A stretch of DNA of 56,602 nucleotides from Acidimicrobiales bacterium (GTDB taxonomy: Bacteria > Actinomycetota > Acidimicrobiia > Acidimicrobiales > RAAP-2), in the NCBI GenBank assembly GCA_030043315.1, contig JASHYA010000322.1:1-56602 (forward strand), written 5' to 3'. The first letter of the stretch is position 1; each line of letters opens with the position of its first letter. The position numbers and the translations under genes were made by a program. Below the pieces are notes generated by a model. It did no database searches, was not told where the DNA came from, and worked only from the letters and a program-made list of their open reading frames with translations. Shown piece by piece: positions 1 to 56,602 of the stretch.

Positions 1-552
1 GAGCCCCTTCTTCCCGCTCGTCTTCGGCCGCACGGTCGACAACCCCCGGGAGGCGAGGACGTCGACGAGGACGCCTGCGACGACGCAGCACTCGACGATC
101 GTCGCCGGCGGGCCGGGATCGAGGTCGAACACCATCTCGTCGAACCGTCCGTACTCGCCCGGCCGCCGGCTCCGCCAGAGCGGCACGTGCAGCTCCAACG
201 CCGCGAGGTTGGCGGCCCACACGAGCGACGGGAGGTCGGCGATCGCCGGGGCGTGGATCGGCGGTTGGTCCGAGTGGCTCGAGTGCGGGACGTCGATTGC
301 CCGGACCCATCCGGGCGCGCCCCGCGGGACGCGCTTTTCGAAGAACGACCCGCCGTCCACTCCGTCGGGGTAGCGGACGAAGGTGACCGGCCGGCCGTCG
401 AGGTGCGGCAGGAGCACCGGCGCGACGCGCACGTAGTAGTCGATGACGTCGGCCTTCGTGAAGCCGGTGTCGGGGTACAGGACCTTGTCGAGGTTGGTGA
501 GGGTCAGGCGGCGGCCCTCCACCTCGGTCACCGTCTGGGTCTCAGGGCTCAC
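1..552 (-). CDS. NHEJ polymerase/primase domain protein (LigD PolDom type); 3' end lies beyond the window edge
   Basis: Absent from the ORF track because it runs off the edge. My reverse-strand translation from GTG at 552 reads VSPETQTVTEVEGRRLTLTNLDKVLYPDTGFTKADVIDYYVRVA ... VLASRGLSTVRPKTSGKKGL, which is typical of the LigD polymerase domain. It starts 21 nt downstream of the ligase gene. Confidence 0.8.
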   Translation of the reverse strand, partial: MSPETQTVTEVEGRRLTLTNLDKVLYPDTGFTKADVIDYYVRVAPVLLPHLDGRPVTFVRYPDGVDGGSFFEKRVPRGAPGWVRAIDVPHSSHSDQPPIHAPAIADLPSLVWAANLAALELHVPLWRSRRPGEYGRFDEMVFDLDPGPPATIVECCVVAGVLVDVLASRGLSTVRPKTSGKKGL

Positions 553-573
553 GGACGCCTCCGTCTTCGGGCT

Positions 574-1950
574 TCAGGTCTCACGGACCACGTCGGAGGG
601 TGCCACGTCGCGGAGTCCGAGCCAGGCGGCTTGGCGCAGCCGGCCCGCACGCGTCCACTCGCTGAAGCGCACCTCGCCCACGAGCTCGGGCTCCACCCAC
701 GTCGCGTCCGCGGCGTCGGTGGACGGCACCGACCCCGCGAAGGGCGGGACCGCACGGCGGAGGGGTTGCAGGCGGGAGAGGAGCTCGGTGATGGCCTGCT
801 CGCTGAAGCCGGTCCCCACCTTGCCCGCGTACACGAGCCCCTCGGGACCGGGGATCCCCACGAGCAACGCGCCGAAGCCGGACCGCGAACCCTTCGGCTG
901 CGTGTAGCCACCGATCACGACGCTCTGGGTGCGCTGCAGCTTCACTTTCACCCAGTCGCCGCTCCGCTGGCCGGGGCGGTACGGGCTGTCGGCGCGCTTG
1001 GCGACGACGCCTTCGAGGCCAGCACCCTTGGCGGCCTCCAGGAGGTCGGCGCCCGGACCCTCGTGCGAGGCCGGGACCGTCCAGTGATCGCCTCCGAGCC
1101 CGAGGCCGTCGAGGAGCCGGCGCCGCTCGACGTAGGGAAGGGCGAGCGTCGACGCGCCGTCGAGATGGAGCAGGTCGAACACCATGTAGGTGACCGGAAC
1201 CGTTGCGGCCAGCCGGCGGGCGCGCGCCGCGTCGTCCACGAGCATGCGCGGCTGGAGCGCCTCGAAGCTCGGCCGGCCCGCCGCGTCGAGGGCGATGATC
1301 TCGCCATCGAGCACCAGCTGACGCGAGCCGAGGGCGTCGCCGAGCGCGCGGATCTCCGGGTAGGCGGCGGTCCGGTCGTGCTCGGCCCGTGAGACGAGGC
1401 GGACGCGCCCCCCCTCGACGTAGGTGATCGTCCGGACGCCGTCCCACTTGAACTCGTAGCGCCACTGCCTCCCCCGCTCCGCGGGCAGCTCGCCTGCGAC
1501 GGCGAGCATGGGCAGCACGAGCTCGGGGACGGGTTGCCATCCCTCGGGCGCGGGGTCCTCCCGGTGGATCATCCAGTTGTCGCCCTTGGTCTTGAACAGG
1601 ACGTAGCGCGCGTCGACCCGCTCGCCGTGGAGGTGGAACTTCACCTCCCGGTCCGTCCACTTCGTCGACTCGTAGGTCCCCTTGTCCCAGATCGCGACCT
1701 CTCCCGCGCCGTACTCGCCCTTCGGGATGGTCCCCTGGAAGGAGCCGTACTCGAGCGGGTGATCCTCCACGTGCACCGCGAGGTGGTTCGTGGCCTTGTC
1801 CGTCGGGAGGCCCTTCGGCACGGCCCACGACACGTAGACCCCGTCTCGCTCGAGCCGCAGGTCCCAGTGGAGCCGCCGGGCGTGGTGCTCCTGGATCACG
1901 AACGTCGGCGCCCCACGCCGACCCCGGAGGCGCGCGCCGGCGGCCGGCAC
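574..1950 (-). CDS. ligD: ATP-dependent DNA ligase LigD (3'-phosphoesterase plus ligase domains)
   Basis: 458-aa ORF. The N-terminal PE domain reads FVIQEHHARRLHWDLRLE...HPLEYGSF. Adenylation motif I is EFKWDGVR, followed by an OB-fold tail. GTG start; ku lies nearby. Confidence 0.9.
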   Translation of the reverse strand: MPAAGARLRGRRGAPTFVIQEHHARRLHWDLRLERDGVYVSWAVPKGLPTDKATNHLAVHVEDHPLEYGSFQGTIPKGEYGAGEVAIWDKGTYESTKWTDREVKFHLHGERVDARYVLFKTKGDNWMIHREDPAPEGWQPVPELVLPMLAVAGELPAERGRQWRYEFKWDGVRTITYVEGGRVRLVSRAEHDRTAAYPEIRALGDALGSRQLVLDGEIIALDAAGRPSFEALQPRMLVDDAARARRLAATVPVTYMVFDLLHLDGASTLALPYVERRRLLDGLGLGGDHWTVPASHEGPGADLLEAAKGAGLEGVVAKRADSPYRPGQRSGDWVKVKLQRTQSVVIGGYTQPKGSRSGFGALLVGIPGPEGLVYAGKVGTGFSEQAITELLSRLQPLRRAVPPFAGSVPSTDAADATWVEPELVGEVRFSEWTRAGRLRQAAWLGLRDVAPSDVVRET

Positions 1951-2013
1951 GGGCTCAGGGGTGCGCGCCGGGTCACGCTTCGAACGGTACGAATCGAGCG
2001 GCGTCTGCCCAGG

Positions 2014-2451
2014 CTATGCGAGCCGGGCAGCCGCGGCCTGCGCCACGTCGTCCGGCGCGGCGGCACACGCGCGCGCCGCCCGGGAGAGGAGGTCCCGCAG
2101 GTACTCGGCCAGACCGAGCGCGGCCGTCCGCGGGTCGCCCGCCACGAGCGGGACCGGCTCGCTCAGCGGGTCGAGGCCGGAGACCGCGAGGACGGCACCC
2201 CGGAGCGACTGCATGGCGGCCACCAGGCCGGCGATCCCGGCGTCGTGGCGCTCCATGCAGACCGAGAGCGCGAGGGGGAGCACGAGGGGAGCTGCGTCGA
2301 GCACCTCGTCGGTCGCTTCCGCGAGCACCGCCGCGACCTCGGCAGCGACCAGTCCTTCGGAGACCCCATCCTCCGCGGCCTCCGCGGTGGCGTCCGCGGC
2401 CTCGTCCACCCCGCCGGGGCGACTCCGTCCCTCGTCGGGGCGTGTGCCCAT
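2014..2451 (-). CDS. hypothetical acidic, Ala-rich protein
   Basis: ORF 2014..2568 trimmed to the internal ATG (MGTRPDEG...). The predicted sequence is helical and acidic with no recognisable family. It sits between ligD and ku. Confidence 0.3.
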   Translation of the reverse strand: MGTRPDEGRSRPGGVDEAADATAEAAEDGVSEGLVAAEVAAVLAEATDEVLDAAPLVLPLALSVCMERHDAGIAGLVAAMQSLRGAVLAVSGLDPLSEPVPLVAGDPRTAALGLAEYLRDLLSRAARACAAAPDDVAQAAAARLA

Positions 2452-2654
2452 CACGAGGGTCAGGTGACGTGGCCTGGTCCGTCCCACGCCCCAAGCATCG
2501 CAAGCGGGTGTGACACGGTGGTGGATGGGGGCACGCCGCCGGGCCTGGACGGCCGCCGTGGCGGCCACCCAAGAGAGCGCAGGTGACCCCCGTCCTGGTC
2601 AGGGGTATCGGATTGCTGCTTCAATTGCGAGGTCGGACGAGGAAAGGGGCGGTG

Positions 2655-3611
2655 ATGGCCAGAGCCGTCTGGACCGGGTCGCTCAGCTTCGGCCTGGTGA
2701 ACGTGCCCGTGGCGCTCTTCACCGCCACCGAGGAGAAGTCGATCCACTTCAACCAGTTCCAGGCGGGCACCTCCGACCGGGTCCGGAACAAGCGCGTGAA
2801 CGAACGCACCGGTGAGGAGGTCCCCTACCAGGACATCGCCAAGGGGTACGACCTGGGCGGCGGCGAGTTCGTGCTCCTCAGCCCCGACGAGATCGCCTCG
2901 GTCGCCCCCGGCCGATCGAAGACCATCGACGTCTCCGCCTTCGTGGACCTGGCCGAGATCGACCCGGTCTACTTCGACCGGACCTACTACCTCGCACCGC
3001 CCGCAAAGGGGGCCGGCTCGGGCGGGGAACGTGCCTACGCGCTGCTGCGGGAGGCGATGTTGCGCGCGAACAAGGTGGCGCTCGCCACCTTCGTCCTCCG
3101 CGAGAAGCAGTACCTGGTCGCCGTCCGCCCGCGTGCCGACGTCCTCGTCGTCGAGACCCTCCTCTACGCCGACGAGGTGCGGAACCCGGTCACGGAGATC
3201 GACTCGCTGCCGGTGGGGACGGACGGGTCGCCTCGCGAGCTCGAGATGGCGACGATGCTCATCGACTCGATGACGACCGAGTGGGACCCCGAGCAGTTCC
3301 ACGACACCTACCGTGAGAGGCTCGAGGAGCTCATCGAGCAGAAGCGGTCGGGCGCGACGCTGGCCGTCGAGCCCCAGGAGCCCGAAGGTGCACCCGTCGT
3401 CGACCTCCTCCAGGCGCTCGAGGCGAGCCTGCGGGCCACGCGCGGCCAGGCGCCGTCTTCGTCGGGTGCGTCCCGTTCGTCCAGTTCGTCCGGCCGCCCC
3501 GCGGCCGCGAAGAAGGCGGCGAAGCTGCCGGGTGACGGAAAGAAGGCGGCTCCGGCCAAGAAGCGCGCGCCGCAGAAGCGGGCCGCAACGGCTCGGCGAA
3601 AGGCTTCCTGA
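2655..3611 (+). CDS. ku: Ku DNA end-binding protein with a Lys/Ala-rich basic tail
   Basis: MARAVWTGSLSFGLVNVPVALFTAT... is the canonical bacterial Ku N-terminus. The ATG at 2655 is preceded by GAGGAAAGGGG. The C-terminal tail is PAAAKKAAK...KKRAPQKR. Confidence 0.92.
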   Translation: MARAVWTGSLSFGLVNVPVALFTATEEKSIHFNQFQAGTSDRVRNKRVNERTGEEVPYQDIAKGYDLGGGEFVLLSPDEIASVAPGRSKTIDVSAFVDLAEIDPVYFDRTYYLAPPAKGAGSGGERAYALLREAMLRANKVALATFVLREKQYLVAVRPRADVLVVETLLYADEVRNPVTEIDSLPVGTDGSPRELEMATMLIDSMTTEWDPEQFHDTYRERLEELIEQKRSGATLAVEPQEPEGAPVVDLLQALEASLRATRGQAPSSSGASRSSSSSGRPAAAKKAAKLPGDGKKAAPAKKRAPQKRAATARRKAS

Positions 3612-3691
3612 GCCCTCCCGTTCATCTCGCCGATCGCCACCCACCGGTTCGGCGACAGAGGTACTCCCGATCTGTTGCCCCGGGGAGCCGG

Positions 3692-5809
3692 TCACGTGGC
3701 GGCGCTCGTCCTCTGCGCCTCCTCCTGGCCGCTCGGCTCCTTTCCCTGGAGCCGGCGCAGCTCGGTGATGGGGATGTGGCAGCGCATCATGTGGTCGGGT
3801 TCCACCTCGACAAGGGGAGGCTCGCTCGACTCGCAGACGCCGCTCGAGAGGCGACGGGGGCAGCGAGTATGGAACACGCAGCCGGCGGGAGGGTGTGCCG
3901 CGCTCGGGAGCTCACCCTCGAGCTTCACCCGCTCGCCTTGTACGCCATCGAGGTTCGGCAGTGCCGACAAGAGCCCCTCGGTGTACGGGTGGTGCGGCCC
4001 TGCGAAGACCGTTTCGGCCGGACCGTACTCCATCACTTTGCCGAGATAGAGCACGGCGATGCGGTCCGACAGGTAGCGCACGACGCCGAGGTCGTGGGAG
4101 ATGAACACGTACGTCACCCGCTCACGACTCTGCAGGTCGGCGAGCAAGTTCAAGATGGCCGCCTGCACGGACACGTCGAGCGCGGAGGTCGGCTCGTCGC
4201 AGACGAGCACTCGCGGGGATCCCGCGAAGGCGCGCGCGATGGCGACGCGCTGCTTGAGCCCACCCGACAGGTGGCGCGGCCGTAGCGCCAGGTGGCTCTC
4301 CTCCAGGCGCACCGAGCGGACGACCTCGACAAGGCGGGTCTCGCATGCGTCGCCCGACAGCCCGGCAAGCTTGCGAAGCGCCCTCGTCACGATGTGGCGC
4401 ACACTGTGGCGCCGGTTGAGCGCGGAGTCCGGGTTCTGGAAGATGATCTGGATCGCCTGCAGCTGCTCACGGTCGCGCTCGGAGCACCTCCCCGCGAGCG
4501 GCAGACCGTCGAGCTCGATCACCGACCCTTCGTCTGGCGGCGTGAGGCCGAGCAGGACGCGTGCAAGCGTGCTCTTGCCGCAGCCGGACTCTCCAACGAG
4601 TCCAAGCGTCTCTCCGAGCCGGAGGTCGAGGTCGATGTCGCTCACGGCCCGCACGCTCTCGCCGCGCACCTTGAAGGTCTTCGACACGCCCCTCAACCGG
4701 ATGACGGGCGCCTCGGCGCGATCCAGCTCGCCCGATTCGGGCAGCTGCACGTCCGCAGGGGTGGACCGAGGGACCCGAGGCGCGTCCTCGTGGTAGTGGC
4801 AGCGTGAGGAGCGAAGCGGAGTGACCTCGTACATGGGAGGGGCCTCACTCACGCAGCGTTCGTCGGCGAGCGAGCAACGCTGCGCGAAGACGCAGCCGCG
4901 GGGCACTTGTCCCGGACCCGGCAGGAAGCCGGGGATGGTGTCGAGGCGGCCATGGTCCTTGCGTTGGCCACGCTGCGGCACGCAGCGCAGAAGGCCCACC
5001 GTGTAGGGGTGCCTCGGGTCCTCGAAGACCTGCTCGGCCGGACCCTCCTCCACGAGCTCCCCTGCGTACATGACCCCCACCCGGTCGCACATCTTGGCGA
5101 TGACCGCCAGGTTGTGGCTGATGAAGAGCACCGCGGTCTGGAACTCCTGGCGCAGCAAGGCCACGAGATCGAGCACCTCCGCCTCGACGGTGGCATCGAG
5201 GGCGGTCGTCGGCTCGTCGAGGATGAGGAGTGACGGTTCGGAGGCGAGCGCCATGGCGATGATGACGCGTTGCTGCATGCCGCCAGAGAGCTGGTGAGGG
5301 TAGCGGCGCATCACCAGGCCGGGATCGGATATCTGCACGTTGCGCAGCATCGCCTCGGCCCGCTCGAGCGCCTCTGCCCTCTTCAATCCGATGATCTCGT
5401 AGACCTCGGAGAGCTGGCGCCCGATCCGGATCGACGGGTTCAGCGCCTTCATCGGCTCCTGGTAGACCATCGACACTGTGCGGGCACGAAGCCGGCGGAG
5501 CGACGCCTTGTCCATAGAGGTGAGGTCGTGGCCGTTCACCTTGACCCCTCCCGAGCTGATACGGCCGTTACTCGGGAGGTAGCGAGTGACGGCGAGCGCG
5601 GTCGTCGACTTCCCGCACCCGGACTCGCCGACGAGTCCAAAGGACTCCTGGCGACCGATCTCGAACGAGACGTCGCGCACCGCGAGGCGCTCGCGGTCAC
5701 GCACCCGGTAGCTGACGTCGAGGTGGTTCACCTCGAGCACCTTCGCCCGCTCGTCGGGCGGATGCTCGTGGGGCAGGCGGGCGCTTGTGCTCACGAGGCT
5801 GCGGTTCAT
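3692..5809 (-). CDS. ABC transporter ATP-binding protein, fused double NBD (DppD/DppF oligopeptide type)
   Basis: Two Walker A motifs (GESGCGKST twice) and two signature motifs (LSGGMQQR, LSGGLKQR). Oligopeptide-type C-terminal Cys motifs are present. The ATG at 5809 overlaps the permease stop (ATGA). ORF 3692..6559 is an artefactual upstream extension. Confidence 0.9.
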   Translation of the reverse strand: MNRSLVSTSARLPHEHPPDERAKVLEVNHLDVSYRVRDRERLAVRDVSFEIGRQESFGLVGESGCGKSTTALAVTRYLPSNGRISSGGVKVNGHDLTSMDKASLRRLRARTVSMVYQEPMKALNPSIRIGRQLSEVYEIIGLKRAEALERAEAMLRNVQISDPGLVMRRYPHQLSGGMQQRVIIAMALASEPSLLILDEPTTALDATVEAEVLDLVALLRQEFQTAVLFISHNLAVIAKMCDRVGVMYAGELVEEGPAEQVFEDPRHPYTVGLLRCVPQRGQRKDHGRLDTIPGFLPGPGQVPRGCVFAQRCSLADERCVSEAPPMYEVTPLRSSRCHYHEDAPRVPRSTPADVQLPESGELDRAEAPVIRLRGVSKTFKVRGESVRAVSDIDLDLRLGETLGLVGESGCGKSTLARVLLGLTPPDEGSVIELDGLPLAGRCSERDREQLQAIQIIFQNPDSALNRRHSVRHIVTRALRKLAGLSGDACETRLVEVVRSVRLEESHLALRPRHLSGGLKQRVAIARAFAGSPRVLVCDEPTSALDVSVQAAILNLLADLQSRERVTYVFISHDLGVVRYLSDRIAVLYLGKVMEYGPAETVFAGPHHPYTEGLLSALPNLDGVQGERVKLEGELPSAAHPPAGCVFHTRCPRRLSSGVCESSEPPLVEVEPDHMMRCHIPITELRRLQGKEPSGQEEAQRTSAAT

Positions 5810-6780
5810 TGGAGAAGTGCCGCCTCCATCGAGTCCCCGACGAGGTTGATCGCCACCACGAGCGAGGCGATGGCGAGCGCGGGGAAGAGCGTCTGCCACC
5901 AGTACCCCGCGGCGAGGTACTGGTAATTGCTGGCAACTGTCGCCCCCCAGTCGGGGGTCGGGGGCTGAACCCCGAAGCCCAGGAACGAAAGCGTCGCGAT
6001 GGTGAAGATGGCGTAACCGAGGCGGACGGTGAACTCGACGATGATCGGCCCGAGCACGTTCGGCAGGACCTCGACGAACATGATGTGGAAAGCATTCTCG
6101 TTGCGCAGCCGTGCGGCCGCGATGTAGTCGAGCTCGCGCTCCTGCAGCACGGCGGTGCGGACGGTCCTCGCGATGATGAAAGCGAACGTGAAGCCGATGA
6201 CAATGACAAGCGTGAGGGTGTTCGCGCCAACCGCAACGATGAAGAGGAACGCGACGATCACCGTTGGGAGCGCAAGCAGGGCGTCCACCAACCTGCCGAC
6301 GAGCATGTCGAAGGCGCCTCGGAAGTAGCCCTGGGCGAGGCCGATCGCCGTGCCGACCGCGGTGCCGACGAGCGTGGCGAGGGGAGCGATCTCGAGGATG
6401 TCGCGGGCTCCGACGATCACCCGCGAGAAGACGTCGCGCCCGAGCGAGTCGGTGCCGAACCAGTGCGCCGCGGACGGTGCAGCGTTGACGTTCAGCAGGC
6501 TCTGCGAGAGGGGGTTGTAGGGGACGAACAACGTCCCGAAGATGGCGCAAACGATCCACCAGAGAAGGATGAGCGCGCCGACGATGAAGGCCTTCGAGTG
6601 AACGAGCTGCCGGAGCTGCTCAGCACGGATACGCCTCGGCGACAGGTCTTGGGCTCCGGAGGAGCTCACCACCACGAATGGGGCCCGATCGAGGACGTCG
6701 GTCATGGCGCCGGCTTCGACGGACGCGCTCTCCGCCTTGGCGCCGACCAGCGCAGCCGTGAGATCGCTGTCCGCTGTCAT
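5806..6780 (-). CDS. ABC transporter permease (DppC/OppC type)
   Basis: Multi-TM protein of the BPD-transport family. It carries a GTDSLGRDVFSRV motif. The ATG at 6780 overlaps the upstream permease stop (ATGA). Confidence 0.85.
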   Translation of the reverse strand: MTADSDLTAALVGAKAESASVEAGAMTDVLDRAPFVVVSSSGAQDLSPRRIRAEQLRQLVHSKAFIVGALILLWWIVCAIFGTLFVPYNPLSQSLLNVNAAPSAAHWFGTDSLGRDVFSRVIVGARDILEIAPLATLVGTAVGTAIGLAQGYFRGAFDMLVGRLVDALLALPTVIVAFLFIVAVGANTLTLVIVIGFTFAFIIARTVRTAVLQERELDYIAAARLRNENAFHIMFVEVLPNVLGPIIVEFTVRLGYAIFTIATLSFLGFGVQPPTPDWGATVASNYQYLAAGYWWQTLFPALAIASLVVAINLVGDSMEAALLQ

Positions 6781-7730
6781 TCCTCGCTGCCAAGACGAAT
6801 GCGTGGGTTGAGCACGGTGTACAGAATGTCGGCGAGCAGGGTGGCGAGCAGGTACACGATGCCGATGAAGAGGACTCCTGCCTCGAGCATGGGGAAGTCC
6901 TTGAAATCCGCTGCGGTGAGGATCAGCCTCCCGATGCCCGGATAGTTGAAGAGGTTCTCGATCACGACAAGTCCGCCTATGAGATAGCCGGTCTGCGTGG
7001 CGATCACGGTGATGGTCGGAAGCAGGGAGTTGCGTAGCACGTGGCGGGAGATCACGCGCCAACGGGGGAGCCCGTTCAAGGTTGCCGTGCGGACGTAGTC
7101 AGAGTCGAGGACTTCGATCGTGCCCGCCCGTGCCATGCGCGCGATGTACCCGAAGAGAATCAGGACGAGTGGCACGGCCGGCAGGATGAGGTAGCGCAAC
7201 TGCGTGAAGAACGGCGAGCCTGGCGGAGCCTGGGCCGTGACGGGTAGCACCTTGAGGGCGATGCCGAAGATGACGATGAGAACGATGCCAGAGACGAATG
7301 TCGGCACCGTCGTAAACGACAGGCCGCCCACGCTGATGATCTTGTCGATGGCACGGCCTCTGTTCAGCGCAGCGACAACGCCGCCGAGAATGCTGAGCGG
7401 GACGACGATGACGAAGGCGAAGAGCGCGAGCTTGGCCGAGCGTCCGAGCGCCGGGAAGAGAAACGAGCTCACCGGCGCGTGGTACTCCCAGGACGTCCCG
7501 AGGTTGCCGTGGATGATGCCCGACACCCAGCTCCAGTACTGGACGAGGAGCGGTCGGGTCACCCCGAGCTTGCGGTTGAGCGCCAGCACGGCCGACTCCG
7601 GGGCGTAGTGCCCGAGGATGGCGCGACCAGGGTTGCCCGGGAGCACCTGCCCAGCCAGGAAGATGATCATGCTGAGCAGCACGAGCGTCAAAACCGTGAG
7701 CCCAAGACGCTTCAGGAGGTGTGGCCACAT
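6777..7730 (-). CDS. ABC transporter permease (DppB/OppB type)
   Basis: MWPHLLKRLGLTVLTLVLLSMIIFL... is the canonical DppB N-terminus. The ATG at 7730 is preceded by GGGAGCAGGAG. Confidence 0.88.
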   Translation of the reverse strand: MWPHLLKRLGLTVLTLVLLSMIIFLAGQVLPGNPGRAILGHYAPESAVLALNRKLGVTRPLLVQYWSWVSGIIHGNLGTSWEYHAPVSSFLFPALGRSAKLALFAFVIVVPLSILGGVVAALNRGRAIDKIISVGGLSFTTVPTFVSGIVLIVIFGIALKVLPVTAQAPPGSPFFTQLRYLILPAVPLVLILFGYIARMARAGTIEVLDSDYVRTATLNGLPRWRVISRHVLRNSLLPTITVIATQTGYLIGGLVVIENLFNYPGIGRLILTAADFKDFPMLEAGVLFIGIVYLLATLLADILYTVLNPRIRLGSEE

Positions 7731-7944
7731 CTCCTGCTCCCTTGCTTTGGGACAGGTAATGAACCTGGCTTGTTGCGGGCCGCACCATAGCAAACGTGCG
7801 CGCTTTGCGGCTGGGCGGTCTGTCCTGCGGTCGTCCCGGCGATGCCGACGAGAGTGACGTCCGGGTCGAGGGCGAGCCCGAAGATCGCATGGACGGCGGC
7901 CACGCCGAGAGCGTAGGTAGGAGACGGGCGGACCGTGCCGACCG

Positions 7945-9183
7945 TCAACGTCCGATCGGCACGGTCCGCGAGATCTCCTCGCCCTCGCCCAACTCGAGGT
8001 GCAGCCGGTCACCGGCGTAGGGATGACTCGCGACCACCTCGTCGTCGAGCTCCACACCGAGACCGGGTGACTCGGGCGTGAGCAGGAAGCCGTCTTCGAC
8101 CACCAGTGGCTTCTTCAGGATCTCGGCGTGGAACCCGCCCATCCGCTCGATGCTCTCCTGGATGAGGAAGTTCGGCGTGCTCAGCCCAAGGTGGATGTTC
8201 GCTGCCGCCTCCACCGGCCCGGCGTAGAAGTGCGGGGCGATGTCGACGTAGTAGGCCTCGGCGGCGTGCGCCACCTTCTTCGCCTCGAGCAGCCCGCCGA
8301 CCCTACCGACCGCCATCTGGAGGATGGCCGCCGCCCGCCACTCGAGCACCCGGGCGAACTCGTACTTCGTGGCGAGCCGCTCGCCCGTCGCGATCGGGAT
8401 CGAGGTGGCGCGAGCGACGAGCGCCATCTGCTCGGGCATTTCGGGCGGCGTCGGCTCCTCGAGCCAGAGCGGGTCGTACTGCTCGATCGTCCTGGCGAAC
8501 CGGATGGCGCTCGACGGCGTCATCTGGCCGTGAGTGCCGACGAGCAGGTCCACCGAGGTCCCGACGGCCTCACGGATGCTCGCCACGTAGTCCGAGGCGG
8601 CCTTCAACGTCGAAGCCGTGAGCTGGCGGGGGTCGAGGGACGAGTAGGTGACAACCGGATCGAACTTGATGGCCGTGAAGCCCTCGCGGACGTAGTCGGC
8701 CGCCCGCTCGGCTCCGAGGACGGGGTCGGTGTAGACCGAATTGTCGGCGCCGGGCGCCGGGTGGATGTTGTCGGCGCCGGGCGCCGGGTAGATGTAGGTG
8801 TACGCCCGGAGCGCCTCTCGCACCCTGCCGCCGAGGAGCCGGTAGACCGGTTGGTCGAGCTCCTTTCCGATGACGTCCCAACAGGCGGTCTCGAGACCTG
8901 ACAGGATCGCCACGACCGAGGTATCCGGCCGCTGCGTGTAGCCGCGGGAGTAGACCGATCGCCACAGCCGTTCGACGTCGAAGGGATCGGCTCCGACGAG
9001 CGAACGGTCAGCGACATCGGCCACCAAGCGACCCACGGCCTGCGGGAGAAACGGAGGGGCGTAGACCTCCCCGATGCCGGTGACGCCGTGGTCCGTCGTG
9101 ACTCGCACGAAGATCCAGAAGTTGCCGCCATAGTGTGGCGGCGGCGTCCCCACGACGATGGTTTCGACGTCTGCGATGCGCAC
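7945..9183 (-). CDS. enolase-superfamily enzyme (mandelate racemase/muconate lactonizing family, acid-sugar dehydratase-like)
   Basis: MRIADVETIVVGTP...GIGEVY capping domain. Barrel motifs are IKFDP, LWLEEP and ATGERL. GTG start with an AGGAG SD. Contains a 27-bp in-frame tandem duplication. Confidence 0.85.
   Translation of the reverse strand: MRIADVETIVVGTPPPHYGGNFWIFVRVTTDHGVTGIGEVYAPPFLPQAVGRLVADVADRSLVGADPFDVERLWRSVYSRGYTQRPDTSVVAILSGLETACWDVIGKELDQPVYRLLGGRVREALRAYTYIYPAPGADNIHPAPGADNSVYTDPVLGAERAADYVREGFTAIKFDPVVTYSSLDPRQLTASTLKAASDYVASIREAVGTSVDLLVGTHGQMTPSSAIRFARTIEQYDPLWLEEPTPPEMPEQMALVARATSIPIATGERLATKYEFARVLEWRAAAILQMAVGRVGGLLEAKKVAHAAEAYYVDIAPHFYAGPVEAAANIHLGLSTPNFLIQESIERMGGFHAEILKKPLVVEDGFLLTPESPGLGVELDDEVVASHPYAGDRLHLELGEGEEISRTVPIGR
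8741..8794. repeat. 27-bp tandem duplication, 2 copies with 1 mismatch, inside the enolase-family CDS
   Basis: ttgtcggcgccgggcgccgggtGgatg followed by ttgtcggcgccgggcgccgggtAgatg. It encodes IYPAPGADN followed by IHPAPGADN. Confidence 0.95.
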
Positions 9184-9386
9184 CGGTGTGGGCTCCTAGT
9201 CTCGGCGGAACGCTCGACCCGGCGCGGCGACCTCGACCGTCACCGCGATGTCGTGCCCGGACGACCTCCCGAACTCCAAAGACGCCTCTTGAACCTGCCC
9301 GGTGAGCCTATTGAATCGTCGGTCCGAGGAGGCGGAGGAGGGCGGGCGGGGCTCTGGGTACGTCGGTCGGCAGCACAGGACGTCGG

Positions 9387-10511
9387 TCATCGCCCGCCTG
9401 GAACGCCGCCGAACACGACGACGGGACGGAGCTGCTCGCCCCGCTCGGCCGAGTCGATTGCCTCGTTGATGCGCTCCAGCTCGACACGCTCTGAGATCAA
9501 CTCGTCCAGCTTGAGCCTCCCTTGGCGGTACCACTCGACGAAGCGCGGGATGTCGCGGCGCGGGTCCGAGTCGCCCATCTTGCTGCCGAGGATGCGCAGA
9601 CTGCCGTCCGCCACAGCAACCGGGTCGAGCCTGACCTGCGTGCCCTCGGGCGGGATACCCACGACCACGAGCGTCCCACCACGACCGAGCATGGCCGCAC
9701 CCTGCTCGACGAGGCGGGGGATCCCTGCTGCGACGAACACGTGGTCCGGCCCCCGTCCGGCGGTGAGCCGTTCGACTGCGCGCGGGGCGTCCTCGACCGA
9801 GGTGTCGACCGTCGAGGTGGCGCCGAAGTTCTTCGCGACCTCGAGCTTGCGGGCGACGAGATCGATGGCGACGACCGGCTCGGCTCCGGCGATGGCCGCT
9901 CCCTGCACGCAGCTGAGCCCGACGCCACCTGCGCCGAGCACGACGACGCTTTCCCCCTCCTTGACCCTCGCCGTGTTCAGGACCGCGCCAACGCCCGTCA
10001 TCACCCCACATGCAAGAAGGCTCGCCACCTCGAGGTCGAGGTCGGGCGGGATGCGCACCACTTGCGACGCGTGCACCGTGACGAGCTCCGAGAAGGATCC
10101 GGTGCGCATCGCCTGGTGGACGGGCTCCCCGTCCGCGCTCCGCAACACCGGCTCACGGTCGTCCGGTGAGCCCTCGCAGAGCGCCGGCCGCCCCTCACGG
10201 CAGCGACGGCAGGCCCCGCAGGATCGTATGAGCGTGGCGACGACATGGTCGCCGGGTTCGAGCCCCCTCACGCCTGATCCGAGCTCCTCCACGACCCCAG
10301 CGGCCTCGTGACCAAAGACGGCGGGGAGCACGCCGCCCCAGGCGCCCGCCGAGTAGGCGATGTCGCTGTGGCAGATGGCGCAAGCCTTCACACGGATGAG
10401 GAGCTCGTCGCCGAGCGGAGCCCGGACGGAGAGCTCCTCGATCACGAGCGGCTCGCCGAAGCTCCGGCAGACGGCCGCCCGTGCTTGTCGTGCCGGGGCA
10501 TTCGTGCTCAT
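9387..10511 (-). CDS. Zn-dependent alcohol dehydrogenase, class III / mycothiol-dependent formaldehyde dehydrogenase-like
   Basis: Catalytic Zn motif ACAICHSDIAY...GHEAAG, structural Zn cysteines C..C..C, and Rossmann motif GAGGVGL. The C-terminus YRQGRLKLDELISERV resembles class III ADHs. ORF 9387..10997 was trimmed to the ATG at 10511. Confidence 0.85.
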   Translation of the reverse strand: MSTNAPARQARAAVCRSFGEPLVIEELSVRAPLGDELLIRVKACAICHSDIAYSAGAWGGVLPAVFGHEAAGVVEELGSGVRGLEPGDHVVATLIRSCGACRRCREGRPALCEGSPDDREPVLRSADGEPVHQAMRTGSFSELVTVHASQVVRIPPDLDLEVASLLACGVMTGVGAVLNTARVKEGESVVVLGAGGVGLSCVQGAAIAGAEPVVAIDLVARKLEVAKNFGATSTVDTSVEDAPRAVERLTAGRGPDHVFVAAGIPRLVEQGAAMLGRGGTLVVVGIPPEGTQVRLDPVAVADGSLRILGSKMGDSDPRRDIPRFVEWYRQGRLKLDELISERVELERINEAIDSAERGEQLRPVVVFGGVPGGR

Positions 10512-10722
10512 GGACGTCGGTGCCTCGGTTCCTCCGCGTCCGGATACGGCGCTCGACTCGCGGCGGCGCGTTTGGGGCTGCCAGACAGTAGCTTCCCGAG
10601 CTTCCCGCTCGGGGGCCGGCCACGTCCGCCCCCGTGAGGTGGAGAGCCGCGTACGCAGGGGGTTCGCGGCGAGCGGCGGTCGAGCTGCAGGAGCCGTCAC
10701 CCAGACGGCGTTCACGAGACCC

Positions 10723-10787
10723 ATGCAGCACCTATGCAGCATCCGGCAACTCACGACGAGCCCCAGCTGTAGAGGAACCAGCAAGCG
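10723..10787. repeat. two pairs of 8-bp direct repeats with 11-bp spacing in the divergent promoter region
   Basis: ATGCAGCA at 10723 and 10734. CAGCAAGC at 10769 and 10780. They lie in locally AT-richer intergenic DNA. Confidence 0.6.
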
Positions 10788-10833
10788 GGCAGCAAGCAGG
10801 GAGAGCCCAGGTTCAACTACTGTTAGCAGACGC

Positions 10834-10848
10834 GATTCATGGTGAATC
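10834..10848. promoter_or_regulatory. perfect inverted repeat GATTCA-tgg-TGAATC, candidate operator
   Basis: 6-bp arms with a 3-bp spacer. It lies immediately upstream of the SD (GGAGGAGGGAAG) and the ATG at 10872 of the binding-protein gene. Confidence 0.3.
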
Positions 10849-10871
10849 TGGCCATGGAGGAGGGAAGTGGC

Positions 10872-12602
10872 ATGGTACGTAGCGCAGACCAGCCCGGGCT
10901 CGACCACGAGCGACTCGATCCGCTTCGCCGCAACAGGGGACCCATTGCCGAGCATTACATCGACGAGCTCGTCGCGGGGCGCCTCTCGCGCCGTCAATTC
11001 CTCCGATACGGGTCAGCGGTCGGACTTTCGATCCCCCTTATGCACAAGATGCTCGGGGCGTGGCCCGGCTCGTCGTCGAGATCGGCCGAGACCTTGACCA
11101 GTCCCTTGCGCAGCGCCGCGGGCAAGGCGGGCGCGACCATTCGTGCGGGCATACAGGTGCCATCAGGCGCGATCGACCCGATCACGATCGATGACGAGGG
11201 CGCTCTCGAGGTCCTCGGAAACATCGGAGAGTTCCTCGTCTTCACCGATCAGCAGAACAACTACCACCCTTGGCTCGCCACGAGCTGGAGCGCGAACGCG
11301 GACGCCAGCGTCTGGACGTTCAAGATTCGCAAGGGCGTGAAGTTCAACGACGGCACCCCCATGACCGTCGACGATGTCATCTACAGCTTCAAGAGCCAGT
11401 GCACATCGAAGAGCTCCGCCAACGCCCTGTCGGTGTTCGGCGGAACGCTCCTGCCCGACGGCGTCGTAAAGGTGGACACAACAACGGTCGCCTTCCACCT
11501 TGTGCAGCCCGACGGCGGCTTCATCGACGCTGTCAGCGAAGACAACTACAACATGGTCATCGTCCCGAACAACTTCGACTTCTCGAAGTACCAGACAACG
11601 ATGCCGGGCACGGGACGGTTCAAGATGAAGAGCTACACGACGAGCGTGGGCGCCGTTCTCGTGCGCAACCCGTACTACTGGGGGACGCCGGCGTTGCCGT
11701 CGGAGGTCCACATGACCTTCTACCCGACCACAACGCCCATGGTCGCCGCCCTCGAGTCGGACAGCATCGACTGCCTGGACCAGTTCGCGGTGACGACAGC
11801 TCCGCAGCTGCTGGACGGCAGCTACACCGTGATCAGCATCAAGGCTGCCACCCACCGCGAGCTCTCCATGCGCACCGACATCTCGCACTTCAAGAGCAAG
11901 TACGTCCGCCAAGCCATCGCCTACACCCTTGACCGCCCCGCGATCGTGAGCTCGCTGTTCAAGGGTAAGGCCGAGGTCGGCAACGACAATCCTTTCGCTC
12001 CAGTGTTCAAGTCGACGGTGGGCCCGCCCGGCGTCCCGCAGCGCAAGCAGAACCTGAAGCTCGCCAAGGAGCTCCTCGCCAAGGCGGGCGTGAGCCGCGG
12101 TTTCAAGGCGACGCTCTACACCGAGACGGTCCAGGAGATGCCCCACTTCGCAGAGATCGTGAAGGCGTCGGCGGCGCAGATCGGCATCGACATCACCCTC
12201 GTCATCACGACATCGTCGAAGTACTTCGGGACAGGTGTCATCGGGAAGTCGAACTGGCTGGACGGTGAGATGAGCCTCGTGACATACGGCGCGCGAGCGG
12301 TCCCGAACGTCTACCTCGAGGCACCGCTGCAGACGTACAACCCGAGGACGGGTACGGGCGAATGGAACGCGGCGCGGTTCAACACATCGAAATACGACAT
12401 CCTCTCGAAGGAGTTCATCGCAGCCGTCGACCTGTCGAAACAGCGGAGCATCGCCAAGCAGATCGAGACCCTGCTGCTCGACGAGACGCCCATAATCTAC
12501 GCCTACTTCTACGACTACCTCTCCGCCACGCAGAAGGACGTGAAGGGCGTCTACCCGACTGCAGAGGGCCAGTTCTTCCTCTGGAACGCCTCGAAGACCT
12601 GA
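10872..12602 (+). CDS. ABC transporter substrate-binding protein, family 5 (peptide/opine/nickel type), TAT signal
   Basis: Twin-arginine signal SRRQFLRYGSAVGL and a family-5 SBP body. The third ATG of ORF 10839..12602 was chosen because GGAGGAGGGAAG lies 6-9 nt upstream. Confidence 0.85.
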   Translation: MVRSADQPGLDHERLDPLRRNRGPIAEHYIDELVAGRLSRRQFLRYGSAVGLSIPLMHKMLGAWPGSSSRSAETLTSPLRSAAGKAGATIRAGIQVPSGAIDPITIDDEGALEVLGNIGEFLVFTDQQNNYHPWLATSWSANADASVWTFKIRKGVKFNDGTPMTVDDVIYSFKSQCTSKSSANALSVFGGTLLPDGVVKVDTTTVAFHLVQPDGGFIDAVSEDNYNMVIVPNNFDFSKYQTTMPGTGRFKMKSYTTSVGAVLVRNPYYWGTPALPSEVHMTFYPTTTPMVAALESDSIDCLDQFAVTTAPQLLDGSYTVISIKAATHRELSMRTDISHFKSKYVRQAIAYTLDRPAIVSSLFKGKAEVGNDNPFAPVFKSTVGPPGVPQRKQNLKLAKELLAKAGVSRGFKATLYTETVQEMPHFAEIVKASAAQIGIDITLVITTSSKYFGTGVIGKSNWLDGEMSLVTYGARAVPNVYLEAPLQTYNPRTGTGEWNAARFNTSKYDILSKEFIAAVDLSKQRSIAKQIETLLLDETPIIYAYFYDYLSATQKDVKGVYPTAEGQFFLWNASKT

Positions 12603-12620
12603 GCGCCCCAGCAGTTGACC

Positions 12621-12647
12621 CCGGTGCGTTCGAGGCGAACGTGCCGG
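12621..12647. terminator. GC-rich hairpin between convergent genes (possible bidirectional terminator)
   Basis: ccggtgcgttcg-agg-cgaacgtgccgg forms a 12-bp stem (including two G-U pairs) with a 3-nt loop. There is no U-tract. Confidence 0.4.
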
Positions 12648-12660
12648 GCGCGCTGCGGCC

Positions 12661-14142
12661 TCAGGGTCGCTCCGTCGCCACCTGCCACGCCGGACCCGTC
12701 CCAGGGCCTTGCTCCACCGCGGCGGCGAAGGCCGCCGCCAGGCGCCCACACTCCTCCCCGAGAGGTCGCCGGGACTCGATGGGCTGGATGTGGGCGCGCA
12801 CGAAGGCGAGCACGTCACGCAGCTTGGGGCTCACATCTCGCCCGGTGACGTGGAGGGCCTGCGAGCAGGTTGCAGCGAGCACCGCAAGCACCTCGTCCAG
12901 GCGGGCGGCCACTTCCCGCTCGGACAAGAACGCGATCGGTGCGGTGATGGCGACGTCGTCCTGCTCCGAGGCGGCGACCTCGGCCGGGGAGAGCAACGTG
13001 GGCTGGGCGAGGCGGCGCATCTCCTCTACGGCTTGGTTCGGGACGTATTCGAGGTAGGTGGTCGAGTGGCCGGTCGTGTAGTCGGTCCCAGGGGGCAGCA
13101 AGCGATCGGGAAGCCCTGAGACCGCACCACGGTGCAGCTTGACGATGTGACGTTGGGCGACGGCGGCGAGGTCGACCCACGCCGCCGACACGGCATCGAC
13201 GGCAGGTGCGGCAGCCGCGTCGTGAAAACCACCGGTCGAGAGGACGTCGGCTTCAGCTTGGCCCGTGGGCAGCAGGAACGTCGGATTGCTGACGACCGAA
13301 CGAAGCCCGCACGTCGCCACCTCCTCCAGACCCCACACGGCTCGCCGTGCCTGACCCAGGAGCCGGGGCAGGATTCGGTAGGCGGCCGGGGCGGACCGCT
13401 GCCGCCGTTCGCCGCCGGTGTCCTCGAGCCAGGAGGCCAGGGCTTCCAAGGCGGCCGAGGCGAAGGGGTCCCGCCACAGCTCCCCGAGCCGGGCGTCGCA
13501 CGCGTCAAGCGGGGCCCGAAAGGCCTCTATGGAGAGGGCCAGGCAGCCCTCCACCAGATCCACACGCCGGCGGGCGAAGATGGCGGTCAACCCCGCCATC
13601 GCGTGGGATGCGGGCGACCCGTTGCCCAGACCGGCCGAGAAGCCCTCGCCGGGGAAGATCCCCTCAGGGCCGCCGGTACGAAGGATGAAACGGGGCATGA
13701 GCTCGCCGGCGGCCACCAGCCCGCGAGCCGGCAGGCGGGCGAGCGGGCCGTCGAGGGAACTGGCGATGGACAGAGCCCGAGCCGGATGGGCGGCGGTCGC
13801 GCCCGAGACCAGCATGGGAAGAGAGGCGAGGACGGTGGCCCGGGACACGTACTCGGGGAGCGTTCCGCCCCCGAAGGACAGCCCCAGGAACGGCCGGGGA
13901 CGGCGGCGCCGGGCCTGAGCTTCCTCCAGTCCGTACCGCCGGCCGGCGTCGGGTCCGGCTCCCGTGGTGACCATGTAGATCGCGGAGTGCTCGTGGCGCG
14001 CCACGTGTTCCTGAAAGGCCGCGTGCGCCGCGGCCATGACCTCGAGCGCGCGGGCCGAGAGCCGGACGCCCTCGCCGCCGAGGGCTACGCGCCGGAGACT
14101 GTCCAGGTTGACGTCGGCAGGCCGGTCGATGAGGACGGTCAC
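12661..14142 (-). CDS. aromatic amino acid lyase-family (HAL/PAL fold) protein lacking the Ala-Ser-Gly MIO triad
   Basis: Family blocks: IYMVTTGAG (Tyr loop), AYRILPRLLGQA, VVSNPTF...STGGFH, EQDDVAITAP. The MIO loop reads RGLVAAGELMPRF where HAL has GSVGASGDLAPL. The GTG at 14142 overlaps the upstream stop (GTGA). Confidence 0.8.
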   Translation of the reverse strand: MTVLIDRPADVNLDSLRRVALGGEGVRLSARALEVMAAAHAAFQEHVARHEHSAIYMVTTGAGPDAGRRYGLEEAQARRRRPRPFLGLSFGGGTLPEYVSRATVLASLPMLVSGATAAHPARALSIASSLDGPLARLPARGLVAAGELMPRFILRTGGPEGIFPGEGFSAGLGNGSPASHAMAGLTAIFARRRVDLVEGCLALSIEAFRAPLDACDARLGELWRDPFASAALEALASWLEDTGGERRQRSAPAAYRILPRLLGQARRAVWGLEEVATCGLRSVVSNPTFLLPTGQAEADVLSTGGFHDAAAAPAVDAVSAAWVDLAAVAQRHIVKLHRGAVSGLPDRLLPPGTDYTTGHSTTYLEYVPNQAVEEMRRLAQPTLLSPAEVAASEQDDVAITAPIAFLSEREVAARLDEVLAVLAATCSQALHVTGRDVSPKLRDVLAFVRAHIQPIESRRPLGEECGRLAAAFAAAVEQGPGTGPAWQVATERP

Positions 14143-15608
14143 GGAACGGTTCCCGCGGTGGGCCCGGTGAGGCCGGCACGTCCTGTCGACGCCGCGGGTG
14201 GGAGGGGGAGGGAGCCGGTGACCGCGATGTCCGAGAGAGCCGCCGCCAGCCGCCCCACCTGAGCGCCCCGGTTCGCGGCTCGTGCGGGAGGGACGTAGGT
14301 ACGAACGAACGCGAGCAGGGGTCCCAGCCCGACCGGCGTGGGACGGTCGGTGAGGTCCAGGGCGTGGCTGGCGACCGCAGCCAGGACGGCCAGAGCCCCG
14401 TCGAGCTGAGCCGCGGCCGTCCACAGCCGCTCGGCGGCGACGAACGTCGGCAGGGCGACGTCTTCTTCACCTCCGTAGACCCCTCCCTCGGACGGGGGAA
14501 GGAACGTGCGGGCGGCGGCGTGGCGGGCCCGCTCGCCCAGGCCGACGGGAACGAACCCGAGGAGTCCCGTCGAAGTTCGACCGCCGGGTCCGGCCAGGCG
14601 GTCGGGCAACAGCGACACCGCCCCCCGATGGAGCTTGGTCGTGTGCCGGTCGGCCAGGGTGCAGAGGTCGGCCCACGTGGCCGCCAATGCGGCCATCGCA
14701 GGGTAGGCGGTCGCCGCGAACGAGCCGCCCGTGCTCAGGAGCGTCCCGTGCCCGCGGCCGTCGGTGGGCGGGAGGAAGACCTGATCCAGGGTCACGGCGC
14801 CGAGTGCGGACCGGGCAACGTCGTCGATCTGCGCCGCCGCCCGTCGGGCCTGTCCCAGGACCGGCGGAAGGACCCGATAGCTCACGGGGGCCTGGTAGGG
14901 ACGCCGGTCGGGGCCGGCGCCGGTCAGCCAGCGGTTGAGCCCGCCGAGGGCCTCGGCGACGAAGGGGTCGCCCCAGAGCCTCCCCAAAGCTGGGTCGTAG
15001 GCGGCGAGAGGGGCGGCCATCGCCTCGACGGAGAGCGCGAAGATGCCTTCGGCCAGAGCCAGGCGTCGGTGGGCCTGGAGGGCGGCGTCGGCGGCCAGTG
15101 CCGCCGAGCCGGGCGAACCGTCCAGCAGGGCCACGGCCTCGGCCTCCTGCAGATCGACCTCCGGCAAGCCTCGCAGCAGGTGGGCCAGGACCAACACCTC
15201 GCCCGCTGACGTCGTCCCCGCAACCGGGACCTCCGGCATGGGGCCGGCCAGCATCGAGGCAAGAGCCACGGCCACTTCGGGCCGACATGCGGCGTGCCCT
15301 TCGAGGAGGTCGGCGAGGCGGGCGAACACGATGCCGCGTACGACCCGCTCGGGAAGCCGAGTCTCCCCGAAGCCGTCGTCGGGCGGCCAAGCGGCCCGCC
15401 ACCCGGCGTCCTCGGCCGCCGGCGGAAGGGTGGCCAGCGGGAGATGAGCAACGGCGCTGTGTTCCAGAAGAAATGTGGCGAAGGAGCGGTGGGCGGCGGC
15501 CATGGCCCGACGTGCGCCGTGCGCCACGACCACCGTCTCCTTGTCGAAAGCCACTCGGCGGTAGTGCTCGAGGGTGATGTCGCCGCGATGGCGGACGGTG
15601 ACGGTCAG
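14139..15608 (-). CDS. degenerate aromatic amino acid lyase-family paralogue (no MIO triad, no Tyr loop)
   Basis: Family blocks: SYRVLPPVLGQA, STGGSF, EEDVALPTF. The MIO loop reads AGTTSAGEVLVLAH. The Tyr-loop region reads VAHLPLATL. The only start compatible with the N-terminal homology is CTG at 15608, overlapping the upstream TGA; the next in-frame GTG is about 17 codons downstream. Confidence 0.7.
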   Translation of the reverse strand: MTVTVRHRGDITLEHYRRVAFDKETVVVAHGARRAMAAAHRSFATFLLEHSAVAHLPLATLPPAAEDAGWRAAWPPDDGFGETRLPERVVRGIVFARLADLLEGHAACRPEVAVALASMLAGPMPEVPVAGTTSAGEVLVLAHLLRGLPEVDLQEAEAVALLDGSPGSAALAADAALQAHRRLALAEGIFALSVEAMAAPLAAYDPALGRLWGDPFVAEALGGLNRWLTGAGPDRRPYQAPVSYRVLPPVLGQARRAAAQIDDVARSALGAVTLDQVFLPPTDGRGHGTLLSTGGSFAATAYPAMAALAATWADLCTLADRHTTKLHRGAVSLLPDRLAGPGGRTSTGLLGFVPVGLGERARHAAARTFLPPSEGGVYGGEEDVALPTFVAAERLWTAAAQLDGALAVLAAVASHALDLTDRPTPVGLGPLLAFVRTYVPPARAANRGAQVGRLAAALSDIAVTGSLPLPPAASTGRAGLTGPTAGTVP

Positions 15609-16576
15609 GTTTGGCCCTGGTAGTCGACGACCGGCAGGCCGGCTTCCCGCCAAGCCACGAAACCGCCGTCGAGGTCGGTGGCGCGGGATAGCCCCAGGAA
15701 TTGGAGCTGCCGGGCCACCAGGCTCGAGGCGTAGCCCTCCATGCAGAACACGATGACGTGACGGTCGTAGGCGGCGATCTCGGAGATGCGGGAGGCGCTC
15801 CGGGGATCGAGGCGCCACTCGATCACGTTGCGAGGGATCGCCACCGCGCCAGGGATCTCGCCGGCCGCCTGGCGCTGCTCGACGGGGCGGATATCGACGA
15901 GCACCGCCCCCCCAGCCAAGGCGGTGGCGGCTTCGTGCGGCGAGAGCCGGACCAGGTGGCTCCGAGCCCTGGCCAGCAGCTCGTCGATGCTGTACGAGGC
16001 GGGTTGGCCGGGGGGGGTCGGCTCGGGGGAGTCGGTGGCGGCCGTCTCGACGGCCCCGAGGTCTCCGTCGCTCCACTGCTGATAGAAGGTCATGCTGGCC
16101 AGGGGTGGGGAGTAGGCGTGCAGGCTGACGGCGGGGCCTGGCCCCTCGTTGCCGACCACGTGGACGTAGGCGGCCCCGAAGCTGGCCCCTTCACCCGTGC
16201 CGAGCACCCTGCGGGAGAGCCGCAGCGGGCGGCGGGCGCTGTACCGCTCGACCAGCGATCCCTCCACGACCGTGAACGATCCGGAGGAGCCGCCGTGATC
16301 GTGGAGCCTCGTCTCTTGGGAGACGGCCCAGCCCTGCAGCCAAACGTCGACGTTCGACGCCAGGTGGAGCCGCTTGTACCAGCGGTGCGCAGCGTCGATC
16401 TGCACCACCGGTCGCCAGAGCTGCTCCGCGTGGGCGACGGCGGCCGTGAGGAGGGCCAGAGAGCGTGGAGGGATCCGGGACGAACCGAGTCGCAGGGAGT
16501 CGACGAGCGCGTCGATAGAACGATCGATTCCGCCCGAGCGAGGGTCGGCAACGGTCACCGACATCGAAACGAGCAC
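15605..16576 (-). CDS. cysteine dioxygenase type I (cupin) fused to a rhodanese domain
   Basis: CDO motifs: RLHDHGGSSGSFTVVEGSL and SLHAYSPPL. The C-terminal rhodanese domain reads LVDIRP...VIVFCMEGYAS, with the active-site Cys in CMEGY. The start is GTG at 16576 or ATG at 16564; AAGGAGGGAGG lies upstream. Confidence 0.8.
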   Translation of the reverse strand: MLVSMSVTVADPRSGGIDRSIDALVDSLRLGSSRIPPRSLALLTAAVAHAEQLWRPVVQIDAAHRWYKRLHLASNVDVWLQGWAVSQETRLHDHGGSSGSFTVVEGSLVERYSARRPLRLSRRVLGTGEGASFGAAYVHVVGNEGPGPAVSLHAYSPPLASMTFYQQWSDGDLGAVETAATDSPEPTPPGQPASYSIDELLARARSHLVRLSPHEAATALAGGAVLVDIRPVEQRQAAGEIPGAVAIPRNVIEWRLDPRSASRISEIAAYDRHVIVFCMEGYASSLVARQLQFLGLSRATDLDGGFVAWREAGLPVVDYQGQT

Positions 16577-16651
16577 CTCCCTCCTTGGGACACGAGGATA
16601 CCTCTCGGATCGGCGGAGCTCGACACGCCCGAGCCAGCCGACACAGCCGTC

Positions 16652-17191
16652 TTACTGGCGTCGCAGGCGCCCGTAGTAGGGGTGGGTGACCTCGTCTCTG
16701 TCGTCGATGTGGCGCTGTACGGCTTCGGGCGGCCGTCCCTCGACGGCCTCGGCGATCGCCTGCCCGGCAGCATGTCGGGCTGCTTCCAAGACGGCAGGCT
16801 CGCTCTCGGCCGCGGGGTCCAGGTACACGGAGACCAGGACGGTCGTCTCCTGGTCGGCTTCGAGGTGTCCGACAGCCACCGCGTCGAGCACGGCCCGGGC
16901 TACCCCGACCTGAACTGCGCCGGCGAGCAAGGTCTCCTGCCGTTCGTCCGTGGCGGCGACCTTGTTGACCAGGATCGTGGGTGGGTAGAGGGTCTCGTAC
17001 GAGGGCTGGTCCCGGCCCAGGCAGGCAAGGATGGGCGTGTAGCCGGGCGACGGGGCCGTGAAGGCGGTGATCATGGCGGCGGCCGTGGGGGTCCCCCGGC
17101 GGGCCAGGATCACGTTCAAGTGGACGCCGTTCGGCGCGGTGCCACCCCATCCTTGGGCGATGCGTCCGTCGAGGTCCCGGCCTGCTGCCAT
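16652..17191 (-). CDS. formaldehyde-activating enzyme (Fae) family protein
   Basis: 179 aa. Matches from my memory of Fae: GVHLNVILARRGTP ~ VAHIDLIIGPRGSP, NKVAATDERQ ~ NKVTINDARQ, VARAVLDAVAVG ~ VAMAVQDAVAEG, and a C-terminal THPYY ~ THPF. ATG with a GGAGG SD. Confidence 0.55.
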   Translation of the reverse strand: MAAGRDLDGRIAQGWGGTAPNGVHLNVILARRGTPTAAAMITAFTAPSPGYTPILACLGRDQPSYETLYPPTILVNKVAATDERQETLLAGAVQVGVARAVLDAVAVGHLEADQETTVLVSVYLDPAAESEPAVLEAARHAAGQAIAEAVEGRPPEAVQRHIDDRDEVTHPYYGRLRRQ

Positions 17192-17370
17192 CTTGTGCCT
17201 CCAGTCGCCGCGGTGGTCCTGATCAGCACAGGATGCCAGAGCGGCGGCACAGCAGGCTGGGCCGGTGAACGGCGTGAGCAGGTCGAGGAAGCGGCGGCGC
17301 CTTCAGATCGACTTGACGCTGAAACTCCCCGTCGATCACGCTTCACAACGGTGTCGCCCGAGGCCGTGAC

Positions 17371-18516
17371 ATGCCGCCGACGGTGAGGTCCCAGGCGGCG
17401 GTGCTGGAGAAGGTGGGTGCCAGCCTCCAGCTGGCCGAGCTGGATCTCGCCGCGCCCGGACCGCAGGAAGTCCTGGTCCGGATCCACGCCAGTGGCGTCT
17501 GCCACAGCGACCTCAGCGTCATGACCGGAGTGATCGGCACGCCTCTCCCTGCCGTCCTCGGCCACGAGGCGGCCGGCGTGGTGGAGGCGGTCGGGCCCGG
17601 CGTCACTCGCGTGGTGCCCGGTGATCACGTGGTCCTCTCATGGAGTCCGTCATGCGGTGCCTGCGACGAGTGCCTCCGTGACCTCCCCCAGCTGTGCACG
17701 GCCGCGTGGCCGGCGATGTTCGCCGGCGGCCTCCTCGACGGGACGTCCCGACTCTCCCGTGCCGGAGAGCCCGTCTACCACTATTCGCTGATCTCCTCGT
17801 TCGCCGAGCGGGCCGTGGTTTCCGAGCGCTCCTGCGTCGTCATCCCCCGAGAGGCCCCGTTCGAGGTGGCTTCCATCGTGGGGTGCGCGGTGACGACGGG
17901 CGTCGGCGCAGTCTGGAACACCGCCAGGGTCCGTCCGGGCGATCGGGTGGCCGTCCTCGGTATCGGAGGGGTGGGGCTGAGCGCAGTGATGGGCGCTGCC
18001 GCCGTCGGGGCATGGCCGATAGTCGCCGTCGACCGGGTGCCCGACAAGCTGGAGCTGGCCCGCAGCTGCGGTGCCACCCACGCCGTGCAATGGGCAGGAT
18101 CGGCGGAGGACACCGCCGAGGCGATCCGGTCGGCGTCGGGCGGAGGAGTGGACTACGCGGTCGAGGCGATCGGCCGCCCGGAGGTGGGGTTGGCGGCGTT
18201 TCTCTCGACCCGGGCCCGGGGAGCGGCCGTCCTGATCGGAATCTCCAAGGAAGGCGAGACCTTGGACCTTCCGCTCCTCTCGATCCCCCGGCTCGAGCGG
18301 CGCGTGCTTGGCAGCATCTACGGCTCGGCACGGCCCGAGCGGGACTTCCGGCTGATCCTGGATCTCTACCTCGCCGGCCGTCTACCGCTCGATCGACTGG
18401 TCTCGGGTCGGCTGCCCCTGGATGGCGTCAACGAAGCCCTCGAGCTCGTCCGGGCCGGCTTGGCCACCCGCACGGTGCTCCTTCCGACCACGGAGGCCAC
18501 CGGCTCTCACCGATAG
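17371..18516 (+). CDS. Zn-dependent alcohol dehydrogenase, class III / S-(hydroxymethyl)mycothiol dehydrogenase-like
   Basis: GVCHSDLSV...GHEAAGVV, structural Zn CGACDEC, and GIGGVGL. The C-terminus DLYLAGRLPLDRLVSGRLPLDGVNEA closely resembles mycothiol-dependent formaldehyde dehydrogenases. Confidence 0.85.
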   Translation: MPPTVRSQAAVLEKVGASLQLAELDLAAPGPQEVLVRIHASGVCHSDLSVMTGVIGTPLPAVLGHEAAGVVEAVGPGVTRVVPGDHVVLSWSPSCGACDECLRDLPQLCTAAWPAMFAGGLLDGTSRLSRAGEPVYHYSLISSFAERAVVSERSCVVIPREAPFEVASIVGCAVTTGVGAVWNTARVRPGDRVAVLGIGGVGLSAVMGAAAVGAWPIVAVDRVPDKLELARSCGATHAVQWAGSAEDTAEAIRSASGGGVDYAVEAIGRPEVGLAAFLSTRARGAAVLIGISKEGETLDLPLLSIPRLERRVLGSIYGSARPERDFRLILDLYLAGRLPLDRLVSGRLPLDGVNEALELVRAGLATRTVLLPTTEATGSHR

Positions 18517-18526
18517 CGTCGGTCGA

Positions 18527-19657
18527 ATGCTGACCCGCGCCGAGCTCGAAGGCCCGAACGCGAAAGCCGCCCTCGCCCGCCTGCGCGCCGTCGGACCGGT
18601 CGCGTGGGTCTCCGATCTCGAGGCCTGGGTGGTGACCGGCTACGACGTCGCGGTCGAGGTGTTGCGCGACGCCCGGACCTTCACCGTGGACGACCCCCGC
18701 TTCTCGACCGCACAGGTGGTCGGCGCCAGCATGCTGTCACTCGACGGCGGCAGCCACCGCCGGCATCGGGATCCGTTCGTGCCGCCGTTCCGGCCCGGCC
18801 AGGTCGAGTCCAGCTTCGGGCCCGCCGTCCGCCGGCTCGCGGCCGACCTCGTCGAGCTCATCCGGCCCGCTGGTCACGGCGACCTGCGCGCCGGCCTGGC
18901 GAGGCCCCTCGCTGCAGGCACCATCGCCGCCGCGCTCGACCTGCCCGTGGACGCCGCGACCGTGCTCGAGTGGTACACCGCCATCGCCGGGGCCGTGTCG
19001 GCCATCACGGCAGGCGAGCCCCCGGGTTCCGCGGCTCCGGCCGCCGTCGGCCACCTCGCCGCCAGCGCTCAGGCGGCAGCCGGCTCTCCGGGGTCGGTGC
19101 TCGGCGCGGCGGCGGCCAGCCTCAGCCGCGCGGAGGTCGCGTCCAACGCCGCGGTGGTGCTGTTCGGCGGCGTCGAGACCACCGAGGCCATGATCGCCAA
19201 CGCCTTCGTGCACCTTTTGAGCTCCGACCTCACGGGTGCCGGCCGAGATGACGCCTCGTGGCTCGCCGCGGCGGTCGAGGAGTCGCTGCGCATGGAGCCG
19301 GCCGCCGCCTTCGTCGACCGTTACGCCACCGCCGACGCGACCGTTGGCGGCGCCCGGATCCGAGCCGGGGACCTGGTGCGGGTGTCGCTCAGCGGCGCCA
19401 ACCGCGACCCCGCGGTCTTCCCCGACCCCGACACCTTCGACCCGGAGCGCTCCAACGTGCGCGCCCAACTCTCGTTCGCCCGCGGGCCGCACACCTGCGT
19501 GGCCATGGACCTGGCCCGGCTCGAGACGCGCACTGCCCTGGAGGCCGCCTGGCGCATGTTGCCCGGGCTGCGCCTGGTCGGCCCGACGCCGATCCGGGGC
19601 CTCGTGTTCCGCAAACCGGACACGGTGTCCGTCGTCTGGGATGAAGGATCGAGGTGA
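18527..19657 (+). CDS. cytochrome P450 (short, 376 aa)
   Basis: I-helix FGGVETT, EESLR (ExxR) and heme loop FARGPHTCVAMDLAR. The ATG at 18527 lies 11 nt after the ADH stop. No ferredoxin or reductase gene is present in the window. Confidence 0.85.
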   Translation: MLTRAELEGPNAKAALARLRAVGPVAWVSDLEAWVVTGYDVAVEVLRDARTFTVDDPRFSTAQVVGASMLSLDGGSHRRHRDPFVPPFRPGQVESSFGPAVRRLAADLVELIRPAGHGDLRAGLARPLAAGTIAAALDLPVDAATVLEWYTAIAGAVSAITAGEPPGSAAPAAVGHLAASAQAAAGSPGSVLGAAAASLSRAEVASNAAVVLFGGVETTEAMIANAFVHLLSSDLTGAGRDDASWLAAAVEESLRMEPAAAFVDRYATADATVGGARIRAGDLVRVSLSGANRDPAVFPDPDTFDPERSNVRAQLSFARGPHTCVAMDLARLETRTALEAAWRMLPGLRLVGPTPIRGLVFRKPDTVSVVWDEGSR

Positions 19658-19740
19658 ACCCTTGGAGTCGGTGCGGTGATCGGGCCGCGCCCACTCCGGC
19701 TTCCTTCCGCGCCACCGGCCGTTCGACGCGGCCCTACCTC

Positions 19741-21255
19741 TTAACCGGCGGGGTCCACGCCACTGGGGCCGGCGTCTGCAACGTCCCCCCGGCGAACCAC
19801 ATCCACGAGCGGCTCCAGGTCGGACGGAAGCGCCTCCCCCCGCCCGGCGAAAGGCACGATCCCCCGGACCAGCTCATAGGCGCGACCGGTGCCGGCACCG
19901 AGGCGGGAGGGCCGGCGGAGATCGACCGCCTGGGCCGCCACGGTCAACTCCACGGCCACCGTGCGCGCCGCCAGGTCCACCATGTCTGCGAGGCGGCGGG
20001 CCGACAGGGGTGCCATCGTCGTTCGATCCTCGATCCCGTCCGCCTTGCTGGTGCTCACCACCTCGAAAGACACGGGGTAGGCGAGGCTTCGGGCTTCGGC
20101 TGCGAGCGCCTGGGCGGTGAGGGCCAGCTCGGCCAGCGCATCCTCGCCGGTGTCCGCTTCCGCCGCGAGACCGGCGGGCAGGCCCGAGAACGGGGTCTGC
20201 AGCAGCTTCACCGTGCGCTCGGCGGCGGAGGTCACGACGGGCGCCAGGGCGATGCGGGCGAAGTCGAGGGCGGCGGCGACGGGAGCTGCGTCGAAATTGC
20301 CGACCGAGACGATCTGCCGGTCGGCGAGGACGACCGCGGGGTTGCCCTGAGCCGAGTTGAGCTCGGTCTCGACCGTCGCCCGCACGTAGGTGAGCGCGTC
20401 CCTGGCCGCGCCATGGATCTGCGGCACGCAGCGGAACGTGAGAGGATCCTGGAGGTTGCGCGCCGTGCCCGGATCGAAGATGTAGCTCCCTTGGAGCATC
20501 GCCCGGAGGCGGCCGACGGTGGTCCTTATCCCCGGGTACGGCCGTAGCTCTCCCACCGCCGGGTGCAATGGTGAGGGGTTGGCGGCGAACGCCTCGAGGT
20601 CCAGGGCCGCGGCGACATCGCTCGCGTCCAACAGGCGCTCGGCCGCGGCGACTGCGAGTGCGGCCCAGCCCGTGGAGAAGGCGTTGGCGTTGATGAGCCC
20701 CGGACCCTCCCCCTCCCGGAGGGAGAACCCGGACTGGCGAAGGAGCCCCTCGGCCAGGTCCGCCATGGGCCCGAGATCGGAGATCCCTACGGAGCTCAGG
20801 GTCCGCACCCGGGGCACGGTGCCTTGGTTGAGGGCGGCGAGGACCATGTCGGCGAGCTCGGGACGCACACCCGTCGCTCCCCGGGCATAGCCGTTCACGA
20901 GGCAGGTCATGGTCGCACGGACGACCTCGGGTGGTGCCGGGGGGCCCTGCGAGATCAGGTGACCGGACACGAGGAAGCGGGTGAACCGAAGACGTGTGGC
21001 GGGGTCGAGGTCGACCCTCTTGCGCTCGGCCACGGCGGTCGTGAGACCGTAGACGCGTTCGTTCGCACGCAGCGCCTCCTCGACCACCTGACGCGCCGCC
21101 GCGATCCGGTCCCGGGCCGCCGGCGCCAGCCCGACCAGCACGCCCCGCTCGGCGACGGCGACGAGCGAATCGAGGTTCAGCGAAGAGCCGTCGAGCAGCA
21201 CCGTTGGAGTCACAACGGGCGGAGCTTCGCCCGGGCGAGCGGCAGACGGTGTCAA
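19741..21255 (-). CDS. aromatic amino acid lyase-family (HAL-like) protein lacking the Ala-Ser-Gly MIO triad
   Basis: Strong HAL blocks: RVYGLTTA, LQDPLTFRCVPQIHGAA, SAQGNPAV...SVGNFDAAPVA, GIEDRTTMAP. The MIO loop reads SSVGISDLGPMADLA, one residue short with no ASG. The start is uncertain: TTG at 21255 or GTG at 21213 (the latter gives MTPTVLLDG, like its paralogues). Confidence 0.8.
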   Translation of the reverse strand: MTPSAARPGEAPPVVTPTVLLDGSSLNLDSLVAVAERGVLVGLAPAARDRIAAARQVVEEALRANERVYGLTTAVAERKRVDLDPATRLRFTRFLVSGHLISQGPPAPPEVVRATMTCLVNGYARGATGVRPELADMVLAALNQGTVPRVRTLSSVGISDLGPMADLAEGLLRQSGFSLREGEGPGLINANAFSTGWAALAVAAAERLLDASDVAAALDLEAFAANPSPLHPAVGELRPYPGIRTTVGRLRAMLQGSYIFDPGTARNLQDPLTFRCVPQIHGAARDALTYVRATVETELNSAQGNPAVVLADRQIVSVGNFDAAPVAAALDFARIALAPVVTSAAERTVKLLQTPFSGLPAGLAAEADTGEDALAELALTAQALAAEARSLAYPVSFEVVSTSKADGIEDRTTMAPLSARRLADMVDLAARTVAVELTVAAQAVDLRRPSRLGAGTGRAYELVRGIVPFAGRGEALPSDLEPLVDVVRRGDVADAGPSGVDPAG

Positions 21256-21295
21256 CGGCGCATCATGCTATGCAGGTCGGCGGTCCTCAGTGCCG

Positions 21296-21329
21296 GCTCC
21301 TCCCGCCTGCAGAGGACCCAGGGAGGAGC
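21296..21329 (-). other. intercistronic stem-loop between soxG and the HAL-like gene
   Basis: GCTCCTCCC-(16 nt)-GGGAGGAGC, a 9-bp perfect stem. It could act as an attenuator, terminator or mRNA stability element. Confidence 0.3.
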
Positions 21330-21400
21330 ACCACCCCGTCTCCGGAGGCCGCGGTGTCCCGGTGCCGTGAACGATCTCGAGATCGGAGTGAGGCGTCCCA

Positions 21401-22018
21401 TCAGATCTCCTGTTCGGGGTAGCCGGTCAGGCCGATTCCGAACTCTTGGCCCGCGTCGGCGAGTGCGTCGAACAGGAACTGCCCAGAAGAACGGTCGGAC
21501 ACGATGAGGTAGGACGGGTCTCCATCGACGTCATCGCGCACGACGGTCGAGACGACGGCTGCGACACGGCTCCGGAAGCTGGAGCCGTTCGGCGTGGCGC
21601 GGTCGGACAGGTCGATGGCGCACACCTTCTCGAGGGCCCTTCTGGCGCTCTCTCCGCTGAGACGGAGCACCACGCTCCCATGCGTCACGTCGATGACCGT
21701 CACGAGCGACGTGCAGCCGCGGAGCCGGGAGGCGATCATCTCCGAGACGGCGTCGGACCTCCCGGTGGGCGCGAGGACGAGCCAGCTGTCCGGCCCGGTC
21801 CCGACGATCAGGCTGCCGTCCTCGCGACGGGCACGGAGGTGCTCGCACAACAACGGGGCGACCTCGCCCGGCGCCCCCCGCACGAGCACCTTCGAGAGGG
21901 CGGTCATGTCGGCGAGGCGGAGCGCCGCCTTCGAGTGCGCGCTGCTCACCTCCCATGCGCCCCGCGTTCCCGTCGGTCCGGCGGGTGCGATCGGCGAGCG
22001 TGCGACGGGCTCAGCCAC
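21401..22018 (-). CDS. soxG: sarcosine oxidase-family gamma subunit (SoxG / N-methylglutamate dehydrogenase MgdD type)
   Basis: SoxG-like sequence: ARSPIAP..., LRLADMTALSKVLVRG, VIDVTHGSVVLRLSG. The GTG at 22018 overlaps the soxA end by 8 nt; the alternative start at 22051 would overlap by 41 nt. Confidence 0.75.
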   Translation of the reverse strand: MAEPVARSPIAPAGPTGTRGAWEVSSAHSKAALRLADMTALSKVLVRGAPGEVAPLLCEHLRARREDGSLIVGTGPDSWLVLAPTGRSDAVSEMIASRLRGCTSLVTVIDVTHGSVVLRLSGESARRALEKVCAIDLSDRATPNGSSFRSRVAAVVSTVVRDDVDGDPSYLIVSDRSSGQFLFDALADAGQEFGIGLTGYPEQEI

Positions 22019-24845
22019 GGAGCCGTTCCCCCGCCGGGTCGAAGTGGGCATGCTCCTCCATGACGCGCGCCGTCACCCTCGTCCCGTCCGGCTGCTTGAC
22101 CGTCACCACGGTGCCCGCGTGGGCGAGGTCGGCGGACACGATGCCGAGGCAGATCGAGCGCCCCAGCGTCGGCGAGAAGCGGCTCGAGGTGACCCTCCCC
22201 TCGATCTCGTTGGCGCCGCTCACGATCTGGCTCGCTTCGGGCGGCACGACGGTCGGGTCTGTCGGCTGCAGGCCGACGAGACGGAGCTCGTCTGACCGCT
22301 CCGACTGCCAGACGAGCTCGGGCCTGCCGGCGAAGTCCTCCTTGTCGAGCTTCACGAGCCAGTCGAGGCCAGCCGTGAACGCCTGCGTCAGCCCGTCGGT
22401 GTCCTGGCCGACGATGAAGTGGCCCTTCTCGAGACGCATGATCCGCTGCGCCTCGAGGCCGAAGGGCCCGACCCCGAGGTCTGCTCCGGCCGCCATGAGG
22501 GCCTCCCACACGTACAGGCCAAAGGCGGCCGGCACGTGGACCTCGTAACTCAGCTCCCCCGTGAAGCCGATCCGCCACATGAGGCAGTTGGCGACGCCGG
22601 CGATCGTCCCCTGCCGCACCTGCATGTACTTGAAGGCATCCGGGCCGAGGTCGACGTCGTCGACAAGCCGTCGGAGCAGCTCACGGGAGTTCGGCCCGGC
22701 GACGTTGATCGAGGCGAACGCGCTCGTCATCTCGGTGACATGGACCGACCAATCCGTAAACGTCGTCTGTAGCCAGTTCTCGATCCACTCGTAGATCGCG
22801 CTCGCGCCGGAGCTCGTCGTCGACATGAAGTAGTGGTCGGGACCGAGGTGGCCCGTCACACCATCGTCGGCGACGACCCCGTCCTCGCCGCACATCACTC
22901 CGTAACGGACCGAACCGATGTCGAGCTTCGACCACTTGTTCACATAGAGGAAGTTGAGGAGCCTCGGGACGTCCGGCCCGCGCAGATCCAACTTGCCGAG
23001 CGGCGTGACGTCGATGAGCCCGACGTTCTCGCGGACGTTGCGCACCTCGGAGGCCGGGTCCCCGTAGTGCTCGGGCCGAATCCACTGCCCGGCGACGATG
23101 GGCCGGGCTCGGACCGCCTCGTGCCAGGGCTGCATCGGCGAATAGCGGACTGGCTCGAGGTTGCGGCCGGCGAGCGCCCCCAGGCTGATGGGAACGTGCG
23201 GCGGGCGCCACACGGTGGTGCCCGTCTCGGCGACCGTTCGCCCGGTCGACTCGGCGAGCACCGCGACGGTGTTGATCGTCTCGAGCTTTCCCTGGGACGG
23301 CCCCATCGTCGCCGTCGTGTAACGCTTCACGAGCTCGACCGAGTCGTACCCCTCCTGAGCCGCCGAGACGAGGTCCTTCGACGAGACATCCTCGGACAGG
23401 TCGACGAACCCGTGGGTGCGCGACCTGAAGAGGGCGGGGTGGTCGGCGGGCTCGAGGCGTGGGAGCGCGGTGAGCGGGCCGTGCCCGTCGAGGGTCTCGA
23501 GTGCCCGGCGCGCCGCACGCAGCCCCGTTGCCCTGCCGTGCTCGACGAGGAGATCGACGTCGCCGTCGCCGACGAGACCACCCGTTGCGAAGACGTCCGA
23601 AGGCAGGTCGTCACCCGGCACGAAGCGGGCGGCACGGTCGCAGTAGCGCGGCTTCACGCCGGTCATGTTCACGAGAAGCGTCGGCGCCGTCCACCCGGCC
23701 GCCGTCACGAGGAGGTCGCACTCGACCCGGGCGCCGTCTCCCGTCTCGACTTCCGTCACCCCGCCGCGCCCGCGCGCCCTCAGAAGGGCGCCACCGCGCC
23801 GCGCGTCGACGACGGCCGCCACCTCGGCGCCGGCACGCTCGAGGGCTGCGGCGGCTGCCTCGCCGCTCTGGTTCCCCGTGAAGACGACCGCCCGTTCGCC
23901 TGGGCGGACCGCGTAGAGGTTGACGAGCCGGCTCACCGCGCTCGAGAGCATCACGCCGGGAAGGTCGTTGCCCTCGAAGACGTACGGCCGCTCGATGAGC
24001 CCGACCGCCACGACGACACTTTTCGCACGCGCCTTCACGAGCCGCTCGGTCACGTGCGGCATGCTTCGCTGCAGGACGGCGACCCAGTTGTCGTCGTAGC
24101 GTCCGGTCACCGCCGAGTTCGTCAGCACTTCGATCTGCTCGTGCGCCGCCACCGCCGCGCGCAGCTCCTGCAGTCGTGAGAGCGCGACCTCGTCGCCATA
24201 TCGGAGGTGGCCACCGAGCTCGTGCTCCTCCTCGACCAGCATGACCTCTGCCCCCGCCTCTGCCGCGGCGATTGCTGCGGCCATCCCTGCCGGGCCTCCC
24301 CCGGCGACGAGGACGTCGGGATGGGCGAAACGCTTGTCGTAGTCGCCGTGCGGGGACGATGCCGAGACGCGTCCGCCGGCTGCGAACCGTTGCAGGACGC
24401 GCTCGTACGCCGGCCACAACCGCTGCGGCTTGATGAAGGTCTTGTAGTAGAAGCCGGCACTGAGGAAGGGCCCGACGGCCTGGTTCGCCGCGCCGACGTC
24501 GAAGCGCAGCGAGGGCCAGGAGTGCAGGGCGCGCACGTCCATGCCGGCAGCAACCTGGCGGTGCGACGCGCGGACGTTCGGCTCATCGTCCACCTGCACG
24601 AGGCAACCGGGGTCGTGGAAGGTGGCCGTGAGGATGCCGCGCGGGCGGTGGTACTTGAAGCTGCGGGAGAGGACGCGGTCGCCGGCCGCCGCCAGGGCGC
24701 TCGAGATGGTGTCGCCGTCGTAGGCGGCACGCGAGGCGCCGTTCCAGTAGAAGGTGAGACTCCGAGAGCGGTCGATGACCTCGCCCGGCTGCGGCCCGAT
24801 GCGCCGAGTCGGACCGGCAACCACCCTCCCCCCGATCCGGATCAC
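22011..24845 (-). CDS. soxA: sarcosine oxidase-family alpha subunit (SoxA / MgdC type) with a C-terminal folate-binding GcvT-like domain
   Basis: N-terminus F.WNG....YDGDTISSALAAAG, SFKYHRPRG, NAD/FAD fold DVLVAGGGPAGMAAA, and a C-terminal aminomethyltransferase-like domain. The GTG at 24845 overlaps the soxD stop (GTGA). Confidence 0.9.
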   Translation of the reverse strand: MIRIGGRVVAGPTRRIGPQPGEVIDRSRSLTFYWNGASRAAYDGDTISSALAAAGDRVLSRSFKYHRPRGILTATFHDPGCLVQVDDEPNVRASHRQVAAGMDVRALHSWPSLRFDVGAANQAVGPFLSAGFYYKTFIKPQRLWPAYERVLQRFAAGGRVSASSPHGDYDKRFAHPDVLVAGGGPAGMAAAIAAAEAGAEVMLVEEEHELGGHLRYGDEVALSRLQELRAAVAAHEQIEVLTNSAVTGRYDDNWVAVLQRSMPHVTERLVKARAKSVVVAVGLIERPYVFEGNDLPGVMLSSAVSRLVNLYAVRPGERAVVFTGNQSGEAAAAALERAGAEVAAVVDARRGGALLRARGRGGVTEVETGDGARVECDLLVTAAGWTAPTLLVNMTGVKPRYCDRAARFVPGDDLPSDVFATGGLVGDGDVDLLVEHGRATGLRAARRALETLDGHGPLTALPRLEPADHPALFRSRTHGFVDLSEDVSSKDLVSAAQEGYDSVELVKRYTTATMGPSQGKLETINTVAVLAESTGRTVAETGTTVWRPPHVPISLGALAGRNLEPVRYSPMQPWHEAVRARPIVAGQWIRPEHYGDPASEVRNVRENVGLIDVTPLGKLDLRGPDVPRLLNFLYVNKWSKLDIGSVRYGVMCGEDGVVADDGVTGHLGPDHYFMSTTSSGASAIYEWIENWLQTTFTDWSVHVTEMTSAFASINVAGPNSRELLRRLVDDVDLGPDAFKYMQVRQGTIAGVANCLMWRIGFTGELSYEVHVPAAFGLYVWEALMAAGADLGVGPFGLEAQRIMRLEKGHFIVGQDTDGLTQAFTAGLDWLVKLDKEDFAGRPELVWQSERSDELRLVGLQPTDPTVVPPEASQIVSGANEIEGRVTSSRFSPTLGRSICLGIVSADLAHAGTVVTVKQPDGTRVTARVMEEHAHFDPAGERLRG

Positions 24846-25138
24846 GAGCTCCCGCCCCCCGCCTCCGCACCTGCATTGCTCCTCTCGAAGCGGGGCTTCG
24901 GGCGGGTGGCACGGACCTCGTTCGTGACGGTGTGACGTTCCGCCACGATGAACTTGCCGCAGCCGGCAGCGTGGAACCACTGCTCGGTCGTCCAACCGGC
25001 CGGGTTGGACTTCGAATACAGGTAGGTCCGCCACTCAGTTGGGGACGTGTCCGGGCCCGGCCGCCGCTTCTCCTCGCCGATGTAGCTGAACTCGTCGGAG
25101 TTGCGGGGCCCGCAGTGCGGACACGGGATGCGGATCAT
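24842..25138 (-). CDS. soxD: sarcosine oxidase-family delta subunit (SoxD / MgdB type)
   Basis: MIRIPCPHCGPRNSDEFSYIGE... is the canonical SoxD Zn-ribbon N-terminus. 98 aa. Confidence 0.9.
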   Translation of the reverse strand: MIRIPCPHCGPRNSDEFSYIGEEKRRPGPDTSPTEWRTYLYSKSNPAGWTTEQWFHAAGCGKFIVAERHTVTNEVRATRPKPRFERSNAGAEAGGGSS

Positions 25139-25166
25139 CGCCCCTTCTCCCTCGCCTCGCCCGGCA

Positions 25167-26507
25167 TCAGTGGCCCACCGCGGCCGCGCCGCGCTCACCG
25201 ACGAGAAGCCCGTCACCAAAGCGGGAGAGCCCGAACGAGGAGATGAGCTCCGGGGTCTTGCCCGTCGCGACGAGCTCGGCCATCGCCTCGCCTGCGGCCG
25301 GTCCCGCCTTGAAGCCGTAGGTGCCCCACCCGACGTCGACGAGGAAGCCCTCGACCGGCGTCGTACCCATGATCGGCGAGAAGTCAGGCGTGAGGTCGCA
25401 CAACCCTGCCCACTGCCTGAGGACCCGCATCTTGGCGATCGACGGCATCAGCTCGAGAACATGCGAGGCGAGCTCCTCGGTGAAGGCGAGGGAGCCACGC
25501 ATCGAGTAGGAGGGGTAGGGGTCGGTGCTCGCCCCGAAGACAAGCTCGCCCCGATCGGTCTGGCTGACGTAGACGTGCAGGCTGCCCGACACCACCACGG
25601 CGCCGAGGAACATCCTCACCGGCTCGGTCACGGCTGCCTGCAACGGGTGCGTGATGATCGGAAGCGAGACGCCGGCGAGAGACGAGACGAGCGACGCCCA
25701 TCCGGCGGTGCAGTTGACGACGATCGGAGACGAGATCTCGCCCCGGTTCGTGGTGACGCCGGTCACCTTGCCGTCGACGACGCCGATCGAGAGAACCTCG
25801 GTCCCTTGATGGATGTGGACGCCGAGGGCGTCCGCCGCCCGTGCGTACCCCCAGTTGACGGCGTCGTGCCGGATGATCCCACCGGGTGGGTGGTAGAGCG
25901 CGCCGAGTATCGGGTAGCGGGTGTGGCTCGAGATGTCCATGAACGGGACCAGCCGCTTGACCTCCTCGGGTGCGATCACCTCCGATTCCACCCCTTGCAG
26001 CTTGTTGACCTCGGCACGCCAGCGCATCGTCCGGAGCGACCCGTCGTTGTGGGCGAGCGTGAGGTGACCCCTCTTGGCGAACATCACATTGAAGTTGAGA
26101 TCGGCGGCGAGCGTGCTGTAGAGCGTCATCGACCGGTCGTAGAAGCGGACGCCCTCTGGCGTGAGGTAGTTGGACCGAAGGATCGCCGTGTTGCGTCCCG
26201 ACCCACCTCCACCCACGTAGCCCTTGTCCACGACGGCGACGCGTCGCATGTTGTGGTTGGCTGCCAGGTAGTAGGCGGTGGCGAGGCCGTGGACGCCGGC
26301 CCCGACGATGACCGCGTCGTAGGCGGACGCGACTTCGTGCTCCCTCCACGCCCGCTGCCACTTCTCGTGGGTCAGGCCGTGGCGCAGCAGGCTGAAGGCC
26401 GAGTAGGTCGTCGTCTTGCGCTGACCATCGGAGGCGGCGCCGCGGAGATGAATGAACCGGCGCGCCGCGGGTCGAAGGTCCGATCCCGCTCGTGCGACGC
26501 CCATCAC
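25167..26507 (-). CDS. soxB: sarcosine oxidase-family beta subunit (SoxB / MgdA type), FAD-dependent
   Basis: YSAFSLLRHGL, dinucleotide fold DAVIVGAGVHGLATAYYLA, and GGGGSGRNTAILRSNY (covalent-FMN His region). Confidence 0.9.
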   Translation of the reverse strand: MMGVARAGSDLRPAARRFIHLRGAASDGQRKTTTYSAFSLLRHGLTHEKWQRAWREHEVASAYDAVIVGAGVHGLATAYYLAANHNMRRVAVVDKGYVGGGGSGRNTAILRSNYLTPEGVRFYDRSMTLYSTLAADLNFNVMFAKRGHLTLAHNDGSLRTMRWRAEVNKLQGVESEVIAPEEVKRLVPFMDISSHTRYPILGALYHPPGGIIRHDAVNWGYARAADALGVHIHQGTEVLSIGVVDGKVTGVTTNRGEISSPIVVNCTAGWASLVSSLAGVSLPIITHPLQAAVTEPVRMFLGAVVVSGSLHVYVSQTDRGELVFGASTDPYPSYSMRGSLAFTEELASHVLELMPSIAKMRVLRQWAGLCDLTPDFSPIMGTTPVEGFLVDVGWGTYGFKAGPAAGEAMAELVATGKTPELISSFGLSRFGDGLLVGERGAAAVGH

Positions 26508-26615
26508 CCACCCTCTCTCGTCCTAGGCCGAACCTGGGGGACGAAACGGCAGGCTAACACGGCGAGGAAACAGCATCCACTCCCGGTGGACAGCCGAACG
26601 TCCGCAGCGGACCGG

Positions 26616-27212
26616 TCAGCGCCGCGGGCTGCCGTATGCGATGACGGAGAGGAAGCGGATCGGGAGCTCGATGAGGGACGTCGGGCCGTGCACGACCTCG
26701 CCGGCGAACTGGATGGCGTCCCCGGGCGACAACACGTAGCGGTCGGCACCGTAGCCGTACTCGACGACACCGTGAAGCACGTAGATGAACTCGATGCCCG
26801 GGTGCTGGAACAGCGGGAAAACCTCGCTGTGCTCGTTCAGTTCCACGAGCATCGGCTCCATCACCTTGTTCGGGCCGCGCATCTCGCCCAGCAGCTGGTA
26901 GTGGTGGCCGACGCGGGTGCCCTTGCGGACGATCTCGATGCCCTGGCCGGCGCGGATCACAAGCGCGTCGTGCTCCTCGTCGAGGCCCCGGAACAGTGAG
27001 GTGAGCGGTACCGAGATCGCGGCCGCGAGCTTGACGAGGGTGCCGAGGCTTGGCGAGGCCTGCGCGTTCTCGATCTTCGAGAGCATCCCCTTGGAGATGC
27101 CCGACCGCTCCGCGAGCTGCTCAACGGTGAGGCCGAGCTGGTTCCGATACTCACGCACCCGCTGTGCAATCACCCAGCCGACGCCGGAATCGAGCGCGTC
27201 AGCGCTCGTCAC
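26616..27212 (-). CDS. XRE-family HTH transcriptional regulator with a C-terminal cupin domain
   Basis: HTH reads IAQRVREYRNQLGLTVEQLAERSGISKGMLSKIENAQ. Cupin reads HPGIEFIYVLHGVVEY...PGDAIQF. The GTG at 27212 was chosen; ORF 26616..27878 is over-extended and the start is uncertain. Confidence 0.75.
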   Translation of the reverse strand: MTSADALDSGVGWVIAQRVREYRNQLGLTVEQLAERSGISKGMLSKIENAQASPSLGTLVKLAAAISVPLTSLFRGLDEEHDALVIRAGQGIEIVRKGTRVGHHYQLLGEMRGPNKVMEPMLVELNEHSEVFPLFQHPGIEFIYVLHGVVEYGYGADRYVLSPGDAIQFAGEVVHGPTSLIELPIRFLSVIAYGSPRR

Positions 27213-27282
27213 AGCCGGGCCGGGTGGTCTGGCGCGGCTGGCTCGGTTCCCGCGGTCGGGAAGAGCCAGCGGCGGACGGTCG

Positions 27283-27296
27283 GCGTTGGCCAACGC
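27283..27296. promoter_or_regulatory. perfect 14-bp palindrome GCGTTGGCCAACGC, candidate operator
   Basis: Located in the divergent region between the XRE-cupin regulator and the GcvT-like gene. Confidence 0.3.
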
Positions 27297-27455
27297 GTTA
27301 CGCCGCGAGGGACGCGCAGACCCCGAGCTGGTGGTGGCGCCCCGCGACGTCGACTTCGTGGTCCTCGCCACGGGCAAAAGTGTACTGGCAGGGAAGACGA
27401 TCTCGGACGCCTTGACTATTGTGGCCTGACCGCATCCACCTCGCAGGAGGCAGAC

Positions 27456-28580
27456 GTGAGCATCGACACCGCGTTTCGTCCTCGCTTCGACGAGCTCACC
27501 GATCGGTGGATCGACCTGTTCGGGTACTCGGCGCCGGCCGTGGTGACCGATACGCTCGAGGAGTACCGAGCAGTTCGTCAACGGGCCGGGCTGATGGACT
27601 TCTCGATGTTGCGCAAGGTCGACGTGACCGGCACGGGGGCGGTCGCGTTGCTGAACCGCATTCTCACTCGCGACCTGAGGAAGGTACGGGTGGGTCGCAT
27701 CGCGTACGGGGCGATCTGTGACGAGGACGGCAAGATGGTCGACGACTGCACGGCGTCCATCTACTCTCCCGACCACGTCCGCTTCTGCGGAGCAAACGAC
27801 CGCGACGCGGAGATCTTCTCGACGAGGATCGGCTCTGAGTCGGTGAGGATCCAAGTATTCACCGACGCCATGCCGCACCTCTGCGTGCAGGGACCGCGCA
27901 GCCGCGACATCTTGCAGGCGCTGACCGACTCCGACCTCAGCGGGGAGACCTTCCCCTACTACACCTTCCGAGACGGTGTCGAGATCTCCGGCATCCCCGT
28001 CTTCATGACGCGACTCGGGTACACCGCAGAGCTCGGCTACGAGGTGTGGGTCGAGCGCGGTCGGGCTCTCGAGTTATGGGACGTTCTCTTCAAGGCCGGG
28101 AAGGACTTCGGCATGGCCGTCATCGGCATGGACGCCCTCGACCTGCTCAGGATCGAAGGCGGCTTCGTCATTGGTGGCGTCGAATACGACCCCTCCGTCT
28201 CGCCGTTCGAGTGCGGGCTCGGATGGGCGATCGACTTTGACAAAGGTGACTTTCTTGGCCGGAGCCGCCTACTCGAGGACCGTGACACCACCGAGCTCCG
28301 CCTCACGAGCGTCGTGCTCGACGACGCCGGACCTGCCGCCAGCGGCGCCGTCCTCACCGTCGTCGGCGAGGACGAGCCCGCCGGGGTCGTGACCCAGGCG
28401 GTGAGCTCTCCTTACCTCGGAGGGCGGACGCTCGGTCTCGCCAAGCTCCGCAAGCCCCACCATGTGGCCGGGACGCCGATCACCGCAGCCGTCGAGGGAC
28501 GTGAAGTGCGGGGTGAAGTCGTCTCCCACCCGGTCTACGACCCCAAGCGCACGCGGGCGAAGGAGACTGCTCGAGCCTGA
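27456..28580 (+). CDS. aminomethyltransferase-family (GcvT-like) folate-binding protein
   Basis: EEYRAVRQRAGLMDFSMLRKVDVTG, LCVQGPRSRDIL, TRLGYTAELGYEVWV. GTG start preceded by GCAGGAGGCAGAC. Confidence 0.85.
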   Translation: MSIDTAFRPRFDELTDRWIDLFGYSAPAVVTDTLEEYRAVRQRAGLMDFSMLRKVDVTGTGAVALLNRILTRDLRKVRVGRIAYGAICDEDGKMVDDCTASIYSPDHVRFCGANDRDAEIFSTRIGSESVRIQVFTDAMPHLCVQGPRSRDILQALTDSDLSGETFPYYTFRDGVEISGIPVFMTRLGYTAELGYEVWVERGRALELWDVLFKAGKDFGMAVIGMDALDLLRIEGGFVIGGVEYDPSVSPFECGLGWAIDFDKGDFLGRSRLLEDRDTTELRLTSVVLDDAGPAASGAVLTVVGEDEPAGVVTQAVSSPYLGGRTLGLAKLRKPHHVAGTPITAAVEGREVRGEVVSHPVYDPKRTRAKETARA

Positions 28581-28603
28581 AGGACGCGCGCCGGGCTTCG
28601 GAG

Positions 28604-28894
28604 CTAGGCGGGTGTCGCGCTCTTCAGGTGGTTCTTCCCACGGCCCGCGCCGAGGCGTCGCAGCGGCGAGAGGTACCAGGTGACCCCGACCGCCGTGGCG
28701 CCGACAGCGCCCCACAGGTTCGGGTACGGGTGACCGTAGAGCAGGCCGGCGACGATTCCGTAGGTAGCGGCCACGGCAATCATGCCCGGCGAGCGCAGGA
28801 AGATGGCGCTGACACCACGGAGCCCTCGCCCAGCGCTGATCGTGAGCACGGCGGACGCGCCTTGCGGATGGTCCGCGTCGATCCGCTCGCTCAC
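28604..28894 (-). CDS. small hypothetical membrane protein (about 2 TM)
   Basis: 96 aa with the hydrophobic stretches MIAVAATYGIVAGLLYG and LWGAVGATAVGVTWYL. The GTG start overlaps the stop of the upstream GcvT-like gene (GTGA). Confidence 0.4.
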   Translation of the reverse strand: MSERIDADHPQGASAVLTISAGRGLRGVSAIFLRSPGMIAVAATYGIVAGLLYGHPYPNLWGAVGATAVGVTWYLSPLRRLGAGRGKNHLKSATPA

Positions 28895-30027
28895 GACTTC
28901 GGCCGAGTCTTCTCGGGGTCGTAGAAGGGCACGCGCGCGACGCTCGCGCGGATCGGCTCCCCGCCTTCAGACCGAGAGACGGTCAACTGCGGTCCCTGGG
29001 TGTGTGCCACCTCGACGCGGGCGAAGCCGATGGGGCAGCCGCAGTAGGGCGAGGAGATCGCGCTCGTGATGACGCCCACCGGCTCCGACCCGGCCAGAAC
29101 GGCGTCCCCGTTCGCGGGTACGTCGTCTCCCTCGAGCACGAGTCCGATGAAGGCCTGCTTCGGTTCGGTGCGGCGCCGGTTAAGCGCCTCCTTGCCGACG
29201 TACGGGTCGGCCTTCGAGCGCGTCACCGTGAAGCCGATCCCTGCCTCGAAAGGGTCTTCTGACCCTTCGTACTCGTAGCCCTTGAAGATGAGACCCGCCT
29301 CCACGCGGACGACGTCGAGTGCGTCGAGACCGAGTGGCGCGAGGCCGTACGGCTCCCCCGCGGCCCAGATCCGGTCGAAGACGTCTCCCCCGTCCTCGGG
29401 GCGGCACCACACCTCGTACCCGAGCTCTCCCGAGTAGCCGGTCCGAGAGACGAGCACGTCGGGACCGCCGGAGGACCCGAGGCGGCCTTCGGTGAACGTG
29501 AACCACGTGAGCTCGGACACGCGCCGGGCACCTTCGTTCGGCACCACCATCGACGACAGGATGTCCCTGCTGGCGGGACCCTGCACCGCCAGGTTGTGGA
29601 GCCGGTCCGTCGAGTTCTCGAGCGAGACGTCGAGCCCGTTTCGCCTTGCGATCCCCGCGAGCCACGCCTCGTCCTCGTCGGTGTAGCCGATCCAGCGGAA
29701 GCGCTCCGGCCCGAAGCGGAAGATCGTGCCGTCGTCGACGACCTGGCCCTCCTCGTCACAGAGGGCGGTGTAGACGACGTCGCCGTCCTTGAGGCGCTTC
29801 ACGTCCCGAGTGGCGGCCGCCTGCAGGACGGCTTCGGAGCCGGGACCCGACACCTCGACCTTGCGGAGGGGCGTGAGGTCGATGACGATCGCCCGCTCCC
29901 TGCACGCCCGGTACTCCTCGAGGATGTCGGCCGCGTACTGGGAGGGGAAGTCGTAGTCGGCGTATTCCACGAACGTCGCGCCGAGGGCGGCGGTGCGGTC
30001 GTAGAAGCCGCTTCTCTTCAGTGCCAC
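28891..30027 (-). CDS. aminomethyltransferase-family (GcvT-like) folate-binding protein, second paralogue
   Basis: EEYRACRERAIVIDLTPLRKVEVSG, LAVQGPASRDIL, SRTGYSGELGYEVWC. GTG start with a GAAAGGA SD. Confidence 0.85.
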   Translation of the reverse strand: MALKRSGFYDRTAALGATFVEYADYDFPSQYAADILEEYRACRERAIVIDLTPLRKVEVSGPGSEAVLQAAATRDVKRLKDGDVVYTALCDEEGQVVDDGTIFRFGPERFRWIGYTDEDEAWLAGIARRNGLDVSLENSTDRLHNLAVQGPASRDILSSMVVPNEGARRVSELTWFTFTEGRLGSSGGPDVLVSRTGYSGELGYEVWCRPEDGGDVFDRIWAAGEPYGLAPLGLDALDVVRVEAGLIFKGYEYEGSEDPFEAGIGFTVTRSKADPYVGKEALNRRRTEPKQAFIGLVLEGDDVPANGDAVLAGSEPVGVITSAISSPYCGCPIGFARVEVAHTQGPQLTVSRSEGGEPIRASVARVPFYDPEKTRPKS

Positions 30028-30075
30028 AGGATCGTCCTTTCCGGGCGTGACGTGTCGTCCACCGAGCGGCGGACG

Positions 30076-31413
30076 TCAGCTCCAGGGGTATGGCGAGTGG
30101 CTGACCGGGTGGAGCCGGCCCTCGGCGTAGCGGGAGAACCGGAACGGCTCGAGCAACGGCTGACTCTCTCCGAGGAGCTCGCGGGCGACCAGCGCTCCGA
30201 CGCCGATCATCTTGTAGCCGTGGTTCGAGTCGGCGATCACGTACGCGTTCTCCGAGAACGTGTCGAAGACGGGGAAGCTGTCCGGCGTGAAGCAGCCGAG
30301 CCCGCCGGACGACTCCTTCTTGAAGTTGGGCCGCTTTCCCTCGAAGCGCTTGTGGCAGTGAGCGAGCGCCGAGGTCCACAGCCGGATGAAGTCCTCCCCG
30401 AGGGCGTAGTCCTCGCTCGCGGGCCCGTACGGGTCGACGTTCACCTGTTCGGCCGGTTTGTCGACGACATACGGCACGCCGCCACCCTGCACGCCACCGA
30501 AGTAGAGGTCGGGCTTGTAGTAGATGCCCCACAGCTGGTCCGTGACGAGCGAGCCGTCCATGTCGTCGATGAGCGGCGCGTCCGTGTCGACGTGGAGGAC
30601 GGGGGGCATCTCACCCGAGTCGGTGAGGAAGTAGTCCGGCGGGACCTCGACGGTCCCTTCTTGCAGGCACCAGTAGGTCCACATCGGCCGGCGGTAGAGC
30701 TGCCCGTCGCGACCTTTCACGTCGACGTCCTCGGACAGCCCGAGCATCTCCCAGAAGTCGCGCACCCACGGCCCGACGGCGACCACGACCTGGTCGCACG
30801 AGATCGGCCCGGTCTTCGTCTCTACCGCGGTGACCGCTCCCCCGCTCGTCGTGAACCCGGTCACCCGGACGCCCTCGAAGATCTCGACACCCGCGTTGCG
30901 CGCCTTGCGCTCGAGCCCGCGGAGAGATCCGACGTTGTTGGCGTAGCCGCCACGCTTTTCGTGAAGGACGACCGAGATGTTGCCGGCTTGCCAGTCCGAG
31001 AACATCGACCGCATGTAGCTCGTGCAGTCGTCTGGGCCTTCGATCAGGACGGACTCGTAGCCGATCGCACGCTGTTCCTCGTGGATCTTGGCCACGTCGG
31101 CGGCCATGACGTCGGGCGCGATCTGCATATAACCGACAGGGTTGTACGAGAAGGCGACCGGGTCCGACTCCCACACCGACACGGAATGCGCCATCAGCTC
31201 GCGCATCGCCGGTTGGAAGTAGTTGTTGCGGACGACTCCGCAGGCGATGCCCGTCGCGCCCGCCCCGACCCCGTTCTTGTCGACGACGATGACGTCGCCC
31301 CGCTTGAACGGTCCGGTTCGTCCGAGCCGTTCCGCGAGATGCCACGCCGTCGACAGTCCGTGGATTCCGCCTCCTATGACGACGTAGCGGGCTGACCTCG
31401 GTACCTCAGACAT
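30076..31413 (-). CDS. FAD-dependent oxidoreductase (DAO / SoxB-like amine oxidase-dehydrogenase family)
   Basis: Dinucleotide fold YVVIGGGIHGLSTAWHLA, and GATGIACGVVRNNY like SoxB. 445 aa. ATG with a GGGAGG SD. Confidence 0.8.
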   Translation of the reverse strand: MSEVPRSARYVVIGGGIHGLSTAWHLAERLGRTGPFKRGDVIVVDKNGVGAGATGIACGVVRNNYFQPAMRELMAHSVSVWESDPVAFSYNPVGYMQIAPDVMAADVAKIHEEQRAIGYESVLIEGPDDCTSYMRSMFSDWQAGNISVVLHEKRGGYANNVGSLRGLERKARNAGVEIFEGVRVTGFTTSGGAVTAVETKTGPISCDQVVVAVGPWVRDFWEMLGLSEDVDVKGRDGQLYRRPMWTYWCLQEGTVEVPPDYFLTDSGEMPPVLHVDTDAPLIDDMDGSLVTDQLWGIYYKPDLYFGGVQGGGVPYVVDKPAEQVNVDPYGPASEDYALGEDFIRLWTSALAHCHKRFEGKRPNFKKESSGGLGCFTPDSFPVFDTFSENAYVIADSNHGYKMIGVGALVARELLGESQPLLEPFRFSRYAEGRLHPVSHSPYPWS

Positions 31414-31452
31414 CTGTTGCGACCTCCCGTGAGGGACTCCCCCTCGTCTCGA

Positions 31453-31878
31453 TCAGTGTCCGCCAGCGGGCTCCCAGCCCGAAAGCGCCGGCGGCTCCCA
31501 GTGGCTCCCGACGACCTCGCTGTCCGCCGTCCACGGGCCGAGCGCCCGTTGCGGAAACTTGGCGTGCTTGCGCTTCAGCTGGATCCCGTACGAGTTGCCG
31601 GCCTGCAGGTGTGCGATGAGCACCTTGCGTGCGACCTCGTCCTCGCGCCCTTCGGGAATCGGAAAATGGATCTTGAGAAAGGAGTTCGAGTACCGGTCGA
31701 AGACGGCTGGCACGCCGTCCTCCGTGAGGAGGTGGACGTCCTCCAGCCAGTTGAGATCAGGTCCGGGCGTGGCAGCGACGAGGTCGATGTCCTCGACGAG
31801 GGAGATGTCGTGCTGGTAGGGATACGAGCGCCCGGCGAGCTCCTCTGCGTCGATGGTGACGTGGCGGGACTTGGCCAT
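31453..31878 (-). CDS. hypothetical protein (141 aa), translationally coupled to mgsC
   Basis: MAKSRHVTIDAEELAGRSYPYQHD...; I recognise no family. The ATG shares one base with the mgsC TGA (TGATG). ORF 31453..32334 is an out-of-context extension. Confidence 0.5.
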   Translation of the reverse strand: MAKSRHVTIDAEELAGRSYPYQHDISLVEDIDLVAATPGPDLNWLEDVHLLTEDGVPAVFDRYSNSFLKIHFPIPEGREDEVARKVLIAHLQAGNSYGIQLKRKHAKFPQRALGPWTADSEVVGSHWEPPALSGWEPAGGH

Positions 31879-33272
31879 CAGAGCTCCCCTTCGGTCGGAT
31901 TCTTCGAGAGGAGCCTGCGCATCTCGGCGAGCAGGTTCGCCTCGGTGACGCCGGGGATGTAGTCGGTGCCGGCCAGGGGCACCTTCGCCATCGCCGCCGC
32001 CTCGACCGTGAGCGCGCAGAGGTCCTCCGGCTCGAGGCTGTGGACGTTCGTCTTGCCGCACGCTCGGGCGAGCATCTGCACCTCGAGGGTCAGGGTGTGC
32101 AAGAAGTTGTAGACACGCTCGGCGGCTTCGTCGACGACGAGCCGCTTGCGCAGCTCGGGATCCTGCGTCGTGATCCCGACGGGACAGCGACCAGTGTGAC
32201 AGTGGTAGCAGTAGCCGGCCGGGACGCCGATCGTCCCCTCGTAGTCGGTCACGCCGGGGATCTCTTTGTTGCAATTGAGCGCCATCAGCGCCGAGTGGCC
32301 GATGGCGATAGCCGTCGCGCCCAGTGCGAGGCACTTGGCGACGTCGCCGCCGTTGCGGATGCCGCCGGCCACGACGAGGTCGATCTCATCGGCGAGGCCG
32401 ACGTCCTCGAGGGCCCTGCGCGCCTCGGGGATGGCGGCCATGAGCGGGATGCCCGTCTCCTCGGCCGCGATGTGCGGCCCCGCTCCCGTGCCGCCTTCGG
32501 CGCCGTCGAGATAGATGATGTCCGGGCCGCACTTGGCCGCCATGCGGACGTCGTCGTAGACGCGAGCCGCACCGAGCTTCAGCTGGATCGGGATCTGGTA
32601 GTCGGTCGCCTCCCGCACCTCCTGGATCTTCAAGGAGAGGTCGTCCGGGCCGAGCCAGTCGGGATGACGGGCGGGGCTGCGCTGGTCGATCCCGACCGGG
32701 AGCGAGCGCATCTCGGCCACCTGCTCGGTCACCTTCTGGCCCATGAGGTGGCCGCCGAGGCCGACCTTGCACCCCTGGCCGATGAAGAACTCGCACGCAT
32801 CGGCCAGCATGAGGTGGTGCGGGTTGAAGCCGTACCGGCTCTGGATGCACTGGTAGTACCACTTCGTCGAGAAGTCGCGCTCGGGTGGGATCATCCCTCC
32901 CTCGCCCGAGCACGTCGCCGTCCCTGCCATCGACGCTCCCTTGGCGAGTGCCATCTTCGCTTCGAGCGAGAGGGCGCCGAAGCTCATCCCGGTGATGTAG
33001 ATGGGGATGTCGAGCCGGATCGGGTTCTTGGCGAAGCGAGCGCCGAGCACGGTCTTCGTGAGGCATTTCTCGCGGTACCCCTCGATCACGAACCGGGTGA
33101 GGGTTCCCGGCAGGAACATGAGCTCGTCCCAGCTGGGCATCTTCTTGAAGAGCGAGAAGCCGCGCATGCGGTATCGGCCGAGCTCGGATTTGATGTGTAT
33201 GTCGTTGATCACCTCGGGGGTGAAGATCCTCGAGTGCCCGAGGATGCTGCGCTCCGATGTCTGTTCCTCCAC
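31878..33272 (-). CDS. mgsC: N-methylglutamate synthase subunit C (glutamate synthase FMN-domain protein)
   Basis: GltB domain-2 motifs: ITGMSFGALS, GEGGM, QGCKVGLGGHL, DGAEGGTGAGP, VVAGGIRNGGDV. GTG start with an AGGAGG SD. Confidence 0.85.
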   Translation of the reverse strand: MEEQTSERSILGHSRIFTPEVINDIHIKSELGRYRMRGFSLFKKMPSWDELMFLPGTLTRFVIEGYREKCLTKTVLGARFAKNPIRLDIPIYITGMSFGALSLEAKMALAKGASMAGTATCSGEGGMIPPERDFSTKWYYQCIQSRYGFNPHHLMLADACEFFIGQGCKVGLGGHLMGQKVTEQVAEMRSLPVGIDQRSPARHPDWLGPDDLSLKIQEVREATDYQIPIQLKLGAARVYDDVRMAAKCGPDIIYLDGAEGGTGAGPHIAAEETGIPLMAAIPEARRALEDVGLADEIDLVVAGGIRNGGDVAKCLALGATAIAIGHSALMALNCNKEIPGVTDYEGTIGVPAGYCYHCHTGRCPVGITTQDPELRKRLVVDEAAERVYNFLHTLTLEVQMLARACGKTNVHSLEPEDLCALTVEAAAMAKVPLAGTDYIPGVTEANLLAEMRRLLSKNPTEGEL

Positions 33273-33281
33273 ACCTGCCTC

Positions 33282-34073
33282 CTAGAGGACGAGCTTGCGC
33301 TCGTTCGGCTCGAGCGAGTCGTAGTTCCACAGCTTCCGCCCACACTCGAACTTGCGGAAGCTTCCGGGGTGCTCGATCCCGTAGGCCGTGAGCTTCCCTT
33401 TCAGCATCTCCTCGTCGGTGTCGGTCAACTCGGCTTCCACGCAGTCGACGCCGAGCGACTCGACCTTGCCGGCGACGTAGATGGCGCCGTCGTACATCGA
33501 GTCGCCGAGCCCCGGACCGACGTTCCCGCAGATGATCTGGCGCCCCCGCTGCATCATGAAGCCGGTCATCAGCCCGGCGTTCCCCCCGACGATGATGGTG
33601 CCGCCCTTCTGGTCGATGCCGGTTCGGGCCCCGACGTCGCCGCGCACGACAAGATCGCCGCCTCGAAGTGCTGCACCGGCGAGCGATCCTGCGTTCTTGT
33701 CGATGACGACGACACCCGCCATCATGTTCTCGGCGACGGACCAGCCGACACGACCGGCCACCTCGGCTTCCGGCCCGTCGATCAGCCCGAGCCCGAAGTA
33801 GCCGAGGCTGCCCTCGAAGCGCAGCCTGCACCGTTCGAGGATGGCCACCCCGATCGAGTGCTTGGCGCCGGGGTTGAGGACCGTGATGTCCCTCACGCCC
33901 TGGTCCACGAGCAGCCAGCGGATCTCGAGATTGACGCGTCTCGTCGAGTAGCCGGTCGCGTCGAAGACGGCGCGACCGTCCTCGATCTTCGACGTCTTGG
34001 GAGCCTCGGCGTCGGGCTCGACGAGCCCGCGGGCGTCGTAGCGGATCCTGCGCTCTCCTACTACCTGTGCCAC
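33282..34073 (-). CDS. mgsB: N-methylglutamate synthase subunit B (GXGXG-motif glutamate synthase domain)
   Basis: Beta-helix repeats: GSLGYFGLG, AGRVGWSV, VRGDVGARTG, VGGNAGLMTG, CGNVGPGLG. Confidence 0.85.
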   Translation of the reverse strand: MAQVVGERRIRYDARGLVEPDAEAPKTSKIEDGRAVFDATGYSTRRVNLEIRWLLVDQGVRDITVLNPGAKHSIGVAILERCRLRFEGSLGYFGLGLIDGPEAEVAGRVGWSVAENMMAGVVVIDKNAGSLAGAALRGGDLVVRGDVGARTGIDQKGGTIIVGGNAGLMTGFMMQRGRQIICGNVGPGLGDSMYDGAIYVAGKVESLGVDCVEAELTDTDEEMLKGKLTAYGIEHPGSFRKFECGRKLWNYDSLEPNERKLVL

Positions 34074-34993
34074 ACGAGCACCTCCCCCTCGTACGGGTCG
34101 TGCGTATCGATCTCGTGGTCGATGACGGCCCTGATGGCGACTTCTTCGGAGGCGAGCGCCACGAGGTCCTCGCCTTCGTAGAGGACGAGCGGCTTCGCGG
34201 CCATCACGTCCTTTGCGACGCCGAGCTCGTCGCGGGTCACGACGACGTAGGTGAAGACGCCGTCGAAGTCATCGAGGCTCTCTTTGATGGCCGTCTCTAG
34301 CGGTACGGCGTGGTTCAACTTCTCGGCGAGGTAGACGGCGATGATCTCGGAGTCGCACTCGGACTGGAAGCGGTGGCCGAGTCGCTCGAGCCGACGGCGC
34401 CACTGGTGGTAGTTGGTCAACTGGCCGTTGTGGACGACAGCGACGTCGCCGAAGGGGTAGGCCCAGTACGGGTGGGCGCCGGCGATGTCGACATCGGACT
34501 CGGTTGCCATGCGGACGTGCCCGATGGCATGGGTTCCCGTGAAGTGGTCGAGCCCGTACTGCGCCGCGACGGAGACGGCGTCGCCGAGGTCCTTGACGAT
34601 CTCGAGCGAGTGCCCGACCGAGAGCACCTCTGCCCCCGAGATCGCCTCGACGTAGTCGACGAGCGACTTCAGGTCGCCCTCGTAGTCGATGACGGCACGG
34701 TAGGCGTAGTCCGTGACGCCTTCGAAGCGATCGATGCGGGCGCCCACCTTCCCGAGCCGAGCCTCCAGCTCGGCACGGCGCTGCTCGATCAGCTCGCTGA
34801 ACTCGATCGTGCGGGCGGCGTTCGGGTCCGCGAGCTTGATGCGCAACACCAGCTCCTCCGACGGCGCGCTGTACAGGGCGAAGCCGGTCGAGTCTGGACC
34901 CCGGTGCTTCATGGACTGAAGCATCCGCGTCATCTCCGACCCGACGTCAGCGACCGCGCCCCCCTTGTGGATGATGCCGGCGATGCCGCACAC
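34061..34993 (-). CDS. mgsA: N-methylglutamate synthase subunit A (class II glutamine amidotransferase domain)
   Basis: GTG-Cys start (V)CGIAGII, the Ntn nucleophile, with MKHRGPDSTG. An AAAGGAGAG SD lies directly after the gmaS stop. Confidence 0.85.
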   Translation of the reverse strand: MCGIAGIIHKGGAVADVGSEMTRMLQSMKHRGPDSTGFALYSAPSEELVLRIKLADPNAARTIEFSELIEQRRAELEARLGKVGARIDRFEGVTDYAYRAVIDYEGDLKSLVDYVEAISGAEVLSVGHSLEIVKDLGDAVSVAAQYGLDHFTGTHAIGHVRMATESDVDIAGAHPYWAYPFGDVAVVHNGQLTNYHQWRRRLERLGHRFQSECDSEIIAVYLAEKLNHAVPLETAIKESLDDFDGVFTYVVVTRDELGVAKDVMAAKPLVLYEGEDLVALASEEVAIRAVIDHEIDTHDPYEGEVLVWHR

Positions 34994-35007
34994 CGTGCTC
35001 TCCTTTC

Positions 35008-36402
35008 TCAGGGAAGGATGTCGAGGTATTCCTTGATATCCCAGTCGCTCACCGTGCCGATGAAGCGCTCCCACTCGTCGGTCTTGTAGTGCATGAAGAC
35101 CCGGTACATGTCCCCGGTGAGTGCGGACCTGACGACCTCGTCCTTTTCGAGCTCGACGAGCGCCTCTCCCAGGGTGCTCGGGATCCTCCGCACCTTCTTG
35201 CCAGCTGCCATCGCCTCGTAGATGTTCCCCTCCTCCGGCTCACCGGGGTCGATGCTGCGGTCGAGGCCGTCCTTCATCACCGCCAAGAGGGCAGCGAAGG
35301 AGAGATACGGGTTCACCGCCGAGTCGACCGAGCGGTACTCGAAGCGCCCGGGCGCCGAGATCCGCAGCGCCGTCGTGCGGTTCTGAAAGCCCCAATCGGC
35401 GAAGATCGGAGCCCAGAAACCCGCATCGGCGAAGCGTCGGTACGAGTTCACGGTTGGCGAGGTGATCGCACAGAGTGCCCGCAGGTGCTCCATCACCCCG
35501 CCGATCGCGTGCAGGCCGATCTTGCCGGGAAGGCGCGGGTTGTCGGTGTCGGGAAGGAACATGTTCTCGTCGCCCTGCCAGAGCGAGATGTTGTGATGAC
35601 AGCCGTTCGCCGAGACGCCCATGAAGGGCTTCGGCATGAAGCAGGCGAAGGCGTCCATCTCGCGGCCGACCTGCCGGCAGATCTGGCGGTAGGTCGTGAG
35701 CCGGTCGGCGGTGAGCTCGGCCTTGTCGAACTGGAAGTTCAGCTCGAGCTGGCCGGGGGCGTCCTCGTGGTCGCCCTGGATCATGTCGAGGCCCATCTTC
35801 TGGCCGTACTCGATCACCTTGTGGATGATCGGCTGCAGCTCGGAGAACTGGTCGATGTGGTAGCAGTAGGGCTTCGTCTTGCCCTCGACCGAGGGCTTGC
35901 CGTCGGCGTCGGTCTTCAGCCACATCATCTCCGGCTCACATCCCACGCGGAGGTGGAGTCCCGTGGCGGCGGTGAACGCGTCGTGCGCACGCTTCAGGTT
36001 GCCTCGGCAGTCGGAGGTGAGGAAGGCGCCTCCGTCGACCTCTTCCTCACGTCCGCGAAAGAGCGTACAGAAGACGCGGGCCACCTTGCGGTCCCACGGG
36101 AGCACACAGAAGGTCTCCGGCTCGGGCATGCCGATGAGCTCGCGAGCCTCCGGGCCGTACCCGATGTAGTCGCCGTTCCGGTCGATGAAGAGGTTCGCCG
36201 TCGAGCCGTAGACCAGCTGGAAGCCGCGTCGGGCGATGTTCTCCCAGTGGGGCGAGGGAATCCCCTTGCCCATGATGCGGCCCGTCACCGAGACGAACTG
36301 GTAGTAGATGTACGTGACCCCCTCCGCCTTGATCTGGCGGCTGACCTCGGAGATCAGATCGTCCCTTCCTTCTTGGGCTACGAAGGTCTCCAAATCGGAC
36401 AT
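35008..36402 (-). CDS. gmaS: gamma-glutamylmethylamide synthetase (glutamine synthetase-like)
   Basis: GS catalytic-domain motifs: CEPEMMW, HEDAPGQLELNF, MPKPF...NGCHHNISLW, NSYRR. Adjacent to mgsABC. The ATG at 36402 has a GGGAGGG SD. Confidence 0.8.
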   Translation of the reverse strand: MSDLETFVAQEGRDDLISEVSRQIKAEGVTYIYYQFVSVTGRIMGKGIPSPHWENIARRGFQLVYGSTANLFIDRNGDYIGYGPEARELIGMPEPETFCVLPWDRKVARVFCTLFRGREEEVDGGAFLTSDCRGNLKRAHDAFTAATGLHLRVGCEPEMMWLKTDADGKPSVEGKTKPYCYHIDQFSELQPIIHKVIEYGQKMGLDMIQGDHEDAPGQLELNFQFDKAELTADRLTTYRQICRQVGREMDAFACFMPKPFMGVSANGCHHNISLWQGDENMFLPDTDNPRLPGKIGLHAIGGVMEHLRALCAITSPTVNSYRRFADAGFWAPIFADWGFQNRTTALRISAPGRFEYRSVDSAVNPYLSFAALLAVMKDGLDRSIDPGEPEEGNIYEAMAAGKKVRRIPSTLGEALVELEKDEVVRSALTGDMYRVFMHYKTDEWERFIGTVSDWDIKEYLDILP

Positions 36403-36487
36403 AGGCCCTCCCGTCAGACGGAAGCCGGGGTTTCCCCTCAGGAAACTCCGACTGCTCTCATGATACGGGTCACCCAGCTCAGGCGCA

Positions 36488-36874
36488 ATGAGCACACTGA
36501 GCGAGCGTAGACTCGCCGTGATGAAAGGGGCTCGTATCACGGTCAAATGTGACTGCGGCGAGATCAACTACGTCGACTACGGCGAGATCTGGCAATGCCC
36601 CAAGTGCAGGCGGCGGTGGAACACCTCGCAGATCCCGGCCGAGGAGTACTGGGGCCTCATGCACGACATGCGCAGGGAGCGCTACACGATCATGGGAGCG
36701 GCGCTCGGGGTCGGCGTCGCCTTCCTCGTCCTCGCCTTCGCCGTCTCGGAGGCGTTCATCTTCCTCCTCCCGGTCACCTTCGGCGGCTGGTACCTCATGT
36801 ACATGCCGCGCTGGCGCAAGCGCTTACGCATGAAGGCCCGCGCCGCACCCACCTGGGAGCTCCGACCGGAATGA
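36488..36874 (+). CDS. hypothetical zinc-ribbon membrane protein
   Basis: CDCG...CPKC Cys4 ribbon followed by two hydrophobic helices. The start is uncertain: 36488, or the Met 11 codons downstream. Confidence 0.5.
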   Translation: MSTLSERRLAVMKGARITVKCDCGEINYVDYGEIWQCPKCRRRWNTSQIPAEEYWGLMHDMRRERYTIMGAALGVGVAFLVLAFAVSEAFIFLLPVTFGGWYLMYMPRWRKRLRMKARAAPTWELRPE

Positions 36875-37347
36875 GCCTCCAGGTCGAGGTGCGCACGGAA
36901 GCGCCCGGACTCGCGTCCAGCGCTGGTTCCGGCGACGTCCTTCTCGCCACCTTCGGCGTCCCCTTCGACGCCGAAGCAGCGGCGTTCGCCGTCGACTCGG
37001 CCGTCGAGGCCGGTCGCAACCTCATCGTCGCCAACGTCGTCGAGCTCGAGCCCCTCCCCCTCAGCCTCCGGATGGGTTACGACAGCCTCGAGTACACACC
37101 GGAGCTGGCGGCCTCCCTCCTCGCGCCGGTGCAGCTGGCCCAATCCCTCGGGGTGCACGTCGAGCGGCTTCGCGTGAAGACGCCCCGGCGCGTGCGCTCC
37201 CTCATCGAGCTCGTGAAGGAGCGCCAGGTGAGCCTGCTCGTGCTCGGGCCCGACCGCAACGTGGTGAAGCCCCGCCTCTACCGAAAGGCCGCGGCCGCGG
37301 TCCGGGGCCGCCTCTCCTGCCTCGTCTGGCTCAGCTGGGACCTATAG
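36871..37347 (+). CDS. hypothetical protein, possibly USP-like fold
   Basis: The ATG overlaps the upstream stop (ATGA). LIVANVVELEP...LIELVKERQVSLLVLGP is reminiscent of universal stress / adenine-nucleotide alpha-hydrolase folds. Confidence 0.45.
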   Translation: MSLQVEVRTEAPGLASSAGSGDVLLATFGVPFDAEAAAFAVDSAVEAGRNLIVANVVELEPLPLSLRMGYDSLEYTPELAASLLAPVQLAQSLGVHVERLRVKTPRRVRSLIELVKERQVSLLVLGPDRNVVKPRLYRKAAAAVRGRLSCLVWLSWDL

Positions 37348-38262
37348 GCCGCCTGAGGTCCCTGTCGGCTCCGCCCGGCCCAGGTAGTCATCGAGGAAGC
37401 GGGTGCGGCTCCCTTCGTGTCGCCAGACGACCGGGAAGAAGGCCTCGTCGAGCTCGATCTCGCCCGGCCGGCGGTAACGGGAGTAGACGGGGTGCGGGTG
37501 CGCGGGATCCCAGCGGGTGCCGACGTCGATGAAGTGGCTGATGATCGAGCGGCGCTCGGTGTCGTCACGAGAGTTGGCGGGGCTCCCGTGGAAGACCCAG
37601 GCGTCGTGGAAGGCAGCTCCCCCGGCAGGGACCTCGACGGGAACGAGGTCGAGCTCGGCCGCGACAGGCCGGGAACGCTCCAGCCAGCCCAGCCAGTCTT
37701 CCGGCGCGTGGAACTGACCACCGACCGCCGCGTGCGGCCAGCCGTGCGAGCCGCGGGCGTAGTAGATCGTGCCGGCGTCGCGGGAGGTGTCGTCGAGCGC
37801 GATCCAGCAAGTGACCATGTTCTGAGGATCGAGGTAGTCGAGGTACGAGCCGTCCTGGTGGGCGAGGAGCGGCCGACCGGAGGAGGGCTTCCAGATGAGG
37901 TTGTCCTGGTTGATGCGGAGTCCGGTCGCGCCGGTCAGGCCGGCTGCGAAGGCGGCGCTGCGAGGGGAGAGCGTCACCGACGCGATCGTCCTATCGGACT
38001 TCCACGCATTGCACATCTGGCGCGTGCGGTCCGGCGGGGTGACGCCAGGCGTGTAGTTCACCTCATCGGGAGCGATGCCGGTCTCCCACTCGTGAGCGAA
38101 GACGCGGGCGAAGTGCTCGAGAACGCCTTCCAGCTCTTCGGTTGCCAGAAACTCCGGCACGATCACAAAGCCGTCGCGCTCGTACGCGGCCACCTGCTCG
38201 GGCGTCGGCCCGAGGACGGGGCCGCCACAGACCCGCTCCGGCCCCGGTGCGGCGGCCTCCAC
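37342..38262 (-). CDS. phytanoyl-CoA dioxygenase (PhyH) family Fe(II)/2-oxoglutarate oxygenase
   Basis: YERDGFVIVPEFL, facial triad LAHQDGSY...FHGSPAN. The GTG at 38262 is preceded by AGGAAG. Confidence 0.75.
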   Translation of the reverse strand: MEAAAPGPERVCGGPVLGPTPEQVAAYERDGFVIVPEFLATEELEGVLEHFARVFAHEWETGIAPDEVNYTPGVTPPDRTRQMCNAWKSDRTIASVTLSPRSAAFAAGLTGATGLRINQDNLIWKPSSGRPLLAHQDGSYLDYLDPQNMVTCWIALDDTSRDAGTIYYARGSHGWPHAAVGGQFHAPEDWLGWLERSRPVAAELDLVPVEVPAGGAAFHDAWVFHGSPANSRDDTERRSIISHFIDVGTRWDPAHPHPVYSRYRRPGEIELDEAFFPVVWRHEGSRTRFLDDYLGRAEPTGTSGGL

Positions 38263-38281
38263 CTCGCTTCCTGGACGCCGC

Positions 38282-39781
38282 TTACGAAGACGCGGACACG
38301 CCCGCCGGCGCGAGCTTTTCTTCCTGCTGCAAGAGTGCCATCTGCGCCGCAGAGGGCACGACGTCCGTCGGCTCGCGGAAGGTGATGGGCTTCTTGTCCT
38401 GCACGACTCGCCTGAAGACGAAGAGGACGAGCGAACCGACGAGCACACCGACGCCGATGCCGAGATCGGTCCAGGTGCCGTACCCGGTAAGCGTGGGGTT
38501 CGCGATCCCGTATATCAGGAACACCAGGTTCACCACGAGGAAGAGCCCGGCGAGCACTACCCAGGGACTGCCCACCTTGATCGGTCTCGGCCAGTTGGGG
38601 CGGTCGCGTCGAAGTAGCAGGAACCCCGACAAGGCGAAGACATGGGCGATCACGTAGCCGATGTTGCTCATGTACAGGATCGCCAGGTTGCTCGAGATGA
38701 AGAGGATGAGGAGCGTGTTGACCACCATGTCGACGGTCATCGCGCGGCCGGGCACGTGGTACCTGTTCAGGTGGTAGAGCTGCTTGACCGTCATGTCGTC
38801 CCGGGCGATGCCGTACAACGCACGCGAGGCGTCCGCCGTCGACGAGATCATGGAGAGGAAGAGGCTGGCGATCAAACAGGCGACGACGAATCCGGCGGCG
38901 CCGCTCCCGACGATGTGGCTGAAGAAGGTGGTGTACCACTCGCCCTCGGCGGTCGCCGCGCTCGGTGCTCCGTAGCCTCCGGCGGCTCCGAGCGGGAACA
39001 GGATGGCAGCGAGGAGCGCGAAGGTCGCCCCGGAACGCAGTGCGACGGCGGTATCACGCTTCGTGTTGTGGTACTCGGGGGCGAACGTGGCGCATATCTC
39101 CACCCCGTAGGTGTTCCAGGCCATGAGGAACAGGTAGACCATGGCGAGCTTAAAGCCGCCGTAGCCGCTCAGGACCCACGTCATCCTCGAGGACGACCAC
39201 CCGCCAGAGATGTAAGAGCCGAAACTGACGATGACGAGGGGCACGAGCAACCCGACGCCGGTCACGTAGGAGACCCAGACGGCTGGGCGGAGTCCGAAGA
39301 TATTGAGCAACCAGACGACGATGATGCAGCCGATCCCTATGAGGTCGTTCGGGGTGACGTTCAGCACCCCGTCGCTGAACACCTTGATCCCGTCCTCGGC
39401 GGGGAACCACTGCGCGGTGACGAGATCGCCGATCGTCTTGCCGAAGATCGAGAGGACGACCGACCAGCCGATCCAATAGCCGAAGGCTCCGAGCGGTCCG
39501 ACAAGGGAGAACCGCGAGCGCCAGCCCTCGAAGGCGTACAGGGAGATTCCTCCCGGCTTGTCCGGGAACATCGCGGCGGTCTCCGAGTAGATCCACGCCT
39601 GTAAGAGGCCTATCGCCGCCGAGATGGCCCAAAGGACAACGGCCGCCGTCGTGCCCAGGGCGTCGAGGGTGTACCCCAGGAACGCGATCATGAAGCCGGG
39701 GTTACACATTGCGATGACGAACCCGTCCCACCAGCGGAGCGACTTCAGAAGCTGGCGCTCCTCCACGACCGCTACGGCCAT
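38282..39781 (-). CDS. APC-superfamily amino acid/amine permease
   Basis: About 12 TM. LRWWDGFVIAMCNPGF, YSETAAMFPDKPGG. The ATG at 39781 is preceded by GGGGAGGG. Confidence 0.8.
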   Translation of the reverse strand: MAVAVVEERQLLKSLRWWDGFVIAMCNPGFMIAFLGYTLDALGTTAAVVLWAISAAIGLLQAWIYSETAAMFPDKPGGISLYAFEGWRSRFSLVGPLGAFGYWIGWSVVLSIFGKTIGDLVTAQWFPAEDGIKVFSDGVLNVTPNDLIGIGCIIVVWLLNIFGLRPAVWVSYVTGVGLLVPLVIVSFGSYISGGWSSSRMTWVLSGYGGFKLAMVYLFLMAWNTYGVEICATFAPEYHNTKRDTAVALRSGATFALLAAILFPLGAAGGYGAPSAATAEGEWYTTFFSHIVGSGAAGFVVACLIASLFLSMISSTADASRALYGIARDDMTVKQLYHLNRYHVPGRAMTVDMVVNTLLILFISSNLAILYMSNIGYVIAHVFALSGFLLLRRDRPNWPRPIKVGSPWVVLAGLFLVVNLVFLIYGIANPTLTGYGTWTDLGIGVGVLVGSLVLFVFRRVVQDKKPITFREPTDVVPSAAQMALLQQEEKLAPAGVSASS

Positions 39782-40028
39782 GTCACCCTCCCCTTGCTGG
39801 AACCGCGCTGGCACTCCGTGCGGGCGACAGACTCCCCATCCCGGCCCCCTGCAGCCAGCCGCTCGTGTTCACTGTTGCGAAACTGTGTCCACTGCGGATA
39901 ACTTCGTCGGCATAGTAGTCCACGCCGGGGGAAATGTGAAGGGACTCTTTGGGCCCCGTTTCCTCCCCGGGGTTGTGGCCTATCTTGCACGCCATGGCGA
40001 CGGTACAAGCCCGGAGGGGACACCAGAG

Positions 40029-40805
40029 GTGAAGGCAGTGGTCTGCGTCAAGCAGGTCGTAGCCATCGGCGACGAGATCGCCTTCACCGACGACGGCAAG
40101 TCGGTCGACGGCGACTACCTCGATCATGCGGTGAACGAGTGGGACGTCGTCGCCGTCGAGGAGGCCCTCCGCATGACCGAGGCGGCGTCCGCAGCGGGCG
40201 AGGAGTCGGAGGTCGTCGTCGTGACGGTCGGCGGCGAGGAGAACGAGGAAGCGCTCAGGCGATGCCTCGCGATGGGGGCGCAACGCGCCATCCGCGTCGA
40301 GGGCCAGTCCGGTGCGCTCCTTGATCCGCTCACGGTCGCCCGCCGGCTGGCTCCCGTCGTCGCCCGCGAGGCGGCCGACGTCGTCCTGTGCGGCGTGCAG
40401 TCGAGCGACTCGGTGCAAGCCGCCGTCGGCACGATGCTCGCCGAGCTCCTCGAGCTGCCGCGCGTGGCCGTCGTGAAGGAGATCTCCCTCGACAGGGCCG
40501 ACGGCACGGCCACGGTGATGCGGGAGCTCGAGGGCGGTCTCGTCGACGTCGTCGAGGTCGACCTCCCGGCCCTCCTCACCGTCCAGACCGGCATCAACGA
40601 ACCTCGGTACGCGACGCTGCGGGCGATAAAGCAGGCAAACCTGAAGGAGATCGAGGTCGTCGAGCCGAGCCAAGATGCGCCCGGCTGCTATGAGATCCTC
40701 CGGATCTATGCGCCGCCACGGGGCGAAGGAGCCGAGATGCTCGAGGGCAGCCCTGCCGAGGTGGCGGCACGCATCGTCGAGCTCGTAAAGGCCCGGCTGT
40801 CATGA
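40029..40805 (+). CDS. etfB: electron transfer flavoprotein beta subunit
   Basis: (V)KAVVCVKQV, NEWDVVAVEEALR, VLCGVQSSD, PRYATLRAIKQA. GTG with a GGAGGGG SD. Confidence 0.9.
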   Translation: MKAVVCVKQVVAIGDEIAFTDDGKSVDGDYLDHAVNEWDVVAVEEALRMTEAASAAGEESEVVVVTVGGEENEEALRRCLAMGAQRAIRVEGQSGALLDPLTVARRLAPVVAREAADVVLCGVQSSDSVQAAVGTMLAELLELPRVAVVKEISLDRADGTATVMRELEGGLVDVVEVDLPALLTVQTGINEPRYATLRAIKQANLKEIEVVEPSQDAPGCYEILRIYAPPRGEGAEMLEGSPAEVAARIVELVKARLS

Positions 40806-41743
40806 GCGGGACGATCATCGTTGCCGAGCACCTGCAGGGTCGCCTCCGAGACGTGACCCGCGAGCTCGTCACGGCAGCGGCAACGCTGCCTGGACCGGTC
40901 ACCGTCGCAATCGTCGCGAGAGAGCCGGAGCGGATCGCCGCACAGGCCGAGCTCGAGGGCGTTAACGAGGTCGTTTTGGTTCGCGCTGGCGGGGACGAGT
41001 TCGAGAATGACGTCTACCAGGCGGCGCTCCAGGCACTCATCGCACAGCGCGCGCCGGAGGTGGTCCTCGTCGGCTTCACCGTGGGCGGGATGGGGTACGC
41101 CCCGGCTGTCGCGGCTCGGCTCTCGTGCGGATTCGCGAGCGACGTCTTCGGGCTGGAGCGGCGCGACGGGCGCCTCGTGTGTCGTCGCGCCTTCTACGGC
41201 GCAAAGGTGCATGGCGAAGTGGCGCTCCCCGCCGGCCGCACCTCCGTCGTAATGGTGCGTCCGACGGTCTTCGCGCCGGCGGCCGACGGAGCGAGCACCA
41301 GCCGCTCCGACATGTCGATCGACCCGGTAACGCCACGGGCACGCCACCTCCGGTTCGTCGAGGCGCCGCAGTCCGACGTCGACATCACGACGGCCGACTT
41401 CCTCCTCTCGATCGGACGGGGGATCGGTGACCGGGAGAACGTCGAGCGGTTCGTCAAGCTCGCCGAGCAGATGGGGGCGACGCTCTCGGTCTCTCGGCCG
41501 ATCGTGGACGCCGGTTGGATGCCCGCCGCACGCCAGGTCGGACAGTCGGGCAAGACCGTCAAGCCGAAGGTCTACCTGGCCCTCGGGATCTCGGGTGCGG
41601 TCCAGCACCTCGCCGGGATGAAGACGAGTGGCGCGATCATCGCCGTCAACACCGATCCGGAGGCGGCGATCTTCGACGTCGCCCACTACGGGGCGGTCGC
41701 CGATCTCTTCGACGTGGCCGACGAGCTCGAGAGGCTCTTCTGA
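40802..41743 (+). CDS. etfA: electron transfer flavoprotein alpha subunit
   Basis: ATGA overlap with etfB. FAD-binding C-terminus VGQSGKTVKPKVYLALGISGAVQHLAGM...IIAVNTDPEA. Confidence 0.9.
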   Translation: MSGTIIVAEHLQGRLRDVTRELVTAAATLPGPVTVAIVAREPERIAAQAELEGVNEVVLVRAGGDEFENDVYQAALQALIAQRAPEVVLVGFTVGGMGYAPAVAARLSCGFASDVFGLERRDGRLVCRRAFYGAKVHGEVALPAGRTSVVMVRPTVFAPAADGASTSRSDMSIDPVTPRARHLRFVEAPQSDVDITTADFLLSIGRGIGDRENVERFVKLAEQMGATLSVSRPIVDAGWMPAARQVGQSGKTVKPKVYLALGISGAVQHLAGMKTSGAIIAVNTDPEAAIFDVAHYGAVADLFDVADELERLF

Positions 41744-41746
41744 GGG

Positions 41747-43873
41747 GTGGGCGAGACCCGCCCCGTCTACGCAGGTCTGAGCCACATCGAGGTCGTCCTC
41801 TTCTACGGCCTCGCCGTCGTCTCGACGGGGATCTTCTGCTGGGGCGTCGCTCGCCTTGTCCTGAAATACCGTGCTGGGCGGCGCGAACCTCTCGGCCGTC
41901 TCGTGCGACGGGCCTCGTCCATGGTGGACGTGGTCTTCTCCCACCGCTGGATCCGCCGCCGAGACCCGATCGCCGGGCTCGGACACCTGCTGCTGTTCTA
42001 CGGCTTCACGGCGCTCTTCATCGGAACGACGATCCTCGGCATCCAGACGGACATCGCCCGGCCAATCTTCCATGCCGACTTCTGGAGCGGCCGCTTCTAC
42101 CTCGGCTACAAGCTCGCCCTCGACATCGCGGGCGTCCTGCTCCTCGCGGGACTCACCCTCATGGCCTTCAACCGTGCGGTGCGCAGGCCGCGGCGCCTCG
42201 GCTACGCGCGCCCGGACCGCCGCGCGGGTGAGTACGACCGCAGCCTCTACCGGGTCGGGGACTGGGTCTTCCTCTCGACGCTGTTCTCCCTGGGCGTCAC
42301 GGGGTTTCTTCTCGAGGGCTTCTTCCTCGCTTCGACGCCCCAGCACTTCGCGGCGTGGTCACCGGTCGGGTGGGTGCTCATGAAGTGGTTCAGGGCGATG
42401 GGCCTAACCGGCAGCTCTGCTGCGCTCGCCCACCACGTGACGTGGTGGGTGCACGCGGTGCTCGCCCTCACCTTCGTGGCGTCAATCCCCTTCACGAAGG
42501 CGGTCCACATGATCGCAAGCCCCGCCAACGTCGCGGTGCGTGACCCGGCCGCCGGCAAACGGCTCTCCACCATTGCAGCCGACGCCGCCCCGGAGGACGT
42601 CGGCTACCGCAATCTCGACGACCTTTCTTGGCGCCACCTATTATCGCTCGACGCCTGCACGAAGTGCGGCAAGTGCACCGAGGCCTGCCCGGCTGCTGCC
42701 GCCGGCCTTCCGCTCTCGCCCAGGGATCTCATCTTGGACCTGCGCGAAGCGGCCGAGACCACGCTGGGTGCACACGCCGCGCTCGGCATCCGCCCCGACG
42801 GGTGGCCGGAGGGGCTCGACGTCCTCGGCGACCCGATCAGGACTGCGTCGGTATGGTCCTGCACGCAGTGCATGGCCTGTGTCGAGATCTGCCCGGTCGG
42901 TATCGAGCACGTCCCGATCATCAACCAGTTCCGCCGCCAGCTCGTCGAGCGCGGCGAGATGGACCCGATGCTGCAAAGAACGTTCGAGACCATCTCCTCG
43001 ACGGGGAACTCGTTCGGCGAGCCAAAACGAAGGCGTCCCAAGTGGACGGAAGGGCTCCAGTTCGCAGTGAAGGATGCTCGGAAGGAGGCGGCCGAGCTGC
43101 TCTGGTTCGTCGGCGACTACGCCAGCTTCGACCCGCGCAACCAGCGCAATTCGCGTGCCCTCGCCGAGGTGCTCCGCAGAGCCGGCGCCGACTTCGCCAT
43201 GTTGTACGAAGCCGAGAGGACCGCCGGCTGTGACGTTCGCCGCGCCGGTGAAGAGGGCCTCTACTCCTCCCTCGCCGAGGCGAACATCGAGGCGATCTCG
43301 GGCTGCGAGTTCGAGAGGATCTTCTCGACCGACCCGCACACCTTTCATACGTTGAAGAACGAGTACCCGGGCTTCGGCGGCAGCTGGACCGTGCTCCACC
43401 ACAGCGAGCTGCTCCTCGAGCTCATCGAAGCGGGCCGGCTCGAGCTACGCCCTCTCGGCTACCGGGTGACCTACCACGACCCGTGCATGCTCGGGCGTTA
43501 CAACGAGGTCTACGACGCGCCGAGGCGCGTGCTCGAAGCGATCGGCGTCGAGCTCGTCGAGATGCCGCGCAACCGCGACAATTCCCTGTGCTGCGGGGCA
43601 GGCGGCGGCCGCATCTGGATGAAGGAGCAGCGGCCGGAGGGTTCACGCCGCGCGAGCGAGCAGCGGATCGACGAAGCGACGTCGCTCGGTCGCCTCGACT
43701 ATTTCGTGGTGGCCTGTCCGAAAGACGTCACGATGTACTCGGACGCCATCAAGACCTCGGGCCACGACGGCGAGATCGAGCTGCGTGAGCTGAGCGAGCT
43801 CGTCCTCGAGTCGATCGGCGCGCCGACAGACTCGGCAACTGCCCTCGCCGGGACGAAGGTCGCGCCGGACTGA
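41747..43873 (+). CDS. membrane-bound Fe-S oxidoreductase (EtfD / HdrD-GlpC-like), probable ETF:quinone oxidoreductase
   Basis: N-terminal multi-TM domain. Two 4Fe-4S motifs (CTKCGKCTEACP, CTQCMACVEICP). C-terminal CCG domains (HDPCMLGR, SLCCGAGGG). Starts 4 nt after etfA. Confidence 0.8.
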   Translation: MGETRPVYAGLSHIEVVLFYGLAVVSTGIFCWGVARLVLKYRAGRREPLGRLVRRASSMVDVVFSHRWIRRRDPIAGLGHLLLFYGFTALFIGTTILGIQTDIARPIFHADFWSGRFYLGYKLALDIAGVLLLAGLTLMAFNRAVRRPRRLGYARPDRRAGEYDRSLYRVGDWVFLSTLFSLGVTGFLLEGFFLASTPQHFAAWSPVGWVLMKWFRAMGLTGSSAALAHHVTWWVHAVLALTFVASIPFTKAVHMIASPANVAVRDPAAGKRLSTIAADAAPEDVGYRNLDDLSWRHLLSLDACTKCGKCTEACPAAAAGLPLSPRDLILDLREAAETTLGAHAALGIRPDGWPEGLDVLGDPIRTASVWSCTQCMACVEICPVGIEHVPIINQFRRQLVERGEMDPMLQRTFETISSTGNSFGEPKRRRPKWTEGLQFAVKDARKEAAELLWFVGDYASFDPRNQRNSRALAEVLRRAGADFAMLYEAERTAGCDVRRAGEEGLYSSLAEANIEAISGCEFERIFSTDPHTFHTLKNEYPGFGGSWTVLHHSELLLELIEAGRLELRPLGYRVTYHDPCMLGRYNEVYDAPRRVLEAIGVELVEMPRNRDNSLCCGAGGGRIWMKEQRPEGSRRASEQRIDEATSLGRLDYFVVACPKDVTMYSDAIKTSGHDGEIELRELSELVLESIGAPTDSATALAGTKVAPD

Positions 43874-43890
43874 GGCCGCTCGCGCAGGCG

Positions 43891-44313
43891 TCAAGTGACG
43901 ACGAACACCGGGATGTCGGTGGAGTGAATGACTCTGTTGGCGGTGCTCCCGATGAGCCCGCCGTCGTGCCCGGACGCACCGCGAAAGCCCATCACGACAA
44001 CGGTGCAGCCGGACTCCTGCGCCTCGGCCGCGATCTCGCCTGCGATCCGGTGCGTGAGTGCGGAGCGCAGGACGCCCGTCGCGCTGATCCCGTCCTGCTC
44101 GAGCGCCGTCAAGGCGTCGTGGACGATCTGCTTCGCTTCGTCGTGCTCCTCGAGCGGGACTTCTCCGATCCGCGCGCCCCAACCGAGCTCCTGCACGTGC
44201 AGCACGCGAATCTCGCTTCCCGCCTTCTCTGCGAGTTCCCGCGCCGCCGACAAGGTCTTCTCGGAGTGGTCGGAGCGATCCACCGCCACCAGCACCTTCT
44301 CGAGCATCTCCAC
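43891..44313 (-). CDS. universal stress protein
   Basis: KVLVAVDRSDHSEKTL..., VVVMGFRG...GSTANRVIHSTDIPVFVV. Confidence 0.85.
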   Translation of the reverse strand: MEMLEKVLVAVDRSDHSEKTLSAARELAEKAGSEIRVLHVQELGWGARIGEVPLEEHDEAKQIVHDALTALEQDGISATGVLRSALTHRIAGEIAAEAQESGCTVVVMGFRGASGHDGGLIGSTANRVIHSTDIPVFVVT

Positions 44314-44402
44314 CTCGCTCTCGACGGTTCGTTCATCCCTCGAGCGTCACCGGAACGACCGTGCCCTGCCCACCCCTAGGGCCGAAACATGCTGGACGCT
44401 CG

Positions 44403-46607
44403 CTACGCTCCCATCGGCTGCAGGTCCGAGCTGGCGAGCACGGCATCGTAGACCTTGTTGTCGACCAGTCCCCACAAGCGGCGCTCGCGGATGAACGGCA
44501 GCGGGAGCGCCGGGTTCGGGCTGTCGATTTCGCGGGCGAGGCGGTGGCCGTCGAAGATGCAGTCGACCATCATCCGAGGGGCGCTCGCGTCCCCGATGAT
44601 GTAAACGGCCTCTACCTCGTTCGCTTCGAGGGCAGCCGGGTCGTCCTTCAGTTCCCGGAAGAGGGCATCGTCCGAAACGCGCGCCGTGCACAAGACGAGG
44701 GTATCGACCTCGAAGCGCTCCTTGGCCGTCGGGTCCCAGACGTTGTAGGCGTGCACGACTCCGGGTTCGACTCGCTCGATCATCGTCTCGGGGTGGAGGT
44801 GGACATGCAGGCGATGGAGCTCGCGGTGCATCATCGGGGCCTCGAGCGTGTACTCCATGTACTTGGCGATGTCGCCGCGGTGGGTGAGGAGGTAGACCTC
44901 GTGCCCCTCGCCAGCGAGCTTCTGGGCGAGGGTTACGCCCATGAAGTAGGCCTCGTTATCGAGGACGAGCACGCGTCGGCCGATCGGCTTTCGATCGAGG
45001 GCCACATCCTCGGGAGTGAGCTGCCACTCCTGGCCCACGGCGTCGACGCCAGGGATCGTGTCGTGCGTCGCGGAGTTGAGACCGTCCGTCGCCCAGTAGC
45101 AGCCGGTGGCGACGACGATGATCTCGGCTCCGTACTCGCGCGCCTGGGCGGCATCGAGCCGGCTGTTCGTGTGCACCTCAACGTTGCGCAGCTTGTCGAG
45201 CTGGATCTGCCGGTAGTTGACGACCCGCTTCCAGTCTCCTAGACCACGCGCAGTTCCGCGGAAGATGTTCGGGTGCCCATCGGAAAACCCAAGGGTGGAG
45301 ACCCAGTTGACGTTGCCGCCGATGTCGGGTAGCGCCTCGATCAGGTGGACTGCCGACATCTCACGCTTTCCGAGGATCTGTGCGCACTCCATCCCTGCGG
45401 GACCCGCACCAACGACGAGGACGCTCTTGTCGGCATTCTTCGCCCGATGGAAACGCTCGGGGTGCCATCCGCGGCGGTACTCCTCGCCAGCGGTGGCGTT
45501 CTGCGTGCACACCATCGGCGGACCACCTATCTCCCATCGCGAGATGCACTGGTTGCAGCCGATGCATTCGCGGATGTCGTCGAGACGACCCTCCTCGATC
45601 TTCTTCGGGAGGAAGGGATCAGAAATGGAAGGACGAGCGGCTCCGATCAGGTCGAATTGACCGGAGTTGATGATCGCAATCATCGTGTCGGGGCTCGTGA
45701 CCCGGCCGACACCGACCACGGGCTTATTCGTGTGGTTACCCGGCTTTATGACGCCGGAGTACGGCTTCTCATGGTTCTCCTCGAAGAAACGGCTCGGGCC
45801 GGCGTTCTGTCCCCACTCTGCGATGTCGCCAACGGTGAAGTCCCACAGATCGACAAGGTCGTCGCAGTACTCGACGAATCGGATGCCATCCTTCTCGAGC
45901 TCGACTCCCGCAGGGCCATAGAGCGAGTCGACGGCGAACCGGGAGGCGATGGCGCAGTCGTCGCCGACAGCCTCGCGCACCTTCTCGAGGCTCTCCCGCC
46001 AGAACCGCGCCCGGTTCTCGAACGAACCGCCGTACTCGTCGGTCCTCTTGTTCGACCACGGGGAGAGGAACTGCAGAGGTAGGTAGCTGTGCGCCCCGTA
46101 TACGTAGATGATGTCGAAGCCGGCTTCGCGGGCGCGGATGGCGGCGTCGACGTAGTACTGCTGCAGGAGCTTGATGTCGTCCTTGTCGGCGTACCGGGGA
46201 TAGATGTTCGCCTCGAACTCCGAGGCGATCTGAGATGGGCCGCGCGGCGTGTCACGCGACTCGTGGCAAGGGGCATGGGGCCCGCCGTACCAGAGCTCGA
46301 TCCCAGCGAGGGCACCGAACTGATGGAGACGTTGACACATCACCGAGAGGTTCTGGATGTCTCCGTCGTCCCAGATGCGGGCGGAGACGCGCATCGTGTC
46401 GTCGGACTCGGGGCTGATCGAGCAGTACTCGGTGCAGCAGGCAGCCCAGCCGCCCTCTGCCTTTATGCCGCGGTGGTACGCCTGCATCCCGGGCTTCTCC
46501 GAACCCGCTCCGATGCAGTGAGGAACCTGGTAGAAGCGGTTCCTCAGCGTCTTCGGTCCGATCTTGACCGGTTCGAACAGCACGTCGTACTTCGCGTCCC
46601 TGGCCAT
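44403..46607 (-). CDS. tmd: trimethylamine dehydrogenase (FMN / 4Fe-4S / ADP-binding, TMADH family)
   Basis: Nearly colinear with my recollection of Methylophilus TMADH: ARDAKYDVLFEPVKIGPKTLRNRFYQVPHCIGAG (Cys30 for 6-S-cysteinyl FMN) and CIGCNQCISRWEIGGPPMVCTQNATAGEEYRRGWHPE. Y60/S74/W105 equivalents are present. The ATG at 46607 has a GGGGGGAG SD. Confidence 0.9.
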   Translation of the reverse strand: MARDAKYDVLFEPVKIGPKTLRNRFYQVPHCIGAGSEKPGMQAYHRGIKAEGGWAACCTEYCSISPESDDTMRVSARIWDDGDIQNLSVMCQRLHQFGALAGIELWYGGPHAPCHESRDTPRGPSQIASEFEANIYPRYADKDDIKLLQQYYVDAAIRAREAGFDIIYVYGAHSYLPLQFLSPWSNKRTDEYGGSFENRARFWRESLEKVREAVGDDCAIASRFAVDSLYGPAGVELEKDGIRFVEYCDDLVDLWDFTVGDIAEWGQNAGPSRFFEENHEKPYSGVIKPGNHTNKPVVGVGRVTSPDTMIAIINSGQFDLIGAARPSISDPFLPKKIEEGRLDDIRECIGCNQCISRWEIGGPPMVCTQNATAGEEYRRGWHPERFHRAKNADKSVLVVGAGPAGMECAQILGKREMSAVHLIEALPDIGGNVNWVSTLGFSDGHPNIFRGTARGLGDWKRVVNYRQIQLDKLRNVEVHTNSRLDAAQAREYGAEIIVVATGCYWATDGLNSATHDTIPGVDAVGQEWQLTPEDVALDRKPIGRRVLVLDNEAYFMGVTLAQKLAGEGHEVYLLTHRGDIAKYMEYTLEAPMMHRELHRLHVHLHPETMIERVEPGVVHAYNVWDPTAKERFEVDTLVLCTARVSDDALFRELKDDPAALEANEVEAVYIIGDASAPRMMVDCIFDGHRLAREIDSPNPALPLPFIRERRLWGLVDNKVYDAVLASSDLQPMGA

Positions 46608-46623
46608 GAGGCTCCCCCCCGAC

Positions 46624-46768
46624 CTTCTCGTGAGCTGACCGTGTTCGCTCGCAGTGAACGATGTTGACTGTAGGTGACCGCCACCACCGTCGCAACAGGT
46701 CGAACGGACAAGGCCCGGGCGCGATCGGGCGCTCACCCCCCGGGCGGTCGAGCTTCTCGTGAGCTCGA
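46624..46768. repeat. 13-bp direct repeat CTTCTCGTGAGCT (46624, 46753); the second copy lies within a 21-bp inverted repeat
   Basis: Both copies lie in the 303-bp region upstream of tmd. TCGAGCT-tctcgtg-AGCTCGA spans 46748..46768. Confidence 0.5.
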
Positions 46769-46910
46769 GCAGGATCACAGAAGTCGTTCGTCGACGGCCG
46801 GTCCGATCTCGCCCTTGCGACTCCGACACCCGCCACTCTCCTTGGCCGAGGCTCCAACTCGCAGGCGCCTGGAAAAGACCTGCGCGCTGGATGCCGTCGG
46901 TCGCGCGGAC

Positions 46911-47270
46911 TCAGGCTGGCCCGAGACGCAGAGTGGTTGCCGCCACTGCGTCGGTCAGCATGTCGGGCGTCTCGGGCTCTCCTGCGTACTTCTTCGAGTA
47001 GGCATCGCTCACCTCGCGAATCAGGCCTGGCTCGCTCACTCGCTCCGCCTCGACGAGAACGTCGCTTCCAGCGATTTCGAGCACGAAGCGGCCAGCGCTG
47101 AGCACGCTCTGGTACCAGCGACCCCTTGCAGCCTTGTACGAGCGGACATATGCGTCGCCGGAAACGTTCACGATCCAAATGGGCGTACGCACACCGAGAA
47201 CGCTTCCGGGCACGACGACCCGTACTTCCTTCTCGCTGCGCGCGGCAGCTGCGAATTCGGACGCGTCCAC
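46911..47270 (-). CDS. DUF2255-family protein
   Basis: IWIVNVSGDAYVRSY...GRWY, DAYSKKYAG, ATTLRLGPA. The GTG at 47270 follows a duplicated SD. ORF 46911..47336 is over-extended. Confidence 0.6.
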   Translation of the reverse strand: MDASEFAAAARSEKEVRVVVPGSVLGVRTPIWIVNVSGDAYVRSYKAARGRWYQSVLSAGRFVLEIAGSDVLVEAERVSEPGLIREVSDAYSKKYAGEPETPDMLTDAVAATTLRLGPA

Positions 47271-47290
47271 TTGATCCTCCTTGATCCTCC
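47271..47290. repeat. 10-bp tandem duplication carrying the Shine-Dalgarno sequence
   Basis: ttgatcctcc occurs twice in tandem. On the coding strand this reads GGAGGATCAA-GGAGGATCAA-GTG. Confidence 0.9.
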
Positions 47291-47476
47291 TTGTCCGTCG
47301 AGCACCCTTCTGGGTGAGCAAGTCGCCGTGAGGCACTGACAGACGCCGAATGAGTGAGGCTGCTTGTTCAGCGGTCCGTCATGGTAGGCCCCACGAACCC
47401 GGGACGCTTCGAAGAGGGGCGATGCCGCCCGGCCATTGGACGGGGAACGATGGTTTCGGCAACACCAGGAACTGGC

Positions 47477-47917
47477 TCACGACGATGAAGGTGAACTGGC
47501 CCCTGACCACCATCGCCAGCGCCGAACCTGGACGCGCACGACCGGCCCCTCGGGGGGCTGCAGTCGGTAGGGCTCGTAGCGCTCGGCCAGCAGGAGAACG
47601 GCTCGCTCGGCCTCGGGTCCCTCGGCGGTCGCCGATGCGACGCCGTCGGCTCTGACCCACCACAGAGCCTCCCAGTCGTCGTCGTAGTGATCGACGAGGA
47701 GGCTCACGCGCGGCTCCGCGGAGATGTTGTCGAGACGCGCCAAGGCACGGGTGCGCTTGGGCTTGTCGTCGACCGCCCACCACACCGTGTCCCCGTCGAG
47801 GACGAACGTCACCGGCACGAGGTGGGGCGCGCCCTGCGGCGTGACCGTCGCAAGCCTCGCGACCCTCGCCGCGGCGAACCTCCGGCGCGCCTCGGATTCA
47901 CCGTCCGGCCAGCCCAC
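47477..47917 (-). CDS. PPOX-class (pyridoxamine 5'-phosphate oxidase fold) probable F420-dependent enzyme
   Basis: ARVARLATVTPQGAPHLVPVTF, WWAVDDKPK, LLVDHYDDDW..LWWVRADG. Confidence 0.7.
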   Translation of the reverse strand: MGWPDGESEARRRFAAARVARLATVTPQGAPHLVPVTFVLDGDTVWWAVDDKPKRTRALARLDNISAEPRVSLLVDHYDDDWEALWWVRADGVASATAEGPEAERAVLLLAERYEPYRLQPPEGPVVRVQVRRWRWWSGASSPSSS

Positions 47918-47924
47918 GGCCGGC

Positions 47925-48770
47925 TCAGGAGGCGAAGCGCTCGAGGAGCCCGACGTCGCGGTCGAGAGTCGGCAGCAGCTCGTCTCGCGACACGGGTCGC
48001 AGCGGCAGCACGGCCCGCGTCACGCCGCACTCGACGAGCGCCTCGAGCGTGGCGGGATCCCTCGACGCGGCGAACAACGTCACCGGCACCGGCCCTCGAC
48101 CCGCGTCGCGCGCTCGCGCCTGGAGCTGCGCGACCTGACGGGCAACCTCCTTCGGGTCGGGCATCCGGATCGGCATCCACTCGTCGCCGACGGCGAGGAC
48201 GCGGTCGAACACGTTCGGCCCGCTCCCGCCGACGAGGACGGGCGGATGCGGCCGCTGCACCGGCTTCGGCCAGCTCCACATGGGACCGAAGTCGACGAAC
48301 TTGCCGTGGTACGAGGCCTCGTCCTGCGTCCAGATCGCCTTCATGGCCTCGACGCGCTCGGAGAGGAGCGCCATGCGCGTCCGCGGATCGGTGCCGTGGT
48401 CCGCCATCTCCTCGCGGTTCCAGCCGGCGCCGATCCCGAAGAGGAACCGGCCGCCGCTCAGGCGGTCGAGGCTTGCGACCTCCTTCGCCGTCGTGATCGG
48501 GTCGCGCTGGACGACGAGGCAGACCCCGGTGCCGATGCGCAACCGCTCGGTCACCGCGGCGACCTGGCTCAGCGCCACGAACGGGTCGTGGGTGTGCTTG
48601 TACTCCTCGGGGAGGTCGGCGCCGCCGGGCCATGGGCTGAGCCGGCTGACGGGGATGTGCGAGTGCTCGGGGAAGAAGAGTGACTCGTAGCCACGCGCCT
48701 CCGCCTCCCGGCCGAGGTCGGCCGGCGCGATCGCGTCGTCCGTCGGGAACATCGTGACCCCGAATTTCAC
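47925..48770 (-). CDS. LLM-class F420-dependent oxidoreductase
   Basis: MKFGVTMFPTD..., ESLFFPEHSHIP, GRFLFGIGAGWNREE. Typical luciferase-like monooxygenase, F420 subgroup. Confidence 0.8.
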   Translation of the reverse strand: MKFGVTMFPTDDAIAPADLGREAEARGYESLFFPEHSHIPVSRLSPWPGGADLPEEYKHTHDPFVALSQVAAVTERLRIGTGVCLVVQRDPITTAKEVASLDRLSGGRFLFGIGAGWNREEMADHGTDPRTRMALLSERVEAMKAIWTQDEASYHGKFVDFGPMWSWPKPVQRPHPPVLVGGSGPNVFDRVLAVGDEWMPIRMPDPKEVARQVAQLQARARDAGRGPVPVTLFAASRDPATLEALVECGVTRAVLPLRPVSRDELLPTLDRDVGLLERFAS

Positions 48771-48901
48771 AATCGTGCGCCCCCCGGTCGACTGCTCCGA
48801 GCAGGAAGGGGACCGATGGCCACGGCGGCAATCTACGCCCGAATCCGCACGGTGGTCGGTGAACGCGGCCTCAAGCCGTCGCGTGGCTGCGAAGCAGGGT
48901 C

Positions 48902-49651
48902 CTATCGGGACGGTCGAGGGTTCGGGTCGCCACGCGGTGCTCGCGGCGCAGGAGACGTGAGCCTGCGTTCGATTTCGCCTCGGCAGATGTCCAGGAGCTC
49001 CTCCCGGCTCAACCCATCTCCCCCGCCCATCTGCCGAATGGACAGGCCGTCGATGAGGGCAGAAAGGGAGAGGACGAACCGCTCGGCGTCGACGTCCGTG
49101 AACTCACCGGACGCCTGGCCCTCCCTCACCACGGCAGCCAGAAGCGAGAGCCAGCGATCCTCGATCCGGCGCTGGAACTCCGCGACGGCGGGATCGTGGG
49201 GAGCCCGCGCCCACGTCTCCAACCAGAGGATCCATGCGGGATCGACCCCCGGCGACGGGACCGAGAGTTCGACCAGACGCCACAACCGCTCCCGGGGGGA
49301 GGACACCTTCTCGAGCGAGTGCGCGGCCTCCACCATGAAGCGATCCTCACTCCATTTCAACGCTTGCATCAAGAGGTCCGCTTTCGTCGGGAAGTAGTAC
49401 ATGACGTGACCTGCACTCATGCCCGCCCGCTCACCGATGTCCACCATGCGGGTCTCGTCGAGGCCTCTTTCCGCGATGACTGCGAGGGCGGCCTCGAGCA
49501 CGCTCACACGGCGCCGCGAGCGGTTCCTCTCCCGTTCAGGGCTCGTCGGCGTGCGCGAAGCGGTCGCTCCGGCAGTCGTCAGTTCCGCTCTATGGCGCGA
49601 GCGGTCAGATCGTGCGGTGGACAACGCGACCTCCGACGACGGTGATGTCAA
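48902..49651 (-). CDS. TetR-family transcriptional regulator
   Basis: HTH reads LEAALAVIAERGLDETRMVDIGERAGMSAGHVMYYFPTKADLL. The start is uncertain: the TTG at 49651 overlaps the amidohydrolase end by 47 nt, and a later TTG is possible. Confidence 0.75.
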   Translation of the reverse strand: MTSPSSEVALSTARSDRSRHRAELTTAGATASRTPTSPERERNRSRRRVSVLEAALAVIAERGLDETRMVDIGERAGMSAGHVMYYFPTKADLLMQALKWSEDRFMVEAAHSLEKVSSPRERLWRLVELSVPSPGVDPAWILWLETWARAPHDPAVAEFQRRIEDRWLSLLAAVVREGQASGEFTDVDAERFVLSLSALIDGLSIRQMGGGDGLSREELLDICRGEIERRLTSPAPRAPRGDPNPRPSR

Positions 49652-51233
49652 CCGGTAGGTCCCTGATCTCGTCGGCCGGACAATCGAAGAGGGGGCCCCC
49701 GACGACGACGAGATCCGCGAGCTTGCCGACTTCGATCGAACCGAGCCGATGTTCGGCGTTCAGGGCGACAGCAGCCTCGATGGTGTGGAAACGAACGGCC
49801 TCGGAAACCGTCAGCGCCTCGGCAGGTCCGATCGGAGCGCCAGACAGCGTCTCCCGCTGAACGGCTTCGGCGATCGTATCCAGCGGGCGGTAGGACGCCA
49901 CGTCCGAATCACTGCTCAGCACGACCCGGACACCGTGGTCGAGCGCAGCACGAAGGGGCTGCAACCGGTGCGCGCGTTCGGATAGGCGCTGGAGGAAGTC
50001 GTCACCGCTGTCGCGCAGGTAGCTGGGCTGGACGACCATGATCACTCCTAGCCCACTCATCTGGCGGAGCTGTCCGTCGGTCGGGAACCCGGCGTGCTCG
50101 ATACGGAACCGCGGATCGTCGACCGGACGCAGCTTCCGCGCGCGCTCGAAGGCATCGAGAACGATCCCGATCGCCCGATCGCCCTGCGCGTGCACCCCGA
50201 TCTGCCACCCGTCGTTGTGCGCCCGTTCGATCGCGGCGGAGAGCTCATCAGGCTCCCAGAAGAGGAGTCCCGAGAACTCGCCGTGTGAGCCGTAGGGAGT
50301 GCTGAAGGCTGCGGTGCCGCCGATCAGGCTTCCGTCGCAGTAGAACTTCATCGGGCCGATCGACAGCCACTCGTCCCCGAATGGCCCCGCCAACCCGAGT
50401 GCCTCGTACTCGGGGAGCTGGCTGGACAGAGGCATGCACACGGTTCGTACGGGGAGGCGGTCGTCGCGTCTGGCGTCGCGGTAGGCGTGCAGCTCACGGC
50501 TCGTCACCTGCGCGTCGCAGACAGTGGTCAAGCCGGCCCGGAGGAACGCAGTCCCCGCGATCTCAATCGCCGCAGCCAGCTCTGCGGGATCTGCCACGAC
50601 GTGGAAGTTCGGGCCGTGGTGACCGATCTCGACCGCCGTGGGCTGCACCAGACCCATGGCAGCATCACGGAACACCCCGGTGAGCCGTCCATCTGGGCTC
50701 CGGTCGAGCGCGCCGCCAGGTGGGTCTCGAGTCTCCTCCCCCACCCCGGCTCTCTCCATCGCAACACTGCTCGCGAGGACGCTATGACCCGACACGTGCC
50801 CGACGAGAACGGGACTGCGCGGAGCCACGGCGTCGAGATCCCAGCGGGTGGGTGGCCGCTCGTACTTCGCATCGTCGTATCCGTGGGCCCGGACTTGGTT
50901 GCCCGGCCCCTTGGCGGCCGCCTCCCCCGCGACCGCACCGGCGAGCTCGGCTACGGTGCGCACCTTCGGAAAACGGACGTCCAGGCTCGTCATGGACTCA
51001 CCGGTCGCGAGAAAGTGGTTGTGCGCGTCGATGAACCCTGGGACCACAGGCCGTCCGCCGACGTCGATCACCTCGGCCTCGGATCGCGTCCCCGACACCT
51101 CGTCGTTCGTTCCGATCGCCGAGATCACGTTGCCACTCACGGCAACGGCTTGCGCCCACGGCTCCCTCGGGTTCGCGGTGAAGACGGCTGCGTTGACGAT
51201 CACGAGCGTGCGCGGGGACGGGTCCACCGTCAC
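49605..51233 (-). CDS. metal-dependent amidohydrolase (amidohydrolase 3 / YtcJ-like family)
   Basis: GGRPVVPGFIDAHNHF (HxH), HAQGDRA, RIEHAG, SSDSDV. 542 aa. Confidence 0.8.
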   Translation of the reverse strand: MTVDPSPRTLVIVNAAVFTANPREPWAQAVAVSGNVISAIGTNDEVSGTRSEAEVIDVGGRPVVPGFIDAHNHFLATGESMTSLDVRFPKVRTVAELAGAVAGEAAAKGPGNQVRAHGYDDAKYERPPTRWDLDAVAPRSPVLVGHVSGHSVLASSVAMERAGVGEETRDPPGGALDRSPDGRLTGVFRDAAMGLVQPTAVEIGHHGPNFHVVADPAELAAAIEIAGTAFLRAGLTTVCDAQVTSRELHAYRDARRDDRLPVRTVCMPLSSQLPEYEALGLAGPFGDEWLSIGPMKFYCDGSLIGGTAAFSTPYGSHGEFSGLLFWEPDELSAAIERAHNDGWQIGVHAQGDRAIGIVLDAFERARKLRPVDDPRFRIEHAGFPTDGQLRQMSGLGVIMVVQPSYLRDSGDDFLQRLSERAHRLQPLRAALDHGVRVVLSSDSDVASYRPLDTIAEAVQRETLSGAPIGPAEALTVSEAVRFHTIEAAVALNAEHRLGSIEVGKLADLVVVGGPLFDCPADEIRDLPVDITVVGGRVVHRTI

Positions 51234-51360
51234 CCGACCCGGGATCGATGCGTGAGGGGCGCGAACGGGATCGCCATCGGCGTCACCCGAGACGCGGAGA
51301 CTCGACGGTTTGCTCGTTGGGCTCCTCCGCGAGCAGGGTCGTTCTCCGGCGCACTAGTTT

Positions 51361-51366
51361 TAGAAT
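51361..51366 (+). promoter_or_regulatory. candidate -10 hexamer TAGAAT for a short-leader or leaderless aguA transcript
   Basis: An AT-rich patch (tagttttagaatag) stands out in otherwise GC-rich DNA. The hexamer ends 12 nt before the ATG at 51379, and there is no SD in between. Confidence 0.3.
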
Positions 51367-51378
51367 AGCGTTCGAGAC

Positions 51379-52413
51379 ATGGCGCCCGGCGACACGCCAC
51401 GTCACGACGGCTTTCGGATGCCGCCCGAGTGGCACCCCCACCAGTGCTGCTTCATGGCCTGGCCGACCCGACGGCGTCTGTGGGGCGAGCTCTTCGAGCA
51501 GGCGAAGGCGGACTATGCGAGCGTCGCACGGACGATCGCTACGTTCGAGCCGGTCGTGATGATCTGCCGTCCCGGCGACGCTCGGGACGTCAGCAACCGC
51601 TGCGGACGCGACGTCTCCTGCGTCGAGATCCAGATCGACGACTCCTGGACCCGGGACTGCGGACCGATCTTCGTGATGAACGCCGGAGGCGAGGTGGCGG
51701 TCGTTGACTTCGGCTTCAACGCCTGGGGCGGCAAGTACCACCCCTACGAACGCGACGCCGGCCTCACCCGGGCCCTCTCGGACCTGCTCGCCGTCAGGAG
51801 GTACGAAGCTCCGTTCGTGCTCGAAGGAGGAGCCTTCTTCGTGGATGGGGAAGGGACGCTCGTGACGACCGAAGGGCCAATTCTCGATCCTCAGCGGAAC
51901 CCCGGCGCGACGAGGGAGCAGTTCGAGGGGGTCGCCCGCGACTATCTGGGGGTCGATCGCGTCGTCTGGCTCGTTGCGGCGCCGGACCGAGACACCGATG
52001 GGCACGTCGATGGCGTCGCCCAGTACATCCGGCCGGGGGCGATCCTCCTCCTCACCCCAAAAGATCCCGGTCACCCCAACTTCGAATCCGCTCAGGAGAA
52101 CCGGGCGAGGTTGGCAGCGGCTCGCGACGCGCGAGCCCGGGCATTCGAGGTGTGCTCCTTCCAGGTGGTGGGCCGCGGATCGGTCGGCGCTCATGACGTC
52201 GAGGTCCCCTACCTGAACTGCTACCTGGCCAACGGCGCGGTCGTCGCACCGGTGGCTGGCGGCCCATCGGATGGACCGGCACTCGAGCGTTTGAAAGAGG
52301 CGTTCCCCGATCGCGAGGTCGTTGGCGTCCCTGGTACGACGCTCTCCTACGGTGGCGGCGGTCCCCACTGCATCACCCAGCAGATGCCCGTCGGCATGCT
52401 CGCGAGGCCATAG
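51379..52413 (+). CDS. aguA: agmatine deiminase (porphyromonas-type peptidyl-arginine deiminase family)
   Basis: FRMPPEWHPH, DDSWTRDCGP, FNAWGGKY, DTDGHVD, GGGGPHCITQQ (catalytic Cys). Confidence 0.85.
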   Translation: MAPGDTPRHDGFRMPPEWHPHQCCFMAWPTRRRLWGELFEQAKADYASVARTIATFEPVVMICRPGDARDVSNRCGRDVSCVEIQIDDSWTRDCGPIFVMNAGGEVAVVDFGFNAWGGKYHPYERDAGLTRALSDLLAVRRYEAPFVLEGGAFFVDGEGTLVTTEGPILDPQRNPGATREQFEGVARDYLGVDRVVWLVAAPDRDTDGHVDGVAQYIRPGAILLLTPKDPGHPNFESAQENRARLAAARDARARAFEVCSFQVVGRGSVGAHDVEVPYLNCYLANGAVVAPVAGGPSDGPALERLKEAFPDREVVGVPGTTLSYGGGGPHCITQQMPVGMLARP

Positions 52414-52436
52414 CAAGATCGGCCTGCCTCGCGCCC

Positions 52437-52464
52437 GCTCACAAGAAGTCGCTCACAAGAAGTA
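52437..52464. repeat. 14-bp tandem duplication spanning the ureC stop codon
   Basis: gctcacaagaagtc followed by gctcacaagaagta. The second copy encodes the terminal ..YFL-stop. Confidence 0.85.
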
Positions 52465-54129
52465 GAGCCTCGAGAGACACACCTGGTCGACGGGCGCCGA
52501 GGACAGGAGCTCACCATCGAGCCTGACCTCGTTCGAGACCGCGTCGACCTCGACCGTGCCCATTGCCCCGTTCCGACACATGGACGCGGGACCGATGCCG
52601 CGACAACCTGCCACCGGCACTCGGCGCCGCCTCGTCGGCACCCTCCCGAGCGGGCCGTCGGTCCCCGTTTTGGCGACGAACGCCACAGATAGTTCGGCGG
52701 CGGTGGCACCCATCCCACCGAATTGGGGTCCCACCACGAGCGGCTGGGAGGATTCGATGCTCGCGTTGGGATCCCCGGTCACGCCCCATGCCGGGAATCC
52801 GGCCTTCAAGACGAGTGACGGCTTTGCGGCGAAGTACCGCGGATCCCAGAGAACCACGTCCGCGAGCTTCCCCACCTCGAGCGATCCGACCTCGTGGCTC
52901 AGACCGTGCGCGATCGCCGGATTGATGGTCAGCTTGGCAAGGTAACGGAGGATGCGCTCGTTGTCGTCGGTTTCGGTATTGGAAATCGGTCCCCTCTCAC
53001 CACGCATCTTCGCCGCGACCGCAAAGGTGCGCCGGAACGTCTCCCCGGCCCGTCCCATCCCTTGTGCGTCGGATGACGTGATCGCGATCACCCCTAGGTC
53101 GTGGAGCACGTCCTCTGCGCCCATCGTCGATGCACGGATTCGGTCTCTGGCGATGCGGACGTCCGAGTCGACATCCTTGTGGAGGCCGTGGGCCGCGCAA
53201 ATCATGTCGAACGCCTCCGCGAGCGCGTCCCTTGCGAAGGGGAGCGTCGGGTTCGTGGATGACGCGATCACGTTGGGGAGCCCGGCCATCCGCAGGACGT
53301 CCGGCGCATGGCCCCCGCCACATCCTTCGACGTGAAAGACATGGACGGTCCGGCTCTCCAGCGTCGCGATCGTGTCGCTCACGCTCATTCCCTCGTTCAT
53401 CCCGTCCGAATGCAGGGCGACCTGGACGTCGTGCTCCTCTGCGACCCGGAGCGCGGTGTCGATTGATCGCCGGCTCGCGCCGAGGTCTTCGTGGACCTTG
53501 AACCCGCAGGCGCCGCCCTCTTCGAGCGCCTCCACCAACGGACCAGGGTGCGACGATGACCCACGCGCGAGGAAGCCGATGTTCACTGGCCAGGCGTCGA
53601 AGGCGGAGAAGGCGTGCGAGAGCGCCCATGGTGAGTTCACGCCCACTCCCCACACCGGTCCGAATTCCTGACCGATGATCGTGGTGACGCCCGAGGCCAG
53701 CGAGGCTTCCATCACCCTCGGTGACAAGAGATGGACGTGGGTGTCGATTCCGCCTGGAGTGGCGACCAGTCCGGTTCCTGACACGATCGTCGTACCCGTC
53801 CCCACCACGACGTCGACGTCGTCCACCGTGTCCGGGTTGCCGGCGCGCCCCAGTCCTGCGATCCGGCCGTTGCGCACGCCGATGCTCACCTTGTGACATC
53901 CGAGTACCGGGTCGAGCAGCACGACGCCCGAGATGACGAGGTCGCAGGTGTCCGCCACCGAGGCGGCCTTGAGATGGATGCCATCTCGGGCGGTCTTGGC
54001 GAACCCGACGATGAACTCGTCCCCACGGGTCTCTGCGTCCGACTCCACCCTCAGCATGAGTCCGGTGTCACCCAGGTGGACCAGGTCGCCGGCCGTTGGG
54101 CCGTAGACGGCGTAGCGGGGAGGGCTCAC
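52453..54129 (-). CDS. ureC: urease alpha subunit-like amidohydrolase (divergent 'second urease' type)
   Basis: GGIDTHVHLL, GFKVHEDLG (carbamyl-Lys), HSDGMNE, FHVEGCGGGHAPD, SSDAQGMGR. All Ni-ligand positions are conserved. GTGA overlap with ureAB. Confidence 0.85.
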   Translation of the reverse strand: MSPPRYAVYGPTAGDLVHLGDTGLMLRVESDAETRGDEFIVGFAKTARDGIHLKAASVADTCDLVISGVVLLDPVLGCHKVSIGVRNGRIAGLGRAGNPDTVDDVDVVVGTGTTIVSGTGLVATPGGIDTHVHLLSPRVMEASLASGVTTIIGQEFGPVWGVGVNSPWALSHAFSAFDAWPVNIGFLARGSSSHPGPLVEALEEGGACGFKVHEDLGASRRSIDTALRVAEEHDVQVALHSDGMNEGMSVSDTIATLESRTVHVFHVEGCGGGHAPDVLRMAGLPNVIASSTNPTLPFARDALAEAFDMICAAHGLHKDVDSDVRIARDRIRASTMGAEDVLHDLGVIAITSSDAQGMGRAGETFRRTFAVAAKMRGERGPISNTETDDNERILRYLAKLTINPAIAHGLSHEVGSLEVGKLADVVLWDPRYFAAKPSLVLKAGFPAWGVTGDPNASIESSQPLVVGPQFGGMGATAAELSVAFVAKTGTDGPLGRVPTRRRRVPVAGCRGIGPASMCRNGAMGTVEVDAVSNEVRLDGELLSSAPVDQVCLSRLYFL

Positions 54130-54827
54130 CCGTCGCTGTCCAGATAGCCGCAGCGGCGGGCCGTCTCGAGCGCCGCCTCTTTCGTCCCCGGGGCGTCGAG
54201 CGGACCGTCGACGAGGCCGGCGAACCCCACGACCACTCTCGCCCCCCGGATATCGGCGAGCTCGACGGTGACCGTGGTGCCTGGATCGAAGCGGACGGCG
54301 GTTCCCGCGTCCACGGCCAGATGACGACCGTAGGCTGCCGCCCGCGAGAAGCGGAGTCGCGGGTTGGACTCGAAGAAGTGGAAGTGGCTGGAGACACTGA
54401 TGGGGACGCTGCTCTCGTTGGTGACCTCGACGATCGCGTCGACGCGGCGCGCAAATTGCGCAGGTGCCTCGACGATCTTCCCCGGCGCCAAGCGGGTTGA
54501 TCCGGACGGACGGCCGTCGTCTCCGAGCGCGAACGGGTCGCTCACCACGGCCAGACGCGTCCCGTCGTCGAAGGTTGCCTCGATGCAGACCTCGTCGACG
54601 AGGTCGACCACACCGTCGAGCACGTCGTCAGGTCCGAGCACCGTTCGTCCTCGCTCGATCGCATCGGCGAGGCGAAGGCCGTCCCTTGCCGCTTCGGCCA
54701 CCGTGTCAGCGATCAGTGCGGTCGCCTCGGGGGCGTTCAGTCGAAGGCCCCGCGACCGCCTCGCCCTCGCCAGCTCGGCAGCGGTGAACACGAGCAGCCG
54801 GTCTCTTTCGGCGGGCGTCAGCCGCAT
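54126..54827 (-). CDS. fused urease gamma/beta subunit
   Basis: The N-terminus MRLTPAERDRLLVFTAAELARARRSRGLRLN is UreA-like. The C-terminal part SSHFHFFESNPRLRF is UreB-like. Confidence 0.85.
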   Translation of the reverse strand: MRLTPAERDRLLVFTAAELARARRSRGLRLNAPEATALIADTVAEAARDGLRLADAIERGRTVLGPDDVLDGVVDLVDEVCIEATFDDGTRLAVVSDPFALGDDGRPSGSTRLAPGKIVEAPAQFARRVDAIVEVTNESSVPISVSSHFHFFESNPRLRFSRAAAYGRHLAVDAGTAVRFDPGTTVTVELADIRGARVVVGFAGLVDGPLDAPGTKEAALETARRCGYLDSDG

Positions 54828-54843
54828 AGAAGATTGATCGCCA

Positions 54844-56602
54844 CTAGCTGGAGAAGTACCAGGTCGATGGGAAGATTGTGCCGTACGGGCTGAGGTGCTG
54901 CCAGCCTTTCAAGGTGTCCTTGACCACGGCCACCTCGTCCTCGAGCGGCCACCACAGAGAGGCCACCTGCGTCGAGAGGTACTTCTCGTCGGCGTAGAGC
55001 GCCTTGAGCCCCCCGTGTTCGTCGGCGGCGTCGATCAGCGCCTGTGCTTTCGCGCTGGAGTAGCCGCCCGCCCAGAAGTTGCCCTCCCCGAACTCGTTCT
55101 TGCCGGTCGGCAGGACTGTGTTCTCACTGTACGGCCAGAGATAACCCGCGTAGCCAGCGAGCCCGTAGTTGCACGGCGGGGCCGACGGACAGACTCCGGC
55201 GATCGTGTACATCGTCGTCAGCGGCTGCCCATCCAGCGTGATTCCGACCCCCACGGTCTTGGCGATCGTCTTGAAGGCCAAGACCTGGGCGAAGAAGCTT
55301 GTTGTGCCTGTCTCGTACAGGAACTGCAGGCTCAGCTTCTTCCCCTTGGAGATCCCAGGACCGCATTCGCCGGGCCCGTCTCCGGGATGCTTGCAGACGT
55401 CGATGCCGTCGGGCCCCTTCGTCCATCCGTGCCCGGAGAGGAGTCTCGAGGCCGCCGTGGGGTCGTAGGGATACGGGTCCTTCTGTATCGCGGGGGCGAC
55501 GTACGGCGACCCCGGGTAGTCGGACACCGGACCGTAGTCGGGGAGGCCATAGCCGTGAAGCGTGCGTGTGATGTACAGCTTCTCGTTCACGAGGTGCTGG
55601 AGCGCTTGGCGGATGTACAGCTGCTTCACGAGAGGCCCGAATGTCTTGCTCGTGTAGCCCAGCTCCATGGCCTCGTTGTAGAAGGTGTGCCAGTCCTTGA
55701 TAGTGAACCCATGACTCTTGAAGTACGAGGCTTGGCCGAGCTGGCTCTGAGGGATGTAGCCGAACGAGAGGATCCCCGAGCGCAAGGCATCGATCTCTGC
55801 CGTGGCTGTTGTGTACGAGTAGATCTTGTAGCCGGCCAATCGGGGCTTCACTGGACCCGTGTACTTGCTGTTCACCACGAAGGAGGCGTCGTGGGTGACC
55901 GCGTTGTAAGAGCTGATCATCCACGGGCCATCGACGGTCTTCCACAACGGGTTGGTGGCGTAGGTCTGGAGATTCTTTGACTGGTCGAAGAGGAAGTCGA
56001 ACACCGCCTTCGCGCCCGTGGGAGTTGTGGCCGCGCCGCCGACAGAACACGCGCTGCACGTCTTGTTCCATGACTGTGCCGGAAGGGGAATGATCCACGT
56101 CAGCTGGTTATCGGTGAACCATGTCGGGCTGTAAGCATGGTTGAGATGGAGGGTGAACTCATGGGGGCTCGGGTAGTCGACGCTCGTGATGTCGTCCGGC
56201 AACTCTCCAGGGATGTACTCACCCAATGTGTGTTTTCCAGCCGACACGAGGTTGAAGAAGAATTTGACGTCAGTCGAGGTCACCGGCGCGCCTGTGGACC
56301 ACGTGAAGCCCTTTTTCATCGTCACGGTCACGGTCTTGTCCCCGTTCGAATAGACGGGCTTCTCCCCGACGGAGCGGCTGAAGTCGATCCCGGTGCTAGA
56401 GCCGTTCCCGGCTGCGTAGAGGGGTAGCCACATGCCGTCTTCCACCATGCCGTCGTACACCTGGTAGTTCACCTGGTTCTCCAGCGGCAGCATCCATGAG
56501 AACTCCTCGCCGACTTCGAGGGCGTAGCTCGCGACGCCACCGGTCGCGGCTCTGGGCGCGGCCGAAACCGTGCCGCTCCCCAGAACTACGCCACTCGCCG
56601 CG
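54844..56602 (-). CDS. ABC transporter substrate-binding protein, family 5; 5' end lies beyond the window
   Basis: Family-5 SBP body. The frame stays open upstream of the listed Met to the window edge (..AASGVVLGSGTVSAAPRAATGGVASYALEVGEEFSW-MLPLEN). It ends 17 nt before ureAB. Confidence 0.8.
   Translation of the reverse strand, partial: AASGVVLGSGTVSAAPRAATGGVASYALEVGEEFSWMLPLENQVNYQVYDGMVEDGMWLPLYAAGNGSSTGIDFSRSVGEKPVYSNGDKTVTVTMKKGFTWSTGAPVTSTDVKFFFNLVSAGKHTLGEYIPGELPDDITSVDYPSPHEFTLHLNHAYSPTWFTDNQLTWIIPLPAQSWNKTCSACSVGGAATTPTGAKAVFDFLFDQSKNLQTYATNPLWKTVDGPWMISSYNAVTHDASFVVNSKYTGPVKPRLAGYKIYSYTTATAEIDALRSGILSFGYIPQSQLGQASYFKSHGFTIKDWHTFYNEAMELGYTSKTFGPLVKQLYIRQALQHLVNEKLYITRTLHGYGLPDYGPVSDYPGSPYVAPAIQKDPYPYDPTAASRLLSGHGWTKGPDGIDVCKHPGDGPGECGPGISKGKKLSLQFLYETGTTSFFAQVLAFKTIAKTVGVGITLDGQPLTTMYTIAGVCPSAPPCNYGLAGYAGYLWPYSENTVLPTGKNEFGEGNFWAGGYSSAKAQALIDAADEHGGLKALYADEKYLSTQVASLWWPLEDEVAVVKDTLKGWQHLSPYGTIFPSTWYFSS

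Follow-up and report, generated by a model that had tools for sequence, protein, structure and literature searches.

Background

To our knowledge, the MIO-less trimethylammonia-lyases characterised so far are a few ergothionases, which are cytoplasmic, and three Shewanella enzymes, which are periplasmic. Members of the histidine ammonia-lyase (HAL) fold that lack MIO were recognised only recently as an enzyme class, one that releases trimethylamine from histidine betaines. HBTL (Swoo_3913) of Shewanella woodyi is periplasmic and serves anaerobic respiration through its coupling to a flavocytochrome that reduces urocanate (bioRxiv 10.1101/2025.08.13.670108), and SO_3299 of Shewanella oneidensis, an N(pi)-methyl-histidine-betaine lyase, shows that trimethylammonia-lyases have diversified onto several histidine-betaine derivatives (bioRxiv 10.64898/2026.04.22.720169). 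According to the authors of the latter preprint, all characterised MIO-deficient lyases require the trimethylamino group, all characterised ammonia-lyases of the PF00221 fold need MIO, and Lys384 of ergothionase is the thiolate binder, the replacement of which is reported to abolish activity (bioRxiv 10.64898/2026.04.22.720169). The Tyr base, the carboxylate binders Gln/Arg/Asn, and the imidazole binders His/Glu are listed as essential in the preprints of Bertsova et al. (bioRxiv 10.1101/2025.08.13.670108, 10.64898/2026.04.22.720169).

Here, we describe lyA, a gene encoding a MIO-less lyase in a contig of 56,602 nucleotides from an Acidimicrobiales bacterium (JASHYA010000322.1; hereafter the window), together with its paralogues lyB and lyC and the surrounding genes (Table 1). 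No paper on the lyA clade was found in the open literature.

Table 1. Features of the window discussed in the text, with their coordinates, strand, and the basis of each assignment.
Feature	Position	Strand	Basis or remark
lyB, third MIO-less paralogue	12661..14142	minus	profile, public gene call
lyC, second MIO-less paralogue	14139..15609	minus	public gene call (P0239); start uncertain
Cysteine-dioxygenase-type cupin fused to rhodanese	15605..16576	minus	Pfam; 3 kb from lyA
lyA, MIO-less PF00221 lyase	19741..21201	minus	PF00221 profile, public gene call, alignments
IEDRTTMAP, conserved Glu (HAL Glu414, imidazole N binder)	20008..20034	minus	HAL alignment
ELALTAQ, aligned to ergothionase Lys384 segment	20110..20130	minus	alignments
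GNFDAAPVA	20275..20301	minus	motif search
LQDPLTFRCVPQIHGAA, contains LQDPLTFRC	20404..20454	minus	carboxylate-binding Gln, Arg; Leu at HAL Tyr280
SSVGISDLGPMADLA, MIO-position loop, residues 136-150	20752..20796	minus	alignments to PDB 1gkm, 6s7j
RVYGLTTA, catalytic Tyr (HAL Tyr53, beta-proton acceptor)	21034..21057	minus	HAL alignment
soxG-lyA intergenic region with 9-bp inverted repeat	21202..21400	minus	repeat and fold statistics
soxB-soxD-soxA-soxG-type operon, probably mgdABCD	21401..26507	minus	Pfam, NCBIfam
soxG-like	21401-22051	minus	profile searches
soxA-like	22011-~24845	minus	soxA score below NCBIfam cut-off
soxD	24842-~25132	minus	PF04267, 4e-27
soxB-like	25167-26507	minus	soxB score below NCBIfam cut-off
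gmaS-mgsA-mgsB-mgsC-like genes (N-methylglutamate pathway, monomethylamine)	31878..36567	minus	profile searches
ETF beta and alpha subunits, Fe-S/CCG protein	39624..43873	plus	profile searches
Trimethylamine dehydrogenase homologue	44403..46829	minus	PDB 1djn/2tmd, E = 1.9e-266, 889 bits, full length

Results

lyA encodes a PF00221 lyase without the MIO triad

The lyA reading frame (19741..21255, minus strand) encodes 504 aa in its longest form, starting from TTG; a GTG at 21201, backed by the public gene call for the contig and by the ortholog alignment, was preferred as the start and gives a protein of 486 aa (P0001), with its N-terminus aligned to HAL residue 8 and no leader or signal peptide. 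The PF00221 profile matched lyA over its full length (E = 7.7e-107, 358 bits, cut-off 27.3), the hutH equivalog TIGR01225 scored 305.3 bits, under its cut-off of 539.15, and no NCBIfam model named lyA. The first-pass annotation had called lyA the most HAL-like of the three paralogues, which agrees with the PF00221 scores of 137 bits for ORF 12661-14424 (lyB) and 103 bits for ORF 14139-16076 (lyC), and all the motifs it had quoted for lyA (RVYGLTTA, SSVGISDLGPMADLA, LQDPLTFRCVPQIHGAA, GNFDAAPVA, and IEDRTTMAP) were found in the sequence.

Aligned to Pseudomonas putida HAL (PDB 1gkm), the lyA loop reads SVG-I-S-(gap)-D against SVG-A-S-G-D, with Ala142 replaced by Ile, Ser143 retained, and Gly144 deleted, as had been read at first pass (one residue short, Ile-Ser, no Gly); judged from these residues, lyA cannot form MIO. 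Ala-Ser-Gly was absent and the loop was one residue shorter in 120 of the 120 closest cluster representatives listed, the best of at least thousands of database matches, and because these closest relatives share the deletion, the loss of the triad in lyA is not accidental. A GSVG-Q-A-DL loop, in which Ala replaces the methylidene-forming Ser, was present in 107 of the 120 representatives listed, so that lyA has Ile-Ser where its orthologs have Gln-Ala, and QDPLTFR, placing Leu at HAL Tyr280, was present in 117. True HALs from the same scan retained both ASG and Tyr280.

The catalytic Tyr, the carboxylate binders Gln/Arg/Asn, and the imidazole binders His/Glu are all retained in lyA, and in an alignment of 26 relatives (A1), in which approximately 190 positions were invariant, Y51, H81, Q251, R257, N287, and E391 did not vary. 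At the column of ergothionase Lys384, where the alignment is uncertain by +/-1 residue, lyA has Leu, none of the residues within +/-2 is cationic, and the orthologs of lyA have Gly or Val.

Comparison of lyA with characterised lyases

The best PDB sequence match to lyA was Trypanosoma cruzi HAL (6v6h, E = 3e-57), followed by Treponema denticola ergothionase (6s7j, E = 2.4e-52, 28% identity); overall, identity was 25-28% to the characterised trimethylammonia-lyases and 29% to P. putida HAL. The combination of a shorter loop and Leu at HAL Tyr280 was found in TdETL (SIG-EG-D/QDPLSFR), HBTL (SVG-LS-D/QDALSFR), and lyA (SVG-IS-D/QDPLTFR), a signature that we derived from the two characterised sequences and that is not a published criterion. 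In a neighbour-joining tree, canonical HALs were monophyletic to the exclusion of lyA in 98 of 100 bootstraps; the deep nodes were weakly supported, with a MIO-less supergroup in 50 of 100 and a grouping of lyA, an Acetobacteraceae clade, and TdETL in 38 of 100. The AlphaFold2 model of lyA had a mean pLDDT of 70.8, with the active-site loops below 50, and matched HAL, PAL, TAM, and ergothionase in Foldseek at TM-scores of 0.78-0.81 (ergothionase, 0.79-0.80); the scores were equal for HAL and ergothionase, and the fold match does not separate these functions.

Genes around lyA in the window

Gene coordinates place lyA downstream of the sox-type operon on the same strand, in keeping with the first-pass annotation, whose gap of 145 nt between soxG and lyA holds for the TTG at 21255 and becomes 199 nt for the GTG at 21201. 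The 9-bp stem-loop reported there corresponds to an inverted repeat, GCTCCTCCC (21329-21321) and GGGAGGAGC (21304-21296), around a 16-nt loop. This repeat is no more than slightly unusual, since 41 of 1,000 shuffles of the gap contained a perfect one of 9 bp or longer. Folding of the intergenic region showed no stability gain over shuffles (z = 0.41), and a scan of the gap for terminator or promoter consensus sequences found none. Any co-regulation of lyA with the sox-like operon is hypothetical.

The sox-like genes most likely encode mgdABCD, the N-methylglutamate dehydrogenase that belongs to the adjacent gmaS-mgsABC pathway 5 kb upstream, and any link to lyA would therefore be indirect, via released trimethylamine, with no common N-methyl amino acid substrate. 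Since sox genes lay beside lyA orthologs in none of 39 ortholog loci, the adjacency is peculiar to this contig, and the sox operon was rejected as definer of the lyA substrate. The methylated-amine substrate that had been argued from this adjacency loses that argument and keeps others, namely the trimethylammonia-lyase signature, the neighbours of the orthologs that resemble betaine-homocysteine methyltransferase (BHMT), and the trimethylamine dehydrogenase (TMADH) and methylamine genes. The TMADH homologue of the window scored 889 bits to TMADH vs 512 bits to histamine dehydrogenase and is a possible sink for released trimethylamine; ETF, to which trimethylamine dehydrogenase passes its electrons, is also encoded in the window.

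The two paralogues likewise lack Ala-Ser-Gly in their loops (LVAA-GE in lyB and TTSA-GE in lyC); lyB retains the catalytic Tyr, whereas lyC has neither the Tyr nor the His. The GTG of lyB overlaps the lyC stop (GTGA), and the lyC start, itself uncertain, overlaps the stop of the gene for the cysteine dioxygenase (CDO)-rhodanese fusion, a gene probably coupled to it in translation.

Genomic neighbourhoods of lyA orthologs

Genes for BHMT-like proteins, CDO-like proteins, and ABC importers recurred across the 39 ortholog loci. The commonest immediate neighbour, found in 13 distinct loci, was best matched by BHMT (PDB 1lt7, E = 3e-54), which independently suggests a quaternary-ammonium substrate, and CDO_I or CDO-rhodanese genes adjoined lyA orthologs in approximately 12 loci. 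A TMADH homologue was near 2 loci, adjacent to the ortholog in one (L094) and ~6 kb off in the other (L006), and a hut operon (hutU-M20-hutF-hutI) was near 2 of the 39, at a distance of 1-8 kb from orthologs of 71-73% identity. The hutU beside these orthologs scored 905 bits as hutU equivalog and fell under the NCBIfam cut-offs for thiourocanate hydratase and S-methyl-thiourocanate hydratase; the flanks of these two loci held no other PF00221 gene.

In the window itself, Pfam scans and tblastn with hutU revealed no hutU, hutI, or hutG, as first noted, and no S-methyltransferase or Amidohydro_2 homologue was found there. The resulting statement that lyA is not part of a histidine-utilisation operon is true for the window but misleading as to substrate: the His and Glu that bind imidazole have been conserved, and hutU-hutF-hutI lies beside orthologs. 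A histidine derivative is therefore the probable substrate, and urocanate the probable product.

Genes for thiourocanate hydratase, thiohydantoin desulfurase, ErtD, and ErtE were found neither in the window nor in the 39 ortholog loci. The closest relative with a pathway context, ly565 (43% identity to lyA; locus L143), sits in an Ert-type operon with thiourocanate-hydratase-like, thiohydantoin-desulfurase-like, ErtD-like, and ErtE genes, and has Arg at the Lys384 column.

Predicted function of lyA

A quaternary N-trimethyl substrate best explains the residues that lyA has lost and kept, and we consider it fairly probable that lyA is a cytoplasmic, MIO-independent, hercynine-type trimethylamine lyase, with hercynine (histidine betaine) as its most likely substrate. 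It would most likely represent an uncharacterised soil-actinobacterial branch of the recently recognised enzyme class rather than a new kind of enzyme. Several observations speak against this reading: identity to the characterised trimethylammonia-lyases is as low as to P. putida HAL, and the grouping with them is weakly supported; the window has no hutU and 2 of 39 ortholog loci have a hut operon; CDO-like neighbours are frequent; the Ile-Ser loop differs from the Gln-Ala of the orthologs; the modelled active-site loops are of low confidence; and the alignment at the Lys384 column may be off by one residue. In the proposed anti-elimination on an N-alpha-trimethylated histidine derivative, the conserved Tyr (VYGL) would remove the beta-proton, and trimethylammonium, being already a good leaving group, would depart unaided, so that the electrophilic MIO would be dispensable; Leu in place of HAL Tyr280 plausibly makes space for the bulky N(CH3)3+. 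The predicted products are trimethylamine and urocanate, the latter of which would enter a Hut pathway encoded elsewhere. Trimethylamine could be oxidised by the TMADH homologue of the window with ETF and then, via a putative dimethylamine step, enter the gamma-glutamylmethylamide/N-methylglutamate pathway, with formaldehyde handled by Fae and class-III-type alcohol dehydrogenases.

Alternative and wider readings

It is unlikely, although worth weighing, that lyA instead acts on a 2-substituted hercynine derivative, such as ergothioneine sulfinate or sulfonate, S-methyl-ergothioneine, or an ovothiol-type betaine, whose sulfur substituent would be made or consumed by a CDO-like or BHMT-like neighbour enzyme. 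The BHMT-like neighbours belong to PF02574, whose enzymes are Zn-dependent thiol methyltransferases, and the small residue at the Lys384 column (Gly, Val, or Leu) would leave room at C2. The CDO-type genes, by approximately 12 ortholog loci and also near lyA, are frequent enough to hint at a sulfur-bearing substrate rather than plain hercynine, and both an ergothioneine-sulfonate pathway and an ergothioneine dioxygenase have been published; this known dioxygenase, however, lies according to one preprint outside the thiol-dioxygenase superfamily that includes CDO. NCBIfam includes models for an S-methyl-thiourocanate hydratase and desulfurase, which imply known pathways, but the NCBIfam thresholds class the urocanases beside the orthologs as ordinary hutU, and none of the 39 loci has a thiohydantoin desulfurase.

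A wider reading, speculative and rather unlikely in its entirety, would join lyA, lyB, lyC, the CDO-rhodanese, the BHMT-like genes of other genomes, and the TMADH, ETF, and N-methylglutamate genes into an undescribed aerobic actinobacterial route for the complete mineralisation of ergothioneine or hercynine. The cupin, as a thiol or thione dioxygenase, would strip the sulfur, lyA would then free trimethylamine and urocanate, and the methylamine pathway would harvest the carbon of trimethylamine. In this scheme, lyC, without its catalytic Tyr, would be the dead subunit of a heteromeric MIO-less lyase formed with lyB for a second betaine.

That lyA is an ergothionase, converting ergothioneine to thiourocanate and trimethylamine, is improbable. 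The second-best PDB match, the same loop length, Leu280, the Ert-type operon around the relative at 43% identity, and the common sulfur-handling neighbours of the orthologs would suit such an enzyme, but the thiolate-binding Lys384, whose replacement reportedly abolishes activity (bioRxiv 10.64898/2026.04.22.720169), is missing from lyA and all orthologs, with Arg instead in the Ert-operon relative. A role in the Ert pathway was rejected on this column and on the missing thiourocanate hydratase and desulfurase genes near lyA and its orthologs.

We regard it as very unlikely that lyA is not autonomous but joins lyB and lyC in a hetero-oligomer, or that it is a non-catalytic paralogue. Three subunits contribute to each active site in the HAL fold, the lack of the catalytic Tyr suggests that lyC is a structural partner, and lyA-like genes accompany lyC-lyB pairs in four or more independent settings (the window, L001, a JGI contig, and L143); yet neither lyB nor lyC lies near most lyA orthologs (L003, L084, L085, L087, and more than 25 metagenome loci), in the window the pair is 4 kb from lyA with opposite-strand genes between, lyA has a complete catalytic set, and ~190 positions do not vary among the 26 relatives.

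It is scarcely credible that lyA is an ordinary HAL working without MIO or with another electrophile, even though hutU operons without a further PF00221 gene adjoin two orthologs, since MIO is needed by all characterised ammonia-lyases of the fold (bioRxiv 10.64898/2026.04.22.720169) and lyA has lost Ala-Ser-Gly and Tyr280 and falls short of the hutH cut-off (305 vs 539), or that, as the sox-like operon beside it might suggest, it cleaves a non-histidine aromatic betaine or N-methyl amino acid, given the absence of that adjacency from the ortholog loci and a conserved His and Glu that favour an imidazole ring over phenyl or indole.

Discussion

Fungi and actinobacteria contain hercynine and ergothioneine as abundant metabolites. 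Should lyA prove to be a hercynine lyase, soil actinobacteria would have a means of recycling both compounds through the Hut pathway, and the reaction would supply aerobic soils with trimethylamine from a so far overlooked source, wired directly to the N-methylglutamate pathway and trimethylamine dehydrogenase. The shorter loop, Leu280, and the residue at the Lys384 column would then provide a practical sequence rule to separate trimethylammonia-lyases from the "histidine ammonia-lyase" annotations that they now carry. The matches, at least thousands, indicate a large uncharacterised clade; the 120 closest listed were mostly metagenomic, and relatives at 49% identity or more in the genome collection were all MAGs of uncultured Actinomycetota.

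Among the known systems, HutH (P. putida, PDB 1b8f/1gkm; T. cruzi, 6v6h) shares with lyA the fold and Tyr53, His83, Asn195, Gln277, Arg283, Phe329, and Glu414, whereas lyA has no MIO triad, has Leu for Tyr280, and is ~20 residues shorter past the loop. The ergothionases (T. denticola, PDB 6s7j; Burkholderia sp. HME13) resemble lyA in that they are cytoplasmic, lack MIO, and have a loop of equal length and the QDPL[ST]FRC motif; lyA differs in having Leu in place of Lys384 of the T. denticola enzyme, and it has no thiourocanate hydratase or thiohydantoin desulfurase gene nearby. SO_3299, likened here by its published description, is also MIO-less and has Gln, likewise neutral, at the Lys384 position, but is periplasmic and respiration-linked (bioRxiv 10.64898/2026.04.22.720169). 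HBTL shares the PF00221 fold, the absence of Ala-Ser-Gly, a loop one residue shorter with a hydrophobic-Ser pair, Leu at HAL Tyr280, the NFD motif, the Tyr base, the Gln/Arg/Asn and His/Glu sites, and a neutral residue at the Lys384 position (Asn439 in HBTL, Leu in lyA). At ~25% identity it is not an ortholog, and lyA has neither a signal peptide nor a flavocytochrome gene nearby; in contrast to HBTL, the lyA family occurs in uncultured Actinomycetota, in aerobic-type catabolic contexts with hutU, TMADH/ETF, BHMT-like, and CDO-like genes.

A MIO-less lyase gene beside a sox-type operon

The lyA gene, which lies in a window of 68% G+C, matches PF00221 over its full length (E=7.7e-107) and scores below the NCBI hutH equivalog threshold (305 vs 539 bits). 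Its longest ORF starts at a TTG, and a GTG at 21201, giving 486 aa, is preferred by both the contig's public gene call and the ortholog alignment. In alignment with P. putida histidine ammonia-lyase (HAL; PDB 1gkm), the loop from which HAL builds its MIO cofactor is SVG-I-S-(gap)-D in lyA, against SVG-A-S-G-D. We confirmed the first-pass annotation in describing a lyase without the MIO triad downstream of a sox-type operon, and every lyA motif string it quoted was found in its place.

The soxB-, soxD-, soxA-, and soxG-like genes lie 5' of lyA on the same strand, fall under the NCBIfam sarcosine-oxidase cut-offs, and are best read as N-methylglutamate dehydrogenase. A P450 gene faces lyA tail-to-tail, which makes lyA the last gene of its transcription unit. 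The reported soxG-lyA gap of 145 nt holds to the longest ORF, but the distance to the likely start is 199 nt. The 9-bp stem-loop described in this gap is a real inverted repeat but statistically unremarkable: 41 of 1000 shuffles (~4%) contain a mismatch-free repeat of 9 bp or longer, and the fold z-score of the gap is 0.41. The repeat has no T-tract and is not favoured in the minimum-free-energy fold, no terminator or promoter consensus was found in the gap, and the repeat could be an operator or nothing.

Features of the window and of related loci (positions refer to the window unless a locus is named)
Feature	Position	Strand	Remarks
LigD and Ku	574-3611		Non-homologous end joining; one window end
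lyB	12661-14142	minus	PF00221, 137 bits
lyC	14139-~15609	minus	PF00221, 103 bits
CDO-rhodanese fusion gene	15605-16576	minus	Stop overlapped by lyC start
lyA, longest ORF	19741..21255	minus	504 aa, TTG start
Perfect 9-bp inverted repeat	21296-21329		soxG-lyA gap; GCTCCTCCC-N16-GGGAGGAGC
gmaS-mgsABC-like genes, then DAO-family and GcvT-like genes	27456-36567
GcvT-like protein	28891-30027		E=1.6e-142 to C-terminal half of TMAO demethylase
DAO-family flavoprotein	30076-31413
PhyH-family dioxygenase and amino-acid permease	37342-39814	minus	Directly upstream of gmaS
ETF beta and alpha subunits, membrane Fe-S/CCG protein	39624-43873	plus	Next to TMADH homologue
TMADH homologue	44403-46829	minus	889 bits, full length, PDB 1djn/2tmd; 512 for histamine dehydrogenase
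TetR/BetI-type regulator, amidohydrolase, agmatine-deiminase-like gene, urease subunits	49605-54827		Other window end
Ert-type operon	L143:361-10518		Acidimicrobiales MAG JBTRVL010000007.1; then three PF00221 genes
Streptomyces PF00221 lyases	L041-L083: ~10001-11400 of each locus

Conservation of the lyA clade and neighbours of its orthologs

A search of 5.8 billion proteins with lyA returned at least 3,477 matches, of which the best 120 cluster representatives were 69-74% identical to lyA and chiefly metagenomic, the few named members coming from Streptosporangiaceae MAGs. None of these 120 had Ala-Ser-Gly at the MIO loop, which was one residue short in all of them, with a GSVG-Q-A-DL loop in 107, QDPLTFR in 117, and GIEDR[TM]T in 120. 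Among species-representative genomes, relatives of at least 49% identity all belonged to uncultured Actinomycetota (Streptosporangiaceae, Acidimicrobiia, and Gaiellaceae). Alignment of 26 relatives left ~190 invariant positions, including Tyr51, His81, Asn171, Gln251, Arg257, Asn287, and Glu391, and the clade is thus a functional enzyme family under constraint; judged from these sequences, MIO loss in lyA is a family trait and not decay.

We collected 39 loci with lyA orthologs of 51-74% identity. The commonest neighbour, directly adjacent in 13 distinct loci and mostly tail-to-tail or head-to-head with the ortholog, was a PF02574 gene; among solved structures, betaine-homocysteine methyltransferase (BHMT; 1lt7, 3e-54) is by a wide margin its closest relative, ahead of MetH (7e-21). 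Such BHMT-like genes stand beside the ortholog in L001, L003, L005, L084, L087, L088, L090-L093, L096, L109, and other loci, and none is present in the window. Also recurrent were genes for the same SBP5-type ABC importer, for Fae, and for a class-III-like alcohol dehydrogenase, which in L011 all come after lyA on its own strand. A trimethylamine dehydrogenase (TMADH) homologue adjoins the ortholog in L094 and is ~6 kb off in L006. A cysteine dioxygenase (CDO)-type cupin was found in about 12 loci, often with an Amidohydro_2-like gene or a rhodanese fusion, and in the window lies 3 kb from lyA, translationally coupled to lyC-lyB. This frequent neighbour prompts the main rival reading, that the lyA substrate is a 2-substituted hercynine derivative, which we consider unlikely.

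In L003 and L084, hutU-M20-hutF-hutI genes lie 1-8 kb from the ortholog, making the earlier dismissal of histidine metabolism misleading. Their hutU, hutF, and hutI all score above the equivalog cut-offs, and the urocanase falls below those for thiourocanate and S-methyl-thiourocanate hydratase. No sox genes adjoin the ortholog at any of the 39 loci, so the sox-lyA adjacency is particular to this contig. The first-pass interpretation thus finds partial support: its methylated-amine substrate class is probably right, but sox linkage was the wrong reason for it.

Methylamine and C1 genes of the window

The TMADH homologue, ETF, and Fe-S/CCG protein resemble a full set of components for electron transfer from a trimethylamine (or dimethylamine) dehydrogenase, and the window also encodes gmaS-mgsABC-like genes, Fae, and two mycothiol/NDMA-type alcohol dehydrogenases. 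The DAO-family flavoprotein and two stand-alone GcvT-like proteins could be parts of a split demethylase that acts on a further methylated amine. The PhyH-family Fe/2-oxoglutarate dioxygenase matches methylphosphonate hydroxylase weakly; its substrate could be a further quaternary amine, which it would hydroxylate or demethylate.

lyB, lyC, and an Ert-type locus

The paralogues lyB and lyC, both without Ala-Ser-Gly, are far more divergent (24-25% identity to lyA, 42% to each other), and their motifs (xA-GE loop, (Q/S)APxSYR, (E/Q)DDV) are unlike every characterised subfamily. Given the GTGA overlap of lyC with lyB and that of the lyC start with the CDO-rhodanese stop, these three genes seem to be coupled in translation as a single unit. 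The catalytic Tyr and the His are missing from lyC and its orthologs and the Tyr is retained in lyB and its orthologs, suggesting a putative heteromeric MIO-less lyase, plausibly with one inactive subunit, which would be the most novel feature of the region.

Most lyA orthologs stand alone; a lyA-like gene together with the lyC-lyB pair recurs in the window, L001, a JGI contig, and L143. The last of these loci carries ErtE together with genes resembling ErtD, thiourocanate hydratase, and thiohydantoin desulfurase. It is an ergothioneine-utilisation operon in which one ergothionase would be expected but three lyases are present, namely a lyA-like protein (43% identity) and orthologs of lyC (55%) and lyB (63%).

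Proposed function of lyA

One reading, that of a trimethylammonia-lyase, accommodates the motif signature, the imidazole-binding residues, the lack of the ergothionase residue Lys384, the orthologs linked to hutU, and a gene context of betaine, trimethylamine, and C1 metabolism. We are fairly confident that lyA releases trimethylamine from some histidine betaine, and it is probably a cytoplasmic enzyme converting hercynine or a close derivative to urocanate and trimethylamine; hercynine itself is a tentative candidate. By analogy, Tyr51 would take the beta-proton as N(CH3)3 departs, with the shortened loop and Leu254 standing in for the MIO/Tyr280 apparatus. The trimethylamine could be oxidised by TMADH with ETF in this organism and would eventually reach the N-methylglutamate pathway, whose dehydrogenase genes adjoin lyA, which would account for the sox-lyA adjacency without a common substrate.

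Comparison with known lyases

MIO-less "trimethylammonia-lyases", set out in two preprints of 2025-2026, include ergothionases, the S. woodyi histidine-betaine lyase Swoo_3913, and the S. oneidensis N(pi)-methyl-histidine-betaine lyase SO_3299, and retain the Tyr base, carboxylate site, and imidazole site (bioRxiv 10.1101/2025.08.13.670108; 10.64898/2026.04.22.720169). They do without Ala-Ser-Gly because trimethylamine departs unaided by an electrophile. Among PDB sequences, lyA matched T. cruzi HAL best (3e-57), followed by T. denticola ergothionase (6s7j, 2.4e-52). We aligned Swoo_3913, taken from the preprint supplement, with ergothionase, HAL, the 3 window paralogues, and relatives. A loop one residue shorter and Leu at HAL Tyr280 are common to lyA (SVG-IS-D, QDPLTFR), Swoo_3913 (SVG-LS-D, QDALSFR), and T. 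denticola ergothionase (SIG-EG-D, QDPLSFR), whereas true HALs from the same genome scan retain SLGASGDLAPLA and QDPYSFRC. Ergothionases additionally require Lys384 for thiolate binding (bioRxiv 10.64898/2026.04.22.720169). This column holds Leu in lyA, in contrast to Arg in the L143 lyA-like protein, with Gly or Val in lyA orthologs and Asn in Swoo_3913, and it speaks, with the absence of Ert genes from the window and the 39 ortholog loci, against lyA being a classical ergothionase, which is improbable.

Two further clades were observed. A Streptomyces clade has a loop one residue short (SVG-T-G-D) and retains Tyr280 (QDPYGFRC), and in about 35 genomes its gene has hutU-M20-hutF-hutI at a distance of 5-9 kb; its Gly-Thr-Gly may cyclise, or it may be another MIO-less histidine-derivative lyase. 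A MIO-less clade from Acetobacteraceae and Lichenihabitans (L009-L018, L034, L036, L038; 35-38% identity to lyA), marked by SVG-A-S-D, QDPLSFRC, and GNMETT and by a His where ergothionase has Lys384, was sister to the lyA clade in 85/100 bootstraps.

The AlphaFold model of lyA and a Foldseek search contributed nothing further. The bootstrapped neighbour-joining family tree, a comparison suggested earlier, placed lyA outside the canonical HAL clade (98/100) but did not separate the nearest MIO-less lineage, and overall identity to characterised trimethylammonia-lyases is low (25-28%). lyA is probably a new, uncharacterised, and environmentally abundant MIO-less trimethylammonia-lyase, a member of an already known class and not a new kind of system.

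Follow-up and report, generated by a model that had tools for sequence, protein, structure and literature searches.

An inferred N-methylglutamate operon in an Acidimicrobiales bacterium: a conserved 141-residue protein and a candidate split FAD/folate dehydrogenase

Positions 27456-31878 of the Acidimicrobiales contig analysed here (the window, 56,602 nucleotides) appear, from protein families and gene context, to be the distal end of an actinobacterial operon of eight genes for methylamine use. The preferred reading, which is placed a little short of an even chance, is that this operon encodes a self-contained actinobacterial N-methylglutamate pathway. A 141-residue protein (p141) would be a subunit of N-methylglutamate synthase, while a flavoprotein (DAO445) and a stand-alone THF-binding protein (GcvT378) would together constitute a folate-coupled N-methylglutamate dehydrogenase. 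The original prediction had described a split FAD/folate module in this region. That core survives, but the membership of the 141-residue protein, a DmdA-like role for the second folate-binding paralogue and dimethylamine (DMA) as the likelier substrate do not. The features of the region are the following.

35008..36402, minus strand: gmaS (type A), putative GS-like gamma-glutamyl-amine ligase, first gene of the operon (Gln-synt_C, 1.1e-87)
34061..34993, minus strand: mgsA, class-II amidotransferase subunit (GATase_6/7)
33282..34073, minus strand: mgsB, GXGXG subunit (GXGXG, 1.1e-12)
31878..33272, minus strand: mgsC type A, FMN glutamate-synthase-like subunit (Glu_synthase, 1.9e-91)
31453..31878, minus strand: p141, conserved 141-aa protein without known family (TGATG coupling to mgsC)
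30076..31413, minus strand: DAO445, sarcosine-oxidase-beta-like FAD flavoprotein (DAO, 2.8e-35)
28891..30027, minus strand: GcvT378, stand-alone THF-binding protein of Tdm-C-terminal/DmmD type (GCV_T, 9.4e-67, and GCV_T_C)
28604..28894, minus strand: small membrane protein with two hydrophobic segments, 96 aa, last operon gene (GTGA overlap with GcvT378)
27456..28580, plus strand: GcvT374, second THF-binding paralogue (GCV_T, 3.9e-59, and GCV_T_C)
26616..27293, minus strand: XRE-HTH and cupin regulator of PuuR-like architecture (HTH_3, 2.4e-16; Cupin_2, 1.7e-10)
21401..26507, minus strand: SoxB-SoxD-SoxA-SoxG type cluster, resembling the N-methylglutamate dehydrogenase MgdABCD (neighbouring context, outside the finding proper)

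The operon runs on the minus strand in the order gmaS, mgsA, mgsB, mgsC, p141, DAO445, GcvT378 and the small membrane ORF. Its starts are preceded by Shine-Dalgarno sequences, intergenic gaps do not exceed 48 nt, and no minus-strand terminator-like sites were found inside it. The gmaS ATG at 36402, with GGGAGG upstream, yields a 464-aa product of the same length as its homologues, and the mgsA GTG at 34993, preceded by AAGGAG, yields 310 aa (homologues, 309 aa); the first 13 nt of mgsB lie within mgsA. The start of p141 is the ATG of the TGATG overlapping the mgsC stop, in agreement with the translational coupling proposed earlier. The ORF positions, and the presence of one FAD protein and two GcvT-like proteins, were exactly as originally given. 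DAO445 and GcvT378 are two separate genes, 48 nt apart. The 96-aa membrane ORF was absent from the original prediction; homologous small membrane ORFs with the motif WWWPG...YPNLWG...WY.SP.R occupy the equivalent position at three other loci.

The upstream half of the operon encodes a class-II GATase, a GXGXG and an FMN Glu_synthase subunit beside a GS-like ligase, as expected for MgsABC. Among Actinomycetota loci, type-A MgsC shows 81-93% identity, every locus except one falling at 86-93%, and it carries a type-specific C-terminal extension. Its identity to type-B and to Paracoccus MgsC is 54-56%, against 65.5% between those two; the counterpart in the mgsABC-gmaS cluster of Paracoccus aminophilus pAMI6 is 54% identical to it. 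Some genomes carry both type-A and type-B synthase. The best PDB match of the type-A ligase is 9qur, 'glutamate--methylamine ligase', at 216.7 bits, a score barely exceeding that of ordinary GS. Because the ligase shares only 30% identity with Paracoccus GmaS and is about equally close to ordinary GS, methylamine is proposed as its amine from context.

The AF2 model of DAO445 (pLDDT 84.3, pTM 0.87) has TSOX beta, MSOX, DMGO and DMGDH (TM 0.64-0.72), together with PDH1 beta, as its top Foldseek matches, TSOX beta being the best (TM 0.71/0.79). Comparison with 1pj5, 4p9s, 4pab and 5l46 gives E-values of 1e-23 to 1e-22 and TMq of 0.63-0.69, a DMGDH/SARDH/DMGO-type fold. Alignment at the sequence level to known enzymes covers residues 1 to ~230 only, and the substrate domain (residues ~232-370) aligns to no characterised enzyme. 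Identity to SoxB/MgdA proteins is 27-28% and confined to the N-terminal half, and the SoxB model TIGR01373 scores 78.8 bits over residues 11-223 only, below its cut-off of 529.45. Both covalent-flavin histidines are absent. The invariant Asn160 aligns with His173 of 2gag_B (SoxB), which we take to be the covalent FMN site, and Ile56 falls, in a profile alignment, in the His column of human DMGDH (5l46_A), presumably the flavinylated His (8-alpha-histidyl FAD) of the S-T-W-H-A-A-G motif. Arg62 is likewise invariant and, by our reading of the alignment, presumably corresponds to the carboxylate-binding Arg52 of MSOX. The operon of DAO445 contains no SoxD or SoxG genes.

The distribution of DAO445 points to N-methylglutamate. 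In 34 of 46 loci (74%), the type-A cluster has a DAO445-like gene no more than 8-10 kb away, and in 27 of 73 loci such a gene directly follows p141. Candidate N-methylglutamate oxidisers among the 46 loci are DAO445-like only (23), Sox/Mgd only (6) or both (11), where 'DAO only' is judged from the 8-10 kb flanks and Mgd genes could sit elsewhere in those genomes. Two complete chromosomes carry compact six-gene gmaS-mgsABC-p141-DAO445 operons amid unrelated flanking genes, with no TMADH, ETF or Sox/Mgd match within 10 kb on either side, and at one locus with the full cassette, Sox/Mgd is absent within 10 kb. Some homologues are named 'methylglutamate dehydrogenase subunit A' by JGI, a name of little weight because the annotation is automatic. 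Counting against the preferred reading, DAO445 would not be needed for N-methylglutamate oxidation in the window, since a complete MgdABCD-like cluster is already there. The scores of that cluster (soxB 494.7, soxD 87.2, soxA 850.2 and soxG 63.9 bits) are all below the sarcosine-oxidase cut-offs. Its SoxB-like protein is 43% identical, over the full length, to a SoxB-family protein of Paracoccus pAMI6 whose gene adjoins folD/purU, some 8.6 kb away from mgsABC-gmaS.

The substrate of DAO445 might instead be a different N-alkyl or secondary amino acid, for example sarcosine, N-methylalanine, a compound resembling proline or a by-product from a promiscuous ligase or synthase of type A, and DAO445 would then serve only as an auxiliary clean-up or side-branch enzyme of the regulon. 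This is considered unlikely, although it ranks ahead of the other alternatives. It would accommodate a substrate domain unlike that of any characterised enzyme and a ligase that is no clear GmaS orthologue. It would also suit the variable neighbours of DAO445, which include Peptidase_C26, glyoxalase and flavin reductase genes at one locus and tandem DAO paralogues in Solirubrobacterales. However, the linkage of DAO445 to gmaS-mgsABC-p141 is tight and lineage-wide, DAO445 is often the very next gene, and no alternative substrate-specific genes accompany it.

Somewhat less probable again is the substrate originally proposed, with DAO445 and GcvT378 acting as a dimethylamine dehydrogenase/oxidase that would produce methylamine from DMA, hand the methyl carbon on to THF and fill the step between TMADH and GmaS. 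The operon logic would be equally satisfied, as the product would feed GmaS, and DAO445-like genes do lie beside TMADH-ETF operons in several lineages (four loci). The step otherwise has no assigned enzyme: in the TMADH homologue at 44403..46610 (889 bits to PDB 1djn), Tyr60, Ser74 and Trp105 are retained as in enzymes of the TMA type, and the island showed no enzyme of the DmmABC or DMADH kind. The earlier statement that the island lacks a DMA-to-methylamine enzyme is upheld to that extent, but it must be set against the TMADH homologue itself and a PhyH-type dioxygenase at 37342..38262, elsewhere adjoining Tdm or GcvT-like genes, which is an alternative candidate for the step. Moreover, DAO445 is missing from three of seven TMADH-linked loci, and the DMA assignment would leave the 23 'DAO-only' loci without a nearby N-methylglutamate oxidiser. 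N-methylglutamate is preferred because of the compact six-gene operons and because the close structural relatives of DAO445 all act on carboxylate-bearing N-alkyl amino acids; the invariance of Arg62 also argues against DMA, and the flavoprotein tracks gmaS-mgsABC.

The folate half of the candidate dehydrogenase is most similar to the TMAO demethylase Tdm. GcvT378 scores 476.6 bits against the Tdm model NF053776 (model positions 386-762) and 357 bits against residues 409-787 of PDB 9q5a, the Tdm THF domain, compared with 124 bits against the folate half of 1pj5. The 357-bit match and the Foldseek neighbours of DAO445 bear out the original description of split FAD and folate halves of DMGO/DMGDH or SoxB plus SoxA type. 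All four THF contacts of Paracoccus Tdm, R480, F582, F672 and K782, are kept (R/F/F/K); in that enzyme, channelled formaldehyde is taken up by the THF domain (PMC13619132). A GcvT-like protein that stands alone as the partner of an amine-demethylating enzyme has a precedent in DmmD of dimethylamine monooxygenase (PMC5520151). Neither paralogue represents a full Tdm or a glycine-cleavage T protein: scores against the Tdm model (476.6 bits, and 264.5 for GcvT374) are below the full-enzyme cut-off of 1100, with only model positions 385-762 matched, and those against the GcvT equivalog TIGR00528 (188.7 for GcvT378, 181.3 for GcvT374) are below 235.85. Among the ~45 candidate window ORFs scanned, no DUF1989 catalytic domain, gcvH or gcvP was found. 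The adjacency of DAO445 and GcvT378, noted originally for the window, recurs in at least seven independent genomes, and no fused DAO-GcvT homologue occurs among the loci examined. Folate coupling does not seem obligatory, since GcvT378 accompanies DAO445 orthologues in only ~7 of ~18 loci.

The description of p141 as a protein of no recognisable family proved correct. There is no Pfam match even at E<10, nor any NCBIfam, PHROG or PDB sequence match, and the AF2 model (pLDDT 83.8, pTM 0.75) has no Foldseek match (best E 0.39 in PDB and 0.14 in BFVD, TM<0.3). It is not a chance ORF, because 6469 database clusters at the 90% identity level match it at about 70-89% identity; at 50% identity there are only 190 clusters. 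Relatives occur in at least 512 GTDB species of Actinomycetota, and no other protein of the cluster is as conserved as p141 and type-A MgsC. Of 73 related loci, 72 have p141 directly downstream of type-A mgsC, whether the flavoprotein is present or not; p141 is missing after type-B mgsC (three loci) and in Paracoccus. It is therefore grouped with N-methylglutamate synthase and not, as first thought, with the demethylase module. From gene position, we infer that p141 is a widespread, uncharacterised partner of the synthase subunit MgsC.

It is improbable that p141 instead serves the DAO445 enzyme, whether as a subunit or as an assembly factor, in the manner of SoxD or SoxG. Its position between mgsC and DAO445 in the window, the DAO445-like gene near 74% of loci and the small extra subunits of heterotetrameric sarcosine oxidases would fit such a role. 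Nevertheless, p141 is equally conserved where DAO445 is absent within 10 kb, at one further locus and in Pseudonocardia sp. C8 and P. asaccharolytica, two cultured species that use MgdABCD. Its start/stop coupling is to mgsC and not to DAO445, no PDB chain, SoxD and SoxG included, resembles its predicted fold, and it has no cysteines able to form a SoxD-type zinc site.

The gene for GcvT374 converges with the operon and diverges from the regulator gene. The protein is 36% identical to GcvT378, scores 188 bits against the Tdm THF domain and has R/Y/W/R at the THF contacts. Its orthologues (61-66% identity) end TMADH-ETFbeta-ETFalpha-EtfD operons at six loci, and from this context GcvT374 is probably a separate folate-capture partner for the TMADH of the island. 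The earlier alternative, in which GcvT374 would work like DmdA and transfer a methyl group directly from a methylated substrate, is very hard to credit: DmdA, the DMSP demethylase, does belong to the GcvT superfamily, but GcvT374 reaches only 120.3 bits against NF009133 (cut-off 410; the other score was 142.8), it matches the Tdm THF domain, GcvT and SoxA best, and the operon-terminal orthologues point to capture of TMADH-derived formaldehyde. The XRE-cupin regulator matches the PuuR model at 6.2e-12, below the cut-off, and is found at the equivalent position at five other loci; its start is ambiguous (27293 or 27212).

The preferred N-methylglutamate reading builds on gene structure, family and fold assignments and synteny statistics that come directly from the data, and in it each substrate and protein-protein contact is a prediction from family, context or analogy. 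The GS-like ligase would form gamma-glutamylmethylamide, which type-A MgsABC would turn into N-methylglutamate. This synthase would require p141 as an accessory subunit, most likely attached to MgsC, which in type A has an extra C-terminal helix. DAO445, as a single-FAD dehydrogenase, would then oxidise the N-methyl group and regenerate glutamate, providing a functional alternative to the four-subunit MgdABCD next door. By analogy with Tdm, DmmD, DMGO and SoxA, GcvT378 would take the iminium or formaldehyde to 5,10-methylene-THF, and the two-helix protein may tether the DAO445-GcvT378 pair to the membrane. A broader and more tentative proposal is that Actinomycetota possess a distinct N-methylglutamate pathway, in which the fold-novel p141 is an obligatory fourth synthase subunit, a single-FAD SoxB-like enzyme replaces MgdABCD, and the THF protein and two-helix anchor are optional. 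If true, GcvT-like proteins that stand alone would serve generally as plug-in couplers of formaldehyde to THF for unrelated amine dehydrogenases, TMADH included.

Among known systems, DMGO, DMGDH and SARDH join a DAO-type FAD domain to a GcvT-like THF domain and convert the oxidised N-methyl group to methylene-THF. DAO445 superposes on their FAD halves (TM about 0.64-0.69) and GcvT378 aligns to their folate halves. In contrast to these enzymes, separate genes encode the two halves, Ile56 stands in place of the covalent FAD His, sequence similarity of DAO445 is limited to the FAD-binding part, GcvT378 is closer to Tdm than to DMGO, and the partner gene is lacking in many genomes. Heterotetrameric sarcosine oxidase (SoxBDAG) and MgdABCD share the metabolic position beside gmaS-mgsABC and a GcvT-like module for folate capture, whereas DAO445 lacks the FMN-binding His173 and SoxD/SoxG equivalents, and the window encodes a genuine four-subunit cluster apart from it. 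By sequence, GcvT378 is nearest to the THF domain of Tdm and keeps its THF contacts, and it resembles DmmD as a stand-alone protein encoded with a putative formaldehyde-releasing amine-demethylating enzyme (PMC5520151, PMC13619132). It differs from both in having neither a DUF1989 domain nor DmmABC genes, in its DAO flavoprotein partner and in its coupling to a small membrane protein. Finally, the proteobacterial MgsABC and GmaS have the same three-subunit architecture and gene order as type A. MgsC is 54% identical. Type A stands apart as a separate lineage, distinguished by the C-terminal extension of MgsC, by the additional p141 gene and by a ligase with only 30% identity to GmaS.

Domain scans of the region between 26.6 and 36.4 kb bore out all of the open reading frames originally predicted there, including a 141-aa frame (p141) overlapping mgsC. 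Starts were selected from Shine-Dalgarno sequences and homologue lengths. Eight genes on the minus strand form a unit in which all gaps are 48 nt or less, two junctions overlap (TGATG between mgsC and p141, GTGA between GcvT378 and a small ORF), and no minus-strand terminator-like site was found.

Features of the operon and the surrounding methylated-amine island (forward-strand coordinates)
21401..26507: complete SoxB/SoxD/SoxA/SoxG-type cluster, directly beyond the XRE-cupin regulator
26616..~27293: XRE-cupin regulator, between the operon side and the Sox-type cluster
27456..28580, plus: GcvT374, GcvT-like by domain scan
28604-28894, minus, GTG start at 28894: gene 8, small ORF of 96 aa with two hydrophobic segments
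28891..30027, minus, start 30027: gene 7, GcvT378, GcvT-like by domain scan
30076..31413, minus, start 31413: gene 6, DAO445, DAO flavoprotein by domain scan
31453..31878, minus, start 31878: gene 5, p141, its ATG sharing TGATG with the mgsC stop
start 33272, minus: gene 4, mgsC
start 34073, minus: gene 3, mgsB
start 34993, minus: gene 2, mgsA
start 36402, minus: gene 1, gmaS (GS-like ligase)
37342-38262, minus: PhyH-type Fe/2-oxoglutarate dioxygenase, adjoining the permease upstream of gmaS
39624-43873, plus: ETF beta/alpha and EtfD-like membrane CCG/4Fe-4S protein, accompanying the TMADH homologue
44403-46610, minus: TMADH homologue, 889 bits to PDB 1djn, with Cys30, Tyr60, Ser74 and Trp105 kept

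The eighth gene is unannotated and was missing from the original prediction. Its relatives follow a GcvT gene in three other genomes (loci L086, L091 and L001) and have the motif WWWPG...YPNLWG...WY.SP.R. The GC content of the window is about 68%. A search for RNA-seq data bearing on co-transcription gave no usable run; the sequence turned up only in DNA metagenomes from peat and soil.

A five-step pathway can be proposed for these genes. Methylamine would be gamma-glutamylated, and MgsABC of type A (the window's form, one of two mgsABC lineages) together with p141 would convert the product to N-methylglutamate (NMG). DAO445 would oxidise NMG, with ETF as the probable acceptor, GcvT378 would pass the C1 unit to THF, and the small membrane protein may localise the DAO445-GcvT378 pair. 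Taken as a whole, this mechanism is tentative, with a little less than an even chance of being correct. Three points stand against it: MgdABCD is redundant with it in the same window, the "absence" of Sox/Mgd (the SoxB/D/A/G-type, MgdABCD-like four-subunit enzyme) at other loci rests on flanks of 8-10 kb, and the amine specificity of the type-A ligase is uncertain, the protein sharing 30% identity with GmaS and standing no closer to it than to GS. Scores against PDB entries did not separate methylamine ligase from ordinary GS.

The sequence alignments of DAO445 are limited to residues 1 to ~230 and involve SoxB, P. horikoshii proline dehydrogenase beta, DMGDH and L-amino acid deaminase; over this range, identity to SoxB/MgdA proteins is 27-28%. 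The AlphaFold model (pLDDT 84.3, pTM 0.87) superposes best on the beta subunit of heterotetrameric sarcosine oxidase (TM 0.71/0.79), followed by MSOX, PDH1 beta, DMGO, DMGDH and MTOX. In the alignment, Asn160 and Ile56 occupy the positions of the histidines bearing FMN in SoxB and FAD in DMGDH, respectively. The Arg of the R-x-x-Y motif is retained, Arg62 probably corresponding to the MSOX Arg that binds the substrate carboxylate. All of these structural relatives oxidise N-alkyl amino acids, and DAO445 could act on a member of this class other than NMG. Such a substrate is unlikely when set beside the distribution of the gene. Of the 46 loci that extend 8 kb or more to each side of p141, 34 carry a DAO445-like gene. 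Within flanks of 8-10 kb, it is the sole candidate NMG oxidiser in 23 loci and Sox/Mgd in six, while 11 loci have both and six have neither. Two complete Acidimicrobiales chromosomes carry exactly gmaS-mgsABC-p141-DAO445 with unrelated genes on either side, and locus L091 has the window's whole cassette with no Sox genes within 10 kb. This either/or/both distribution suggests that DAO445 and Sox/Mgd are two non-orthologous enzymes for NMG oxidation, the step closing the pathway. In the window itself, the Sox-type cluster is a candidate conventional MgdABCD. Its SoxB-like beta subunit is 43% identical over the full length to a SoxB-family protein of Paracoccus aminophilus pAMI6, whose gene adjoins folD/purU and lies ~8.6 kb from the plasmid's mgsABC-gmaS.

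Several neighbourhoods of DAO445 relatives differ in composition. At four Solirubrobacterales loci (L018, L035, L037, L063), p141 is followed by two tandem paralogues, 51-55% and 37-40% identical to DAO445, an arrangement that hints at a heteromeric flavoenzyme. At L090 (8804-9954), a Peptidase_C26 gene (PuuD-like gamma-glutamyl hydrolase) and a glyoxalase-fold gene separate p141 from DAO445, with a flavin reductase next in order; a Peptidase_C26 gene is also found close to the cluster in P. asaccharolytica. Close to the Paracoccus mgs cluster is a gene for a 447-aa "NAD(P)/FAD oxidoreductase"; the protein is no relative of DAO445.

It had also been proposed that the island has no evident DMA-to-MMA enzyme and that the DAO module is a candidate for the missing DMA demethylase. 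The premise is reasonable from the island content, but it does not prove that the module fills the gap, and this role appears decidedly improbable. Upstream of gmaS lie the PhyH-type dioxygenase, an amino-acid permease, ETF beta/alpha and the EtfD-like membrane Fe-S protein. The dioxygenase is itself a candidate oxidative N-demethylase for the DMA step. Its relatives at L040, L048, L065, L083 and L090 have either GcvT-like genes or a full-length Tdm as direct neighbours, the latter in L090 at a distance of 3 nt. In the TMADH homologue, Tyr60, Ser74 and Trp105 are the TMA-type residues, linked to substrate preference in TMADH engineering work. Together with ETF beta/alpha and the EtfD-like protein, the homologue provides a complete path for electrons into the quinone pool. 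Fae-like and formaldehyde-dehydrogenase-like genes are found at 16.6-18.5 kb; the stretch 15605-18516 encodes a fused cysteine-dioxygenase/rhodanese, the Fae homologue and a class-III/mycothiol-type formaldehyde dehydrogenase-like ADH, all below equivalog cut-offs. At the left window end (574-3611), LigD (phosphoesterase and ligase) and Ku form a non-homologous end-joining pair unrelated to the island.

The original prediction assigned p141 to the DAO/GcvT module, and its place next to DAO445 in the window would suit a subunit of that flavoprotein. This assignment did not survive the comparison of loci, and the subunit reading deserves very little weight. p141 lies directly 3' of mgsC in 72 of the 73 loci having upstream sequence, frequently with a start/stop overlap, and is kept with no DAO445 nearby on a 1.17-Mb contig, as the last gene of its operon. 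It is likewise kept without a neighbouring DAO445 in two cultured species of Pseudonocardia, in which mgdDCBA and gmaS-mgsABC-p141-permease-regulator are divergently arranged. No p141 follows type-B mgsABC in the two-set genomes L074, L077 and L086, and none is present in Paracoccus or in the plasmid collection searched. It is concluded that p141 is a component of the type-A synthase, and we infer physical contact with MgsC.

The statement that the protein belongs to no recognisable family held under remote-homology search and structure prediction. There was no Pfam match even at E<10 and none in NCBIfam, PHROG or PDB sequences. The AlphaFold model is confident (pLDDT 83.8, pTM 0.75), and Foldseek found no match for it in PDB (best E 0.39) or BFVD (0.14), with TM<0.3. 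A GltB central-domain relic or a SoxD/SoxG analogue was rejected because those structures were in the searched library and none matched. Apparent fusions of p141 with mgsC or flavoproteins in five search representatives (P0124, P0186, P0134, P0177, P0224) are frameshifted, wrong-frame translations of high-GC DNA and not Rosetta-stone fusions. p141 is among the most conserved proteins at the locus: its 6469 clusters at 90% identity collapse to only 190 at 50%, nearly all at least 70% identical to the query, and its gene is present in at least 512 species-level genomes. Apart from one Limnocylindria bin, the best-matching 80 loci all come from Actinomycetota (Acidimicrobiia, Thermoleophilia, Actinomycetes), and the nearest genomes are mostly uncultured MAGs. 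Distant relatives (34-38% identity) with lysine-rich N-termini occur in 31%-GC DNA (L093, 7932-8342, plus strand; L002-L004) and have in common with p141 the motif DLNWLEDVH..E.G.PAVFDR.N. L093 is a viral-collection contig with an endolysin-like gene, and L002-L004 are too short to classify; searches of PHROGs and BFVD gave no match to these distant, phage-borne relatives.

The two synthase lineages also differ in MgsC. The type-B protein is 65.5% identical to Paracoccus MgsC versus 56% to type A, and type A has a C-terminal extension of ~20-35 residues missing from the others. Some genomes (L074, L077, L086-L089) carry both sets side by side, type A with p141 and type B without; downstream of the type-B set at L086 lie Usp, a molybdopterin oxidoreductase and another GS-like gene. 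A CxxCxxxxCP motif (CYHCHTGRCP in the window, 32170-32200), also seen in L005 and both L086 MgsC types, is likely an Fe-S site. These positions are non-cysteine in Pseudonocardia type-A and Paracoccus MgsC (L094, L092), so a cluster there would not be a constant feature of the enzyme.

Both folate proteins score below the GcvT equivalog cut-off and far below that for DmdA. The nearest match of GcvT378 is the THF domain at the C-terminus of TMAO demethylase, with 476.6 bits to NF053776 positions 386-762 and 357 bits to PDB 9q5a. The protein keeps R480, F582, F672 and K782, reported as THF contacts in Paracoccus Tdm. This Tdm domain captures channelled formaldehyde as methylene-THF (PMC13619132), and dimethylamine monooxygenase has a known stand-alone GcvT-like partner in DmmD (PMC5520151). 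DAO445 orthologues are followed by GcvT378 in ~7 of ~18 loci, and these belong exclusively to the closest relatives of the window, so the pairing is genuine, if restricted to that lineage. GcvT374 shares 36% identity with GcvT378, and its THF contacts are conservatively substituted. Since its orthologues close TMADH-ETFbeta-ETFalpha-EtfD operons in Gaiellales and relatives (L020, L027, L028, L040, L046, L048), gene order suggests that it may be the folate-capture partner of TMADH; to our knowledge, no dedicated partner of this kind has been described for trimethylamine dehydrogenase. The DmdA-like methyltransferase role once offered for this lone GcvT-like paralogue is scarcely credible at such a distance from the DmdA cut-off.

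Methylated amines serve as major sources of carbon and nitrogen and give rise to climate-relevant gases. The catabolic genes used as environmental markers for them (gmaS, mgs, mgd, tdm, dmm) have been established almost exclusively in Proteobacteria. At least 512 Actinomycetota species-level genomes carry the p141-linked type-A cluster, and the window is found in peat and soil metagenomes; surveys based on these markers may therefore give a false picture of the methylamine pathway in Actinomycetota of soil and peat. There, NMG synthase has a conserved, so far unstudied component, and NMG oxidation may run on a non-orthologous, simpler enzyme. Since p141 occurs in cultured Pseudonocardia, these ideas are open to direct testing.

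Among known systems, the split module stands as a separate-gene relative of DMGO/DMGDH and of SoxB+SoxA, but it belongs to neither. Unlike in DMGO/DMGDH, the FAD and folate parts are not fused and the covalent-flavin histidine is missing. Compared with SoxB+SoxA, that histidine is likewise lacking, scores fall far below the family cut-offs, and there are no delta or gamma subunits. GcvT378 itself falls within the Tdm-C/DmmD-like group, which consists of stand-alone THF couplers. The novelty lies above all in the p141 family, very conserved, uncharacterised and without a fold match, together with the likely replacement of MgdABCD by DAO445 and the pairing of a GcvT-type folate protein with both a membrane ORF and a DAO flavoprotein.
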